This document shows positions 1 through 34,713 of a stretch of DNA of 34,713 nt, in pieces. Positions within the stretch are counted from its first letter, which is position 1, and every line of letters begins with the position of its first letter. A program made the translations under genes and the position numbers. Location: positions 1-34,713 of the forward strand of contig JAKPNJ010000247.1 of NCBI GenBank assembly GCA_029548445.1, in the 5' to 3' direction. The stretch comes from Bacillota bacterium. GTDB taxonomy: Bacteria > Bacillota > Clostridia > Saccharofermentanales > UBA5734. The notes beneath the pieces were generated by a model. The model was not told where the DNA came from. It saw only the letters and a list, made by a program, of their open reading frames with translations, and searched no databases.

Positions 1-930
1 CCAGCGATGGTCGGGCGCGATCTCTGCGTCCGACAGCATGAAATACTTCCGGCGAACCTTGGTGGACCCGATGGGGTCGTTCCAGGTAAAGTCCATGTGG
101 TACCAGGTTCCGCCCGCCTTGACCAGGTTCCAGGCGTGGCCGCCCCAGCCGCCCGTTACGTTGGACAGCGCCTCGGGATAGAAATCGGTCCCGGCCGCGT
201 TCTTTCTTGGCAGGATGTTGCGGACGGAATACCCGGCCTGGATCAGGACCGCATATCCATACTGGGTATACGCCTGGCAAACGCCCTCACCCGTGGAGAC
301 CAGCTCGTAGGCTGTGTATTTGCTGTAGGTCTGGTCGTAGTTGAAGGTCGTGCCGATGTATTGGTTGATGGCGTCGAGACGGGCATCGTCCCCTACCTTC
401 GAACGGAAGGCGGAGGATGCCACAAAGGCCTCGGCGTGGGCGAACACCGCCTGCTTCTGCGCCTTGGTCTCGCGCCAGTTCAGGGTCAGGGTGACGGTGG
501 CGTGCTTCGAGCTGTACGACAGGCTGAGGCCGCCGCCGCCGTAGATCCCGAGCATGTAGTCGTTGCCGGTTCGGTTCAGCTGGTCGGAGAAAAGCGGCAG
601 CAGCGCCTTGTACTGGGTCGAGAGATAGGAGATGGCGACAGGGGTTCCGGCTTCCAGGATGAGCTTGTCCGGATTGCCGACATGCTGGTCGATAGCGTCC
701 TGGTAGGCGTCGCGGATGGAGGCGATCACGTCGGCATCCGTGGAGCCGCTGATTGTGACACTGAGGTCGGCGGCCAGGACGTCCGTCGGCGCGACTCCGG
801 GAAGGCGGGGCGCCAGCGGAGACAGGAGCAGCGCCAGGGTTGCGAGGCCCGAAAACAGGGCGGCCAGCATCCTGGAAACGCGACGGCGGGGCCGATCGGA
901 CGGACACGGGATGGATCCAATTAAAAACAT
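1..930 (-). CDS. Transglutaminase-like (Cys-His-Asp core) secreted/surface protein, partial; C-terminus lies beyond the window start. Paralog of the next gene.
   Basis: Reverse-strand translation gives MFLIGSIPCPSDRPRRRVSRMLAALFSGLATLALLLSPLAP... and ...GVCQAYTQYGY...GGWGGHAWNLVKAGGTWYHMDFTWNDPIGST, the transglutaminase core motif. It is collinear with the 1134..2681 protein. The annotated + ORF 7..924 is its antisense. The ATG at 930 is preceded by GAAAGAAGG. Confidence 0.7.
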   Translation of the reverse strand, partial: MFLIGSIPCPSDRPRRRVSRMLAALFSGLATLALLLSPLAPRLPGVAPTDVLAADLSVTISGSTDADVIASIRDAYQDAIDQHVGNPDKLILEAGTPVAISYLSTQYKALLPLFSDQLNRTGNDYMLGIYGGGGLSLSYSSKHATVTLTLNWRETKAQKQAVFAHAEAFVASSAFRSKVGDDARLDAINQYIGTTFNYDQTYSKYTAYELVSTGEGVCQAYTQYGYAVLIQAGYSVRNILPRKNAAGTDFYPEALSNVTGGWGGHAWNLVKAGGTWYHMDFTWNDPIGSTKVRRKYFMLSDAEIAPDHRW

Positions 931-1133
931 ATGGCAACCTTCTTTCGGCAACTGGCTGCCTGGCATTCCCCAGGCCCTGTAGTTTTGCGTCGCCGGCTCG
1001 CACCGGGTTTGCCTTTTCGTGAATTCGCCATGAATCCACATATGTAACTGGAGAATATCACGCGACATGATCCCTGTCAAATCGTGCCGAATTTCCCGTT
1101 AATATCCATGCCGCTTCCGACAGGATTGCCGAA

Positions 1134-2681
1134 CTACATTCCATCGAGCCATGAAAGGAAGGCAAAGGCCAGCAGGACCAGGATCGTGCCGCCGCCCAGG
1201 CCCGCCGCGACTGCAAACAGGACAGGCTTCTGCAGAAGGGATGCCAGGGCGGAACGGAGATAGGCGCCGGGTCCGCGGTTCGCCGGGACTCCATCGTCCG
1301 GGTCGCCTTCCGTTCGGGACGAATTGTCGCCGGAATCCAGGGGATCCGGCTCGTCGGTAATGGAGGCGTCCGGCAGGTCGGTAGGATCGGGGGATGGCAC
1401 CGGGGACGGCGTCCTTGTGGGATCGACAGGTCCCTCGGGCGGCGTCGGCGACTGCGGTAACCCGGTGGGATCGGGGGTGGAAGCGGTTGTTGGGGCCGGA
1501 GCGTCCGTGGGGCGGGCTGTCGGCAAAGGGGCCGGCGTCGATGTCGGCTTCGGGGTCGGCGTCGGCTTGGGGGTCGGCGGCGGGAGATCGGTGGGATATG
1601 GGTTGTGTGGGTTCCAGGAGGCGGTGGCGGCGGGATAGACGCCGGTCGGGCCGGGCCATCTGTGGTCGGGCCGGATTTCGGCGTCGGAAAGCATATAGTA
1701 CTTCTTTCGAACCGAGTCCGACCCGATGGGGTCGTTCCAGGTGAAGTCCATATGGTACCACCGGTTGCCGACCCGGACCAGGTTCCAGGCATGGCCGCCC
1801 CAGCTGCCGGTATAATTGGAGTAGCCCTCGGGATAATAATCCTTCCCGTTGGCATCCTTGCGCGGCAAGACATTCCGGACTGTAAACCCGGCCTCCGTCA
1901 GGATGGCGTATCCATACTGGGCGTACGCCTGGCAGACGCCGGATCCTTCCGTGATCAGCTCATGGGCCGTATGGTTGTAGGACTCCCGATCGTCCGGGTC
2001 GCTGTAGCGGAACGACCGGGCGACGAAGGTGTTGATGGCGTCGAGGCGGGCATCGACGGTCGTCAGGTCCCTGTAGGCGGATGAATCCAGGAAGGCCCGG
2101 GCATGGGTAAAGACCGCTTCCGTCTGCTCCCGGGTTTCCCGCCATCCGATGGTGAACGTTGCGGATGCACGGGAAGTGCCTGGCGACACATTCAGTGTCG
2201 TGCCGCCATAGATACCCAGCAAGTAGTCGTTGCCGGCCTTGTTGAACTGGTCCGAAAGGAGGGGCAGCAGCCGCTTGTACTGGGTCGATAAAAAGGAAAT
2301 GGCGGCCTGGCTCTTGGGATCGGCCCGGAGGATCCAGACATCGGCGATCCGGGTAGTGCCATCCACCAGGACCCGGGATCCCTTGTGTCCGTCGAACATG
2401 GCCTGGTAGGCGGTCCGGATGGAGGCGATGACCTCCGCCTCGTTGGCCCCGCGAATCCAGAGTTCCGGTTGCGCGACATCCGCAGCCAGGACGACCGCCG
2501 ACGTCTCGCCGGCGAAGGGGGCCCTGGCTGAGAGAGGCGACAGGAGGAGGGCCAGCACGACCCATCCGCAGGCGACCGGACGGATCCAGCGGCTGGACCG
2601 GATGCGCCGCAGCAGCGTGCGACAAGGAACTGGGGCCTCGATGGGAAGCGGTCTTCCCATGGGGTCTCGTCGAGGGTACAT
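1134..2681 (-). CDS. Transglutaminase-like surface protein with signal peptide, PT-rich linker and C-terminal hydrophobic anchor
   Basis: Core motif GSGVCQAYAQYGYAILTEAGF...GHAWNLVRVGNRWYHMDFTWNDPIG. N-terminal signal-like LALLLSPLSARA. Long P/T-rich linker (PTPKPTPTPKPTSTPAPLPT...). C-terminal hydrophobic stretch. Start chosen at MYPRR (2681) because it has the RBS AAAGGAcggacATG; alternative starts are 2732 and 2660. Confidence 0.8.
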   Translation of the reverse strand: MYPRRDPMGRPLPIEAPVPCRTLLRRIRSSRWIRPVACGWVVLALLLSPLSARAPFAGETSAVVLAADVAQPELWIRGANEAEVIASIRTAYQAMFDGHKGSRVLVDGTTRIADVWILRADPKSQAAISFLSTQYKRLLPLLSDQFNKAGNDYLLGIYGGTTLNVSPGTSRASATFTIGWRETREQTEAVFTHARAFLDSSAYRDLTTVDARLDAINTFVARSFRYSDPDDRESYNHTAHELITEGSGVCQAYAQYGYAILTEAGFTVRNVLPRKDANGKDYYPEGYSNYTGSWGGHAWNLVRVGNRWYHMDFTWNDPIGSDSVRKKYYMLSDAEIRPDHRWPGPTGVYPAATASWNPHNPYPTDLPPPTPKPTPTPKPTSTPAPLPTARPTDAPAPTTASTPDPTGLPQSPTPPEGPVDPTRTPSPVPSPDPTDLPDASITDEPDPLDSGDNSSRTEGDPDDGVPANRGPGAYLRSALASLLQKPVLFAVAAGLGGGTILVLLAFAFLSWLDGM

Positions 2682-2877
2682 GTCCGTCCTTTGGCGGCGG
2701 CAAGCGCCGATTGCCTTGCGCGGCCGATGCATCGCACTGGGGCGACCTGTATCGGGCCGGCCTTGGCAGGGGCGTTCCGAATGGACCTGTATGTTTTTGT
2801 AACACGGCCCACGGGCTGTGTCAAACCCCGGAACCTTTCAGTTGTATTGCAAAACCGCTATCCATGCGGCGATTCGG

Positions 2878-2906
2878 TTGATGTCGATGTTGTATGGTAT
2901 TATATT
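2878..2906 (+). promoter_or_regulatory. Putative sigma-70 promoter (TTGATG-N17-TATATT) for the beta-helix lipoprotein gene, inside an AT-rich island
   Basis: ttgatg at 2878-2883, a 17-nt spacer, tatatt at 2901-2906, in the only AT-rich stretch of the region. About 100 nt upstream of the ATG at 3006. Confidence 0.4.
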
Positions 2907-3005
2907 TGGGTTATATGTAGACTTATCTTATATGCGATGTTATATTCTTCTTATCTGCTTACAGCATCCGCTCGCCGTATCGGTCGACCGAAAGGATGAT
3001 CCGCC

Positions 3006-5594
3006 ATGATCCAGCCCGCCTCCAGGCCCATGCCCCTCCGTCTCCTGCTGCGGCCGCGGGTCCGGCTCCTGTCGCTGCTGCTGGTCCTGACCCTGCTTGT
3101 CCCCCTGGCCGGGTGCGCACGCCCGACACCGGGACCCTCCGGCGGCAAAACCCCGACGCCCGCCGAAGACCCCGCCGTGGCCCCGGAGATCCGGATCCTG
3201 GCGGACGAGCCCTTCGAGACGCCTCCCGGGGACTGGAGCCACCTGACTGATCGGAACAACCTGGAGCTGGTCCCCATGGAGCCGGGAACCCCGCTGTATC
3301 CGGCCCCCCGGGGACAGCAGGTCCTGGGCGTCACGTCGGGGCGCATGGAGCTGTTCCGGGACCTGGGCCCCATGGAGCCGGACACGGTCTATACCCTGAC
3401 CCTGTCCGTGGCCTCCGCCTCTCCGACCAACCTGGGGAGCCTGTCTGTCTCGCTGCTGGATCCGGCCACCGGCAAGGCCCATGCCCTGGGGTTCTCCGCC
3501 CAGGGTGCCTCCTTCAAGGTGGACGCCGTGGTCTGGAACCGGGTGACCCTGGTCGTGGACACCTCCGCCCTGTCGGAAACCGAGCGGTCCGGCCACCTGG
3601 CCTTTGAAATCCGGGGCAGCCTGGTCTATGTGGACGATCTCCTGGTAACCGCCCGCCGCCGGCGGGCCATGACCTTCCACGTCAGCGCGTCGGAGGGAAG
3701 CGGGGACGAAACCGGCAGCCTGGCGAACCCATTCGATTCGTTCCGGATCCTCAACGGCACCCGCCTGTTGCCCGGGGACCGGGTCCTGGTCCGGCGGGGC
3801 GATACCTTCCGGGAGCGGGTCTACCTGACGGGCAAGGGCGAGACGGAACGGCCGATCCGGATCGAGCCGTACGGGGAAGGCGCCATGCCGTTGATCACGC
3901 TGGGCGAGAACCGGCGGACCGACGTGGCCCTGACCTATGAAAACGCGAGCCATGTCCGGATCGCCGGGCTGCACATGGAAAACGCGAAAATCGGGCTCTA
4001 CCTGCGGTACTACAAGGACTACGGGAACCGCGACGTGGTGGTGGAGGACTGCCTGTTCCGGAAGATGGACGATCTCTACTGCGCGCCCCAGGAGTACCAG
4101 AACGAGCTGGGCTTCTCGTCGGGCATCTGGCTGTCCGGCTTCAATCCGGGCGGGGCGTCGGACGTCCTGGACGGGCTTGTCCTGCGGAGCAACCGCTTCG
4201 AGTATTGTACCTCGGGGTTCAATACCAACTGGTTCTATTTCGATCCCGTCGGCCATCCGAAGGACATCCTGCGGAATGTGCTCGTGGAGGGGGGCCATGC
4301 CCTGGCCAGTTCCGTGGCGGGATCCCTGCTGATCCAGTGGACCGACGGGGTTGTCATCCGGCACTTCCGGCAGTTCGGCCGGAATCCCCTGGCGGAGACC
4401 GAGTGGTTCCTGTGGGGGTCCACGGGGCTCATGATCGGCAGCAGCCAAAACATCCTGGTCGAGAACAGCGAATTCGCCGATGTGGACCGGTTCGCCGACA
4501 ACAAGGCCCTGATGCAGGAGCTGGCGGACAACCCCGAGCGGATGCGGGAGCTGGCCGGCAGCCTGCCGCTCTATTTCGGGCTCCACCAGGCGTTCAGCGG
4601 GGACGCTTCCGGGGTGGACATCGACGGCAACAACGAAAACGTCACCTTTCGGAACAACGTCGTCCACGACAACGACGGTATGGGGCTGCAGCTGCTGACC
4701 ACCCTGGGGGCCAACCGGAACGTGGTCATCGAGGGCTGCACCTTTTACAACAACGGCACCAATGTGAAAAACAAGTGGGAGGTCCGCTCCTTCGAGTGGA
4801 ACGGCAGCGAGTGGGTCATCGAGTACGACACCAGCCGCTACCTGTTCGGCGGGGACGCCTGGGAGGTCAAGCTCGACACGGCCGCCTCGGGCCGGTTGGC
4901 GGACGTCCGGCTTTACCGGGCGGACGAATCCTTCGGCTGGGTGTCCCGGAGCGGAATCCAGTTCTCCCGGTCCGGGATCGGCGAGCTCTGGTACCGGGAT
5001 GTCCGGGACCTGCCGTCCGAAGTCCGGCCCGACCGCAGCGGGACCGTCCTGTCGGACGCGGAGACCGACCCTGTGGCGGGTACCGGCGTTGTGGAGATCG
5101 GGCCCCTGTTCCTCAACGGATTCCAGCGGCCGATTCTCGAACTGGACCTGTCGGTGTCGGCGGGGGAGCGGGCCAGGGTGTATTACATCACGGACCTGGA
5201 CCGGGACTACAGCCCGGACCGCTGGTTCGACGTGCCCCTGCAGGGCGAGGCCGCCGGCCACGTCGACACCCTGGCGGACGGGTTCAAGGGCGTTCTCGTG
5301 GGCCTCCGGATCCGGCCGTCGGACGAAGCCGGCGCGGAATACACCCTGCGGTCGGTCCGGTTCGCGGAAAAACCGGATCCGTCCGCCACCCCCGGTGTCT
5401 CCGGTACGCCGGCGACGACGACGCCGTCTGCGGACGGCGGATCCGACACCCGGGTTCCCCTGGGCACGACGCTGCTGCTGCTGGGATTGGCCCTGGCAGC
5501 GGGCCTGCTGCTGGCCCTGGGCCTCCGGCGGGTCAGCCGGGGCGGGCGCCGCCCCGGGGCGCCGACGGATCCGCCTTCCGGAACGCCCGGCTGA
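3006..5594 (+). CDS. Large cell-surface lipoprotein with right-handed parallel beta-helix (pectin-lyase-fold) repeats, PT-rich linker and C-terminal TM anchor
   Basis: N-terminus MIQPASRPMPLRLLLRPRVRLLSLLLVLTLLVPLAGC carries a lipobox (LAGC). Beta-helix repeat signatures: NNVVHDNDGMGLQLL, VIEGCTFYNNGTNV, HVRIAGLHMENAKIGLYL. C-terminal PATTTPSADGG linker, then LLLLGLALAAGLLLALGL and RRVSRGGRR. Confidence 0.8.
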   Translation: MIQPASRPMPLRLLLRPRVRLLSLLLVLTLLVPLAGCARPTPGPSGGKTPTPAEDPAVAPEIRILADEPFETPPGDWSHLTDRNNLELVPMEPGTPLYPAPRGQQVLGVTSGRMELFRDLGPMEPDTVYTLTLSVASASPTNLGSLSVSLLDPATGKAHALGFSAQGASFKVDAVVWNRVTLVVDTSALSETERSGHLAFEIRGSLVYVDDLLVTARRRRAMTFHVSASEGSGDETGSLANPFDSFRILNGTRLLPGDRVLVRRGDTFRERVYLTGKGETERPIRIEPYGEGAMPLITLGENRRTDVALTYENASHVRIAGLHMENAKIGLYLRYYKDYGNRDVVVEDCLFRKMDDLYCAPQEYQNELGFSSGIWLSGFNPGGASDVLDGLVLRSNRFEYCTSGFNTNWFYFDPVGHPKDILRNVLVEGGHALASSVAGSLLIQWTDGVVIRHFRQFGRNPLAETEWFLWGSTGLMIGSSQNILVENSEFADVDRFADNKALMQELADNPERMRELAGSLPLYFGLHQAFSGDASGVDIDGNNENVTFRNNVVHDNDGMGLQLLTTLGANRNVVIEGCTFYNNGTNVKNKWEVRSFEWNGSEWVIEYDTSRYLFGGDAWEVKLDTAASGRLADVRLYRADESFGWVSRSGIQFSRSGIGELWYRDVRDLPSEVRPDRSGTVLSDAETDPVAGTGVVEIGPLFLNGFQRPILELDLSVSAGERARVYYITDLDRDYSPDRWFDVPLQGEAAGHVDTLADGFKGVLVGLRIRPSDEAGAEYTLRSVRFAEKPDPSATPGVSGTPATTTPSADGGSDTRVPLGTTLLLLGLALAAGLLLALGLRRVSRGGRRPGAPTDPPSGTPG

Positions 5595-6792
5595 GCCACC
5601 CCATCAGCAGGCCTCCCGCCGCGGCGACCAGCGCCACCACGGGGAAGGCCACGGACAGGCCCCACCGGTCGGACAGGGCGCCGGACAGGACGGGGCCGAA
5701 GAGCATGCCCAATCCGTACAGGGACTGGTAGATGCCCATGGCGGTGGCCCGGAGGGCCGGCGAAGCGGTGCCCACGGCCAGCCCCATGGAGAGGGTGAAG
5801 GTCATGCCCCGGGCGAACCCGCCCAGGACCTGGAGAACCAGGAGCAGGGTCCAGGACCCGCCCAGGGGGATCAGGGCCACGCACAGGGAGGACACGAGGA
5901 GGGTCGTCACGTTCGCGGCCATTTCCCGGCCCCGGATGCGGGGCAGCAGGAGGGTTCCGATGGCCAGGGAGCCCAGGGCGGTGGCCAGGGATGTCACCGA
6001 AGCCAGGGTGCCCAGCTGGGCGTCGGTGGCGGCCAGCCGGTCCCGGGCGAAGACCGGGACGAAGCCGAACTGGGTAGAGAAGGACAGGAGCTGCTGGAAG
6101 ACGGCCATTCCGGTGGCGGCCAGCAGGATCCGGCTGCGCAGGAGGGCGGGGAGATGCGTCGGATCCAGCCCCGGCCCGTCCGGGTCCCGGCGCTCCACGA
6201 GGAGACGGGACAGGAGGACGCCCAGCAGCCCGGCGCCCAGGGCGATGAGAAACACCGGCCCCATCCCGGCCACGCCCGACACCAGGCCCCCCAGCATCAG
6301 CGCCGTGGTCTGGCCCGCCAGGTTCGCGGCGTTCAGGATGCCCATGGCCCGGGTAAAGTCTTCCGGCCGGTGGTAGGACGCGAACAGGACCGTAAAATGG
6401 ACCCAGGTGGCGGCGGCGCATCCCGCCAGGGTCCGGGCGGCAAAGAGGGCGGGAACGCTCCCGCCGAGAAGGAACAGCAGGGCGCTGCCGGCGGAGAGGG
6501 CGAACCCCAGCGTAATGAAGGCCCGGCGGTGCCGCAGGTGGTCGGACAGCAGCCCCAGGGGAATCCGCAGGAGCATCTGGGCCAGGCCGTAGCTGCCCAC
6601 CACGGCTCCCACCTGGGCGTGGGAGGCGCCGGCGGCCTCCACATGGGGCCCCAGCAGGGCCACGTACACATAGAGGGAGAACCAGAAGAGGCCCGTCGTC
6701 ACGCCGAACAGGACCTTCCGGGACCGGGGGGCCTGCGGGGCGGCCGGCGGGGCGGCCGGCGGGTTTTCCTGCGGGCTGGCCATGGCATCCAT
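5533..6792 (-). CDS. MFS transporter (12-TM major facilitator)
   Basis: Multiple TM segments with MFS-like loops (LGLLSDHLRHRRAF, GPVLSGALSDRWG). The first ATG is at MDAMAS (6792). The ORF track extends it to a TTG at 6828, which would overlap the FAH promoter. Its 3' end overlaps the convergent beta-helix gene by about 62 bp. Confidence 0.8.
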   Translation of the reverse strand: MDAMASPQENPPAAPPAAPQAPRSRKVLFGVTTGLFWFSLYVYVALLGPHVEAAGASHAQVGAVVGSYGLAQMLLRIPLGLLSDHLRHRRAFITLGFALSAGSALLFLLGGSVPALFAARTLAGCAAATWVHFTVLFASYHRPEDFTRAMGILNAANLAGQTTALMLGGLVSGVAGMGPVFLIALGAGLLGVLLSRLLVERRDPDGPGLDPTHLPALLRSRILLAATGMAVFQQLLSFSTQFGFVPVFARDRLAATDAQLGTLASVTSLATALGSLAIGTLLLPRIRGREMAANVTTLLVSSLCVALIPLGGSWTLLLVLQVLGGFARGMTFTLSMGLAVGTASPALRATAMGIYQSLYGLGMLFGPVLSGALSDRWGLSVAFPVVALVAAAGGLLMGWLSRAFRKADPSAPRGGARPG

Positions 6793-6821
6793 ATGCGGAA
6801 GTCTTGCCCAATCGGGCAGGT

Positions 6822-6850
6822 TTGTCAACCGTCCCGCAGGACGGTAGAAT
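6822..6850 (+). promoter_or_regulatory. Putative sigma-70 promoter TTGTCA-N17-TAGAAT for the FAH-family gene, with inverted repeat CCGTCC-cgca-GGACGG inside the spacer
   Basis: ttgtca at 6822-6827, a 17-nt spacer, tagaat at 6845-6850. The spacer contains ccgtcccgcaggacgg, a 6-bp-arm palindrome. It sits in the divergent MFS/FAH intergenic region. Confidence 0.5.
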
Positions 6851-6937
6851 CAAGACCAGGGAAACGGCTCGGCAACGGAACGGCTCGACAGGGCAACGAC
6901 CCGATCGCGTCGCACCACACGACGGGAGGCATCCGGG

Positions 6938-7840
6938 ATGCGATATGCAACGTTTCGGGACCTGCGGAATCCGGATTGGGAACGGTACGGCCTGGTCCTG
7001 GACGACGGCCGGGTGGTGCCCCTGGCGCCCCTGCTGGCGGAACGGATGGCCTTCCCGCCGGCCACCCTCCTGGAGTATATCGGGATCCACACCCCGGATC
7101 TACGGGCCTGGCTGGCACACCGAATCGATGCGACGGATTTCGAATTCCTGCTCCTGGGGGATGTCCACCTGCTGGCGCCCATTCCCTGGCCCCGGCGCGA
7201 CGTGATCTGCCTCGGGAAGAACTACCGGGACCATGCCGACGAAATCGCCGCCCTGGCTGCGGGCACCCGGGCTCCCTCCGACCAGCCGGTCTTCTTCGCC
7301 AAGTCCGCCTGCCCCGCCATCGGCCCCGGGGCGCCCATCGACGCCCACGCCGGCGTCACCGCCTGCCTCGACTACGAGGTGGAACTGGCGGTGGTCATCG
7401 GCCGGGACGCGTACCGGATCCCCGAGGACCAGGTGGCGGACCACCTCTTCGGGTATACAATCCTGAACGACGTCTCCGCCAGGGATGTCCAGACAGCCCA
7501 CGGCCAGTGGTTCCTGGGAAAGAGCCTGGACTCCTTCTGCCCCATGGGCCCCTGGATCGTGGACCGGGACGACCTGCCCTACCCGCCGGCCCTGGCCATT
7601 CGCTGCCTGGTCAACGGGGACGTCCGCCAGTCCTCCAACACCTCCCGCCTCCTCTTCCCGATTTCCCGGGTCGTCAGCCAGCTGTCCCAGGGCCTTCGGC
7701 TGCGGCCGGGGGACATCGTGGCCACGGGAACGCCGGGCGGTGTGGGCTGGGGTCATGTCCCGCCGAAATTCCTGTCGCCGGGGGACCGGGTGGTCTGCGA
7801 GATCGAAGGCATCGGCGCCCTGGAGAATCCCGTGGTGTAG
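6938..7840 (+). CDS. Fumarylacetoacetate hydrolase (FAH) family protein (2-keto-4-pentenoate hydratase / oxaloacetate-decarboxylase-like)
   Basis: Matches the FAH fold consensus throughout: ICLGKNYRDHADE, PVFFAKSACPAIGPGAPIDA, LDYEVELAVVIGRDAY, GYTILNDVSARD, LVNGDVRQSSNTS, PGDIVATGTPGGVG. RBS GGGAGG. Confidence 0.9.
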   Translation: MRYATFRDLRNPDWERYGLVLDDGRVVPLAPLLAERMAFPPATLLEYIGIHTPDLRAWLAHRIDATDFEFLLLGDVHLLAPIPWPRRDVICLGKNYRDHADEIAALAAGTRAPSDQPVFFAKSACPAIGPGAPIDAHAGVTACLDYEVELAVVIGRDAYRIPEDQVADHLFGYTILNDVSARDVQTAHGQWFLGKSLDSFCPMGPWIVDRDDLPYPPALAIRCLVNGDVRQSSNTSRLLFPISRVVSQLSQGLRLRPGDIVATGTPGGVGWGHVPPKFLSPGDRVVCEIEGIGALENPVV

Positions 7841-7939
7841 GGGGCAGGACGCGCCGCCAATTGATTTGATCTTCAAAGCATTCTCCCGTATACTCAGGCC
7901 ATCGTGCCATGCGGCCCCTTGAAAGGGAGGTCTTCTTTC

Positions 7940-8497
7940 ATGAACGGTGACCTGCGCTTCCTGCTCGTTTTCGGCCTGCCGGTCCTGGCTGCCCTGGCCG
8001 GCGGCCTGCTCTTCACCCGGGCCAAGCCCCGCCTCCTCCGGGGGATCGGCCTGGCCGCGGCGCTCCTCGCACTCGTCATCCCGGCGCTGATGTATGCCGT
8101 CGGTGTCGGTACGCTCCTGGCCGACAACGGGGGCGGGTTCGCTGACCTGGTCGTCGCCCTGGCGGCCCTGTTGCTGTCGGTCCTGATCAGCATCTCGCTG
8201 CTGCCCCCCGTCTCCGTCCTGCTGCCGCCCCGGAAGGCCTGGATCGTCCCCGGCGCCCTGAACCTCCTCCTGATCGTGGCCACCCACCTGCTGACCCAGG
8301 GAAACCGGCCCCTCGGGGAGCAGACCTGGACCGGCGTCCTCTCGCTCCTGGGCCTGTCCCTCGTGTCCCTGGTCGTGGCCTGGTGCGCCTACTTCTGGCG
8401 GAATCCCCGGTACCGGCCGGTTCCGGCAGCAGTCTCGGAGACGGCCTCCGAAGCGGAACAGGCGAAGGACGCGCCGGCCGGGCCGCCAGCGGAGTAG
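7940..8497 (+). CDS. Hypothetical integral membrane protein (about 5 TM), Pro/Ala-rich acidic C-terminal tail
   Basis: Start MNGDLRFLLVFGLPVLAALAGG is preceded by the RBS AGGGAGG and an AT-rich promoter island (TTGATC-N17-TATACT at about 7868-7896). Hydrophobic helices throughout; no recognisable family. Confidence 0.55.
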   Translation: MNGDLRFLLVFGLPVLAALAGGLLFTRAKPRLLRGIGLAAALLALVIPALMYAVGVGTLLADNGGGFADLVVALAALLLSVLISISLLPPVSVLLPPRKAWIVPGALNLLLIVATHLLTQGNRPLGEQTWTGVLSLLGLSLVSLVVAWCAYFWRNPRYRPVPAAVSETASEAEQAKDAPAGPPAE

Positions 8498-8504
8498 ACA
8501 GAAA

Positions 8505-8530
8505 AAGGGGGGTGCCGTGCACCCCCCTGC
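8505..8530 (-). terminator. Rho-independent terminator for the acyl-CoA dehydrogenase gene
   Basis: Perfect 9-bp GC stem ggggggtgc/gcacccccc (8509-8517 pairs 8521-8529) with a 3-nt loop. On the minus strand it is followed by TTTTTCTG. It also sits just after the stop of the convergent + strand gene, so it may act bidirectionally. Confidence 0.55.
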
Positions 8531-8568
8531 ATGATCCCCGAACCCGCCCGTTGCATCGAGCGCCCCCG

Positions 8569-9732
8569 TTACTTCGACTTGCCGGACCGGGACTCCTTGA
8601 GGGCCTCGATGGCGATGACATTGCGCTGGATCTGGTTCGTCCCCTCGTAGATCTGGGTAATCTTCGCGTCCCGCATCCGCTTCTCTACGGGATACTCCTT
8701 CATGTAGCCGTACCCGCCCAGGACCTGGACCGCGTCGGTGGTGACCCGCATGGCGGTGTCCGACGCCATGACCTTGCACATGGCCGATTCCTTGGAGAAG
8801 TTTTTCGCCCCGGAGTCGATCATCCGGCAGGTGGCGTAGACCAGGGCCCGGGAGGCCTCGATCTGGATGGCCATGTCGGCCAGGATGTGCTGGATGGCCT
8901 GGAAGGAGGAAATCGGCTGTCCGAACTGCTCCCTTTTCTTCGAGTACTCGACGGCCGCCTCGTAGGCGCCCTGGGCGATGCCCACGGCCTGGGCCGCGAC
9001 GCCGGGCCGGGTCCGGTCCAGGGTCTTCAGGGCGATGACAAACCCGGTGCCTTCCCGACCCAGCAGGTTTTCCCTGGGGATCCGGCAGTCCTCGAAGACC
9101 AGCTCCACCGTGCAGGAGGCCCGGATGCCCATCTTGTTTTCCTTCTTGCCGAAGGAGAATCCCGGGGTCCCCTTCTCCACCAGGAACGCGGAAAAGCCCC
9201 GGGGCCCCTTGCTCCGGTCGGTGCAGGCGATGACCGTGTAGATGTCGGCCTCGCCGCCGTTCGTGATCCACTGCTTGGTGCCGTTGAGGACGTACTCGTC
9301 CCCGTCCCGGTCGGCCTTGGTCCGGACGTTGGAGACATCGCTGCCCGCCCCCGCCTCGGTCAGGCCGAAGGCGGCGATTTTCCGCCCGGCCGCGACATCC
9401 GGCAGGTACTTGCGCTTCTGCTCCTCGCTGCCGTACAGCATGAGCGGGAAAATGCCGAGGCCGGTGCCCGCGTAGGCCAGGGCGATGCCGCCGCAGGCCC
9501 GGCTGAGCTGCTCCACGACCAGGGACATCTCGAGGATGCCGCCGCCCAGTCCGCCATACTCCTCCGGGATATACACGCCGCAGAGATCCGAATCCGCCAG
9601 GACCTTCAGGATGTCATGGGGAAACGTCCCGTCCTCGTCATACTGGAGCGCGACGGGGGCGATCTTTTCCTCGGCGATTCGGGCGGCCAGTTCCTGGATC
9701 ATCTGCTGTTCTTCGGTCAGGAAGTAGTTCAT
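8569..9732 (-). CDS. Acyl-CoA dehydrogenase (short-chain / butyryl-CoA dehydrogenase-like)
   Basis: Full-length ACAD signature: MNYFLTEEQQMIQELA..., FGLTEAGAGSDV, YVLNGTKQWITNGG, GIAQGAYEAAVEYSKKREQFGQPI, QVLGGYGYMKEYPVEKRMRDAKITQIYEGTNQIQ. RBS GGACAAGGAGACGCAC-ATG. Confidence 0.95.
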   Translation of the reverse strand: MNYFLTEEQQMIQELAARIAEEKIAPVALQYDEDGTFPHDILKVLADSDLCGVYIPEEYGGLGGGILEMSLVVEQLSRACGGIALAYAGTGLGIFPLMLYGSEEQKRKYLPDVAAGRKIAAFGLTEAGAGSDVSNVRTKADRDGDEYVLNGTKQWITNGGEADIYTVIACTDRSKGPRGFSAFLVEKGTPGFSFGKKENKMGIRASCTVELVFEDCRIPRENLLGREGTGFVIALKTLDRTRPGVAAQAVGIAQGAYEAAVEYSKKREQFGQPISSFQAIQHILADMAIQIEASRALVYATCRMIDSGAKNFSKESAMCKVMASDTAMRVTTDAVQVLGGYGYMKEYPVEKRMRDAKITQIYEGTNQIQRNVIAIEALKESRSGKSK

Positions 9733-9935
9733 GTGCGTCTCCTTGTCCGTTTTTTCGCGTGCATCGGCATCGGTCCTCGGTCAGGGCCAGGCCAGGGGGA
9801 AAATCGGGGATATCTTGATTGTCAAAGCAATTATATGCGAAGGCGAAGCCCGATGCAACCACGCCGAACCGGGTTGTCCGACGCGGCCGTCCGAGGCGAC
9901 CGAGGCTGCCGTCCGAGGCTGCTGCCAGGGGAATG

Positions 9936-10823
9936 TCACGCCAGCCAGAGCAATCCCAGGGCCATGGTTACCCCGTTGGCCAGGATCGTATAGGCCAGGG
10001 GTTTGGGCCATTTCCGCTCCGCCATCCAGAAGAAGTAGGCCAGGAACTCCACCAGGATCACCAGGGTTTCCAGGGCGGCAAAGGCCACGAGGTAGTTCCA
10101 CTGGAAAGGCCCGGACACCAGGGCCACCAGCAGGACGTGGAGGAGGCCCTGGGTCGCCAGGTTGACGGGAATCGGCAGCCAGCGGCGCTTCGGAAACCGG
10201 AAGGGCAGGACCAGGAGGCATTCCACCAGGACCGTCAGGAACACCCGGCCCAGCAGCTTGAGCCACCACCAGAAACTCCCGGTGTTGGTCAGCACCGACA
10301 GGGTGTTCGCCCCCAGGTCATAGACCACCAGGGCGTCGAATTGGGTCGTCGTGATCGTGTCGGATACCCGGAGGGTCCCGGTGGCCCGGTCCTGGACGAG
10401 GACGGCGAAGGTGTCGGGGACGGCCATATAGGTAAACCTGTGCTCGATGGCGCCATCCGGCCGAAGGCTGCCGGACAGGTCGCCCCAGATGGCATACCCG
10501 TGGCAGAGCAGCCCGACCCGCCCTCCCTCCCGGTACTGGTAAATCGGGTACTCCCGGATCTCGGGATGCTCCTCTTCCAGCCAGCCGGTCTCGCCGGGTT
10601 CGGCGATGAAGGAACCATCTTCCGGGACCAGCAGGTCCAGGTAATAGTCATTCGGCGAGTCGGTGCCGATAACGCGGACGGTCAGCGAGGGTTTGGGACC
10701 CGCATCGGCCCGAACCGGCCCGGCCAGGCCGGACATGGCGGACCACAGGAGGAATCCAGCCAGGAAAGCGGCAGGCAACGCCAAGCGGCGACCGGATCCG
10801 GAGATGCGTTTCTGTGCGAACAT
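9936..10823 (-). CDS. Membrane protein of unknown function: signal peptide, extracytoplasmic N-terminal domain (~160 aa), then four TM helices
   Basis: Start MFAQKRISGSGRRLALPAAFLAGFLLWSAMSGLAGPVRA (RBS GGAAGGAG). The C-terminal third is strongly hydrophobic (FWWWLKLLGRVFLTVLVECLLVLPF..., LAYTILANGVTMALGLLWLA). It is the last gene of the glycosidase/isomerase operon. Confidence 0.6.
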   Translation of the reverse strand: MFAQKRISGSGRRLALPAAFLAGFLLWSAMSGLAGPVRADAGPKPSLTVRVIGTDSPNDYYLDLLVPEDGSFIAEPGETGWLEEEHPEIREYPIYQYREGGRVGLLCHGYAIWGDLSGSLRPDGAIEHRFTYMAVPDTFAVLVQDRATGTLRVSDTITTTQFDALVVYDLGANTLSVLTNTGSFWWWLKLLGRVFLTVLVECLLVLPFRFPKRRWLPIPVNLATQGLLHVLLVALVSGPFQWNYLVAFAALETLVILVEFLAYFFWMAERKWPKPLAYTILANGVTMALGLLWLA

Positions 10824-10897
10824 GGGATGGTCACTCCTTCCGATCCGTTCCGGTTCGGTCCGGAACCTGTCGGCACAGCGGGAGATCCGATCCCATT

Positions 10898-12907
10898 CTA
10901 CTCCTGCGGGGAAGCGGGGGACAAGGGAAGGCGGGGAAGCCGCCAGGCCTGCAGGAGGGCGTCGACGCTGTATCCGGTTTCCCAGGGGCGATGCTTGTTG
11001 CACCAGGAGAGGCTTCGTCCGTTTTCGTAGTATTCATTCCAGGATCCCGTCACATCCCGGAGGGACAGGACCCGGGATTCGGCCTCCGCGATCTCTTCCC
11101 GGGTTCCGCCGGAGGAAACCAGGGTGTACAGAAGCAGGGCGGGATCATAGCCGACCGTCCGGTTCTCAGGCCGAAAATCAGCCAGGAACCTTCTGGCCAG
11201 GGAGAGGGTTTCTGCCGGGGCCAGGAGATCGCTGCCCAGGTAGGCCGGCAACAGGCTGACCGACGGGATCTCCACCGGGCCCGGCGCCGGTGGTCCCTGG
11301 TATCCCGCCCCGTTTCGGCACCAGGGGCAGAGGTAGTGCCCGCCGCCATCGGTCTCCAGCCACCCGAAATGGATCTGGCCGAGGCTGGATCCCTGCTCGC
11401 AGACGCCGAACTTGAACCGGGGCCTGTCCCGGAGAGCGGCCTCCCGCTCCGGGGCGTTGGCCACGAGCCTGCCGTTTCGCAGGAAATGCGTCCGATATCC
11501 GGACCGGACCCGGGATGCGGCGCAGGCCACTTCCCGGAGACGGTCGAGGGTCCCGTTCCGGCGAGCCCACCCGCACAGCCATTCGGCGGCCAGGAGGAAC
11601 AGGAGCGTCGCCTCGGCCGCGCCATGGAGTAGCGCCGACCGGGGCAGAAGAAAGCCCGCCACATAGGTTTCGTCGCCATTGAACGGGAGCATGTCCTCCA
11701 CCAGGTGCGGCAGCTGGACCCGAAGACACCACTCCAGCATGGGCAGGATCGTCCGGATGTGGGTGTCGTCGCCGGTGGCGCGCCAGTAATCCCTTGCGGC
11801 CAGCACGAGATAGGAGGTCTGCTCGACATGGTCGTTCTCGGCGGGATGCCGGGGTTCGTCCCGTCCCATGGCCTCGGCGTTGACCAGGTCGCCGAATCGC
11901 TGGAACTTGCCGAAACGGAATTCCAGGATCGACCGGGCCGCCTCCGGATAGCCCATCGCCAGCAGCCCCCGGACTGCACCGTAGTTGTCCCTGGAATAGC
12001 CCACCGGCAGGAAATGGGCCGATGGAAGCCCGCCCTCCAGCGATTGCTGGCAGCGGATCAGGAGCAGGGCTTCCTCCAGCAGGTCCCGTCTCCATTGATC
12101 CGCTTCTCCCGGAACGAGGCCCAGGCGTTCCGGGTCCAGGCGTCCGGTGAATCGGCGCCATGAGTTGACCGCATCCCGCTCCAGGTCCTCCGGCCGCAGG
12201 GGCGACAGGAATTCCACCGCCTCGACGGCGCCGGCATGGGAGAGATCCGCCACAAAGGCCAGGTCCGCATCGCCTGGACCGATCCGGAAGACCAGGTCTC
12301 CCTCTCCCCCTTCCTGGTTCCTTCCCTCCAGGTTGACCGGCTCCACGGGCCCGTCGACTTGTCCCCGAATCCGCAGGAAGCCGTATGAACTCCGGGCGTC
12401 CGTGTGGAACAGGATGGCGTTGCCCGGCAGGACTTCGAACTGGATGAGGATCGTCCCCGGTTCCGGGTCCCTCCGGGCAGACCAGCACCGATGCCGGCCG
12501 GGAAAGCGGATCCGCTGCAGAATCGGGGTCTCCAGGTTCCGGTAGAGCCGAAGCAGGGCGGGCACATCCCGCGGGACCACATCCCGGATTTCCGGAACCC
12601 CTTCCGGGATCGGGCCGTCCGGCGGGCAAACAGGCGGGCCCTCGGCAGGCTCGTTCTCCTGGTTGATGGACAGGATGTGCCGCCGGATCGGGGTGCCGGG
12701 CACGCGGACGGTCCGGGTTTCCAGCCGGTGACCGGCGACGGGGGACAGCAGGATCCGGGCCAGGGACGTGGATGTATAGGGGCGATAGATGTCGGCGATG
12801 TCCGGTCCATGGCTGTACGCCAGGAGTTGTCCGTTGCCCTGGGAGACAATATGCTCGTACAGCGGGTTTCCCGAAGGGTCCCAGCGCCACGGGACGATCC
12901 GGTTCAT
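10898..12907 (-). CDS. Six-hairpin (alpha/alpha)6 glycosidase-like protein with N-terminal beta-sandwich region (family unresolved; GH15/GH63/GH65-type architecture)
   Basis: 669 aa. The N-terminal ~250 aa are beta-rich; the remainder is helix-rich with acidic motifs (FNGDETYVAGF, DEPRHPAENDHVEQTSYLVLAARDYW). Clear paralog of the upstream 661-aa protein. Start overlaps the upstream stop (ATGA). Confidence 0.7.
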   Translation of the reverse strand: MNRIVPWRWDPSGNPLYEHIVSQGNGQLLAYSHGPDIADIYRPYTSTSLARILLSPVAGHRLETRTVRVPGTPIRRHILSINQENEPAEGPPVCPPDGPIPEGVPEIRDVVPRDVPALLRLYRNLETPILQRIRFPGRHRCWSARRDPEPGTILIQFEVLPGNAILFHTDARSSYGFLRIRGQVDGPVEPVNLEGRNQEGGEGDLVFRIGPGDADLAFVADLSHAGAVEAVEFLSPLRPEDLERDAVNSWRRFTGRLDPERLGLVPGEADQWRRDLLEEALLLIRCQQSLEGGLPSAHFLPVGYSRDNYGAVRGLLAMGYPEAARSILEFRFGKFQRFGDLVNAEAMGRDEPRHPAENDHVEQTSYLVLAARDYWRATGDDTHIRTILPMLEWCLRVQLPHLVEDMLPFNGDETYVAGFLLPRSALLHGAAEATLLFLLAAEWLCGWARRNGTLDRLREVACAASRVRSGYRTHFLRNGRLVANAPEREAALRDRPRFKFGVCEQGSSLGQIHFGWLETDGGGHYLCPWCRNGAGYQGPPAPGPVEIPSVSLLPAYLGSDLLAPAETLSLARRFLADFRPENRTVGYDPALLLYTLVSSGGTREEIAEAESRVLSLRDVTGSWNEYYENGRSLSWCNKHRPWETGYSVDALLQAWRLPRLPLSPASPQE

Positions 12908-14889
12908 GGCCGGGCTCCCCCGGCGGCTCTCCGGCCCCGGGCCGACAGGTACCGGACCAGGGCTTCCAGGTTGATGCCCGTGCTGAAGATGTTCAGGTTG
13001 TGGGAGTTTTCGACGCCGTGGGGGCCGTAGAATTCGGAGTAGGTCCCCGAGGCGCCCATGAGCCCGCCGTCGACCAGGGTCCGGAATACGGCCTCTGTCT
13101 CCTCCTCCGGGCGGTCCATCTCCACCAGGTCATACAGCAGGTACCCCAGGGTATGACCCGGAAATCCCTCGTTGACCCCGGGACAAACCGGGAGGAACCC
13201 GGTGTCGGGCCGGAGATCCGCCATCGCCGACAGGGCATCGGTTCGCTCTCCCCCTTCCGGAAACGCCGCCCCGAGCCACAGGGGCATCAGGCGATGGGGC
13301 AAAATCGGAAAGGGAGACGGGGTCCCGTCGGGATGAAGAGTCGTATGGCGGCATCCGCTTGCGCGATCGAGGAAATGGCGGTCCACCTGGTCCCGGATCC
13401 AGTCCGCGGCGTCCCGGTACCCCTGCGCCTCCCCCTCCCGCCCGGTCCGGGCCAGGTACTCCGTCAGGAACCGGGCCGAGGCCAGGGCGCCGGCGACGGC
13501 GGCCAGGGAGAAGTTCCGCAGGTCCCAGTCCGGCAGGCTCCCGTACATCCGACCGTCCACCGACGGCACATACCGCTCGGTCTCGTCCCCATGGAACCGG
13601 AGACGGCCGTCATGCCGAAGCGCCACATCCAGCTGGGCGTCCACCGCCCGGCGGAGGGATTCCTCCACCTGTTTCAGCAAGGACAGGTCGCCGGTCCTCT
13701 CCAGGTATCGGCGAACCAGGAGGACATAGTAGGCCGTGCTCTCGGAGGCCAGGTTCTCCTCCGGCAGGCCCAGGTCCAGGAGGATGGCGTCATGCCCCGT
13801 CTCGGCCCCGTTTGGCACATGGCCGAACTTCCGGACCCGGCGGTCCACCCACAGGATGAAGTCCCGCAGTTCCTCCGTGTAGCCGCAGGCCGTCAGTCCC
13901 CGCAGTCCGCCGTGGCTGTCCCGCAGGTAGGAGAAGGAATACGCCTGGGGACAGGCCATGAACCCCCCGTCGAAGCAACGGCAGGACCGGATGGCCACCA
14001 GCATCCCCTCGATGGCCAGGTCCAGCCGGGGGTCGCCGGATGCCGGGGCCTGGGAGCGGGCCAGCCAGTCCCCCCATTCCTTCCGGGTCCGGGCCAGGAC
14101 GCCGTCGGGATCCCGGTAGGGATCCGGCATGGGGAGGGTCGGGGATTCGGAGTGCATGGCCGGCACACCGGCGAGATCCAGCTCGGCCCCGGTCCAGTGG
14201 ACCAGGCACAGGCTGGCATGGCAGCCGGGCTCCAGGCGGATCTCCCCGGTCCGCAGCACGAAGGCGCCGTCGGCCTCCCGGCGGGCGTCGAAGGGCCCGG
14301 AGAACCCGATCCGCACGGTCCTGGCCAGGGAGGAACGGGGGTTCTCGTGCTCGTTCCAGCCGAAGACCGGATCCTCGGGTCCGGCAGACAGGCGGAGGAA
14401 GCCGTCCGGCAGGATCTCGCCCCGGCCGTTCCGGGACACGATCCGGGCCTCCAGGCGGATCGTCACGGCGTCCCCGGATGCTTCCCCATCGCCGAAGGCC
14501 GCCGCCGTTTCGTCAGGCGTCAGGGACCCGCCGGTCCGGCGGGGGCCAACCGTGATCCAGCGAAGGATCCAGGGGGCGTTGCGGACCGTCGTGTCGACGA
14601 TTCGGACGGGCAGGTCCGCGATCCGGTCCTGTCCCAGGAGGCTGCCTGTGCCCTGGATCCGCAGCATGGGCATGCGAAGGGGAGCGGACACACCGTTCCG
14701 GACGAGAGCCAGGGTTTCGATCCGGAGAAAGTTGGGGGCGGTATAGCCGGGGCCGATAAGAAAATTCCAGTCACATCCGCCGTCCACGGTGCCGGCGCCC
14801 GCCACCTGGCTGCCGACGAACTGTTTCTCCAGCCGGCCCAGGGGGGTGCAGGCCGGAAGGAATGCCGGGTTGCCGCTGCGAATCGCCAT
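12904..14889 (-). CDS. Six-hairpin (alpha/alpha)6 glycosidase-like protein (paralog of the 10898..12907 gene)
   Basis: 661 aa from MAIRSGNPAF (RBS GGAGGAG). Motifs RFHGDETERYVP and NGAETGHDAILLDLGLPEENLASESTAYYVLLVRRYLERTGD parallel the downstream paralog. The ORF track extends it 59 codons upstream into the isomerase gene; that extension is rejected. Confidence 0.7.
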   Translation of the reverse strand: MAIRSGNPAFLPACTPLGRLEKQFVGSQVAGAGTVDGGCDWNFLIGPGYTAPNFLRIETLALVRNGVSAPLRMPMLRIQGTGSLLGQDRIADLPVRIVDTTVRNAPWILRWITVGPRRTGGSLTPDETAAAFGDGEASGDAVTIRLEARIVSRNGRGEILPDGFLRLSAGPEDPVFGWNEHENPRSSLARTVRIGFSGPFDARREADGAFVLRTGEIRLEPGCHASLCLVHWTGAELDLAGVPAMHSESPTLPMPDPYRDPDGVLARTRKEWGDWLARSQAPASGDPRLDLAIEGMLVAIRSCRCFDGGFMACPQAYSFSYLRDSHGGLRGLTACGYTEELRDFILWVDRRVRKFGHVPNGAETGHDAILLDLGLPEENLASESTAYYVLLVRRYLERTGDLSLLKQVEESLRRAVDAQLDVALRHDGRLRFHGDETERYVPSVDGRMYGSLPDWDLRNFSLAAVAGALASARFLTEYLARTGREGEAQGYRDAADWIRDQVDRHFLDRASGCRHTTLHPDGTPSPFPILPHRLMPLWLGAAFPEGGERTDALSAMADLRPDTGFLPVCPGVNEGFPGHTLGYLLYDLVEMDRPEEETEAVFRTLVDGGLMGASGTYSEFYGPHGVENSHNLNIFSTGINLEALVRYLSARGRRAAGGARP

Positions 14890-14917
14890 GGGAGTCTCCT
14901 CCTGCTGCAGGACCGGG

Positions 14918-16348
14918 TCAGCGACCCAGGATCTCCACGTCCACGTCCAGCATCCGGCAGACGGCCGAGAGATCCTCGATCCAGTCGCCATAGACGGCGT
15001 GGCAGTGGTTCGCGTCAAACCGCTCCAGGAAGACCTGGGGGTCGAAGGGCAGTTTCGCGAAGACATGGGGCCACTCGGGCGTGGTCTCGGCCATTTTTTC
15101 CCGGGGCAGCTCCACGAACTCCGCCGGGATCAGGGTCATCCGGTACCGCCCGCAGGTCCGGTTCAACCGGGCGATGGTGGCGGTACCGGCCTTCGTCATG
15201 CAGTTGACATGGGCCCCGCCGCCGGAATAGATCTCCAGGCAGGGATAGAACGTCACCTGCCGAAGGTTTTCCGCCGGATCGTCCGACCGGCCGGCATACC
15301 AGGTGGACTCGGACCCGCAGTTGCAGAAGACCATGACGCCATATTCCCGGTCCACGTGGCGCACGTCCATGAATAGCACCGGGTCGTCGGTCAGCAGCCG
15401 GAGGATCTGCATGGTCAGGGCCCCATCGGAATCGGCCTCGCAGGAAAAGACCACCGGCTCCTTCGGGCCGTTCCAGTCGTAGGGATCGTTCATGAAGGCG
15501 GCGGACAGGCACTGGGTGCAGTGGTGGCGGCTCATCTCGTAGTGGCACTTGACGCCGACGAAGTCGAAGCGGCGCTCCGCGGCGATGCGCTTCGTCGCCT
15601 CGTAATGGCGGATCTGGGTCTTGAGTTTTTCCGGTGTGAGCCGTACCCCGTCGTACCGGATCGACCCCACATGGGATTCCAGCCACGCGAAGGCCCGTTC
15701 CACCGTCTCCGGATCCACCTCCCCGGCCAGCCGGACGATTTCCGACTGGTCCAGGTGCTCGATGTCCACGCCGAACTTGTCCTGCCAGTCCTGCATGGAG
15801 ACCGTGGCACTGTACATGCCCAGGCTCCGGCCCCCGATGAGGCCGTAGGTGGATCCCCGGAGCCGGCTTGCCACCCGGGCGCACCGGGCGAAGGACAGCA
15901 CCTTCTCCAGGACCTCGGGCTCCCGGATGTCCCCGGCGACCCGGAAGTGGTCGATCCCCAGGTGGTGGAGGGCGCCGCCGCTGGCCAGCATGGCCACCAT
16001 CCCGGGCCAGTCGGGATTCAGGTTGGCCGCCAGGAGGAAGGGGCCCTTCCCATTCTTCGCCGCGATGGCGGAAAAATTCGGAAAGCTGAAGACGCCGTAC
16101 GAGAAAATGGTCCCGTCCACATCCCGGGCCACCATCTTCAGGGATTCCTCCCGGGCCGTCTCCGGCGAGCAGACCAGTCGGTCGCCCACCACGACCTCGA
16201 CCTTTCCCGACTCCCGCAGGGCGTCGGCGATGGCCGAGAGTTGGGCCGAGACGATGTCCTTCAGCTGCTCATGGACCTCCGGCTCGCCGTCGGAGAAGCC
16301 GAGAATGCCGATCCGGGGCTTGCCCGTCGTCCTGGATGTTCCGTTCAT
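14918..16348 (-). CDS. L-fucose isomerase / L-arabinose isomerase family (FucI-like) aldose-ketose isomerase, about 476 aa
   Basis: From MNGTSRTTGKPRIGILGFSDGEP (RBS GGAGG) it has FucI-family features: N-terminal GILGFSDG, central GVKCHYEMS...CTQCLSAAFMNDPYDWNG...VVFSCEADSDGALTMQILRLL. The 168-codon upstream extension in the ORF track is GC-rich garbage. The ATG overlaps the dhaL stop (ATGA). Confidence 0.8.
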   Translation of the reverse strand: MNGTSRTTGKPRIGILGFSDGEPEVHEQLKDIVSAQLSAIADALRESGKVEVVVGDRLVCSPETAREESLKMVARDVDGTIFSYGVFSFPNFSAIAAKNGKGPFLLAANLNPDWPGMVAMLASGGALHHLGIDHFRVAGDIREPEVLEKVLSFARCARVASRLRGSTYGLIGGRSLGMYSATVSMQDWQDKFGVDIEHLDQSEIVRLAGEVDPETVERAFAWLESHVGSIRYDGVRLTPEKLKTQIRHYEATKRIAAERRFDFVGVKCHYEMSRHHCTQCLSAAFMNDPYDWNGPKEPVVFSCEADSDGALTMQILRLLTDDPVLFMDVRHVDREYGVMVFCNCGSESTWYAGRSDDPAENLRQVTFYPCLEIYSGGGAHVNCMTKAGTATIARLNRTCGRYRMTLIPAEFVELPREKMAETTPEWPHVFAKLPFDPQVFLERFDANHCHAVYGDWIEDLSAVCRMLDVDVEILGR

Positions 16349-17001
16349 GCGCGATCCTCCTTCATCAGGTCCCGGATTCCGTCGGTCATGGCCCGCAGCA
16401 GCAGGTCGCAGGAGGCGGCTCCCGCGTCGGGGAACCCGCGGCTCCGTTCCCCCAGCCGGCTGGCCCGGCCGACCCGGGCCACCATGTCCCGGGTGGATTC
16501 GAATCCTGCAGCGGACGCGGCGTCCAGGGCCTCGAGAGCGTCCCCGAAGGGTTCCCCCCGGTCCAGGGCGCCGGCCAGGGCCGACACCGCCGGAACCAGC
16601 ACGTCCAGCAGGGTCTTGTCCCCCGGCTCGGCACCGCCCACCGCCCGGATTTTGGCCAGGCCGGCCTGCAGCATCCCGAGGAATGCCGGCCCGTCGACCC
16701 GGTCCAGTCCCCTGGCGGCTTTCGCCATCTCCAGGAAGAAGGACCCGTAGAGCGGTCCCATGGAGCCGCCGATTTCCATCAGGAGCACCCGGCCCAGGGT
16801 CCGGAGGCTCTCTTCCAGCCCCCTGGGCTCCCCGGCCAGCCGCTCGGCGCACAGGCCGAAGCCCTTGGCCATGTTGATGCCATGGTCCCCGTCACCGATG
16901 GCCCCGTCGATGGCGCTGAGTCGATCCCGGTTCTCGCGGATCGCCCGGATCATCCGGTCCACCAGGAGGCCGCCATCCCGGGCCGGGAATCCCGCCGCCA
17001 C
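16345..17001 (-). CDS. dhaL: Dihydroxyacetone kinase family, ADP-binding subunit L (DhaL)
   Basis: DGAIGDGDHGINMAKGF motif and DhaL four-helix fold length (218 aa). Confidence 0.9.
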   Translation of the reverse strand: MAAGFPARDGGLLVDRMIRAIRENRDRLSAIDGAIGDGDHGINMAKGFGLCAERLAGEPRGLEESLRTLGRVLLMEIGGSMGPLYGSFFLEMAKAARGLDRVDGPAFLGMLQAGLAKIRAVGGAEPGDKTLLDVLVPAVSALAGALDRGEPFGDALEALDAASAAGFESTRDMVARVGRASRLGERSRGFPDAGAASCDLLLRAMTDGIRDLMKEDRA

Positions 17002-17004
17002 GGG

Positions 17005-18033
17005 TCAGCCCTCCCCGGCGCCGGGGGAGCCCCGGCGGAACTGGCGGAGGCCCACACTCTCGGCCTCGTCGTCCAGCAGGTCCGCCAGCGTGTCGTCCAG
17101 CTTCAGGAGGGTCAGGGTGACGCCCATCATCTCCAGGGACGTAAAGTAATTTCCTACGTAGGAGCGGTGGAGGGAGATCCCGGCCCCGTCCAGCCGCTCC
17201 GCCACCCGCCGGAACAGGATGTAGAGTTCCATGATCGGCGTGGCACCCAGGCCCGAGACCAGGACGGCGACCCGGTCTCCCGCCCGGAAATCCCCGTCGG
17301 GCAGGAGGAGGTCCAGCATGGCATCGGCCATGGCATCGGCGGAGGCCAGGGGTTCCACCCGGATGCCCGGCTCCCCGTGGTGCCCGATGCCCACTTCCAT
17401 GGTCCCGGATTCGATGGTGAAGTTCGGCCTGCCCACCGCCGGGATCGTGCAGGGCGTCAGGCCGATGCCCACGCTGCGGGTCCGGTCCACGGTTTGCTGG
17501 GCGACGGCGGCCACTTCCTCCAGGGAGGCCCCCCGGGCGGCCAGGGCGCCGGCCACCTTCCACATCAGCACTTCCCCGGCGACCCCCCGCCGCCTGGAGC
17601 GCTGGTCCGGCGGCGCCGAGGCCGCATCGTCGTCGGCCACCACAGCCAGGACCCGGATCCCGTCCTCCTCGGCCATGTCCCTTGCCATCCGGACATTCAT
17701 GTTGTCCCCGGCATAGTTCCCGTACAGGCAGACGACGCCCTGTCCGGAATCGGCCACCCGGATCGCATCGTAGAACGCCTGGGCGGTCGGGGACGAGAAG
17801 ATCTCTCCCACCGCCACGGCATCCACCAGGTTCCGGCCGAGATAGCCGATGAACGCCGGCTTGTGCCCCGAACCGCCCCCGGTTACAATCCCCACCTTGC
17901 CCGGCACGGGAACCCCCCGGGCCTTCAGCACCCGGGGATTCGACGTGGGCTCCACCAGGTCCGGATGGGCCCTGACAAACCCCGCGAGCATCTCCTCCAC
18001 CACCCGGTCCGGATCATTGACAATCCGCTGCAT
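17005..18033 (-). CDS. dhaK: Dihydroxyacetone kinase family, substrate-binding subunit K (DhaK)
   Basis: MQRIVNDPDRVVEEMLAGFVRAHPDL parallels E. coli DhaK MKKLINDVQDVLDEQLAGL. GKVGIVTGGGSGHKPAFIGYLG carries the substrate-binding His. RBS GGGGGAG. Long upstream extension in the ORF track rejected. Confidence 0.9.
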   Translation of the reverse strand: MQRIVNDPDRVVEEMLAGFVRAHPDLVEPTSNPRVLKARGVPVPGKVGIVTGGGSGHKPAFIGYLGRNLVDAVAVGEIFSSPTAQAFYDAIRVADSGQGVVCLYGNYAGDNMNVRMARDMAEEDGIRVLAVVADDDAASAPPDQRSRRRGVAGEVLMWKVAGALAARGASLEEVAAVAQQTVDRTRSVGIGLTPCTIPAVGRPNFTIESGTMEVGIGHHGEPGIRVEPLASADAMADAMLDLLLPDGDFRAGDRVAVLVSGLGATPIMELYILFRRVAERLDGAGISLHRSYVGNYFTSLEMMGVTLTLLKLDDTLADLLDDEAESVGLRQFRRGSPGAGEG

Positions 18034-18586
18034 TCGACTCTCCCCCGCCTTCGCGGCTCTCGCGGCCCTCTCGGCTCTTGCGGTCTTCCCGGCCTTCCCG
18101 TCCGTCCGCCGCCCTTCTTCCCGAATCCGCCGGTTCCCCGGACCATCGGGACGCCTCGTAGGCCCGGATCCGTTCCACCTTGGGCAGGGATCCCCCGCCC
18201 TCGAATTCCGACTCGAGCCAGGTAGCCACCAGGGTCCTGGCCAGTTCCTCGCCCACCACCCGGGCGCCCAGCGCCATGACCTGGGCGTCGTTGCTCTTCC
18301 GGGCCCGCTGGGCCGAGTACGGATCGTGGCACACCGCCGCCCGGACCCCCGGGACCTTGTTGGCTGCAATGGCCATGCCGATCCCCGTCCCGCAAACCAG
18401 GATCCCCCGGGCATGCCGGCCGGCAGCAATGCCCTCGGCCACGGCGATGGCGATGTCGGGATAGAGGACCGGCCTCGTATCGTGGACGCCGTAGTCCTCG
18501 ACATCAAAACCCCGGTCCTGCAGAAATGACTTCAGGCGCTCCTTCAGGGCGAATCCCGCTTCGTCGCTGCCGATGGCGATGGTCAA
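18014..18586 (-). CDS. RpiB/LacAB-family sugar-phosphate isomerase with a charged low-complexity C-terminal tail
   Basis: A TTG start gives (M)TIAIGSDEAGFALKERLK..., matching the canonical RpiB N-terminus MKIAIGSDHAGF. It is preceded by AGGGGAGGAAAGgcc. ILVCGTGIGMAIAANK is the RpiB active-site loop. The tail REGREDRKSREGRESREGGGES overlaps the dhaK start by 20 nt. Confidence 0.8.
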   Translation of the reverse strand: MTIAIGSDEAGFALKERLKSFLQDRGFDVEDYGVHDTRPVLYPDIAIAVAEGIAAGRHARGILVCGTGIGMAIAANKVPGVRAAVCHDPYSAQRARKSNDAQVMALGARVVGEELARTLVATWLESEFEGGGSLPKVERIRAYEASRWSGEPADSGRRAADGREGREDRKSREGRESREGGGESNAADCQ

Positions 18587-18639
18587 GGCCTTTCCTCCCC
18601 TGGGTCCGGGCTGGCGGGTCCGGATGGACACATGGCTTT

Positions 18640-18700
18640 CTTGGTGCGCAGTATTTCATATATGAATTATAGTTATCTTATATGATTTGATTGTATGCCT
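18640..18700 (-). promoter_or_regulatory. AT-rich promoter/operator island upstream of the rpiB-dhaKL-isomerase operon; contains the perfect palindrome TTCATATATGAA and the 12-mer TTATCTTATATG
   Basis: About 35% GC against a ~70% background. The 12-bp palindrome ttcatatatgaa sits at about 18654-18665. A minus-strand TATAAT lies in the island. The island is between the rpiB operon and the IclR gene. Confidence 0.5.
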
Positions 18701-18803
18701 CCAGCCCGGTTCCGTCAAGACAGGAACAGGGCCCCCGGCGGGGGCCCTGCGGTGTGGCGGCGGAAGGGAACGGAAGGAACGGCGGGAGACCGCCGGCCCG
18801 GCC

Positions 18804-19613
18804 TCAGTCCCGGGCGCCCAGGCGGGCCGACAGGTCCCGGGCGGCCTCGCGGACCAGTCCGGCCAGTTCGGCGAACCGCCGGGGATCCAGGTATTCCTCC
18901 ACGTGGCCCGTAATGCCCAGGGCGGCGGTCACGACGCCCGCATGATCGAACACCGGCGCAGCCAGGCACCCGATCCCGATGGCGAATTCCTCGATGTCCA
19001 CGGCGTACCCGTCCAGGCGGACCCGGTCCAGCTGTTCCAGGAAGGCGTCCCGGTCCTGGAGGCTCCGGGCGGTACGCTTCTCCAGGGTGGCGGCCTGGAC
19101 ATACTCGCGACGCTCGGTGTCCGACAGGAAGGCCAGCAGGACCTTGGCGGAGGCGCTGAGGTTGACGGGGATCACGGTTCGGAGGGGAGCGATGATGCTG
19201 ACGGGCCGGAGGGGCAGGACCTGGTCCACATACAGGACGCCGTCCCGCTGGAGGAGACCCAGTTGGGCGGTCTGGCCGCAGCGGGCCGAGAGCGTCTTCA
19301 GGACGGGCCGGGCGACCTCGACGGGGTCCAGCTGCCGGACCAGGTGGCGGGAGAGGGTCAGGAGGCGAAACCCCAGGCCGAAGCGCGACTGGGTTCCGGG
19401 GTATTCCTTGAGGTACTCCCGGGCGGTCAGCTGGCGGACGATCCGGAAGGCCGAAGCCGGGGGAATGTCCAGGGCCTTGGAGAGTTCCTTCAGGGTGGCA
19501 GGCCCCTCGAGGTCGCCCAGGAACTCCAGGATGTCCAGGACCCGCTCCAGGGCGGGCACGGCCGGGGGACGGGACGGGGATGCGCCGGCTTCCCGGTTGG
19601 TTCGATTCGCCAC
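18804..19613 (-). CDS. IclR-family transcriptional regulator
   Basis: N-terminal wHTH (LERVLDILEFLGDLEGPATLKELSKALDIPPASAFRIVRQL) plus a C-terminal IclR effector domain. GTG start (VANRT) with a strong RBS AAAGGGAGGG and a 6-nt spacer; the ORF-track ATG start would overlap the NusG paralog. Confidence 0.85.
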   Translation of the reverse strand: MANRTNREAGASPSRPPAVPALERVLDILEFLGDLEGPATLKELSKALDIPPASAFRIVRQLTAREYLKEYPGTQSRFGLGFRLLTLSRHLVRQLDPVEVARPVLKTLSARCGQTAQLGLLQRDGVLYVDQVLPLRPVSIIAPLRTVIPVNLSASAKVLLAFLSDTERREYVQAATLEKRTARSLQDRDAFLEQLDRVRLDGYAVDIEEFAIGIGCLAAPVFDHAGVVTAALGITGHVEEYLDPRRFAELAGLVREAARDLSARLGARD

Positions 19614-19632
19614 GGAATACCCTCCCTTTCGC

Positions 19633-20271
19633 CTAGTCGGGATCATCGACGAATTCGGCGGCGATGTCGATGACATGGACCGCTTCCTCCAGCGAAATCC
19701 GGATCCGGACCCGGTGCTTCCGGCGGTTCACCCCGACGATCACGCCCTCCAGGCCCACCAGGGGTCCCGACGCCACCTTGACGGTCTGGCCTTCGCAATG
19801 GACCCGGGAGAAGGTGATCAGGTCCCCGCCCCGGGTCAGGCGCAAAATGATCTCCATCTCCCGGGCCGGCACCGGGGTTGGCAGGCGTCCGGCCCCGGAG
19901 GCCCGCTGGCCCAGGATCTTCAGGACATGGGCCAGGGACCGGATCCGGAAATACAGGACCTCGTCCATGACCGTCCGGACGAAAAGGTAGCCCGGCAATA
20001 ACGGGCGCCGGACCGTCCGCTCCCGGCCCATGCACCGCTCGATCATCTCCCGGATCGGCAGCAGGACCTGCAGGCCGGGATCCAGGTAGGACAGCTGCCG
20101 GCGGACGCTTTCCTCCGAGCCGGTCCGCACGAACAGCGCAAACCACTGCGCGTCCCGCGGCGGTTCCGTCGTCGGCCGCTCCACATTCCGGGTCGTTCCT
20201 GCGTCGTCCACCGGCTGCCCCTCTCCGAAATCGTCGCCTCCCATTCTATTCGTTTCCCGGGAAGCCCGCAA
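19633..20271 (-). CDS. Specialised NusG paralog (NGN + KOW domains; LoaP/UpxY/RfaH-like processive antiterminator)
   Basis: NGN domain: WFALFVRTGSEESVRRQL...LLPIREMIERCMGRERTVRRPLLPGYLFVRTVMDE...RIRSLAHVLKILG. KOW domain: GQTVKVASGPLVGLEGVIVGVNRRKHRVRIRISL. Start uncertain (ATG at 20271 or 20244, or a GTG after GGAGAGGGG). Confidence 0.8.
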   Translation of the reverse strand: MRASRETNRMGGDDFGEGQPVDDAGTTRNVERPTTEPPRDAQWFALFVRTGSEESVRRQLSYLDPGLQVLLPIREMIERCMGRERTVRRPLLPGYLFVRTVMDEVLYFRIRSLAHVLKILGQRASGAGRLPTPVPAREMEIILRLTRGGDLITFSRVHCEGQTVKVASGPLVGLEGVIVGVNRRKHRVRIRISLEEAVHVIDIAAEFVDDPD

Positions 20272-20332
20272 GGAAAGGCCCGGAACCGGATGCGGCCGTC
20301 CGTCGGCTGCGCCCGTCCGTCGGCAGCGGCTG

Positions 20333-21028
20333 TCAGCCCTGGCCGTAGGTGGCGGTCCGGCCGTGCTTCCGCAGGTAGTGCCGATCCAGGAGGAAGCTGT
20401 CGATGGGCTGCTTGTCCGGCCGCAGCAGGCGGGTGTGGAACGCCATCCTGGCGCACTCCTCCAGGATGACCGCGTGGTGGACCGCCTCCACGGCGTCCCG
20501 GCCCCAGGCGAAGGGCCCGTGGTCGGCCACCAGGACCGCCGGGATCGCGTCCGCCGTCAGTCCCCGCTCCTGGAAAGTCTCGATGATCACGGCGCCGGTG
20601 TTGGCCTCGTATTCGCCCTCGATCTCCTCCCGGGTCATGTTTCGGGTGCAGGGCACGGAGCCGTAGAACGTATCCGCGTGGGTCGTGCCGTAGGCCGGCA
20701 GGTCGAGGCCGGCCTGGGCGAAGATCGTGGCCCAGTGGGAATGGGTGTGGACGATGCCGCCGATGCCGGGAAAGGCCTTGTACAGCGCCAGGTGGGTCGC
20801 CGTGTCCGTGCTGGGCCGGTAGGTGCCGGACACCACCCGCCCGTCCAGGTCCACCACCACGATGTGCCGTTCCTCCATGCCCTCGTAGGGCACGCCGCTG
20901 GGCTTGATGGCCACGAGCCCCTTCTCCCGGTCGATGGAGCTGACGTTCCCCCAGGTAAAGGTCACCAGGCCGTACTCGGGCAGCAGGAGATTGGCCTCCA
21001 GGGTCTTGCGGATGATGGGCTGGATCAT
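20333..21028 (-). CDS. araD: L-ribulose-5-phosphate 4-epimerase
   Basis: Near-colinear with E. coli AraD: [79 protein letters not shown]. Start overlaps the araB stop (ATGA). Confidence 0.95.
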
Positions 21029-22713
21029 GTCACGCCTCCTTCCCGCGCCTGCCGGCGGATCTCCTTCAGGCGCTTCATGACGTCGTTCTCCCCCCGGCCG
21101 AAGTAGTCGTGGAGAATCCGGTACTCGGCGTACAGGCGGTCATAGACCTCGGCATGGGCCGGATTCGGCCGGTAGACCAGGTCCTTCAGCCGGGGCATGA
21201 CCCTGGCCGCCTCGAAGATGGAGTTGTACCCGCCCCGGGCCTTCCCCGCCGCCACGGCCCCGAACATGGCGGAGCCCAGGGCCACGGTCTGGTCGCTGGC
21301 GGAAATGCGGAACTCCCGGCGGGTCACGTCGGCGTAGATCTGCATCATCATGGGGTCCTTGGAGGCGATGCCGCCGCAGGCCAGGATCTCCCGGACCGGG
21401 ACGCCGTTGGCCTCGAAGGTCTCGATGATCATGCGGGTCCCGTAGGCGGTGGCCTCGATGAGGGCCCGGTAAATCTCCTCCGGCCGGGTGGCCAGGGTCA
21501 GGCCCACCATCATGCCGGTCAGGTCCACGTCCACCAGCACCGACCGGTTGCCGTTCCACCAGTCCAGGGCCAGGAGGCCGCTTTCGCCGGGCTTCTGGAC
21601 CGAGGCCTTCTCCCGGAGCAGGGCGTGGATGCCCAGTCCCCGCGCCTCGGCTTCCTTCCGATAGGATTCGGGCACGCAGGTGCGCACGAACCAGTCGAAG
21701 TGGTCGCCCACGCAGGACTGGCCGGCCTCGTATCCCAGGTACCCGGGCAGGATGCCGTCTTCCACGACGCCGCACATCCCCGGCACGTTGTGCTCCTCGG
21801 TGCCCAGGATCATGTGGCACGTGGACGTGCCCATGATCATCAGCATCCGGCCCTCTTCGGCGATCCCCACAGCCGGGACCGCCACATGGGCGTCCACATT
21901 GCCCACCGCCACCGCAGTGCCGGGCAGCAGGCCGGTCAGCTCCGCCCCCCGGGCGTTGATCTCCCCGGCCTTCTCCCCGATGGGACGAATGTTCCGGGAG
22001 AGCTTCTCGTCCACCACATGCTCCAGGGCCGGGTCCAGGGCCTTGAAAAATTCGTTGGAGGGGTAGCCGTCGCGCTTGTGCCACATGGCCTTGTAGCCGG
22101 CGGTGCAGCTGTTCCGGGCCTCGACGCCGGTCAGGAGGAGGACGATCCAGTCCGTGGCCTCCAGGAAGCGGTCGGCGGCTGTGTAAATGTGGGGCGCTTC
22201 GTCCAGGACCTGCCAGATCTTCGGGAAGAGCCATTCGGAGGAGATCTTCCCGCCGTACCGGGCCAGGAAGGCCTCGCCCCGCCGGGCCGCCACGGCGTTC
22301 AGCCGGTTGGCTTCGTCCTGGGCCGCATGGTGCTTCCATTTCTTCACATAGGCATGGGGCTCCTTCCGGAATTCCGGCAGGAAGCACAGTGGCGTTCCTT
22401 CCGCGTCGATGGGCAGGCAGGTGCAGGCGGTAAAGTCGATGCCCACCCCGATCACATCCTCCGGCGACACCCCGGCCTCCTTCAGGACCGCGGGCACCGT
22501 GTCCCGGAGCACCTCGATGTAGTCTTCCGGATCCTGGATCGTCCAGTCATGGGGCAGCCGCTGCCCCGATGCCGGCAGGACGTCCTCGATGAATCCGTGG
22601 GTGTAGTTGCGGACCGCCGTGGCCACTTCCCGGCCCGTGTCCACCTCCACCAGCAGCGCCCTGCCCGACAGGGACCCGAAATCGATGCCCAGCGAATACT
22701 TCCTGTTGCCCAT
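21025..22713 (-). CDS. araB: Ribulokinase (FGGY family)
   Basis: [24 protein letters not shown] is the FGGY N-terminus typical of AraB; the length (562 aa) and C-terminal motifs are consistent. RBS AAGGAGGAACGGAC-ATG. The 18-codon upstream extension in the ORF track is rejected. Confidence 0.93.
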
Positions 22714-22794
22714 GTCCGTTCCTCCTTGCGTGTGCCGTTTCCCGGCCGTTTCCGAACTTCCCTGCATCCCGATTCCTGGTCCCGGTTCGCCCTG

Positions 22795-24027
22795 TTACCC
22801 CGGCGGCGGGCCGGTGCTCCGGCCGGGGATCAGCCGGGCCGGCATCACGAGTTCCCTCGGAGAGGCCGACGGGTCCCGCAGCCGCTCCAGCAGCAGTTCC
22901 ACCGCCCGGACGCCCAGCCGCCTCCGGGGATGGGTCACGGTGGTCAGGCCTCCCAGCCCGCCGTCCCGGTCCGCTCCCGCCGTTCCGGATGCCCCTGCAA
23001 CCCCCGGCCCAGGGCCGTACCAGGCAGACAGCCGGGCCAAGTCGGACCCGTCGAACCCGGTCAGGGAGAGATCCTCCGGAATTCGGACGCCCTTGCGTCC
23101 CATGGCCTCCGCCAGGCGGACCCCAACCTGGTCGTTGTAGCAGCAAAGCGCCGTGGGCCGACGATCGGGCGGACAGGCCAGCCAGCGGTCAGCCGTCCGG
23201 TCCGCCAGGGCGTCGGGGTCCCGCAGGTCCCCGGCGTCGAACCAGAGGAGCAGCCCGGCGTCGTCTTCCCCTGCCGAAAGGCCCAGGTCGGCGATGGCCC
23301 GCCGGAATCCCTCCCGGCGCCGGCATCCCTGGATGTCGTCTTGCTTGAACAGGCCGCCGATCCGCCGATGGCCCAGGCCATGGAGATGCCGGACCAGCCG
23401 GTCCATGCCGCCCTCGTCGTCCGGCCGGACGCAGGAGGCGGCGACGTCGGGCAGGTCGCCGTGGATGAACACCACCGGCATCCGCTCCGCCAGGTGGGCG
23501 ATGGCGGACCGATTGCCCCCGGGAAGGGCGCTGCGGGCGGGCTCCAGGACCAGGCCGTCCATGCCCTGTTCCTGGAGGGTCTGCAGGCAGCGGGCCTCCC
23601 GGGAAGTCGAGTTGCCCGAGGAGGCCATGACCAGGCCCAGGCCGGCCTGCTGCAGCCGTCCGTCGATGCCCTGGAGGATGTCGGTAAAAATATAGTGGTC
23701 GAGGTGGGAAATCAGGACGCCGATCCGGCCGGTGGACCGGGACGGGGCGGCCGCTCCGCCTTTGGATCCGCGGGTCCGGGCAGGGGTCCGGACATAGGTG
23801 CCGCTGCCCCGGGTTCGCTCCAGCAGGCCGTCGTGGGTCAGGTCCGACAGGGCCTGGCGGGCGGTGTTGCGGCTGATCCCGAACCGGGCGGCCAGGTCGT
23901 TTTCGGAGGGAGCCCGGTCCCCCGGGCGGAGGCGGCCTTCCCGGACCAGCCCCCGGATCCATTCCCGGACCTGGACATACTTGGGCTGTCCGTTGGCGGT
24001 GGTCGGCTCCTGTCCGGTTCGGTCCAT
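22795..24027 (-). CDS. araR: AraR-type arabinose repressor (GntR-family N-terminal HTH fused to LacI/GalR-type periplasmic-binding-like effector domain)
   Basis: GntR HTH YVQVREWIRGLVREGRLRPGDRAPSENDLAARFGISRNTARQALSDLTHDGLLERTRGSGTYV is followed by a LacI-type sugar-binding domain. This is the same chimeric architecture as Bacillus AraR. Start at MDRTGQEP. Confidence 0.85.
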   Translation of the reverse strand: MDRTGQEPTTANGQPKYVQVREWIRGLVREGRLRPGDRAPSENDLAARFGISRNTARQALSDLTHDGLLERTRGSGTYVRTPARTRGSKGGAAAPSRSTGRIGVLISHLDHYIFTDILQGIDGRLQQAGLGLVMASSGNSTSREARCLQTLQEQGMDGLVLEPARSALPGGNRSAIAHLAERMPVVFIHGDLPDVAASCVRPDDEGGMDRLVRHLHGLGHRRIGGLFKQDDIQGCRRREGFRRAIADLGLSAGEDDAGLLLWFDAGDLRDPDALADRTADRWLACPPDRRPTALCCYNDQVGVRLAEAMGRKGVRIPEDLSLTGFDGSDLARLSAWYGPGPGVAGASGTAGADRDGGLGGLTTVTHPRRRLGVRAVELLLERLRDPSASPRELVMPARLIPGRSTGPPPG

Positions 24028-24055
24028 GGCCCCTCCCCCGGCGTCGCACTCGGGA

Positions 24056-24071
24056 AGTTGTTCATACAACT
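24056..24071 (-). promoter_or_regulatory. AraR-box-like 16-bp palindrome AGTTGTtcatACAACT upstream of araR (likely autoregulatory operator)
   Basis: Perfect 6-bp arms AGTTGT/ACAACT. The half-sites TTGTtc/atACAA match 10 of 12 positions of the Bacillus AraR operator core TTGTAC/GTACAA. Located about 30-45 nt upstream of the araR ATG. Confidence 0.5.
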
Positions 24072-24120
24072 GCCCTGATTTTACCAAGGCGGCGCCCCAG
24101 GGGCAAGGGGACGGCGTCCA

Positions 24121-24492
24121 CTACAGGGGATCGAGCTCCACGAGACCGATCACGGTATCCACCACATCCGCCAAAATGTCCGGTGGGCAGGATTCAATAA
24201 AGACCGCTCCCCGGGCGATCGGGTCGATGGCTCGTACCTGGTCGCAGAGAACGACTCCCTGTGTATTGGTTCGCTCGTCAAGATCCATATGGATCGGCAG
24301 TCCCTTGCGAGTCCGTGTGATCGGGCAGGCCACCACCGTCGAGGCTCGCTCATTGTATTGATTTCGACTGATTATCAAGGCAGGACGATATCCCTTCTGT
24401 TCATGACCGTCCTGCGAACTGAAGTCGATTCGGACGATGTCTCCCTGTCGCGGCATATGGACTCGGGTATACCGTGTTGCCGAACGGGCCAT
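24121..24492 (-). CDS. mazF: MazF/PemK-family type II toxin (mRNA interferase)
   Basis: GDIVRIDFSSQDGHEQKGYRPALIISRNQYNE is the canonical PemK/MazF N-terminal strand-loop. About 120 aa. The start overlaps the antitoxin stop by 1 nt (TAATG). Confidence 0.9.
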   Translation of the reverse strand: MARSATRYTRVHMPRQGDIVRIDFSSQDGHEQKGYRPALIISRNQYNERASTVVACPITRTRKGLPIHMDLDERTNTQGVVLCDQVRAIDPIARGAVFIESCPPDILADVVDTVIGLVELDPL

Positions 24493-24740
24493 TACCAGAC
24501 CTCCTTCCCGACCCGTCCATCCCAGTCGGGCACCGACGAATCCAGCCGTCCTGCATAATCGCCCAATCGTTCCGACAGGGTCCGATGCGATCGTTGTGGA
24601 CGAAAACGGACAATTCGAATCTCGCCATCCTCCGCCAGGAGGGAAACCGGGTCATCGACCCGGAACCCCGCCTTATTCATATCATCCTTCGGGAGCCGAA
24701 CAGCGCAGCTGTTCCCCCAGCGGGCAATCCTGGTTGTCAT
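24492..24740 (-). CDS. mazE: MazE/AbrB-type (SpoVT/AbrB swapped-hairpin) antitoxin
   Basis: MTTRIARWGNSCAVRLPKDDMNKAGFRVDDPVSLLAEDGEIRIVRF matches the MazE/PemI AbrB-fold (RWGNS.A.R.P). 82 aa. RBS GGAGGTGG. The ORF-track version carries a 160-codon spurious N-terminal extension that overlaps the XRE gene. Confidence 0.8.
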   Translation of the reverse strand: MTTRIARWGNSCAVRLPKDDMNKAGFRVDDPVSLLAEDGEIRIVRFRPQRSHRTLSERLGDYAGRLDSSVPDWDGRVGKEVW

Positions 24741-24819
24741 CGGAACCACCTCCGAGATCAGTATATCCCATGTAGATACGTCGAACAAGTCCGGCCAGGC
24801 GGCCCGTCCCAACGGAATA

Positions 24820-25386
24820 CTATGGTTCCGCCGGCCAGAGGTCCCGGTCCAGGTACAGGGCGGCTTCGGACCGAAGGGCACTGTTGGCGTACAGGCTCTC
24901 CTGGTTCGCCAGGATGGACCGCCGGGCCAGCCGGACCGCCGCGTCGGCGTCGCCGGTCCGGGCGGCCTCCCGGGCCGCCCCCAGGCAGGCATGGGCCAGG
25001 AGGATCCGGGCCTCCTCCCGGGCGGGCCCCGCCTCCGGATCGGCCAGGACCGCCTCCGCCCCCTGGATCGCCTCCAGGAACGCGCCGGATCGCAGGGCGC
25101 TTCTCGACGGCCCCAGGGGATCCTCCCACCGGCCGCGACCGGGCGACACGGCCTCGCCGACCGGGTCGGACCCGCGGTCCGGTTCCGGGCCGGCCAGCAG
25201 CTCCGCCTGGGAGATTCCGAGGGCACGGGACAGGGATTCCAGGGTTTTCAGCGACGGCGAGGCGAGGCCGTTCTCGATCTGGCTCAGCATGCTCCGGGTA
25301 ATCCGGTCTCCCGCCAGGTCCTGCTGGGTCATCTGCCGGGCAATCCGAAGTTCCTTGATCCGTCGTCCGATCCGGGCCGGATCCAT
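24820..25386 (-). CDS. XRE-family (Cro/CI HTH) transcriptional regulator with C-terminal TPR-like helical domain
   Basis: IGRRIKELRIARQMTQQDLAGDRITRSMLSQIENGLASPSLKTLESLSRALGIS is the HTH_XRE signature. The C-terminal ~90 aa form helical repeats. Start at MDPARIG (RBS GGGGAGG); upstream extension in the ORF track rejected. Confidence 0.8.
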   Translation of the reverse strand: MDPARIGRRIKELRIARQMTQQDLAGDRITRSMLSQIENGLASPSLKTLESLSRALGISQAELLAGPEPDRGSDPVGEAVSPGRGRWEDPLGPSRSALRSGAFLEAIQGAEAVLADPEAGPAREEARILLAHACLGAAREAARTGDADAAVRLARRSILANQESLYANSALRSEAALYLDRDLWPAEP

Positions 25387-25407
25387 GGGAACACCTCCCC
25401 TCTGAAT

Positions 25408-25455
25408 GTCAATATAATTTACATTCATCCTACCGCGCCGGCCGGAAGATGTCAA
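25408..25455 (-). promoter_or_regulatory. Promoter of the XRE regulator (minus strand TTGACA-N17-TAGGAT) with operator palindrome overlapping the -10/+1 region
   Basis: On the minus strand, TTGACA is the complement of 25450-25455, then a 17-nt spacer, then TAGGAT (complement of 25427-25432). The palindromic site GTCAATataATTTAC (25408-25422) lies immediately downstream. Confidence 0.55.
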
Positions 25456-25489
25456 TTCACCTCCATCGGTCCTTCGAGCCGGAAGGTTC

Positions 25490-25537
25490 TTGACAGGCGG
25501 CGTTCACGGGGATAGAATCATGGTAAACTACATTTAC
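25490..25537 (+). promoter_or_regulatory. Promoter of the nfeD-flotillin operon (TTGACA-N17-TAGAAT) with operator GTAAACtacATTTAC at +1
   Basis: ttgaca at 25490-25495, a 17-nt spacer, tagaat at 25513-25518. A near-perfect 15-bp palindrome occupies 25523-25537, the same motif class as the site in the XRE promoter. Confidence 0.6.
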
Positions 25538-25643
25538 AACCTCGTCGCATCTCCTGTCGATGCGATGGCGCGACACCGCAGGAAGCGGGCGGGCACCAGC
25601 CGGTGCCGGAGCGCACCGGATCGGGTGTGGAAAGGAGCGTTCA

Positions 25644-26306
25644 ATGGCCGCGTGGTGGGAGTCCCTGTCCCTCCTGGAGCGGACTTTCTATTTCATGGCA
25701 ATTCCCGCAACCGCCCTCCTGATCGTGCAGACCGTGCTCCAGGTCGTCGGCCTCAGCCATGCGGCGGACGCGGACCTGCCGCCCGACCTGCCGGCCGACC
25801 TGCCGGCGGACCTCCCTTCCGACCTGCCGGACAGCCCGGGACCGGCCGATGCCGGAATGGATTCGGAAACCGGCCTGGGTGCCGCCACCGAGGCGGGGTC
25901 CCTGCGTCTGCTGACATTCCAGGGCCTGGTGGCGTTCTTTACCCTCTGCGGGTGGACCGGTGTGCTGCTGGCCCATGGCCAGGCCGGAACCGCCGTGACC
26001 ATCGTCGCGGCCCTGGCCGCCGGCCTGGCCGGCCTGTACGGCATGGCCTGGCTGATGCGGGCCCTGCTCCGGCTCCAGTCCAGCGGCAACATCGATGTTC
26101 GGAAAGCCATTGGCCTGGGGGGAGAAGTCTACATCCCCATTCCCCCCGCCCGTTCGGGAAGCGGCAAGGTCACCCTGACCCTCCAGGGCCGCTTCCGGGA
26201 ATATGACGCCGTGACAGAGGGCCCCGACCGGCTTGCGACCGGCACATCCGTCCGCATCGTGGACATCGACCGGGCCAATGTCCTGGTCGTGGAAAAGGAG
26301 GAATAA
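25644..26306 (+). CDS. nfeD: NfeD-family membrane protein (short form, YuaF-like; C-terminal OB-fold), partner of flotillin
   Basis: N-terminal TM helices. Internal (DLPx)5 repeat. C-terminal OB-fold segment GKVTLTLQGRFREYDAVTEGPDRLATGTSVRIVDIDRANVLVVEK. Stop is 4 nt before the flotillin start. RBS GGAAAGGAG. Confidence 0.8.
   Translation: MAAWWESLSLLERTFYFMAIPATALLIVQTVLQVVGLSHAADADLPPDLPADLPADLPSDLPDSPGPADAGMDSETGLGAATEAGSLRLLTFQGLVAFFTLCGWTGVLLAHGQAGTAVTIVAALAAGLAGLYGMAWLMRALLRLQSSGNIDVRKAIGLGGEVYIPIPPARSGSGKVTLTLQGRFREYDAVTEGPDRLATGTSVRIVDIDRANVLVVEKEE
25773..25832 (+). repeat. Five tandem in-frame copies of the 12-bp unit GACCTGCCGGCC encoding (DLPx)5 within nfeD
   Basis: gacctgccgccc / gacctgccggcc / gacctgccggcg / gacctcccttcc / gacctgccggac, translating to DLPPDLPADLPADLPSDLPD. 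Confidence 0.8.
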
Positions 26307-26309
26307 CCC

Positions 26310-27704
26310 ATGCCTGACCTGCTGATCCTTGTCGTCGTGATCGTCCTGCTGCTCTTCGGCGTCCTGGTCGCCTTCCTGTCCCGCTACAGGAAATGTCCCT
26401 CCGACCGGATCCTCGTGATCTACGGCAAGGTTGGGAGCGAACGGGACGGGAGCGCCCGGTCCGCCAAGTGTCTCCACGGCGGCGCCGCCTTCATCTGGCC
26501 GATCCTCCAGGATTACCAGTACCTGGACCTGACCCCGATTTCCATCAGCGTCGACCTGACCAACGCCCTGTCCCGCCAGAACATCCGGATCGACGTGCCT
26601 TCCCGGTTCACGGTGGGCATTTCCACCGAACAGGGCATCATGCAGAACGCCGCCGAGCGCCTGCTGGGCCTGAAGCTGCCGGAGATCCAGGAACTGGCCA
26701 AGGACATTATTTTCGGGCAGTTGCGCCTGGTCATCGCCACCATGGACATCGAGGAGATCAACACCGACCGGGACAAGTTCCTGGAGGCGGTATCCCATAA
26801 CGTGGAAACCGAGCTGAAGAAAATCGGCCTGCGGCTGATCAACGTCAACGTGACCGACATCTCCGACGAGTCCGGCTACATCAACGCCCTGGGCAAGGAG
26901 GCCGCCGCCAAGGCCATCAACGACGCCAAGCGCACCGTGGCCGAGAAGGACCGGGACGGTGCCATCGGCCAGGCCAACGCCCAGCGGGACCAGCGCATCC
27001 AGGTGGCCATGGCGGACTCGACGGCCATCCAGGGCGAAAACGAGGCCAAGGTGGAGATCGCCAATTCCGACGCCGTCCGCCGCGAGAAGGAGGCCGAGGC
27101 CCTGCGCCGGGCCACCGCCGCGGAGAAGGTCCAGACCGCCCGGGCCCTCGAGGAGGCGTACCGGGCCGAGCAGGAGGCCGAGCTGACCCGGGCCGCCCGC
27201 GAAAAGGCCACCCAGGAAGCCGACATCCTGGTCCGGGCCGAGGTGGCGAAGCGCCAGGCCGAGATCGAGGCCGAGGCGGATGCCGAGCAGGCCCGCCGGA
27301 GGGCCCGGGGCGAAGCCGACGCCATCTTCGCCCGGATGGAAGCCCAGGGACGCGGCATGCAGGAGATCCTCCAGCGCCAGGCCCTGGGACTCCGGGAACT
27401 GGTGTCCGCCGCCGGCGGCCGCCCGGAAGACGCGGTCCGCCTCATGATCGCCGACAAGCTGGAGGACCTGGTCCGCATCCAGGTGGAAGCCATCAAGAAC
27501 ATCAAAATCGACAAGGTAACTGTTTGGGACGGCCTGTCCGGGGCTGACGGCAAGTCCAGCACGGCGGATTTCGTCTCGGGGCTCTTCCGCTCGATCCCGC
27601 CCCTGAACGACCTGTTCCGGATGACGGGCATGGAGCTGCCCGAGTTTGTCGGGAAGGTCACGGCCCCCGCCGGGGACGCAACCCCGGATTCCGCTTCGAA
27701 GTAA
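26310..27704 (+). CDS. floT: Flotillin-like SPFH/band-7 protein (FloT/YuaG-type) with long Ala/Glu-rich coiled coil
   Basis: N-terminal TM segment, then SPFH domain (GGAAFIWPILQDYQYLDLTPISISVDLTNALSRQNIRIDVPSRFTVG), then a ~150-aa EA-rich coiled coil (EAEALRRATAAEKVQTARALEEAYRAEQEAELTRAAREKATQEADILVRAEVAKRQAEIEAEADAEQARRRARGEADA) and the flotillin C-terminal region. Confidence 0.9.
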   Translation: MPDLLILVVVIVLLLFGVLVAFLSRYRKCPSDRILVIYGKVGSERDGSARSAKCLHGGAAFIWPILQDYQYLDLTPISISVDLTNALSRQNIRIDVPSRFTVGISTEQGIMQNAAERLLGLKLPEIQELAKDIIFGQLRLVIATMDIEEINTDRDKFLEAVSHNVETELKKIGLRLINVNVTDISDESGYINALGKEAAAKAINDAKRTVAEKDRDGAIGQANAQRDQRIQVAMADSTAIQGENEAKVEIANSDAVRREKEAEALRRATAAEKVQTARALEEAYRAEQEAELTRAAREKATQEADILVRAEVAKRQAEIEAEADAEQARRRARGEADAIFARMEAQGRGMQEILQRQALGLRELVSAAGGRPEDAVRLMIADKLEDLVRIQVEAIKNIKIDKVTVWDGLSGADGKSSTADFVSGLFRSIPPLNDLFRMTGMELPEFVGKVTAPAGDATPDSASK

Positions 27705-27715
27705 ACGGCTGCCTG

Positions 27716-27766
27716 TTCCGGAGAGGGCCCGGTTCTCCTGCGATGTGCGCAGGGGAGCCGGGCCTC
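27716..27766. terminator. Putative bidirectional GC-rich hairpin terminator between convergent floT and the araC-family gene
   Basis: Two stem-loops, ggagagggcccggttctcc and caggggagccgggcctccctg, in the 66-bp gap between convergent stop codons. No U-tract, as is common in high-GC genomes. Confidence 0.35.
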
Positions 27767-27770
27767 CCTG

Positions 27771-28673
27771 TCAGGACCGGTTCCCGGCGTCCCGGAAATG
27801 CGAGGGGGCGTGGCCGGTCACCCGGCGGAACGTCTTGTAGAAGTTCGTGGCGTTGTTGAACCCGCAGGAAAGGGCGATGTCCAGGAGGCTGTCGCCGGAG
27901 GAGCGGATGCGCGCCAGCGCCTGTTCCACCCGCTTTCGGGACACGTACTCGGTGGGCGTCAGGCCGATATACCGCTTGAAGAAGGTCGGAAAGTACGAGG
28001 CGCTGACATGGGCCACCTGGGCCAGCAGGCTGTTGGCCAGGTCCTGGTCCAGGTGGTCGGCGATATAGGCCAGGACCTCGTCCATGCACCGGAGGTCCCG
28101 GCGCAGCACCGGCGGCGGGGCGCTGGGGGCCACCACCCGGTCGTAATGGCGCAGGATCTCGGCGAAGATGCTCTGGAGCTTGATGCGGACCATCAGGTCG
28201 TAGCAGGTGTCCCGCCGGGTCATTTCCGTCTCGATGTCCAGGAGCCATTGGAAGATCCGGGCGGTGGCGGGGTTGTCCCGGTCCAGGCGGTTGGAGAAGC
28301 CCGGCCCCCGGTCGAGGAAAATCCGCAGGAACTCGTAGTCCATCCCGTTTCCCAGGGCATTCCAGATGAAGTCGGCCTCGAAATGCACCACCATGTTCCA
28401 CAGGGTCTGCCCCGGCGCCAGGACGATGGAATGGGATTCCGTATTGTTCAGGAGGATCACGTCCCCGGGCCGGAGGTCGTACGCCCGGTCGTCGACCCGG
28501 TAGAGGCCCTCCCCCTCCCGGATGCAGGAAATCTCAAGCTCGTGGTGGCTGTGGGGATTGTACGGATACGGGTGGGCGAGGCGGCTGTTCACCAGGTTGA
28601 GGACGGGCCTCCCGCCGCTTTCGTACAGGCAGAGGACGCCGTCGTGCCGCAGGACGTCCCGTTCCACCGTCAT
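27771..28673 (-). CDS. AraC/XylS-family transcriptional regulator (N-terminal cupin sensor plus C-terminal dual HTH)
   Basis: C-terminal LAQVAHVSASYFPTFFKRYIGLTPTEYVSRKR...DIALSCGFNNATNFYKTFRRVTGHAPSHFR is the AraC HTH signature. The N-terminal cupin segment has HSHHELEISCIREGEG. Confidence 0.9.
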   Translation of the reverse strand: MTVERDVLRHDGVLCLYESGGRPVLNLVNSRLAHPYPYNPHSHHELEISCIREGEGLYRVDDRAYDLRPGDVILLNNTESHSIVLAPGQTLWNMVVHFEADFIWNALGNGMDYEFLRIFLDRGPGFSNRLDRDNPATARIFQWLLDIETEMTRRDTCYDLMVRIKLQSIFAEILRHYDRVVAPSAPPPVLRRDLRCMDEVLAYIADHLDQDLANSLLAQVAHVSASYFPTFFKRYIGLTPTEYVSRKRVEQALARIRSSGDSLLDIALSCGFNNATNFYKTFRRVTGHAPSHFRDAGNRS

Positions 28674-28721
28674 GTCGGACCCTCCTCGAAGAATCGTTAT
28701 GATAGGATGGTATCACAGTTA

Positions 28722-28750
28722 TTTACAGCCCGGATTCCCTTTGGTAGATA
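28722..28750 (+). promoter_or_regulatory. Putative sigma-70 promoter TTTACA-N17-TAGATA for the Gfo/Idh/MocA gene pair, preceded by inverted repeat TGATAggatggTATCA
   Basis: tttaca at 28722-28727, a 17-nt spacer, tagata at 28745-28750. An AT-rich island with a TGATA/TATCA inverted repeat lies at about 28699-28716, in the araC-divergent region. Confidence 0.45.
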
Positions 28751-28834
28751 TGAGGAAGGAACCCACCCTGCAGGCAGAGCCGGGAAGCGAAGGCGCGGAA
28801 CCCCGGCCCGCCCATCCGTCAAGGAGGAACAGCC

Positions 28835-29926
28835 ATGGACAGGAAACTCAAGGCCGCGATTATCGGGTGCGGCGGCATCGCGGGACAGAAGCACATGCCG
28901 GCCCTGGCGAAGCTTGCGGACAAGGTCGAGATGACCGCGTTCTGCGATATTCTGCCCGAACGGGCCGAGAAGGCCGCAAAGGAATTCGGCGTCCCCGGCG
29001 CCCGGGTCTTCGCCAGCCACAAGGCCCTGCTGGCCGAGGCCGGTCCTTCCCTGGACCTGGCCCACGTCTGCACCCCCAACAAATCCCACGCGGAGATCAC
29101 GGTGGACTCCCTGGAAGCGGGGCTCCACGTCATGTGCGAGAAGCCCATGGCCAAGACCGCCGCCGACGCCCGCCGGATGGCCGAGGCCGCCCGCCGGACC
29201 GGGAAGAAACTGACCATCGGCTACCAGAGCCGCCACCGGGCCGACAGCCGCTACCTGAAGAAGCTGGTGGAGTCCGGCGCCCTGGGCGAGATCTATTTCG
29301 CCAAGGCCCACGCTCTCCGCCGCCGGGCGGTGCCCACCTGGGGCGTTTTCCTCAACGAGGAAGAGCAGGGCGGCGGCCCCCTGATCGACATCAGCACCCA
29401 CGCCCTGGACCTGACCCTGTGGACCATGGGCAACCATGAACCGGCCTATGTCATGGGCACGATCTACCGGAAACTGGCCGACCAGCGGGACACCGGCAAT
29501 GCCTTCGGCGAATGGGATCCGGCCGAGTTTACGGTGGAAGATTCCGCCTTCGGGTTCGTGGTCATGAAAAATGGCGCCACCATCATCCTGGAATCCAGCT
29601 GGGCCCTGAACACCCTGGACACCGGCGAGGCCCAGACGACCCTCTGCGGCACCCTGGCCGGCGCCGACATGAAGAAGGGACTCCGGATCAACCGGGTGGA
29701 ACAGGGAGTCCAGACCACGGTCCTGCCCGAGACCAACGCCGGCGGCGTCGACTTCTTCATGGGCGAGACCAAGTCGCCGGCCGACCTGGAGGCGTCCCTC
29801 TGGATCGACGCCATCCTGAATGGCACCGACGTGGTGGTGAAGCCGGAGGAGGCCCTGGTGGTGACCGAGATCCTGGAAGCGATCTATGCCTCCGCCCGGA
29901 CCGGCCAACCGGTCTATTTCAAGTAG
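28835..29926 (+). CDS. Gfo/Idh/MocA-family NAD(P)-dependent oxidoreductase
   Basis: LKAAIIGCGGIAGQKHMPALAKL Rossmann N-terminus, EKPMA motif, family length. RBS AAGGAGGAACAGCC-ATG. Confidence 0.9.
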   Translation: MDRKLKAAIIGCGGIAGQKHMPALAKLADKVEMTAFCDILPERAEKAAKEFGVPGARVFASHKALLAEAGPSLDLAHVCTPNKSHAEITVDSLEAGLHVMCEKPMAKTAADARRMAEAARRTGKKLTIGYQSRHRADSRYLKKLVESGALGEIYFAKAHALRRRAVPTWGVFLNEEEQGGGPLIDISTHALDLTLWTMGNHEPAYVMGTIYRKLADQRDTGNAFGEWDPAEFTVEDSAFGFVVMKNGATIILESSWALNTLDTGEAQTTLCGTLAGADMKKGLRINRVEQGVQTTVLPETNAGGVDFFMGETKSPADLEASLWIDAILNGTDVVVKPEEALVVTEILEAIYASARTGQPVYFK

Positions 29927-29942
29927 GGAACCAGCGAAGCGC

Positions 29943-30995
29943 ATGAAACAGTACACAATCGGCATCATCGGCTACGGCGGCATGGCCGTCTACCACCAGG
30001 AGCGCCTGATCCGGGATCCCCGGCTCCGACTGGCCGGCGTCTCCGACATCGACCCGGCCCGGTGCGACCTGGCCAGGGCCCATGGCCTCCGGGTCTACGA
30101 CTCCAACGAAGCCCTCCTTGCGGACCCCGGCGTGGACCTCGTGCTGGTGGCCACCCCCAACCATTTCCACCATGACCTGTCTGTGGCGGCCCTGGAGGCC
30201 GGGAAGCACGTGGTCTGCGAGAAGCCCGTGGCCATGGACAGCGCCGAGCTGCTGTCCATGATGGACTGCGCCCGACGGACCGGCCGGGTCCTGACCATCC
30301 ACCAGAACCGGCGGCGGGATGCGGACTTCGTCCTGGTCCGGGACGCTCTCCGCAGCGGGCGGCTGGGCAGGCCCTTCTCCATCGAGTCCAGGGTGCTGGG
30401 CTCCCGGGGCGTCCCCTTCGGCTGGCGCTGCCACAAGCTGGCCGGCGGCGGCATGATGCTCGACTGGGGCGTCCACCTGGTCGACCAGGTGCTCCAGATG
30501 ATTCCGGAGCCGGTGGTGTCGGTGTATGCCCAGCTCTTCTCGATCCATACGCCCGAGGTGGACGACGCCTTCAAGCTCTTCCTCCGGTTCGAGAGCGGCG
30601 TCACCGCCCTGGTCGAGGTGGGGACCCTCCATTACCTTTCCCTGCCCCGCTGGTTCGTCTGCGGCGACCGGGGCACCCTGCAGGTCGACGACTGGAGTTG
30701 CAGGAACCGCCTGGTCCGTCCCCGGGACGAGGCCGTGACCTGGGAGGAGGAGATCCTTTTTACCAAGGCCGGCCCCACCAAGACCATGGCCCCCCGGTCC
30801 AGCGCCTCCCTGGAAGAGGAAACCCTGGAAGCCGGCGACGTGGATTTCGCCCAATTCTATACCGACCTGCTGGACCATCTCGAGGGGAAGGCGCCCCTGG
30901 CGGTGACCCCGGACGAGGCCCTGCGGGTCATGCAGGTCATGGAAGCCGCCTTCCGCTCCCAGGAAACCGGCCAGGCCATCCCGGACCGGATCTGA
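29943..30995 (+). CDS. Gfo/Idh/MocA-family NAD(P)-dependent oxidoreductase (second, adjacent)
   Basis: MKQYTIGIIGYGGMAVYHQERL..., CEKPVAMD. The ORF-track start at 29886 is replaced by the ATG at 29943, which matches the family N-terminus. Confidence 0.9.
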   Translation: MKQYTIGIIGYGGMAVYHQERLIRDPRLRLAGVSDIDPARCDLARAHGLRVYDSNEALLADPGVDLVLVATPNHFHHDLSVAALEAGKHVVCEKPVAMDSAELLSMMDCARRTGRVLTIHQNRRRDADFVLVRDALRSGRLGRPFSIESRVLGSRGVPFGWRCHKLAGGGMMLDWGVHLVDQVLQMIPEPVVSVYAQLFSIHTPEVDDAFKLFLRFESGVTALVEVGTLHYLSLPRWFVCGDRGTLQVDDWSCRNRLVRPRDEAVTWEEEILFTKAGPTKTMAPRSSASLEEETLEAGDVDFAQFYTDLLDHLEGKAPLAVTPDEALRVMQVMEAAFRSQETGQAIPDRI

Positions 30996-31047
30996 CCCGA
31001 CGTGCGGCCGAATCCCGACGGATGCAGGGCCGGCTTCCGCTGCAGGC

Positions 31048-31620
31048 CTATCGCAGGAGAATCGCGCCGGCCAGGCCTGCCCCCAGGGTCACGAGGATCG
31101 GGTGGACCTTGAACCGCAGGATCGACACAAGGCAGACGGCGAACAGCACGACGGCCCCCGGGGACACGGTCTCCAGGGGCCGTTCCATCAGCGAGGCCCA
31201 GGCCGCACCATCCCGCAGGAACGCCCCCGTCGTCAGGAGCCAGGCCGCCGACAGGATCAGGCCCACCGCCCCCGCCTTGGCGCCGGCCATGCCATACTGC
31301 AGGATGCGGCTGTGCTGGAACCGGTCCAGGAAGGCCATGGCGGCAGGCACATAGACGAAGCTGGCCAGGGAGACCCCCAGGCTCGCCAGGAGGGCCCCCG
31401 GAAGCCCCCCCTTCAGGAATCCCACATAGGTGGCGGCGTTGATGGCGATGGGGCCGGGGATCACCAGGTCCAGGGCTGACAGCTGGGCGAACTCGGCCGC
31501 CGTCAGGCCCACAGCCCGGGCGGATTCGGTCAAGATCATGGCGATCATGGCATAGCCGCCCCCGAACCCCACGAGGCCGATCTGGAAGAAGAGCAGGAAA
31601 AGAATCAGCGGAATGGGCAT
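31048..31620 (-). CDS. Chromate-transporter (ChrA) family small subunit, 190 aa
   Basis: GLVGFGGGYAMIAMI is the ChrA signature. About 6 hydrophobic helices. Immediately follows its partner half (2-nt gap). Confidence 0.85.
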   Translation of the reverse strand: MPIPLILFLLFFQIGLVGFGGGYAMIAMILTESARAVGLTAAEFAQLSALDLVIPGPIAINAATYVGFLKGGLPGALLASLGVSLASFVYVPAAMAFLDRFQHSRILQYGMAGAKAGAVGLILSAAWLLTTGAFLRDGAAWASLMERPLETVSPGAVVLFAVCLVSILRFKVHPILVTLGAGLAGAILLR

Positions 31621-31622
31621 GC

Positions 31623-32222
31623 CTATGCCTCCCCGGATTTCCGGCCCGGGAACGACCGGGGCCGGAAGCGGAAGTACAGGAGGGAGGCCAGCCCCGACCC
31701 CAGGACCACCGGCAGGACCGACACGCCGAAGAAGGCCACCAGGACAAAGGCCAGGGCGGCCACCCCCAGGAAGACCGGGTGGACCAGGACCTTCCGGCCC
31801 AGCTGGACGGCCATGGAGAGGATCAGGGCGGCGGCCGCCACCCGCAGGCCCTGCAGCAACCCGCGGACCCAGGGGGCGTCCGGCAGCCGGGACACCAGGG
31901 CCACCGCCGCCAGCATGGCCGCCACCGCCGGCAGGAGCGTGCCCAGGGCGGCCAGGAGGGCGCCGGGCCAGCCGGCCACCCGTTTTCCGACATAGAGGGC
32001 ACAGTTCAGGGCGATGATGCCCGGCAGCGTCTGGGACAGGGTCACGGCCTCGGTCATGTCGTCGTCGGACACAAGGCGAAAGCGCTCCACCAGGTCCCGC
32101 CGGATCAGGGGCAGCATGGCCAGCCCGCCGGCGAAGGTCAGGGAGCTGGCCAGGAAAAATACCTGGAACAGCCGTAGGCACACCCGGCCGCGGGAGGCGT
32201 CACGATTCGGCTGCCGGTCCAT
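31623..32222 (-). CDS. Chromate-transporter (ChrA) family small subunit, partner half (~199 aa)
   Basis: FLASSLTFAGGLAMLPLIRRDLVERFRLVSDDDMTEAVTLSQTLPG shows ChrA-family homology. Start at MDRQPNRD (32222); upstream extension in the ORF track rejected. Overlaps the 3' end of the upstream oxidoreductase by 23 nt. Confidence 0.8.
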   Translation of the reverse strand: MDRQPNRDASRGRVCLRLFQVFFLASSLTFAGGLAMLPLIRRDLVERFRLVSDDDMTEAVTLSQTLPGIIALNCALYVGKRVAGWPGALLAALGTLLPAVAAMLAAVALVSRLPDAPWVRGLLQGLRVAAAALILSMAVQLGRKVLVHPVFLGVAALAFVLVAFFGVSVLPVVLGSGLASLLYFRFRPRSFPGRKSGEA

Positions 32223-33360
32223 CAAGAAAACCTGCCATGTCCATCGTATTGCCCGAGGCCAGCGGGAACGAAACCGGCGTTCCGGTCCGGGCCGACCGGT
32301 ACAGGGCCAGGACCATCTCCAGGGCCTGCCGGCCGGACTGGCCGTCGGCCACCGGGGCACGACCCGTGCGGACCGCGTCGATCCAGTCGGCGTACAGGGC
32401 GAAATGGGGGTTCCCCAGGTTCCGGAGGGCCCGGAGCCGACCCACGGAGCCCAGGGTTCCGAGCCACCGGCGGACGTAGGACCCGGTCACGTTGCGATCC
32501 CTTGCGTCCCGGATTTCCACCGAGATCGTCCCCCGCCGGAGCCCCGCCCGGACGGACCCGCCCTCGGTCTGGAGGAAGAAAAGCGCCTCGTGGTCCCGGG
32601 GATCCGTGGTGGTGGTTCCTTCCAGCAGGCAGACGGCCCCGTCCCGGAACTCCAGAATCCCGGCCCCGTAGTCTTCGGCCTCCATGCGGCGGGCCTGCCG
32701 GGCCAGGGTGCCCCGGATGCAGGCGGGTTCGCCGCCCATGAGCCAGGCCATCAGGTCGAAGGCGTGGATGCTCTGGTTCATCAGGGCGCCGCCATCGGCC
32801 GCCCAGGTGCCCCGCCAGGCTGCCTGGTCATAGTAGGCCTGGTCATGGCCCCACCGCACGTGGACCGATCCCGACAGGATCCGGCCGAACCGGCCGGCCC
32901 GCAGGTCCCCGACCAGGATCCCCACCAGGGGGAAGCACCGGTAAATATGGCCTACGGCGACGGAGACACCGGCTTCCCGGGCCGCAGCCAGGACGCGGTC
33001 GGCGTCCGCAAGGTCCAGGGTCATGGGTTTTTCCACCAGGACATGGGCCCCCGCCCCGATGGCCTGGAGGGCCAGGTCCCCATGGGACCCGCTGGGGGTG
33101 GTGATGGCCACCAGGTCCGGCCGGAGGGCCGACAGGCAGCTGGCGAGATCCGGGAACACCGATACCCGGGCCCGTTCGGCAGGCGGGATCCGGCAGGCGG
33201 TCATGAGGCGCTCCGCCGCGCCGGGCACCGGGTCCACCAGGGCGGCCAGCCGAACCCCGGGCGACAGGGCCCGGGCGGCCTTGACATGTTTCCGGGCCAC
33301 CACGCCGCACCCGACCACGGCCAGCTGCAGGGGCTTCCCGTCAAACCGGGCCTCCACCAT
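32200..33360 (-). CDS. Gfo/Idh/MocA-family oxidoreductase
   Basis: LQLAVVGCGVVARKHVKAARAL Rossmann start; EKPMT motif. RBS GGAAGGAGG. Confidence 0.9.
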   Translation of the reverse strand: MVEARFDGKPLQLAVVGCGVVARKHVKAARALSPGVRLAALVDPVPGAAERLMTACRIPPAERARVSVFPDLASCLSALRPDLVAITTPSGSHGDLALQAIGAGAHVLVEKPMTLDLADADRVLAAAREAGVSVAVGHIYRCFPLVGILVGDLRAGRFGRILSGSVHVRWGHDQAYYDQAAWRGTWAADGGALMNQSIHAFDLMAWLMGGEPACIRGTLARQARRMEAEDYGAGILEFRDGAVCLLEGTTTTDPRDHEALFFLQTEGGSVRAGLRRGTISVEIRDARDRNVTGSYVRRWLGTLGSVGRLRALRNLGNPHFALYADWIDAVRTGRAPVADGQSGRQALEMVLALYRSARTGTPVSFPLASGNTMDMAGFLDGPAAES

Positions 33361-33435
33361 CGGGCGTCCTCCTTCCGGACGGCCCCCATGCGCCGTCCCT
33401 GGAACTCGGCCCCATTGTATCGTACCCGGTGGGAC

Positions 33436-33496
33436 TTGACACGTTCGAACAATCGTTCTATGCTTGAGATGAATCGAACGCTCGTTCTATGCTTGA
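33436..33496 (+). promoter_or_regulatory. tetR promoter (TTGACA-N17-TATGCT) with two tandem 22-bp operator repeats containing GAAC...GTTC palindromes
   Basis: ttgaca at 33436-33441, a 17-nt spacer containing the perfect palindrome gttcgaac, then tatgct at 33459-33464. Direct repeats cgaacaatcgttctatgcttga (33446-33467) and cgaacgctcgttctatgcttga (33475-33496) agree at 20 of 22 positions. The second repeat contains GAACG-ct-CGTTC. Confidence 0.6.
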
Positions 33497-33589
33497 TGTC
33501 CCGTTCGATGCCCAAAGCTCGCCCGGCCCAGGATTCCCCCCGCTTCCCGACGATTCCGGTCCGGGCTTTCCGAAAGGAAGACCCGCGCC

Positions 33590-34279
33590 ATGGCCTACCG
33601 GACACCGCCCCATGTCCAGGAACAGAAGGACCTGCGCCGCCGCCAGATCCTGGACGCCGCCGCGTCCCTTTTCTCCTCCCACGGGTATCACGAAACCTCC
33701 ATCCGGGACGTGGTGGAGGCGGCTGGCATATCCATCGGCTCGTTTTACTTCTATTTCGCTTCCAAGGACGACCTGTTCGACGCCCTGTTCGCCGAAATGA
33801 GCGAGGCATTCCTTGCGGTCATGACCGATGCCTCCGAGACAACCCGGACCGACCCCGCCGGTGGCACGGCGGAAGCCATCGCCCGGGCCATGAGCCTGAT
33901 CGCCTCGAACCGTCCCCTTTCCCGGTTCCTCCTGCTGGAATCCGGCGCCGGCACAACCCTGTTCGAGGTCCGGAGGAAGGCCAACGAACAGCGGTTCATG
34001 ACCCTGGTCCACGACTTCCTCGACGAGATGCAGGAGCGCAACCAGATTCATGTCACCGATACGGCCTCGGCCGCCTGTTCCCTGATGGGCGGCCTGTACT
34101 TCAGCATCCTGGCCTGGTTGTCGGAACCCCAGGGGAACGACCTTCCCTTCCGGATCCTGCATACCTGCCTGTACCACCTGAAATCCCTGGGGCTGACCGC
34201 CGATCCGGAAGCCATCGCGCCGCGGATCGAGGCGGTCCTGGCCAGGGAACCCAGCGCCTGCGACTGCGGACCCCTGTGA
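33590..34279 (+). CDS. TetR/AcrR-family transcriptional regulator
   Basis: QILDAAASLFSSHGYHETSIRDVVEAAGISIGSFYFYFASKDDLFDALF is the TetR N-terminal HTH signature. 229 aa. Confidence 0.9.
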   Translation: MAYRTPPHVQEQKDLRRRQILDAAASLFSSHGYHETSIRDVVEAAGISIGSFYFYFASKDDLFDALFAEMSEAFLAVMTDASETTRTDPAGGTAEAIARAMSLIASNRPLSRFLLLESGAGTTLFEVRRKANEQRFMTLVHDFLDEMQERNQIHVTDTASAACSLMGGLYFSILAWLSEPQGNDLPFRILHTCLYHLKSLGLTADPEAIAPRIEAVLAREPSACDCGPL

Positions 34280-34289
34280 GGTGATGACC

Positions 34290-34713
34290 ATGATCCTCGT
34301 CACCGGTGCCACCGGACATCTTGGCAACGTCCTTCTTTCCGAAATCCGGAAACGCTATCCCGGCGAGGCACTCCGGATCCTGGTCCTGCCCGGCGAACGG
34401 GTCGGCCCCATCGACGGCGTGACCGCGGAGATCCTCTGCGGCGACATCCGGAATCCCGAACGGGTCCGGGAAGCCGTTACAGGCGCCCGGCTGGTCTTCC
34501 ACCTGGCCGGCCTGGTGGAAATCCGAGCCGGCAAGGAACACCTGCTGGAACAGGTCAATGTCCACGGCACCCGGAACATCGTGGACGCCTGCCTGGCCGC
34601 CACCAATCCGGTCCCCCGACTCGTCTATGTCAGCTCGGTCCACTCCCTGCCCGAAGCCAAGGCCGGGGAGGTCCTGGGCGATCCGGAACCGGCCCTGGAG
34701 GCGGAGGAGCGGA
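34290..34713 (+). CDS. NAD(P)-dependent epimerase/dehydratase (NmrA/SDR-extended-like), N-terminal fragment running off the window end
   Basis: MILVTGATGHLGNVLLSEI Rossmann GxxGxxG start; ATG is 10 nt after the tetR stop (co-transcribed). Confidence 0.8.
   Translation, partial: MILVTGATGHLGNVLLSEIRKRYPGEALRILVLPGERVGPIDGVTAEILCGDIRNPERVREAVTGARLVFHLAGLVEIRAGKEHLLEQVNVHGTRNIVDACLAATNPVPRLVYVSSVHSLPEAKAGEVLGDPEPALEAEER

Follow-up and report, generated by a model that had tools for sequence, protein, structure and literature searches.

The functional core of this locus is a set of five genes, encoding an IclR-family regulator, an RpiB-like isomerase, the kinase subunits DhaK and DhaL, and a FucI-like isomerase, and together they make up a catabolic module that is widespread and has been shuffled horizontally. 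We hold, at roughly even confidence, that under IclR control the module takes a free short aldose through D-erythrulose and D-erythrulose 4-phosphate to D-erythrose 4-phosphate, a route from a small free sugar to erythrose 4-phosphate that has apparently gone undescribed so far. In the first step, a Mn-dependent FucI-family isomerase would convert an aldotetrose (of the D-threose or D-erythrose type) to D-erythrulose; the two-subunit DhaK/DhaL kinase would then form D-erythrulose 4-phosphate, and the RpiB-family enzyme would isomerize it to D-erythrose 4-phosphate, the outcome being entry of the free aldose into the pentose-phosphate pathway. We infer the aldotetrose from family chemistry and gene context. 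Counting against a tetrose, free tetroses are rare nutrients, and a tetrose imported by an ABC transporter would be no obvious substrate in nature.

Gene layout and module boundary

The window is the whole 34,713-nucleotide stretch analyzed, and the features considered here are as follows.

18804..19676, minus strand: IclR-family regulator (Pfam HTH_IclR + IclR_C)
18727..18749, minus strand: GC-rich, terminator-like hairpin, 11-bp stem (inverted repeat I1, 100% complementary)
18652..18718, minus strand: promoter-like site and AT-rich region with inverted repeats TCATATATGA / TCTTATATGA, candidate IclR operator
18014..18586, minus strand: RpiB/LacAB-family isomerase with "DerI-type" signature, predicted D-erythrulose-4-phosphate isomerase (Pfam LacAB_rpiB, 3.8e-54)
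17005..18033, minus strand: DhaK (Dak1), substrate-binding kinase subunit (Pfam Dak1, 2.8e-112)
16345..17001, minus strand: DhaL (Dak2), nucleotide-binding kinase subunit (Pfam Dak2, 1.3e-50)
14918..16348, minus strand: FucI-family aldose-ketose isomerase, short, 476 aa (Fucose_iso_N1/N2/C above cut-offs)
12904..14889, minus strand: GH-like protein A, 661 aa, cytoplasmic, lineage-specific, divergent paralogue of B
10898..12907, minus strand: GH-like protein B, 669 aa, strain-variable, beta-sandwich + (alpha/alpha)6 barrel, unclassified family
9936..10823, minus strand: membrane protein, 295 aa, signal/anchor helix, beta-sandwich ectodomain, 4 TM helices

A preliminary description of this DNA had placed seven minus-strand genes at 9936–18700, and all seven open reading frames are real; its assignments of the four enzymes to the RpiB/LacAB, Dak1, Dak2, and FucI families agree with the Pfam profile searches. 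Its statement that the genes all overlap or lie less than 30 bp apart holds for most of the unit: rpiB starts at a TTG (18586) behind the Shine–Dalgarno sequence GGAGG and overlaps dhaK (ATG 18033) by 20 nt, the GH-A and GH-B genes share an ATGA overlap, and 28 nt follow the isomerase gene. It fails between GH-B and the membrane-protein gene, which are 74 nt apart, the latter with its own Shine–Dalgarno sequence. The span drawn there also leaves out the IclR gene, which is part of the conserved module, and the description lacked the other upstream genes, for LoaP and araR-araB-araD. In this genome, the adjacency of araB and araD with no araA leaves room for the FucI-like isomerase to act in L-arabinose use.

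The hairpin (RNA fold −24.9 kcal/mol, z −2.5) sits after the iclR stop codon and before the promoter of the module, a promoter-like TTGACG-17-TACAAT at 18718–18690 that is followed by the AT-rich inverted repeats; both the hairpin and the promoter/AT-rich region are kept in two relatives (L006 and L007). Transcription probably starts at this sigma-70-like promoter. The IclR-family protein is likely a repressor of the module, and its control probably acts through the inverted repeats beside the promoter, which we predict to be its operator.

Conservation of the module across genomes

The genome-neighborhood comparison that the preliminary description had called for was run on 80 genomes carrying the isomerase (64–78% identity), with neighbors counted within 10 kb, and a core of four enzymes plus IclR emerged from it. 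DhaK (47–70% identity) accompanies the isomerase in 52 of the 80 genomes, DhaL in 53, the RpiB-like protein in 43, and an IclR homologue, often divergent and directly upstream, in 34; GH-like genes are nearby in one and the membrane protein in none. In a stricter subset of 47 loci (isomerase identity of at least 67%, full flanks, 7 kb), the corresponding counts are 37 for DhaK, 36 for DhaL, 28 for the RpiB-like protein, and 24 for IclR. Isomerase orthologues at 64–79% identity occur in at least six phyla, and the module is found in Bacillota, Acidobacteriota, Spirochaetota, Planctomycetota, Chloroflexota, Actinomycetota, and Pseudomonadota, its gene order variable, its strand and adjacency constant. 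The genes had been presented as one seven-gene pathway; the comparison does not support this and instead reveals a module of five genes that is widespread, not unique.

Five minimal loci (L023, L026, L032, L061, and L070) consist solely of IclR, a CUT2-type ABC sugar transporter, the isomerase, DhaK, DhaL, and the RpiB-like protein. Because these loci hold little else, the isomerase, DhaKL, and the RpiB-like protein should suffice to reach central metabolism. Counting against the proposed route, the RpiB-like gene is absent from about one-fifth of the DhaK-bearing loci. Recurrent neighbors are aldolases (class II FBA, class II aldolase, HpcH, and DHDPS) and a split transketolase, which could be sources of free aldoses or consumers of erythrose 4-phosphate.

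Active sites, phosphoryl donor, and known systems

Relative to the RpiB proteins of Clostridium thermocellum and Escherichia coli, the RpiB-like protein retains the catalytic Asp, Cys, and Thr as well as the Asn, but has lost two features of true ribose-5-phosphate isomerases, the His that opens the ring and the Arg/His/Arg set that binds phosphate (H9 to E, H98 to S, R132 to G, H133 to S, R136 to K). It also has a charged C-terminal tail of 40 aa. The same "DerI-type" signature is present in 40 of 43 module orthologues and in all six RpiB-like proteins from erythrulose-phosphate contexts, reference proteins whose function is assigned by gene context. It is identical in RpiB-family genes beside a LerI-type TIM and OiaX in Rhizobium D-apiose clusters, beside TIM, Tal, and Tkt in Klebsiella, beside TIM, FBPase, and FBA in Labrenzia, and in ADH-MFS-DhaKL-Tal or GlpX plasmid clusters of Salmonella and Pseudalkalibacillus. 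Canonical RpiB proteins encoded 5–6 kb away in three loci (L033, L049, and L052) retain the H/R/H/R set. The protein passes generic rpiB models and scores 154.5 bits with the NCBIfam D-erythrulose-4-phosphate isomerase model, under its 240-bit cut-off. We predict that its signature is that of D-erythrulose-4-phosphate isomerases and not of ribose-5-phosphate isomerases. The earlier suggestion that DhaK/DhaL with an RpiB-family partner points to tetrulose (erythrulose) phosphate, not dihydroxyacetone, gains from these losses and from a signature shared with LerI-type TIM/OiaX or polyol dehydrogenase–DhaKL–transaldolase contexts.

The FucI-like isomerase has the three Pfam domains of L-fucose/D-arabinose isomerase FucI (PDB 1fui and 3a9r) and sulfoquinovose isomerase SftI, and E337, D361, and H528 of E. 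coli FucI correspond to its E304, D328, and H448, which are invariant in its family; from these metal and catalytic residues, it is predicted to be catalytically intact. It differs from FucI in its length (476 versus ~590 aa), in its score with the FucI equivalog (79 bits against a 775-bit cut-off), and in its partners, which as a rule are not of the fucK/fucA type but DhaKL and the RpiB-like protein.

DhaL exceeds the cut-off of TIGR02365 (168.8 versus 138.3 bits), and DhaK falls below that of the dhaK1 equivalog (362.8 versus 406.25). A Salmonella plasmid polyol cluster encodes proteins 63% (DhaK), 49% (DhaL), and 61% (RpiB-like) identical to those in the window, with polyol dehydrogenases where the isomerase would be. 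The window had been described as lacking dhaM, and indeed tblastn with three DhaM sequences and HMM searches found none in it or in ~1.5 Mb of related loci, nor was any found beside the 52 related dhaKL pairs. DhaM is missing wherever the module occurs, which makes ATP the probable phosphoryl donor. By PDB sequence comparison, however, DhaK and DhaL are nearer the PTS-dependent E. coli enzyme than the ATP-dependent Citrobacter freundii Dak, so that a DhaM may be encoded elsewhere. The PTS-dependent DhaKLM systems of E. coli and Lactococcus, the closest solved structures by sequence, likewise have separate Dak1 and Dak2 subunits; the module differs in lacking DhaM and in having sugar isomerases in place of glycerol genes. 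A Listeria pentose-phosphate/glycerol cluster, reportedly described by Monniot and colleagues in 2012 as rpiB, tpi, dhaKLM, tkt, and tal, similarly sets dhaK/dhaL beside an rpiB-family gene and pentose-phosphate enzymes but has DhaM and a glycerol dehydrogenase and is not known to include a FucI-like isomerase.

The closest functional parallel is established: according to two reports (PMC5992420 and PMC10733421, citing Barbier 2014 and Huang 2015), a Dak-type erythrulose kinase and an RpiB-family erythrulose-4-phosphate isomerase lead to erythrose 4-phosphate in the Mycobacterium smegmatis D-threitol/erythritol module (DerK and DerI), in Brucella (EryI), and in Yarrowia (EYK1 and EYI2). In those organisms, the ketose comes from a polyol via a dehydrogenase, whereas here it would come from an aldose via the FucI-family isomerase; the kinase here is split into DhaK and DhaL, regulation is probably by IclR, and the module lacks a LerI/EryH (TIM-type) or EryC partner.

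Downstream genes and alternative substrates

GH-A and GH-B are, as first described, paralogues (27% identical) with a glycosidase-like fold, a beta-sandwich and (alpha/alpha)6 barrel resembling GH15/GH65. Identity to clan GH-L (GH15 glucoamylase/glucodextranase and GH65) and to GH63/GH95 is 8–13%. Neither matched a Pfam or NCBIfam family, GH-A had no PDB sequence match, and weak GDE_C, Trehalase, or GH15 matches appear in a minority of homologues. Only three GH-A homologues were found, two adjoining GH78 rhamnosidase genes. The membrane protein (AF2 pLDDT 87.7) comes from a family that counts 614 representatives and matches nothing in Pfam, and its nearest homologue adjoins a CCA-adding enzyme gene, an unrelated context; a functional link between this protein and the module is unlikely.

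Several other readings of the locus can be entertained. First, all seven genes could form the linear scheme originally proposed, in which the GH-like enzymes cleave a glycoside taken up by the cell and the unusual sugar so released is isomerized, phosphorylated by DhaKL, and isomerized again; one candidate would be a branched tetrose, for instance the D-apiose of apiosides or rhamnogalacturonan II. The common strand, the tight spacing, the confirmed fold, and GH-like homologues in glycan-utilization loci (with GH78, GH51, and GH63-like enzymes and ABC sugar transporters) are consistent with it. We nevertheless consider it unlikely, given the near-absence of the downstream genes from the 80 genomes and a 96%-identical strain in which GH-B alone is cleanly missing. 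Moreover, no natural tetrose glycosides are known save apiosides, and apulose 4-phosphate would be no useful substrate for an RpiB-type isomerase. In the aldotetrose reading, the two cytoplasmic GH15/GH65-fold proteins and the membrane protein would be accessories appended downstream in this lineage that need not feed the module.

Second, the FucI-like enzyme could be the missing L-arabinose isomerase for araR-araB-araD, with the GH-like proteins releasing L-arabinose and the RpiB-like protein and DhaKL as auxiliary pentose-phosphate and triose enzymes. The genes immediately upstream, in the same orientation, encode AraB (TIGR01234, 795 bits) and AraD (PRK08193, 362 bits) along with an AraR-type GntR/LacI-domain regulator, the 34.7-kb window contains no canonical araA, the module of one other locus (L048) includes an AraD-like gene (53% identity), and one GH-family homologue adjoins a GH51 arabinofuranosidase. 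Yet the isomerase is unlinked to araB/araD orthologues in the 80 genomes, where only FGGY and aldolase paralogues of 20–28% identity occur, the ara unit is set apart by the hairpin and a separate promoter, residues required for ribose 5-phosphate are missing from the RpiB-like protein, and DhaKL is left without a role, all of which make this reading quite improbable.

Third, D-arabinose (or an L-fucose-type sugar) could pass via D-ribulose (FucI-like) and D-ribulose 5-phosphate (DhaKL) to ribose 5-phosphate (RpiB); the D-arabinose might be released when the DHDPS or HpcH aldolases of spirochaete loci cleave, for instance, Kdo-type ulosonic acids. Among solved structures, the isomerase is nearest to the D-arabinose isomerase 3a9r (E 2e-29, family profile), and seven spirochaete loci have TctABC, HpcH, DHDPS, and DUF386 genes on either side of or next to the module. 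The same missing RpiB residues, those that open and bind ribose 5-phosphate, speak against this route, as does the fact that no Dak-family ribulokinase is known, and we give it little credence.

Finally, triose salvage, in which glyceraldehyde set free by aldolases would be isomerized to dihydroxyacetone, from which DhaKL would make DHAP, with the RpiB-like protein dispensable or acting on another sugar phosphate, accords with the classical Dak substrates (dihydroxyacetone and D-glyceraldehyde), the frequent aldolase genes, and the DhaKL-bearing loci that lack the RpiB-like gene, but it is hardly probable, as it explains neither the strong co-occurrence of a specialized RpiB subfamily (43 of 80 genomes) nor the minimal loci, and Dak enzymes phosphorylate D-glyceraldehyde directly.

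The gene run and its predicted transcription signals

The preliminary description read the minus strand from 9936 to 18700 as one catabolic operon of seven genes. Third-position GC analysis and ORF listing define the gene run in the window (G+C ~67%), and the resulting map is matched by gene calls made independently on metagenome contigs of identical or nearly identical sequence (JGI 3300009715, JGI 3300010344 and ENA ERZ795058).

Genes of the run and of the region directly upstream of it
20333-24120, minus strand: AraR-type regulator, araB and araD
19633-20271, minus strand: LoaP-type NusG paralogue (NF033641, 140 bits against a cut-off of 125)
18804-19676, minus strand: IclR regulator
18014-18586, minus strand: rpiB-like gene, TTG start with GGAGG just before it
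17005-18033, minus strand: dhaK (Dak1)
16345-17001, minus strand: dhaL (Dak2)
14918-16348, minus strand: FucI-like isomerase, 476 aa
12904-14889, minus strand: glycosidase-like protein A (GH-A), 661 aa
10898-12907, minus strand: glycosidase-like protein B (GH-B), 669 aa
9936-10823, minus strand: membrane protein, 295 aa

The junctions described earlier are present at dhaK/dhaL (a 3-nt gap), dhaL/isomerase (ATGA), and GH-A/GH-B (an ATGA overlap); rpiB and dhaK overlap by 20 nt, and the gap between the isomerase gene and GH-A is 28 nt. The claim that all gaps are below 30 bp does not hold: 74 nt separate GH-B from the membrane protein gene, which has its own Shine-Dalgarno sequence. The family assignments of the first four gene products are borne out by Pfam and NCBIfam, which return LacAB_rpiB, Dak1, Dak2, and three FucI domains. 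Neither collection gives a match to GH-A, GH-B, or the membrane protein.

Between the iclR stop codon and rpiB lies an 11-bp GC hairpin (18727-18749; -24.9 kcal/mol), followed downstream by a promoter-like site, TTGACG-17-TACAAT (18718-18690), and then by AT-rich inverted repeats. All three elements are kept in two relatives that are 96-97% identical. As predicted signals, they fit a separate transcription unit that would start where the preliminary description placed it, near the AT-rich island upstream of rpiB. The isomerase, DhaK, DhaL, and RpiB-like genes, with their IclR regulator, are called the module below.

Directly upstream of the rpiB-like gene are four further minus-strand features that had been overlooked. 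The LoaP gene, with araD on one side and iclR on the other, shares 44 nt with the start of iclR, and transcription of the ara genes might conceivably continue into the module by LoaP-dependent read-through. The surroundings of the module in the other 80 genomes yielded no LoaP homologue.

Conservation of the module and its neighbours

A scan taking one genome per species yielded 80 loci encoding an isomerase 64-78% identical to that of the window, whose nearest relatives are from Bacillota MAGs. Neighbours were counted by tblastn with the window proteins (at least 50% coverage, 10-kb flanks). DhaL lies near the isomerase in 53 of the 80 loci, DhaK in 52, the RpiB-like protein in 43, and IclR in 34; GH-B does so in 1, and GH-A and the membrane protein in none. 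Within 7 kb, in the 47 loci that have full flanks and an isomerase at least 67% identical, the counts are 37 for DhaK, 36 for DhaL, 28 for the RpiB-like protein, and 24 for IclR. On these co-occurrence counts, the conserved entity is IclR, isomerase, DhaK, DhaL, and RpiB-like protein, and it is very probable that the four enzymes and the regulator form a real functional unit. The seven genes cannot be maintained as one conserved unit, given the counts for the glycosidase-like and membrane proteins and the absence of GH-B from a strain 96% identical to the window.

Other recurrent neighbours of the module were grouped by ORF clustering and Pfam. These include a CUT2 ribose-type ABC transporter (31 loci), FGGY kinases (17), the class II FBP-aldolase family (15), the DHDPS family (11), a split transketolase (N-terminal part in 8, C-terminal part in 7), HpcH aldolase, TctABC, and DUF386 (7 each), and class II aldolase and aldo-keto reductase (6 each). 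Among PDB entries, the co-occurring ABC binding protein comes closest to generic binding proteins of the ribose type, none scoring above 95 bits. Several loci consist of a regulator, a transporter, the isomerase, DhaKL, and the RpiB-like gene and nothing else, which implies that the three enzymes by themselves link an imported sugar to central metabolism.

In the Spirochaetota loci L025, L030, L065, L068, L074, and L075, the genes flanking the module encode TctCBA, HpcH aldolase, a DHDPS-family lyase, DUF386 (YhcH-like), and a GntR-FCD regulator. They suggest that a 2-keto-3-deoxy or ulosonic acid is catabolised there and that its aldehyde product enters the module. In a Lachnospiraceae subclade of the isomerase (L076-L087; 64-66% identity), there is no DhaKL or RpiB-like gene nearby, and the neighbours are of a housekeeping type, either an amino-acid-kinase-family gene with dxr or glgB with mscS.

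The adjoining ara genes raise the question of whether the isomerase stands in for a missing AraA. AraB is an L-ribulokinase (TIGR01234, 795 bits against a cut-off of 583), AraD an L-ribulose-5-phosphate 4-epimerase (PRK08193, 362 bits against 257), and the AraR-type regulator combines a GntR HTH with a LacI-type sugar-binding domain; no canonical AraA (Arabinose_Isome-type) is present among the scanned ORFs of the 34.7-kb window. Searches of the 80 loci for AraB and AraD returned remote paralogues only, except for an AraD-like gene, 53% identical, in one locus (L048). Since the isomerase is not accompanied by orthologues of araB and araD, we reject the AraA role as its general function, and substitution for AraA in this genome has a low probability.

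Enzymes of the module and a proposed route to erythrose 4-phosphate

The isomerase matches Fucose_iso_N1, N2, and C at 111.6, 43.3, and 131.1 bits, each above its cut-off. In the family profile alignment, E337, D361, and H528 of E. coli FucI (PDB 1fui), the Mn ligands and catalytic residues, correspond to E304, D328, and H448 here, and these are invariant in 23 family members. FucI itself has ~590 aa, an equivalog cut-off of 775 bits, and fucK/fucA as partners, whereas the window isomerase has 476 aa, scores 79.4 bits on that equivalog, and is partnered by DhaKL and the RpiB-like protein. Judged from these alignments, the enzyme is a predicted competent aldose-ketose isomerase and not a FucI orthologue. 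The only annotation that its family now carries is "L-fucose/L-arabinose isomerase family."

The kinase carries Dak1 and Dak2 on two polypeptides (PF02733, 2.8e-112; PF02734, 1.3e-50), and DhaL scores 168.8 bits on TIGR02365 (cut-off 138.3). The translations contain the motifs GGGSGH, NYAGD, HHGEPG, and DGDHG, which presumably map to the Dak catalytic residues. DhaK misses the dihydroxyacetone-specific equivalog (362.8 against 406.25 for TIGR02363; 433 against 492 for PRK14479).

The preliminary description had also noted that dhaM is lacking from the window, and this stands. An HMM and tblastn searches with three DhaM sequences (E at most 0.01; the E. coli query was validated against PDB DhaM entries) detected no EIIA-Man-like DhaM in the window or related loci, the best HMM E value being 0.5. 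This result favours ATP dependence or a DhaM encoded remotely. Sequence similarity is ambiguous as to ATP or PEP: the closest solved structures of both subunits are the E. coli PTS-type subunits, and the best NCBIfam match is the fused Dak family PRK14479.

The RpiB-like protein belongs to LacAB_rpiB (PF02502, 3.8e-54) and scores 163 bits on TIGR01120 (cut-off 138.65). We aligned it with C. thermocellum RpiB (PDB 3he8), E. coli RpiB (PDB 2vvr), and 43 module orthologues. The catalytic residues Asp9, Cys66, Thr68, and Asn100 (E. coli numbering) are kept in the window protein and all orthologues. In canonical RpiB, as in the EcRpiB and MtRpiB structures, His10 and His99 open the furanose ring, and Arg133, His134, and Arg137 bind the 5-phosphate. 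In the window protein, these five residues are E, S, G, S, and K, respectively. Across the orthologues, His9/10 is replaced by E, P, N, or D and His98/99 by Ser; a non-basic residue stands for Arg132/133, Ser for His133/134, and Lys for Arg136/137. The pattern holds in 40 of the 43; the other three are canonical RpiBs that lie 5-6 kb off the module. (PDB 2vvr aligns Asn where other canonical RpiBs carry His; we take this entry to be the H99N mutant.) Loss of the ring-opening and phosphate-site residues speaks against ribose 5-phosphate as the substrate and points to one that is shorter and acyclic, and we reject a canonical ribose-5-phosphate isomerase on these active-site substitutions. On NF051858, the D-erythrulose-4-phosphate isomerase equivalog, whose model consists of rhizobial sequences, the protein scores 154.5 bits over its full length against a cut-off of 240.

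The substitutions were then checked in annotated RpiB homologues taken from plasmids, the references being defined by gene context.

RpiB-family reference genes from erythrulose-phosphate contexts
R. etli and R. acidisoli: D-apiose oxidative cluster, with a TIM-family gene, OiaX, and a kinase for four-carbon acid sugars as flanking genes
Klebsiella: TIM/Tal/Tkt cluster
Labrenzia: TIM/FBPase/FBA cluster
Salmonella and Pseudalkalibacillus: ADH(s), MFS transporter, DhaK, DhaL, RpiB-like, and transaldolase or GlpX

All six carry S98/N99/S133 with K or N at 136; the unrelated rpiB of S. meliloti pSymB keeps His98 and Arg136 and lacks the signature. Reportedly (work attributed to Carter et al., 2018), L-erythrulose 1-phosphate, the product of the D-apiose oxidative cluster, is processed by the TIM-type isomerase LerI and the RpiB-family isomerase DerI. 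By the signature (Ser for His99, with Arg133, His134, and Arg137 lost), RpiB homologues of the erythrulose-phosphate type can be told apart from true ribose-5-phosphate isomerases.

The Salmonella plasmid proteins are 63% (DhaK), 49% (DhaL), and 61% (RpiB-like) identical to those of the window, so that in Salmonella the same kinase and isomerase pair is combined with polyol dehydrogenases, which replace the FucI-like enzyme. The Salmonella pSA20021456.1 locus (L093) and the Pseudalkalibacillus plasmid locus (L100) draw on the DhaKL and RpiB-like subfamilies found in the window and look like tetritol-type catabolic islands, in which the isomerase is annotated plainly as rpiB. The window RpiB-like protein also has a charged, low-complexity C-terminal tail of ~40 aa (18014-18140, minus strand; …GREGREDRKSREGRESREGGGE…) overlapping the start of dhaK; in other genomes the orthologues have 145-169 aa, apparently without the tail.

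We propose that the isomerase would convert an aldotetrose, D-threose or alternatively D-erythrose, to D-erythrulose, that DhaKL would phosphorylate this to D-erythrulose 4-phosphate, and that the RpiB-like enzyme would isomerise the product to erythrose 4-phosphate. D-Threose has the same C2-C3 configuration as L-fucose and D-arabinose. The free aldose may be imported, or set free by the aldolases that often accompany the module. We put the chances that isomerase, DhaKL, and RpiB-like enzyme perform this whole chemistry at about even. Its rivals, each considered less likely, are triose salvage, which would make dihydroxyacetone the substrate of DhaKL, substitution for AraA, the glycoside pathway of the preliminary description, in which the glycosidase-like proteins would release the sugar, and a D-arabinose route. 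The conservation counts weigh against the glycoside pathway, and the RpiB-like active site against a D-arabinose route ending in ribose 5-phosphate.

In M. smegmatis, Brucella relatives, and Yarrowia, a Dak-type erythrulose kinase and an RpiB-family erythrulose-4-phosphate isomerase form an established path to erythrose 4-phosphate (PMC5992420; PMC10733421). The module has the kinase and RpiB-family isomerase half in common with this known route; what is new is that an isomerase provides the entry, that the kinase is split and lacks DhaM, and that the distribution is so broad. Our literature searches turned up no account of a module of FucI-like isomerase, DhaKL, and RpiB. A more tentative proposal, which we consider rather unlikely as a whole, is an undescribed, phylum-spanning route to erythrose 4-phosphate from free aldotetroses or from tetroses released by aldolases (from heptuloses or deoxy-heptonates), in which a FucI-family "tetrose isomerase," an erythrulose kinase of two subunits that needs no DhaM, and a DerI-type RpiB would act under IclR control, coupled in this lineage to members of a new and as yet unclassified (alpha/alpha)6 glycosidase family.

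If the assignment holds, many "rpiB" and "dhaK/dhaL" annotations are mis-specified, and a function would be given to an isomerase family 64-79% identical across phyla (Bacillota, Acidobacteriota, Spirochaetota, Planctomycetota, Chloroflexota, and others). Carriers among cultured gut anaerobes include Clostridium leptum DSM 753, Extibacter muris, Diplocloster, Zongyangia, and Bariatricus.

Accessory proteins and other genes of the window

As paralogues, GH-A and GH-B share 27% identity (E 4e-16). Over 160 homologues of GH-B, each labelled "hypothetical," are spread across diverse phyla, and GH-A has only three. Sequence searches of PDB with both proteins gave no match, and the family profile returned only 1lf6 (GH15), marginally (E 0.019). 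An AlphaFold model from a 57-sequence alignment (pLDDT 90.8, pTM 0.92) has an N-terminal beta-sandwich (~20-221) and an (alpha/alpha)6 barrel (~224-655), as in clan GH-L (GH15/GH65). D307, E362, D412, E413, and E625 are invariant in the alignment and are candidates for putative catalytic acid/base residues. Weak matches occur among the 57 homologues to GDE_C (18), Trehalase (6), and GH15 (6), and homologues adjoin GH78 rhamnosidases, GH51 arabinofuranosidase, GH63-like enzymes, sulfatase, and sugar ABC transporters. The earlier label of (alpha/alpha)6 glycosidase-like proteins is therefore supported at the level of fold and gene context, but not as membership of a defined GH family. GH-A and GH-B lack a signal peptide. 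In the close relative L007, GH-B is precisely absent: window 12904 joins 10909 via a 28-nt filler (L007 5871-5898 in place of window 10910-12903), with the ATG and last codons left around it, and GH-B is thus strain-variable. D-Apiose was considered for the glycosidase link and stays speculative, since apulose 4-phosphate leaves an RpiB-type enzyme no productive role.

The membrane protein family has ~614 representatives (E at most 1e-3) and no Pfam match. The modelled protein has a signal/anchor helix, a beta-sandwich ectodomain, which weakly matches Ig-like CBM26/CBM41, and four TM helices. The family alignment shows a conserved ADxGPKPS motif after the signal peptide and, in the TM region, invariant T197, E201, N221, E252, E259, and N283. 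The closest homologue adjoins a CCA-adding enzyme gene. A resemblance to pentameric ligand-gated channels, which also combine a beta-sandwich with 4 TM helices, is not supported (Foldseek probability ~0.1, TM 0.17). The glycosidase-like and membrane families are accessory here; both the GH15/GH65-fold family (>160 members) and the beta-sandwich plus 4-TM family (~600 representatives) are Pfam-less families for characterisation.

At one end of the window are two transglutaminase-like proteins (1-2837) and an 864-aa beta-helix protein (3000-5594). A 210-aa ORF at 7865-8497 (plus strand), whose GC3 gives a strong coding signal and which matches nothing in Pfam or NCBIfam, lies between an FAA-hydrolase-family gene and an acyl-CoA dehydrogenase gene. 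Toward the other end, at 27771-30995 and 32200-33486, three GFO/IDH/MocA oxidoreductase genes probably represent another sugar or inositol-type catabolic unit; an AraC-family regulator adjoins two of the three.

Follow-up and report, generated by a model that had tools for sequence, protein, structure and literature searches.

Specialised NusG paralogs are seen as switches for long, costly and often horizontally acquired operons, such as those for capsules, LPS, antibiotics and conjugation. In proteins of the NusG family, the NGN domain is the one that binds RNA polymerase. RfaH of Proteobacteria, which is monocistronic, recruited by DNA and directed mainly against Rho, is brought to long operons in a sequence-specific way and suppresses termination there. 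UpxY of the Bacteroides capsule operons is an operon-specific paralog whose gene heads the unit that it controls or lies inside it. To our knowledge, no recruitment element other than a hairpin with a UNCG tetraloop has been described for LoaP, the antiterminator of the dfn and mln operons of B. velezensis. Characterised LoaP binds this hairpin in the leader of its target and counteracts NusA-stimulated intrinsic terminators (PMC12691694). The loaP, taA and upxY genes adjoin their targets (PMC7819879), and the neighbours listed for NusG paralogs are genes of envelope biogenesis, secondary metabolites, secretion, H-NS and toxin-antitoxin systems, with catabolic operons not in the list (PMC7819879, PMC7593976).

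The stretch of DNA analysed here (the window) is an entire metagenomic contig of 34,713 bp, and near-identical copies of its locus are present in two JGI metagenomes, one ENA metagenome and Logan assemblies. The JGI datasets are 3300010344 and 3300009767, and the ENA dataset is ERZ795049. The Shine-Dalgarno sequences, the type of AraR and the relatives suggest a Bacillota origin. One of its genes, referred to as loaP below, is an intact member of the LoaP family and hence a specialised NusG paralog, an assignment that is well supported. The protein is a divergent new LoaP in an atypical context, and standard annotation would already name it 'antiterminator LoaP'. The context is regarded as atypical because the genes that follow loaP belong to a catabolic operon, a class missing from the neighbours described (PMC7819879, PMC7593976).

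Reading frame, family and fold of the loaP product

The open reading frame comprises 212 codons on the minus strand, from TTG 20271 to the TAG stop at 19633, and its composition is of the coding type, with a GC3 of 0.86 similar to that of the neighbouring genes. Its description in the first-pass annotation as a coding frame with NGN and KOW domains is upheld by this composition and by Pfam matches to the ORF, which place the NusG NGN domain at residues 42-142 (62.5 bits) and the KOW domain at residues 160-190 (25 bits). The length of 212 aa given with that description holds for the ORF and not for the public gene call, which starts at ATG 20244 and yields 203 aa (19633-20244, minus strand); the exact 203-aa product (P0001) is present in the gene-call data of NCBI, JGI and ENA. 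The alternative starts are TTG 20271, which gives 212 aa, and GTG 20211, which gives 192 aa and is preceded by a good Shine-Dalgarno sequence, GGAGAGGGG, so that a start is possible there too. Since three starts are possible, the N-terminal extension measures 14-42 aa and the gap to araD 61-88 nt or more; araD is close, as had been reported, at a distance set by the start codon rather than at a fixed 60 bp.

The extension comprises residues 1-32 of the 203-aa form (20149-20244, minus strand) and is predicted to be disordered, with an AlphaFold2 pLDDT of 63-71 and no secondary structure. It had been described as long and Pro/Thr-rich; an extension is indeed present, but its composition is acidic and Gly-rich with some Pro and Thr, and is not markedly Pro/Thr-rich. 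The extension is probably genuine, since the proteins of the nearest relatives carry N-terminal extensions of 8-60 aa as well. The LoaP HMM match and the onset of NGN lie at residue 34 of the 203-aa form. The NGN domain occupies residues 33-136 (19837-20148, minus strand; Pfam PF02357) and is modelled with a pLDDT above 90, and the KOW domain occupies residues 146-198 (19651-19809, minus strand; Pfam PF00467), where the strands placed by AlphaFold2 form a predicted beta-barrel.

LoaP is the sole NusG-type model whose cut-off the protein passes. The whole protein scores 140.1 bits on NF033641 (LoaP, NCBIfam), against a curated cut-off of 125, and lies below the cut-offs of the UpxY model (71.9 bits vs 100), of TIGR00922 for nusG (59.1 bits vs an equivalog cut-off of 135.7) and of the RfaH model (32.8 bits vs 144.5). 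Of the first label, LoaP/UpxY-like, the LoaP part is therefore retained and the UpxY part is dropped; UpxY also belongs to another phylum and another target class, and there is no UpxZ-like partner here. The best 40 representatives of the loaP product in a library of 1.8 billion proteins all score highest on the LoaP model, and NCBI names one relative with 43% identity 'antiterminator LoaP'. The protein resembles RfaH in being a specialised NusG paralog, and differs from it in its score and in its KOW domain, which is modelled as a beta-barrel. What it has in common with housekeeping NusG are the NGN and KOW domains and, presumably, the place on RNA polymerase where the two bind. The earlier statement that it is not the housekeeping protein is supported by the TIGR00922 score and by the KOW motif, which is the LoaP-type SGPLxGxEGxI (alignment consensus) and not the NusG-type motif; as judged from sequence, a housekeeping NusG is effectively excluded.

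The top PDB sequence match is 8f5g (E 5e-25, vs 5e-13 for E. coli NusG), whose chain is 33% identical to the loaP product. The chain was deposited as 'NusG-RNA complex' and itself scores 185 bits on NF033641, and it is therefore taken to be a LoaP. The same entry is the top fold match of an AlphaFold2 model built from an alignment of 27 relatives (pLDDT 88.4, pTM 0.78). Both domains superpose on 8f5g (TM 0.87-0.90, target-normalised; rmsd 2.6-3.3 Å over 166-177 columns), whereas full-length NusG and RfaH chains align over a comparable length only at an rmsd of ~13-18 Å, and otherwise over a single domain. The predicted fold is a compact arrangement of two domains like that of LoaP, from which the product differs by its disordered N-terminal extension of ~32 aa. 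The RNA-binding residues of B. velezensis LoaP are E40, R41 and I143, mutation of which abolishes function (PMC12691694). In the loaP product, E69-R70 of NGN and I169 of KOW stand at positions conserved among LoaP-like proteins, where 90% or more of 40 sequences have the E and the I, and the E-R pair is matched to E43-R44 in the alignment with 8f5g. E69-R70 and I169 may be the counterparts of E40-R41 and I143 in the B. velezensis numbering, in which case the ER motif and the KOW isoleucine of LoaP would both be kept.

Gene order and predicted elements around loaP

Every gene between 24087 and 8506 lies on the minus strand, and the gene assignments on either side agree with the first placement of loaP between araBD and the iclR/catabolic operon. 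Upstream of loaP and co-directional with it is araR-araB-araD (20333-24087, minus strand), in which araR encodes a GntR N-terminus with a sugar-binding domain, araB (21025-22767, minus strand) a ribulokinase-type FGGY kinase and araD (20333-21028, minus strand) an L-ribulose-5-P 4-epimerase. The gap between araR and araB is 27 nt. Directly upstream of araR lie a MazE/PemK-type toxin-antitoxin pair and an XRE-family regulator, at ~24121-24740 on the minus strand (L001:5505-6124). The gene for L-arabinose isomerase, araA, is absent from the contig beside araR-araB-araD. A FucI-superfamily isomerase of 476 aa with unassigned specificity is encoded in the downstream operon (14918-16348, minus strand); speculatively, it might supply the missing arabinose isomerase step and so link the ara genes with that operon. 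Neither secE nor rplK occurs anywhere on the 34.7-kb contig and the neighbours of loaP are araD and iclR, in line with the claim of a context other than secE-nusG-rplK.

No terminator or strong promoter is predicted between araD and loaP. The gap between the two genes contains a tandem repeat of two 17-nt units (20287-20320, minus strand), within which the exact 12-mer GCCGACGGACGG occurs twice at a spacing of 17 nt. The repeat may be bound by a protein, or it may have arisen by chance in DNA so rich in G+C.

The gene after loaP encodes an IclR-family regulator (18804-19613, or to 19676, minus strand) with the Pfam domains HTH_IclR and IclR_C. Its GTG start at 19613 is preceded by a strong Shine-Dalgarno sequence, AAAGGGAGG, and lies 20 nt past the loaP stop; because of this spacing and the Shine-Dalgarno sequence in front, iclR and loaP are probably co-transcribed. 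After iclR, and upstream of the promoter of the catabolic operon itself, stands a G+C-rich hairpin (18717-18750, minus strand) with perfect 11-nt arms at 18727-18749, followed by UUCCUGUCUU. The hairpin is terminator-like with a weak U-tract, overlaps the -35 element of the next promoter and failed a strict terminator scan. Weak U-tracts are a trait of NusA-dependent terminators. No structure other than this hairpin is a candidate for a regulated stop.

The catabolic operon is served by a sigma-70-type promoter (18690-18718, minus strand; TTGACG-17-TACAAT, 10 of 12 matches), which places the start of transcription near 18683. The operon leader had been taken to be 18587-18700, and the position of this promoter makes that definition too simple. 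Directly past the -10 element lies an AT-rich palindrome (18652-18669, minus strand), TTCATATATGAA, in a contig of 67% G+C, and it is likely to be the operator of the IclR regulator. Two 12-nt segments in this region, 18606-18617 just before the rpiB Shine-Dalgarno sequence and 18698-18709 in the promoter spacer, are 92% complementary. They can pair only in RNA that reads through from iclR, and such pairing might distinguish this RNA from promoter-initiated transcripts.

The operon consists of seven genes over 8.7 kb (9936-18586, minus strand) and starts ~1 kb downstream of loaP. As had been stated, loaP lies directly upstream of iclR and of this sugar-catabolic operon, which runs from rpiB with all genes on the minus strand; a position just upstream of a long co-directional operon is shared with LoaP. 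The operon encodes an RpiB-family isomerase (rpiB, the first gene), DhaK, DhaL, the FucI-superfamily isomerase, two paralogs of ~650-670 aa and a membrane protein. The two paralogs (12904-14916 and 10898-12907, both minus strand) match no Pfam or NCBIfam model, even when E=1 is allowed. Their family, large, widespread and annotated only as 'hypothetical proteins', has rare members that match trehalase or GDE_C models, and is probably an undescribed one of glycoside-hydrolase-like proteins. The closest homologue of the glycosidase-like gene (locus L093) stands amid a GH51 arabinofuranosidase, a GH78 rhamnosidase, a sulfatase, a GH36 enzyme and a sugar-binding protein. The seven-gene operon is therefore best read as serving glycan or sugar catabolism, possibly tied to the arabinose genes. 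Sugar/glycan catabolic genes and iclR thus take the place of the polyketide or polysaccharide biosynthesis genes that adjoin LoaP, and no polysaccharide-synthesis or polyketide genes are found on the 34.7-kb contig.

Related loci and recruitment signals

Among ~15 billion proteins, none is more than 50% identical to the loaP product apart from its own near-identical copies. The other contigs that carry this loaP gene are 99.9-100% identical, so that the arrangement is that of a single lineage, and araBD, loaP, iclR and the operon were not found together in any other genome. When 28 window proteins were compared by tblastn with the eight closest loci, only loaP gave a match. Relatives were drawn from a library of 1.8 billion representative proteins, and, as for LoaP, the closest of them come from Bacillota assemblies.

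The nearest relatives, at 36-48% identity, fall into two groups by context. The first group has six loci, all in different Bacillota assemblies, in which a shikimate/aromatic-amino-acid operon (tyrA ... pheA), the loaP-like gene, an ABC transporter (ABC_tran + ABC_tran_2) and a V-type ATPase operon follow one another on the same strand (loaP-like genes at L084:10001-10585, L087:6591-7211, L088:10001-10564, L089:10001-10546, L090:1278-1808 and L092:8001-8534). The start of the loaP-like gene overlaps the end of pheA or directly abuts it (5 nt) in all six, and its stop overlaps the start of the ABC gene in two. One such locus is on contig JAYFQE010000011.1 of GCA_034927345.1. A description of this array, with its primary-metabolism context, was not found in the papers cited here. 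The other near relatives, of the same subclade at 39-47% identity, lie in classical polysaccharide synthesis clusters. A neighbour-joining bootstrap tree of 27 relatives, in which some distances are saturated, did not assign the window protein to either the shikimate/V-ATPase group or the polysaccharide group.

More distant relatives, at 35-38% identity, head late or structural operons of prophages. Two such genes (L009:2907-3434 and L010:10004-10501), one in a Bacillota MAG and the other in Paenibacillus sp. NPDC057967, are flanked by a Mu Gp27-like gene on one side and a large ORF/portal/capsid operon on the other, which suggests that phage late-operon antiterminators of the LoaP type exist. 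The second of these loci also has a 6-bp UUCG hairpin 11 nt after the loaP-like gene. In all 11 relative loci examined, the loaP-like gene is directly followed by a long operon that runs in the same direction, a position that agrees with the adjacency reported for loaP, taA and upxY (PMC7819879).

The search for UNCG-tetraloop hairpins covered both strands of the window and the 11 relative loci. With a stem of at least 3 bp, none was found in the iclR-rpiB, araD-loaP and araR-araB gaps, upstream of araR or in the intra-operon gaps, and the number of such hairpins across the window equals that in shuffled sequence. The relative loci likewise have none in the relevant leaders, and their totals equal those of shuffled controls. 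A hairpin common to L087 and L088 was rejected as an RNA element: it lies ~83 nt inside the coding sequence of the ABC ATPase, where it reads in frame as E-I-F-G, and for this reason it is taken as conserved coding sequence.

The first-pass annotation named the operon leader and the araR-araB leader as places to search for an ops-like recruitment element. Such 12-mers are at chance level, with 44 matches in the window vs 43.9 expected, and the leaders examined have none on their minus (coding) strand; the contrast with RfaH extends to this point. Rfam gives no match above the gathering threshold near loaP and none at E<=5 over 18400-24400, and folding of four leaders as RNA is no better than that of shuffles. 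Terminator-like sites in 8000-25600 are at chance level (10 vs 8.4 expected), with none convincing inside the operon. Unlike the targets of LoaP, the adjacent leaders thus have neither a UNCG-tetraloop hairpin nor a clear terminator. This weakens the neighbouring operon as a canonical LoaP target and leaves the identity of the protein as LoaP untouched. The suggestion that the paralog is dedicated to the catabolic operon is not borne out either, since it was drawn from adjacency and the leaders carry no UNCG, ops or Rfam element.

Elsewhere in the window, three C-G-closed UGCG-tetraloop hairpins with stems of at least 7 bp occur around an MFS gene and a FAH gene, at 5422-5439 (plus strand), 6828-6845 (minus strand) and 7693-7712 (plus strand), vs 0.55 expected in shuffles. 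The second of them, a cUGCGg hairpin with a 7-bp stem (6845-6828, minus strand), was rejected as a leader RNA; it lies between divergent genes, upstream of a -35-like TTGACA of the MFS gene, and is probably a DNA palindrome.

Candidate targets of the antiterminator

From the likeness to characterised LoaP we infer that the loaP product would bind RNA, be recruited at a particular site, act on a chosen target and affect termination, read-through of a hairpin included. By this analogy, the protein would attach to elongating RNA polymerase through NGN, and NGN and KOW together would hold a nascent-RNA hairpin, so that the polymerase would resist NusA-stimulated intrinsic terminators. The likeliest target would be the same-strand transcription unit that contains loaP. 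The loaP and iclR genes would share a transcript, which would arise through read-through from araR-araBD or start at a weak promoter that serves these two genes. Polymerase modified by LoaP would next get past the 18727-18749 hairpin, or remain processive along the 8.7-kb operon, or both, and IclR would govern initiation at the promoter and operator (18718-18652). The reading that we favour, with slightly more doubt than trust, is therefore a LoaP-type antiterminator that is expressed with iclR and acts on polymerase in its own same-strand neighbourhood, while IclR gates initiation.

The order of loaP, iclR 20 nt away, a strong hairpin and a seven-gene operon on the same strand speaks for a neighbouring target, which also stays plausible because the gene heads a long same-strand operon in every relative locus examined. 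Against it, the operon has a good promoter and operator of its own and is thus not obviously in need of read-through. The arrangement is confined to one lineage, and neither a NusG-like nor an IclR gene lies near the closest homologue of the glycosidase-like gene in L093. Moreover, B. velezensis LoaP acts in trans on the distant mln operon (PMC12691694).

This last point also favours the main rival, in which a genuine LoaP serves a target in some other part of the genome and its adjacency to catabolic genes is incidental. Such a target might be a cluster for polysaccharides or secondary metabolites whose leader has a UNCG hairpin and a terminator. The lack of a recruitment hairpin in the neighbouring leaders and the non-conservation of the context fit a remote target well, and members of the same subclade lie in classical polysaccharide clusters. 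A remote target is harder to reconcile with the relatives examined, each of which adjoins a long co-directional operon, with a contig that holds nothing like a classical target, and with the tight spacing of loaP and iclR, which suggests co-expression with a local regulator. On balance it is a serious possibility, though one that we would not expect to hold. The target could instead be the upstream unit araR-araBD-loaP-iclR, of which loaP is itself a distal gene; LoaP would then exert positive feedback on the processivity of its own operon and not of the downstream one. For UpxY and TaA, the gene lies inside the target (PMC7593976), the loaP-like genes of the six shikimate/V-ATPase loci are fused to the end of the upstream operon, and neither a terminator nor a strong promoter is predicted between araD and loaP. 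The ara unit is short (~4.5 kb) and without internal terminators, its araR-araB gap leaves 27 nt and no hairpin element lies upstream of araR, so that feedback of this kind is improbable.

An orphan lineage with a unique context might also be expected of a decaying or functionless remnant of a rearrangement. The gene has an intact reading frame with host-like codon usage, all family-invariant residues and a confident fold prediction, and the same sequence, with one P/S difference, is recovered from the JGI, ENA and Logan metagenome datasets; decay is thus very unlikely. Least credible, to the point of near certainty that it is wrong, is a housekeeping NusG displaced from the secE-nusG-rplK locus. 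The NGN and KOW architecture and a view of the genome confined to 34.7 kb would allow it, but the low TIGR00922 score, the LoaP-type GPLxGxEG motif, a LoaP as the best structural match and the NCBI name of the 43%-identical relative all stand against it.

Action on the same-strand neighbourhood can also be placed in a broader picture, in which antiterminators of the LoaP type reach beyond the biosynthesis of antibiotics and envelope polysaccharides, and a divergent LoaP subclade has been recruited to ordinary metabolism and uses an RNA or DNA recruitment signal other than the UNCG hairpin. Here, together with IclR, it would couple the arabinose genes to the catabolic operon, and in the nearest relatives it would join the shikimate operon to the ABC/V-ATPase operon. 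This picture is doubtful as it stands. If loaP does control the catabolic operon, carbohydrate utilisation would gain processive antitermination as a level of regulation, and LoaP would have a wider range of targets and recruitment signals. The regulatory link is put forward as a hypothesis, for which this locus and the shikimate/loaP/V-ATPase array provide concrete, testable cases.

At the far end of the window, a c-di-GMP-I riboswitch lies at 944-1023 on the minus strand (61.4 bits vs a gathering score of 35), upstream of a transglutaminase-like gene. Because the riboswitch occupies these positions, the ORF listed as 1-1080 must start downstream of it.

Follow-up and report, generated by a model that had tools for sequence, protein, structure and literature searches.

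A putative XRE-family autorepressor and its palindromic operator at nfeD-floT flotillin operons of Clostridia

Does one regulator govern both of the transcription units that diverge from the intergenic region at 25387-25643, and does it tie a flotillin operon to a toxin-antitoxin module? The question is raised by the layout of the 34,713-nt stretch of DNA analysed here (the window), in which a gene for an XRE-family regulator, followed by mazEF, faces away from genes for an NfeD-like and a flotillin-like protein, with a copy of the same palindrome at each of the two promoters between them (Table 1). The first-pass annotation had proposed that a single operator gates both promoters, that the adjacent XRE protein is the likely binder, and that flotillin and MazEF expression are coupled. 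From comparisons of sequence, we consider it probable that the 188-aa XRE protein is an autoregulated dimeric repressor of nfeD-floT acting through GTAAAT-N3-ATTTAC, and that mazEF is a local passenger.

Table 1. Features of the regulator, operon and toxin-antitoxin region of the window.
Feature	Position	Strand	Remarks
MazF/PemK toxin, 123 aa	24121-24492	-	Pfam PemK_toxin PF02452, 4.5e-25; G+C 0.567
MazE antitoxin, 82 aa	24492-24740	-	Pfam MazE_antitoxin PF04014, 4.9e-7; G+C 0.594
Weak candidate mazE promoter, TTGTTC-17-TATACT	24788-24760	-	Sole candidate; predicted start on Shine-Dalgarno GGAGGTG (24754-24748)
XRE-family regulator, 188 aa	24820-25386	-	HTH_3 domain, linker and five-helix TPR-like remnant; predicted binder of both operators
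Extended inverted repeat around O-xre, TGAATGTCAAT / ATTTACATTCA	25403-25427		
Operator O-xre, GTCAATATAATTTAC	25408-25422		Minus-strand reading GTAAATTATATTGAC; 4 nt past XRE promoter -10; over predicted +1
XRE promoter	25427-25455	-	TTGACA (25455-25450), 17-nt spacer, TAGGAT (25432-25427); 10/12 (promoter scan)
nfeD-floT promoter	25490-25518	+	TTGACA (25490-25495), 17-nt spacer, TAGAAT (25513-25518); 11/12 (promoter scan)
Operator O-nfeD, GTAAACTACATTTAC	25523-25537		4 nt past nfeD promoter -10
NfeD-like membrane protein, 220 aa, predicted C-terminal OB-type domain	25644-26306	+	First gene of predicted regulated operon
Flotillin-type SPFH/Band_7 protein (FloT-like), 464 aa	26310-27704	+	Pfam Band_7

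Both palindromes and both diverging, near-consensus sigma-70 promoters proved to lie where the first-pass annotation had placed them, and their occurrence is far beyond chance. Matches to GTAAAYNNNATTKAC with at most one mismatch are found at just two sites in the 34.7-kb window, O-xre and O-nfeD, against 0.06 expected from shuffled windows, and the observed count was reached in none of 100 shuffles; four promoter-like sites were seen in 4 kb, against 0.7 expected. The operators are 115 bp apart, each has one departure from the consensus (GTCAAT, GTAAAC), and both are invariant across six contigs of the source organism (L001-L006). Because the gap from the -10 hexamer to the operator is 4 nt at the XRE and nfeD promoters alike, the predicted start site is covered in each case; transcription would be expected to begin near 25420 on the minus strand and near 25525 on the plus strand. 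The extension of the inverted repeat around O-xre is specific to the source organism, and the flanks of the operator are not conserved in relatives. One contig of the same organism from another sample (L003) has A for G at position 25515, which changes the nfeD -10 hexamer from TAGAAT to TAAAAT.

Transcription would place each copy at the very 5' end of its mRNA, and the copies could therefore be imagined as RNA hairpins of the 5'-UTR, or else as a chance feature of AT-rich promoters. We find either idea hardly credible. It is the specific sequence that is conserved, beyond mere pairing ability; a 6-bp A/U stem closed by a 3-nt loop would be very weak; the region has no relevant Rfam match at E<=1; the nfeD 5'-UTR and the XRE-mazE spacer fold ordinarily, with no unusual structure (UTR energies z ~ -0.7); and the shuffled windows argue against chance.

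The plus-strand operon opens with a ribosome-binding site, GAAAGGAG, before the nfeD ATG, and floT starts 4 nt after the nfeD stop. The window NfeD protein itself scored 15.6 bits against PF01957 (E=0.019), under the 29.1-bit cut-off; eight of 12 NfeD homologues matched that model, the best at E 3.2e-6, and the best solved structure for the NfeD family profile was the B. subtilis NfeD protein YuaF (PDB 2k14, E=0.009). Residues 33-214 of the FloT-like protein matched PF01145 (SPFH/Band_7) at E=1e-25, whereas its score with the NCBIfam FloT model NF058507 was 153 bits against a cut-off of 700; the 464-aa SPFH protein is flotillin-like and is no equivalog of B. subtilis FloT. Given the PF01957 matches of the homologues, the profile match to YuaF and the sub-cut-off match to FloT, nfeD-floT is a fair label. 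Within nfeD, at 25773-25830, 4.8 copies of a 12-nt tandem repeat, GACCTGCCGGCC, encode the DLPA repeats of an acidic linker; this linker is acidic and variable in length across all homologues.

Close relatives of the regulator are rare: apart from identical copies on the six metagenome contigs of the source organism, in the same gene order, the nearest one shares 40% identity. In this nearest relative (L007/L008) the regulator diverges from genes for a 218-aa NfeD protein and a 468-aa Band_7 protein, the nfeD side reading TTGACA-17-TATGAT-acag-GTAAATAAGATTTAC and the regulator side TACAAT-agat-GTAAATCATTTTTAC, so that the gap is 4 nt at both promoters, as in the window. The L007 floT (2645-4028) is spread over three reading frames, and a run of N is present at 4981-4990 in the XRE-proximal intergenic region; these features suggest faulty assembly or a pseudogene, and the L008 version is intact. 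Longer, distant members of the family, of about 265-300 aa and bearing the signature GDRITRNMLSQIENG-A-PS, lie beside unrelated genes. A palindrome just after the regulator's own -10 is kept in L014 (TACAAT-gcag-GTAAATTATATTTAC) and L011 (TATACT-ggg-GTAAATCATACTTAC), and is absent upstream of the family gene in L010.

A scan of one genome per species returned 533 relatives of the regulator, all in Bacillota and mostly in Clostridia, the best 80 of which were analysed (L018-L097). Culturable carriers among them include Anaerovorax sp. IOR16 (L023) and Petrocella sp. FN5 (L048), and the module is also present in the complete genome OY764195.2 (L019). A perfect GTAAA-N5-TTTAC lies within 300 nt upstream of 53 of these best 80 of 533, and a site with at most one mismatch upstream of 61, although kinship among loci inflates comparative counts of this kind. 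In the same set, 75 sites fell in 24 kb of upstream sequence versus 6 in 646 kb of flanks, a density about 334-fold higher. Positions 6 and 10, which had been left free in the search, were 92% T and A, so the true consensus is GTAAAT-N3-ATTTAC; the consensus deduced by the first-pass annotation, GTAAATTATATTTAC, is the commonest operator in related genomes. About 19 of the best 80 of 533 family genes have no site within 300 nt, and for many of them the promoter would lie elsewhere, because a co-directional gene abuts upstream and they are second genes of operons.

The link to flotillin genes emerged from the same set. A divergent NfeD homologue, with two operators between it and the regulator, was found upstream in 23 of the best 80 of 533 loci; a FloT gene, its product 70-75% identical, comes next after nfeD in 20 of the 23, and the other three loci end with the contig. 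Promoters at two-site loci were counted with an anchored regular expression, automatic -10 calling being noisy in AT-rich relatives. On the nfeD side, 24 of 25 read TTGACA-16..18-TAnnnT, a gap of 3-6 nt (exactly 4 nt in 17) and then the operator, and on the regulator side 20 of 25 read TTGnnn-16..18-TAnnnT, again followed by a 3-6 nt gap. What recurs in relatives, then, is XRE/nfeD-floT with its two sites; mazEF, whose synteny with that operon had also been raised, is not part of the arrangement. The recurrence of sites in orthologous intergenic regions supports the earlier suggestion that a single operator gates both promoters, with the adjacent XRE protein as its likely binder.

Among the best 80 of 533 loci, all short-form regulators (165-218 aa) are linked to nfeD, and long forms (~300 aa) are either linked (10 loci) or unlinked, which suggests that the short form arose by truncation and became a specialist for the flotillin operon. 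Paralogues of 400 aa in Bacilli, namely L056, L085 (Paenibacillus) and L094 (Ectobacillus), have TK and not TR before SMLSQIENG and are without the GTAAAT operator. The sequence upstream of these genes is AT-rich and contains TTAAATnnnATTAAA-like sequences, which may reflect a shifted specificity or mere AT-richness. Helical phasing of the paired operators, as a sign of looping, was also considered: the genome loci looked suggestive, with R=0.62 at 10.5 bp and p ~0.03 for unique distances, but with the distinct spacings from metagenomes included the phasing fell short of significance (R=0.22, p=0.17).

To avoid circularity, metagenome contigs were also scanned by DNA architecture alone, with the pattern TTGACA-N17-TANAAT-N3-5-GTAAATNNNATTTAC. 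The scan yielded at least 123 promoter-plus-operator instances on at least 120 contigs, counts that are not independent because many of the contigs belong to a shared set of abundant gut lineages. An nfeD homologue lay directly downstream in at least 92 of the 123 matches listed, with the regulator divergent in at least 75 of these; in at least 9 of the 123 listed the regulator gene itself was downstream, and in at least 2 the regulator was divergent and the downstream sequence too short to classify. The XRE/nfeD-floT layout is common to more than 100 related loci, and the module, as judged from its genes and sites, is conserved in Clostridia/Bacillota.

Other genes lay downstream in at least 20 of the 123 matches listed, so the regulon may be broader, or the operator may be shared by paralogues. 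These genes, which are possible further members of the regulon, include those for DrrA-like ABC ATPases (six of the matches listed: L101, L102, L109, L170, L182 and L211) and, in one match, a short NfeD (1e-13 with PF01957), after which comes a stomatin-type SPFH protein of 329 aa. Small membrane proteins, among them one with DUF3592, also occur in this class, as do TrmB-like regulators, a DNA-alkylation-repair protein and ylxM-ffh; the matches outside the ABC ATPase group include those at L133, L137/L197, L142/L185, L156 and L139.

No regulator of the family was found on the contigs of this last class, in stretches of up to 14 kb, and some termite-gut contigs carry the operator at nfeD with no adjoining XRE gene. 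Both observations would fit a palindrome bound by a different, unlinked transcription factor in whose regulon the XRE gene merely happens to fall. We regard this as quite unlikely. Any trans-acting factor would have unlinked targets, so an operator without an adjoining regulator is to be expected, and in the same termite-gut samples the regulator is found, on other contigs, with an operator of its own. Moreover, the gene contexts of the motif vary widely, and the only neighbour that stays constant among them is the XRE-family gene; recognition helix and half-site, too, are both invariant. The alignment shows I29 T30 R31 M33 L34 S35 Q36 I37 E38 N39 of that helix (ITR-MLSQIEN) to be invariant or near-invariant in the family; position 32 is S in the window regulator, where the family usually has N. 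A near-invariant recognition helix would thus be matched to an invariant operator half-site, and the XRE protein is likely to be the operator binder.

The window regulator carries a Cro/C1-type HTH (Pfam HTH_3 PF01381, E=1.1e-11, residues 10-59). Its AF2 model (pLDDT 88.5) has a five-helix HTH domain at residues 1-64, a disordered linker at 65-90 and a five-helix bundle at 92-177, and the model of a long-form member, P0003 (pLDDT 92), has the HTH followed by about 12 TPR-type helices. The label XRE-TPR given by the first-pass annotation is thus roughly right: the HTH is present, but only a five-helix remnant is left of the TPR-like domain of the long members. Profile and fold searches placed PlcR, Rgg2/3, ComR and PrgX on top with modest scores (TM 0.25-0.48). 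PlcR was the best fold match of P0003 (E 1.4e-5, TM 0.43-0.48), and matches of the window regulator, in which five C-terminal helices are kept, were weaker (E ~1e-3, TM 0.3-0.4). Inspection of the next ORF in L018, L019, L049, L052 and L045 revealed no evident gene for a cognate pro-peptide beside the regulator; that ORF is on the opposite strand and abuts or overlaps the regulator stop, with nfeD on the other side. In the window mazE, not a pro-peptide gene, comes next. The family appears RRNPP-like in architecture, with no evident sign of the adjacent pro-peptide gene that is the defining genetic feature of RRNPP systems.

How would such a protein act? A protein bound over +1 is well established to block open-complex formation or promoter escape, and since the operators begin 3-6 nt past the -10 and overlap +1, binding there would be expected to do the same. 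An XRE dimer on O-xre would cover the regulator's own transcription start, giving negative autoregulation, and one on O-nfeD would cover the start of the strong divergent nfeD-floT promoter, so that RNA polymerase at occupied operators would fail to form the open complex or to escape. We infer repression from operator position alone: a near-consensus nfeD promoter, expected to be strong when unoccupied, with an operator over its +1 leads us to read the module as a repressor keeping the operon off, and the regulator's own promoter, in which the -35 is usually weaker but the operator identical in kind, leads us to predict autoregulation. The NfeD/flotillin membrane-scaffold operon would remain off until a signal releases the XRE protein, and this signal is presumably sensed by the C-terminal domain, through its TPR-like helices.

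The best fold matches, namely PlcR, Rgg, ComR and PrgX, invite another reading, in which the XRE protein is an activator or a dual regulator and not a plain repressor; PlcR, ComR and Rgg2 are activators among the RRNPP relatives. However, an operator 3-6 nt past the -10 and over +1 is typical of steric repression and not of class I/II activation, and the target promoters are already near-consensus (TTGACA-17-TATAAT) and should need no activator. Nor does the RRNPP likeness exclude repression, since RstA of Clostridioides difficile and PrgX are both repressors that work through inverted repeats overlapping promoters, which is also how RstA controls its own expression (PMC6414698). We therefore think activation improbable and retain the XRE protein as a putative repressor.

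The place of mazEF in the locus is a separate matter. The mazF start overlaps the mazE stop (TAATG), and the gap between the XRE stop (24820) and the mazE ATG (24740) is 79 nt, with no terminator-like structure. Several features could make XRE, MazE and MazF a three-gene toxin-antitoxin unit whose regulator also reaches nfeD-floT, so that flotillin and toxin-antitoxin functions would be coupled: the genes share a strand, no terminator separates them, the only mazE promoter candidate is weak and would start transcription on the Shine-Dalgarno sequence, and an operator-like sequence overlaps its -10. That last sequence, the imperfect palindrome GTATCTACATGGGATATAC at 24761-24775, matches the XRE operator with three mismatches, which is at chance level (about one expected per window), and we rejected it as an operator. 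We judge such a unit very unlikely, because nfeD-floT is the conserved partner of the XRE family and mazEF is missing from all other loci examined, about 200 in number. Homologues of mazE and mazF were seen only in L001-L006, and none was present in the best 80 of 533 genome loci or in 120 metagenome loci among the matches listed; in the 40%-identical relative, a convergent GGDEF gene stands where mazEF would be. The G+C content of mazEF is also some ten points under that of its neighbours, at 0.567-0.594, where the window has 0.673 and the XRE gene 0.73. The flotillin-MazEF coupling put forward in the first-pass annotation thus finds no counterpart in relatives.

The association looks like a recent local insertion and not a designed coupling. 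Since no terminator precedes mazEF and the sole promoter candidate of the pair is poor, read-through from the XRE promoter is plausible in the source organism, and we suggest that mazEF is a lineage-specific passenger, possibly riding on the regulator transcript. A search for insertion scars around mazEF gave only a 21-nt direct repeat (24791-24811 and 24831-24851, 76% identity), by which the XRE-mazE spacer contains a degenerate copy of the last XRE codons; this repeat may have been left by the mazEF insertion or may be a chance occurrence in GC-rich DNA. On the far side of mazF, at 22795-24087 on the minus strand, is a regulator in which a GntR HTH is fused to a LacI-type periplasmic-binding domain (AraR-like architecture); it adjoins an FGGY sugar kinase gene (21025-22767, minus strand), with a class II aldolase further on, and the cluster bordering mazF is an ordinary pentose-utilisation cluster.

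Most of what is known about the switching of bacterial flotillin operons comes from Bacillus subtilis (sigma-W, Spo0A/AbrB). A predicted local repressor with a sharply defined operator, present in many Clostridia including abundant gut lineages, would offer a handle on such switching: the operator allows the regulon to be predicted by genome scanning, and operator reporters could be used to screen for inducing signals such as membrane fluidisers, bile and solvents. The regulator family, which is without functional names and numbers 665 clusters (50% identity) at E<=1e-30 and 2478 at E<=1e-10, also becomes annotatable; NCBIfam has no specific name for either the window regulator or the window NfeD protein. 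A tempting over-reading is corrected as well, in that the toxin-antitoxin neighbour appears incidental to the regulator of a flotillin operon. More speculatively, and we think this rather doubtful, the family may consist of dedicated sensor-repressors of SPFH/NfeD operons whose TPR-like domain responds to the condition of the membrane or of the NfeD/flotillin assembly itself, in a feedback loop comparable to that of PspA and PspF. If so, flotillin levels in Clostridia would be homeostatic and set by a specific regulator with a small, membrane-related regulon.

The literature, of which our coverage was incomplete, yielded nothing on this regulator, on its operator or on any XRE-type regulator of nfeD-floT; the family, the operator and the link to flotillin operons appear to be undescribed. 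An XRE autorepressor with a divergent target is itself of a textbook kind. The Cro/CI-type autorepressors (phage 434 repressor, SinR, ImmR and the controller C proteins of restriction-modification systems) share with the window family the HTH_3 domain and a short palindromic operator, together with the negative autoregulation and the divergent target in the same intergenic region that are predicted here. However, they act on phage, mobile-element or restriction-modification genes, whereas the target here would be a chromosomal membrane-scaffold operon, and the TPR-like C-terminal domain sets the window family apart. RRNPP regulators (PlcR, Rgg2/3, ComR, PrgX and RstA) appear to resemble it in having an N-terminal XRE HTH followed by TPR-like helical repeats, although the fold match is modest (E of 1e-5 for the long-form member and 1e-3 for the window protein), and the window protein differs in having only five C-terminal helices and no evident adjacent pro-peptide gene. 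The PlcR box, TATGNAN4TNCATA, is unlike the GTAAAT-N3-ATTTAC operator; by analogy, RstA would be the nearest described functional counterpart. Three-gene systems such as paaR-paaA-parE and Xre-RES likewise have an XRE or HTH gene directly upstream of a type II toxin-antitoxin pair on the same strand, but in the window this association is not conserved beyond the source organism, and the regulator family and its operator are tied to nfeD-floT. Finally, the yuaF-floT-yuaI operon of B. subtilis is of the same type, with an NfeD gene and then a flotillin gene. Its floT belongs to the sigma-W regulon, and we know of no dedicated adjacent XRE repressor described for it. B. subtilis floT also responds to Spo0A via AbrB (PMC4409396). 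In contrast, the operon in the window has a near-consensus sigma-70 promoter that is predicted to be gated by a local operator.
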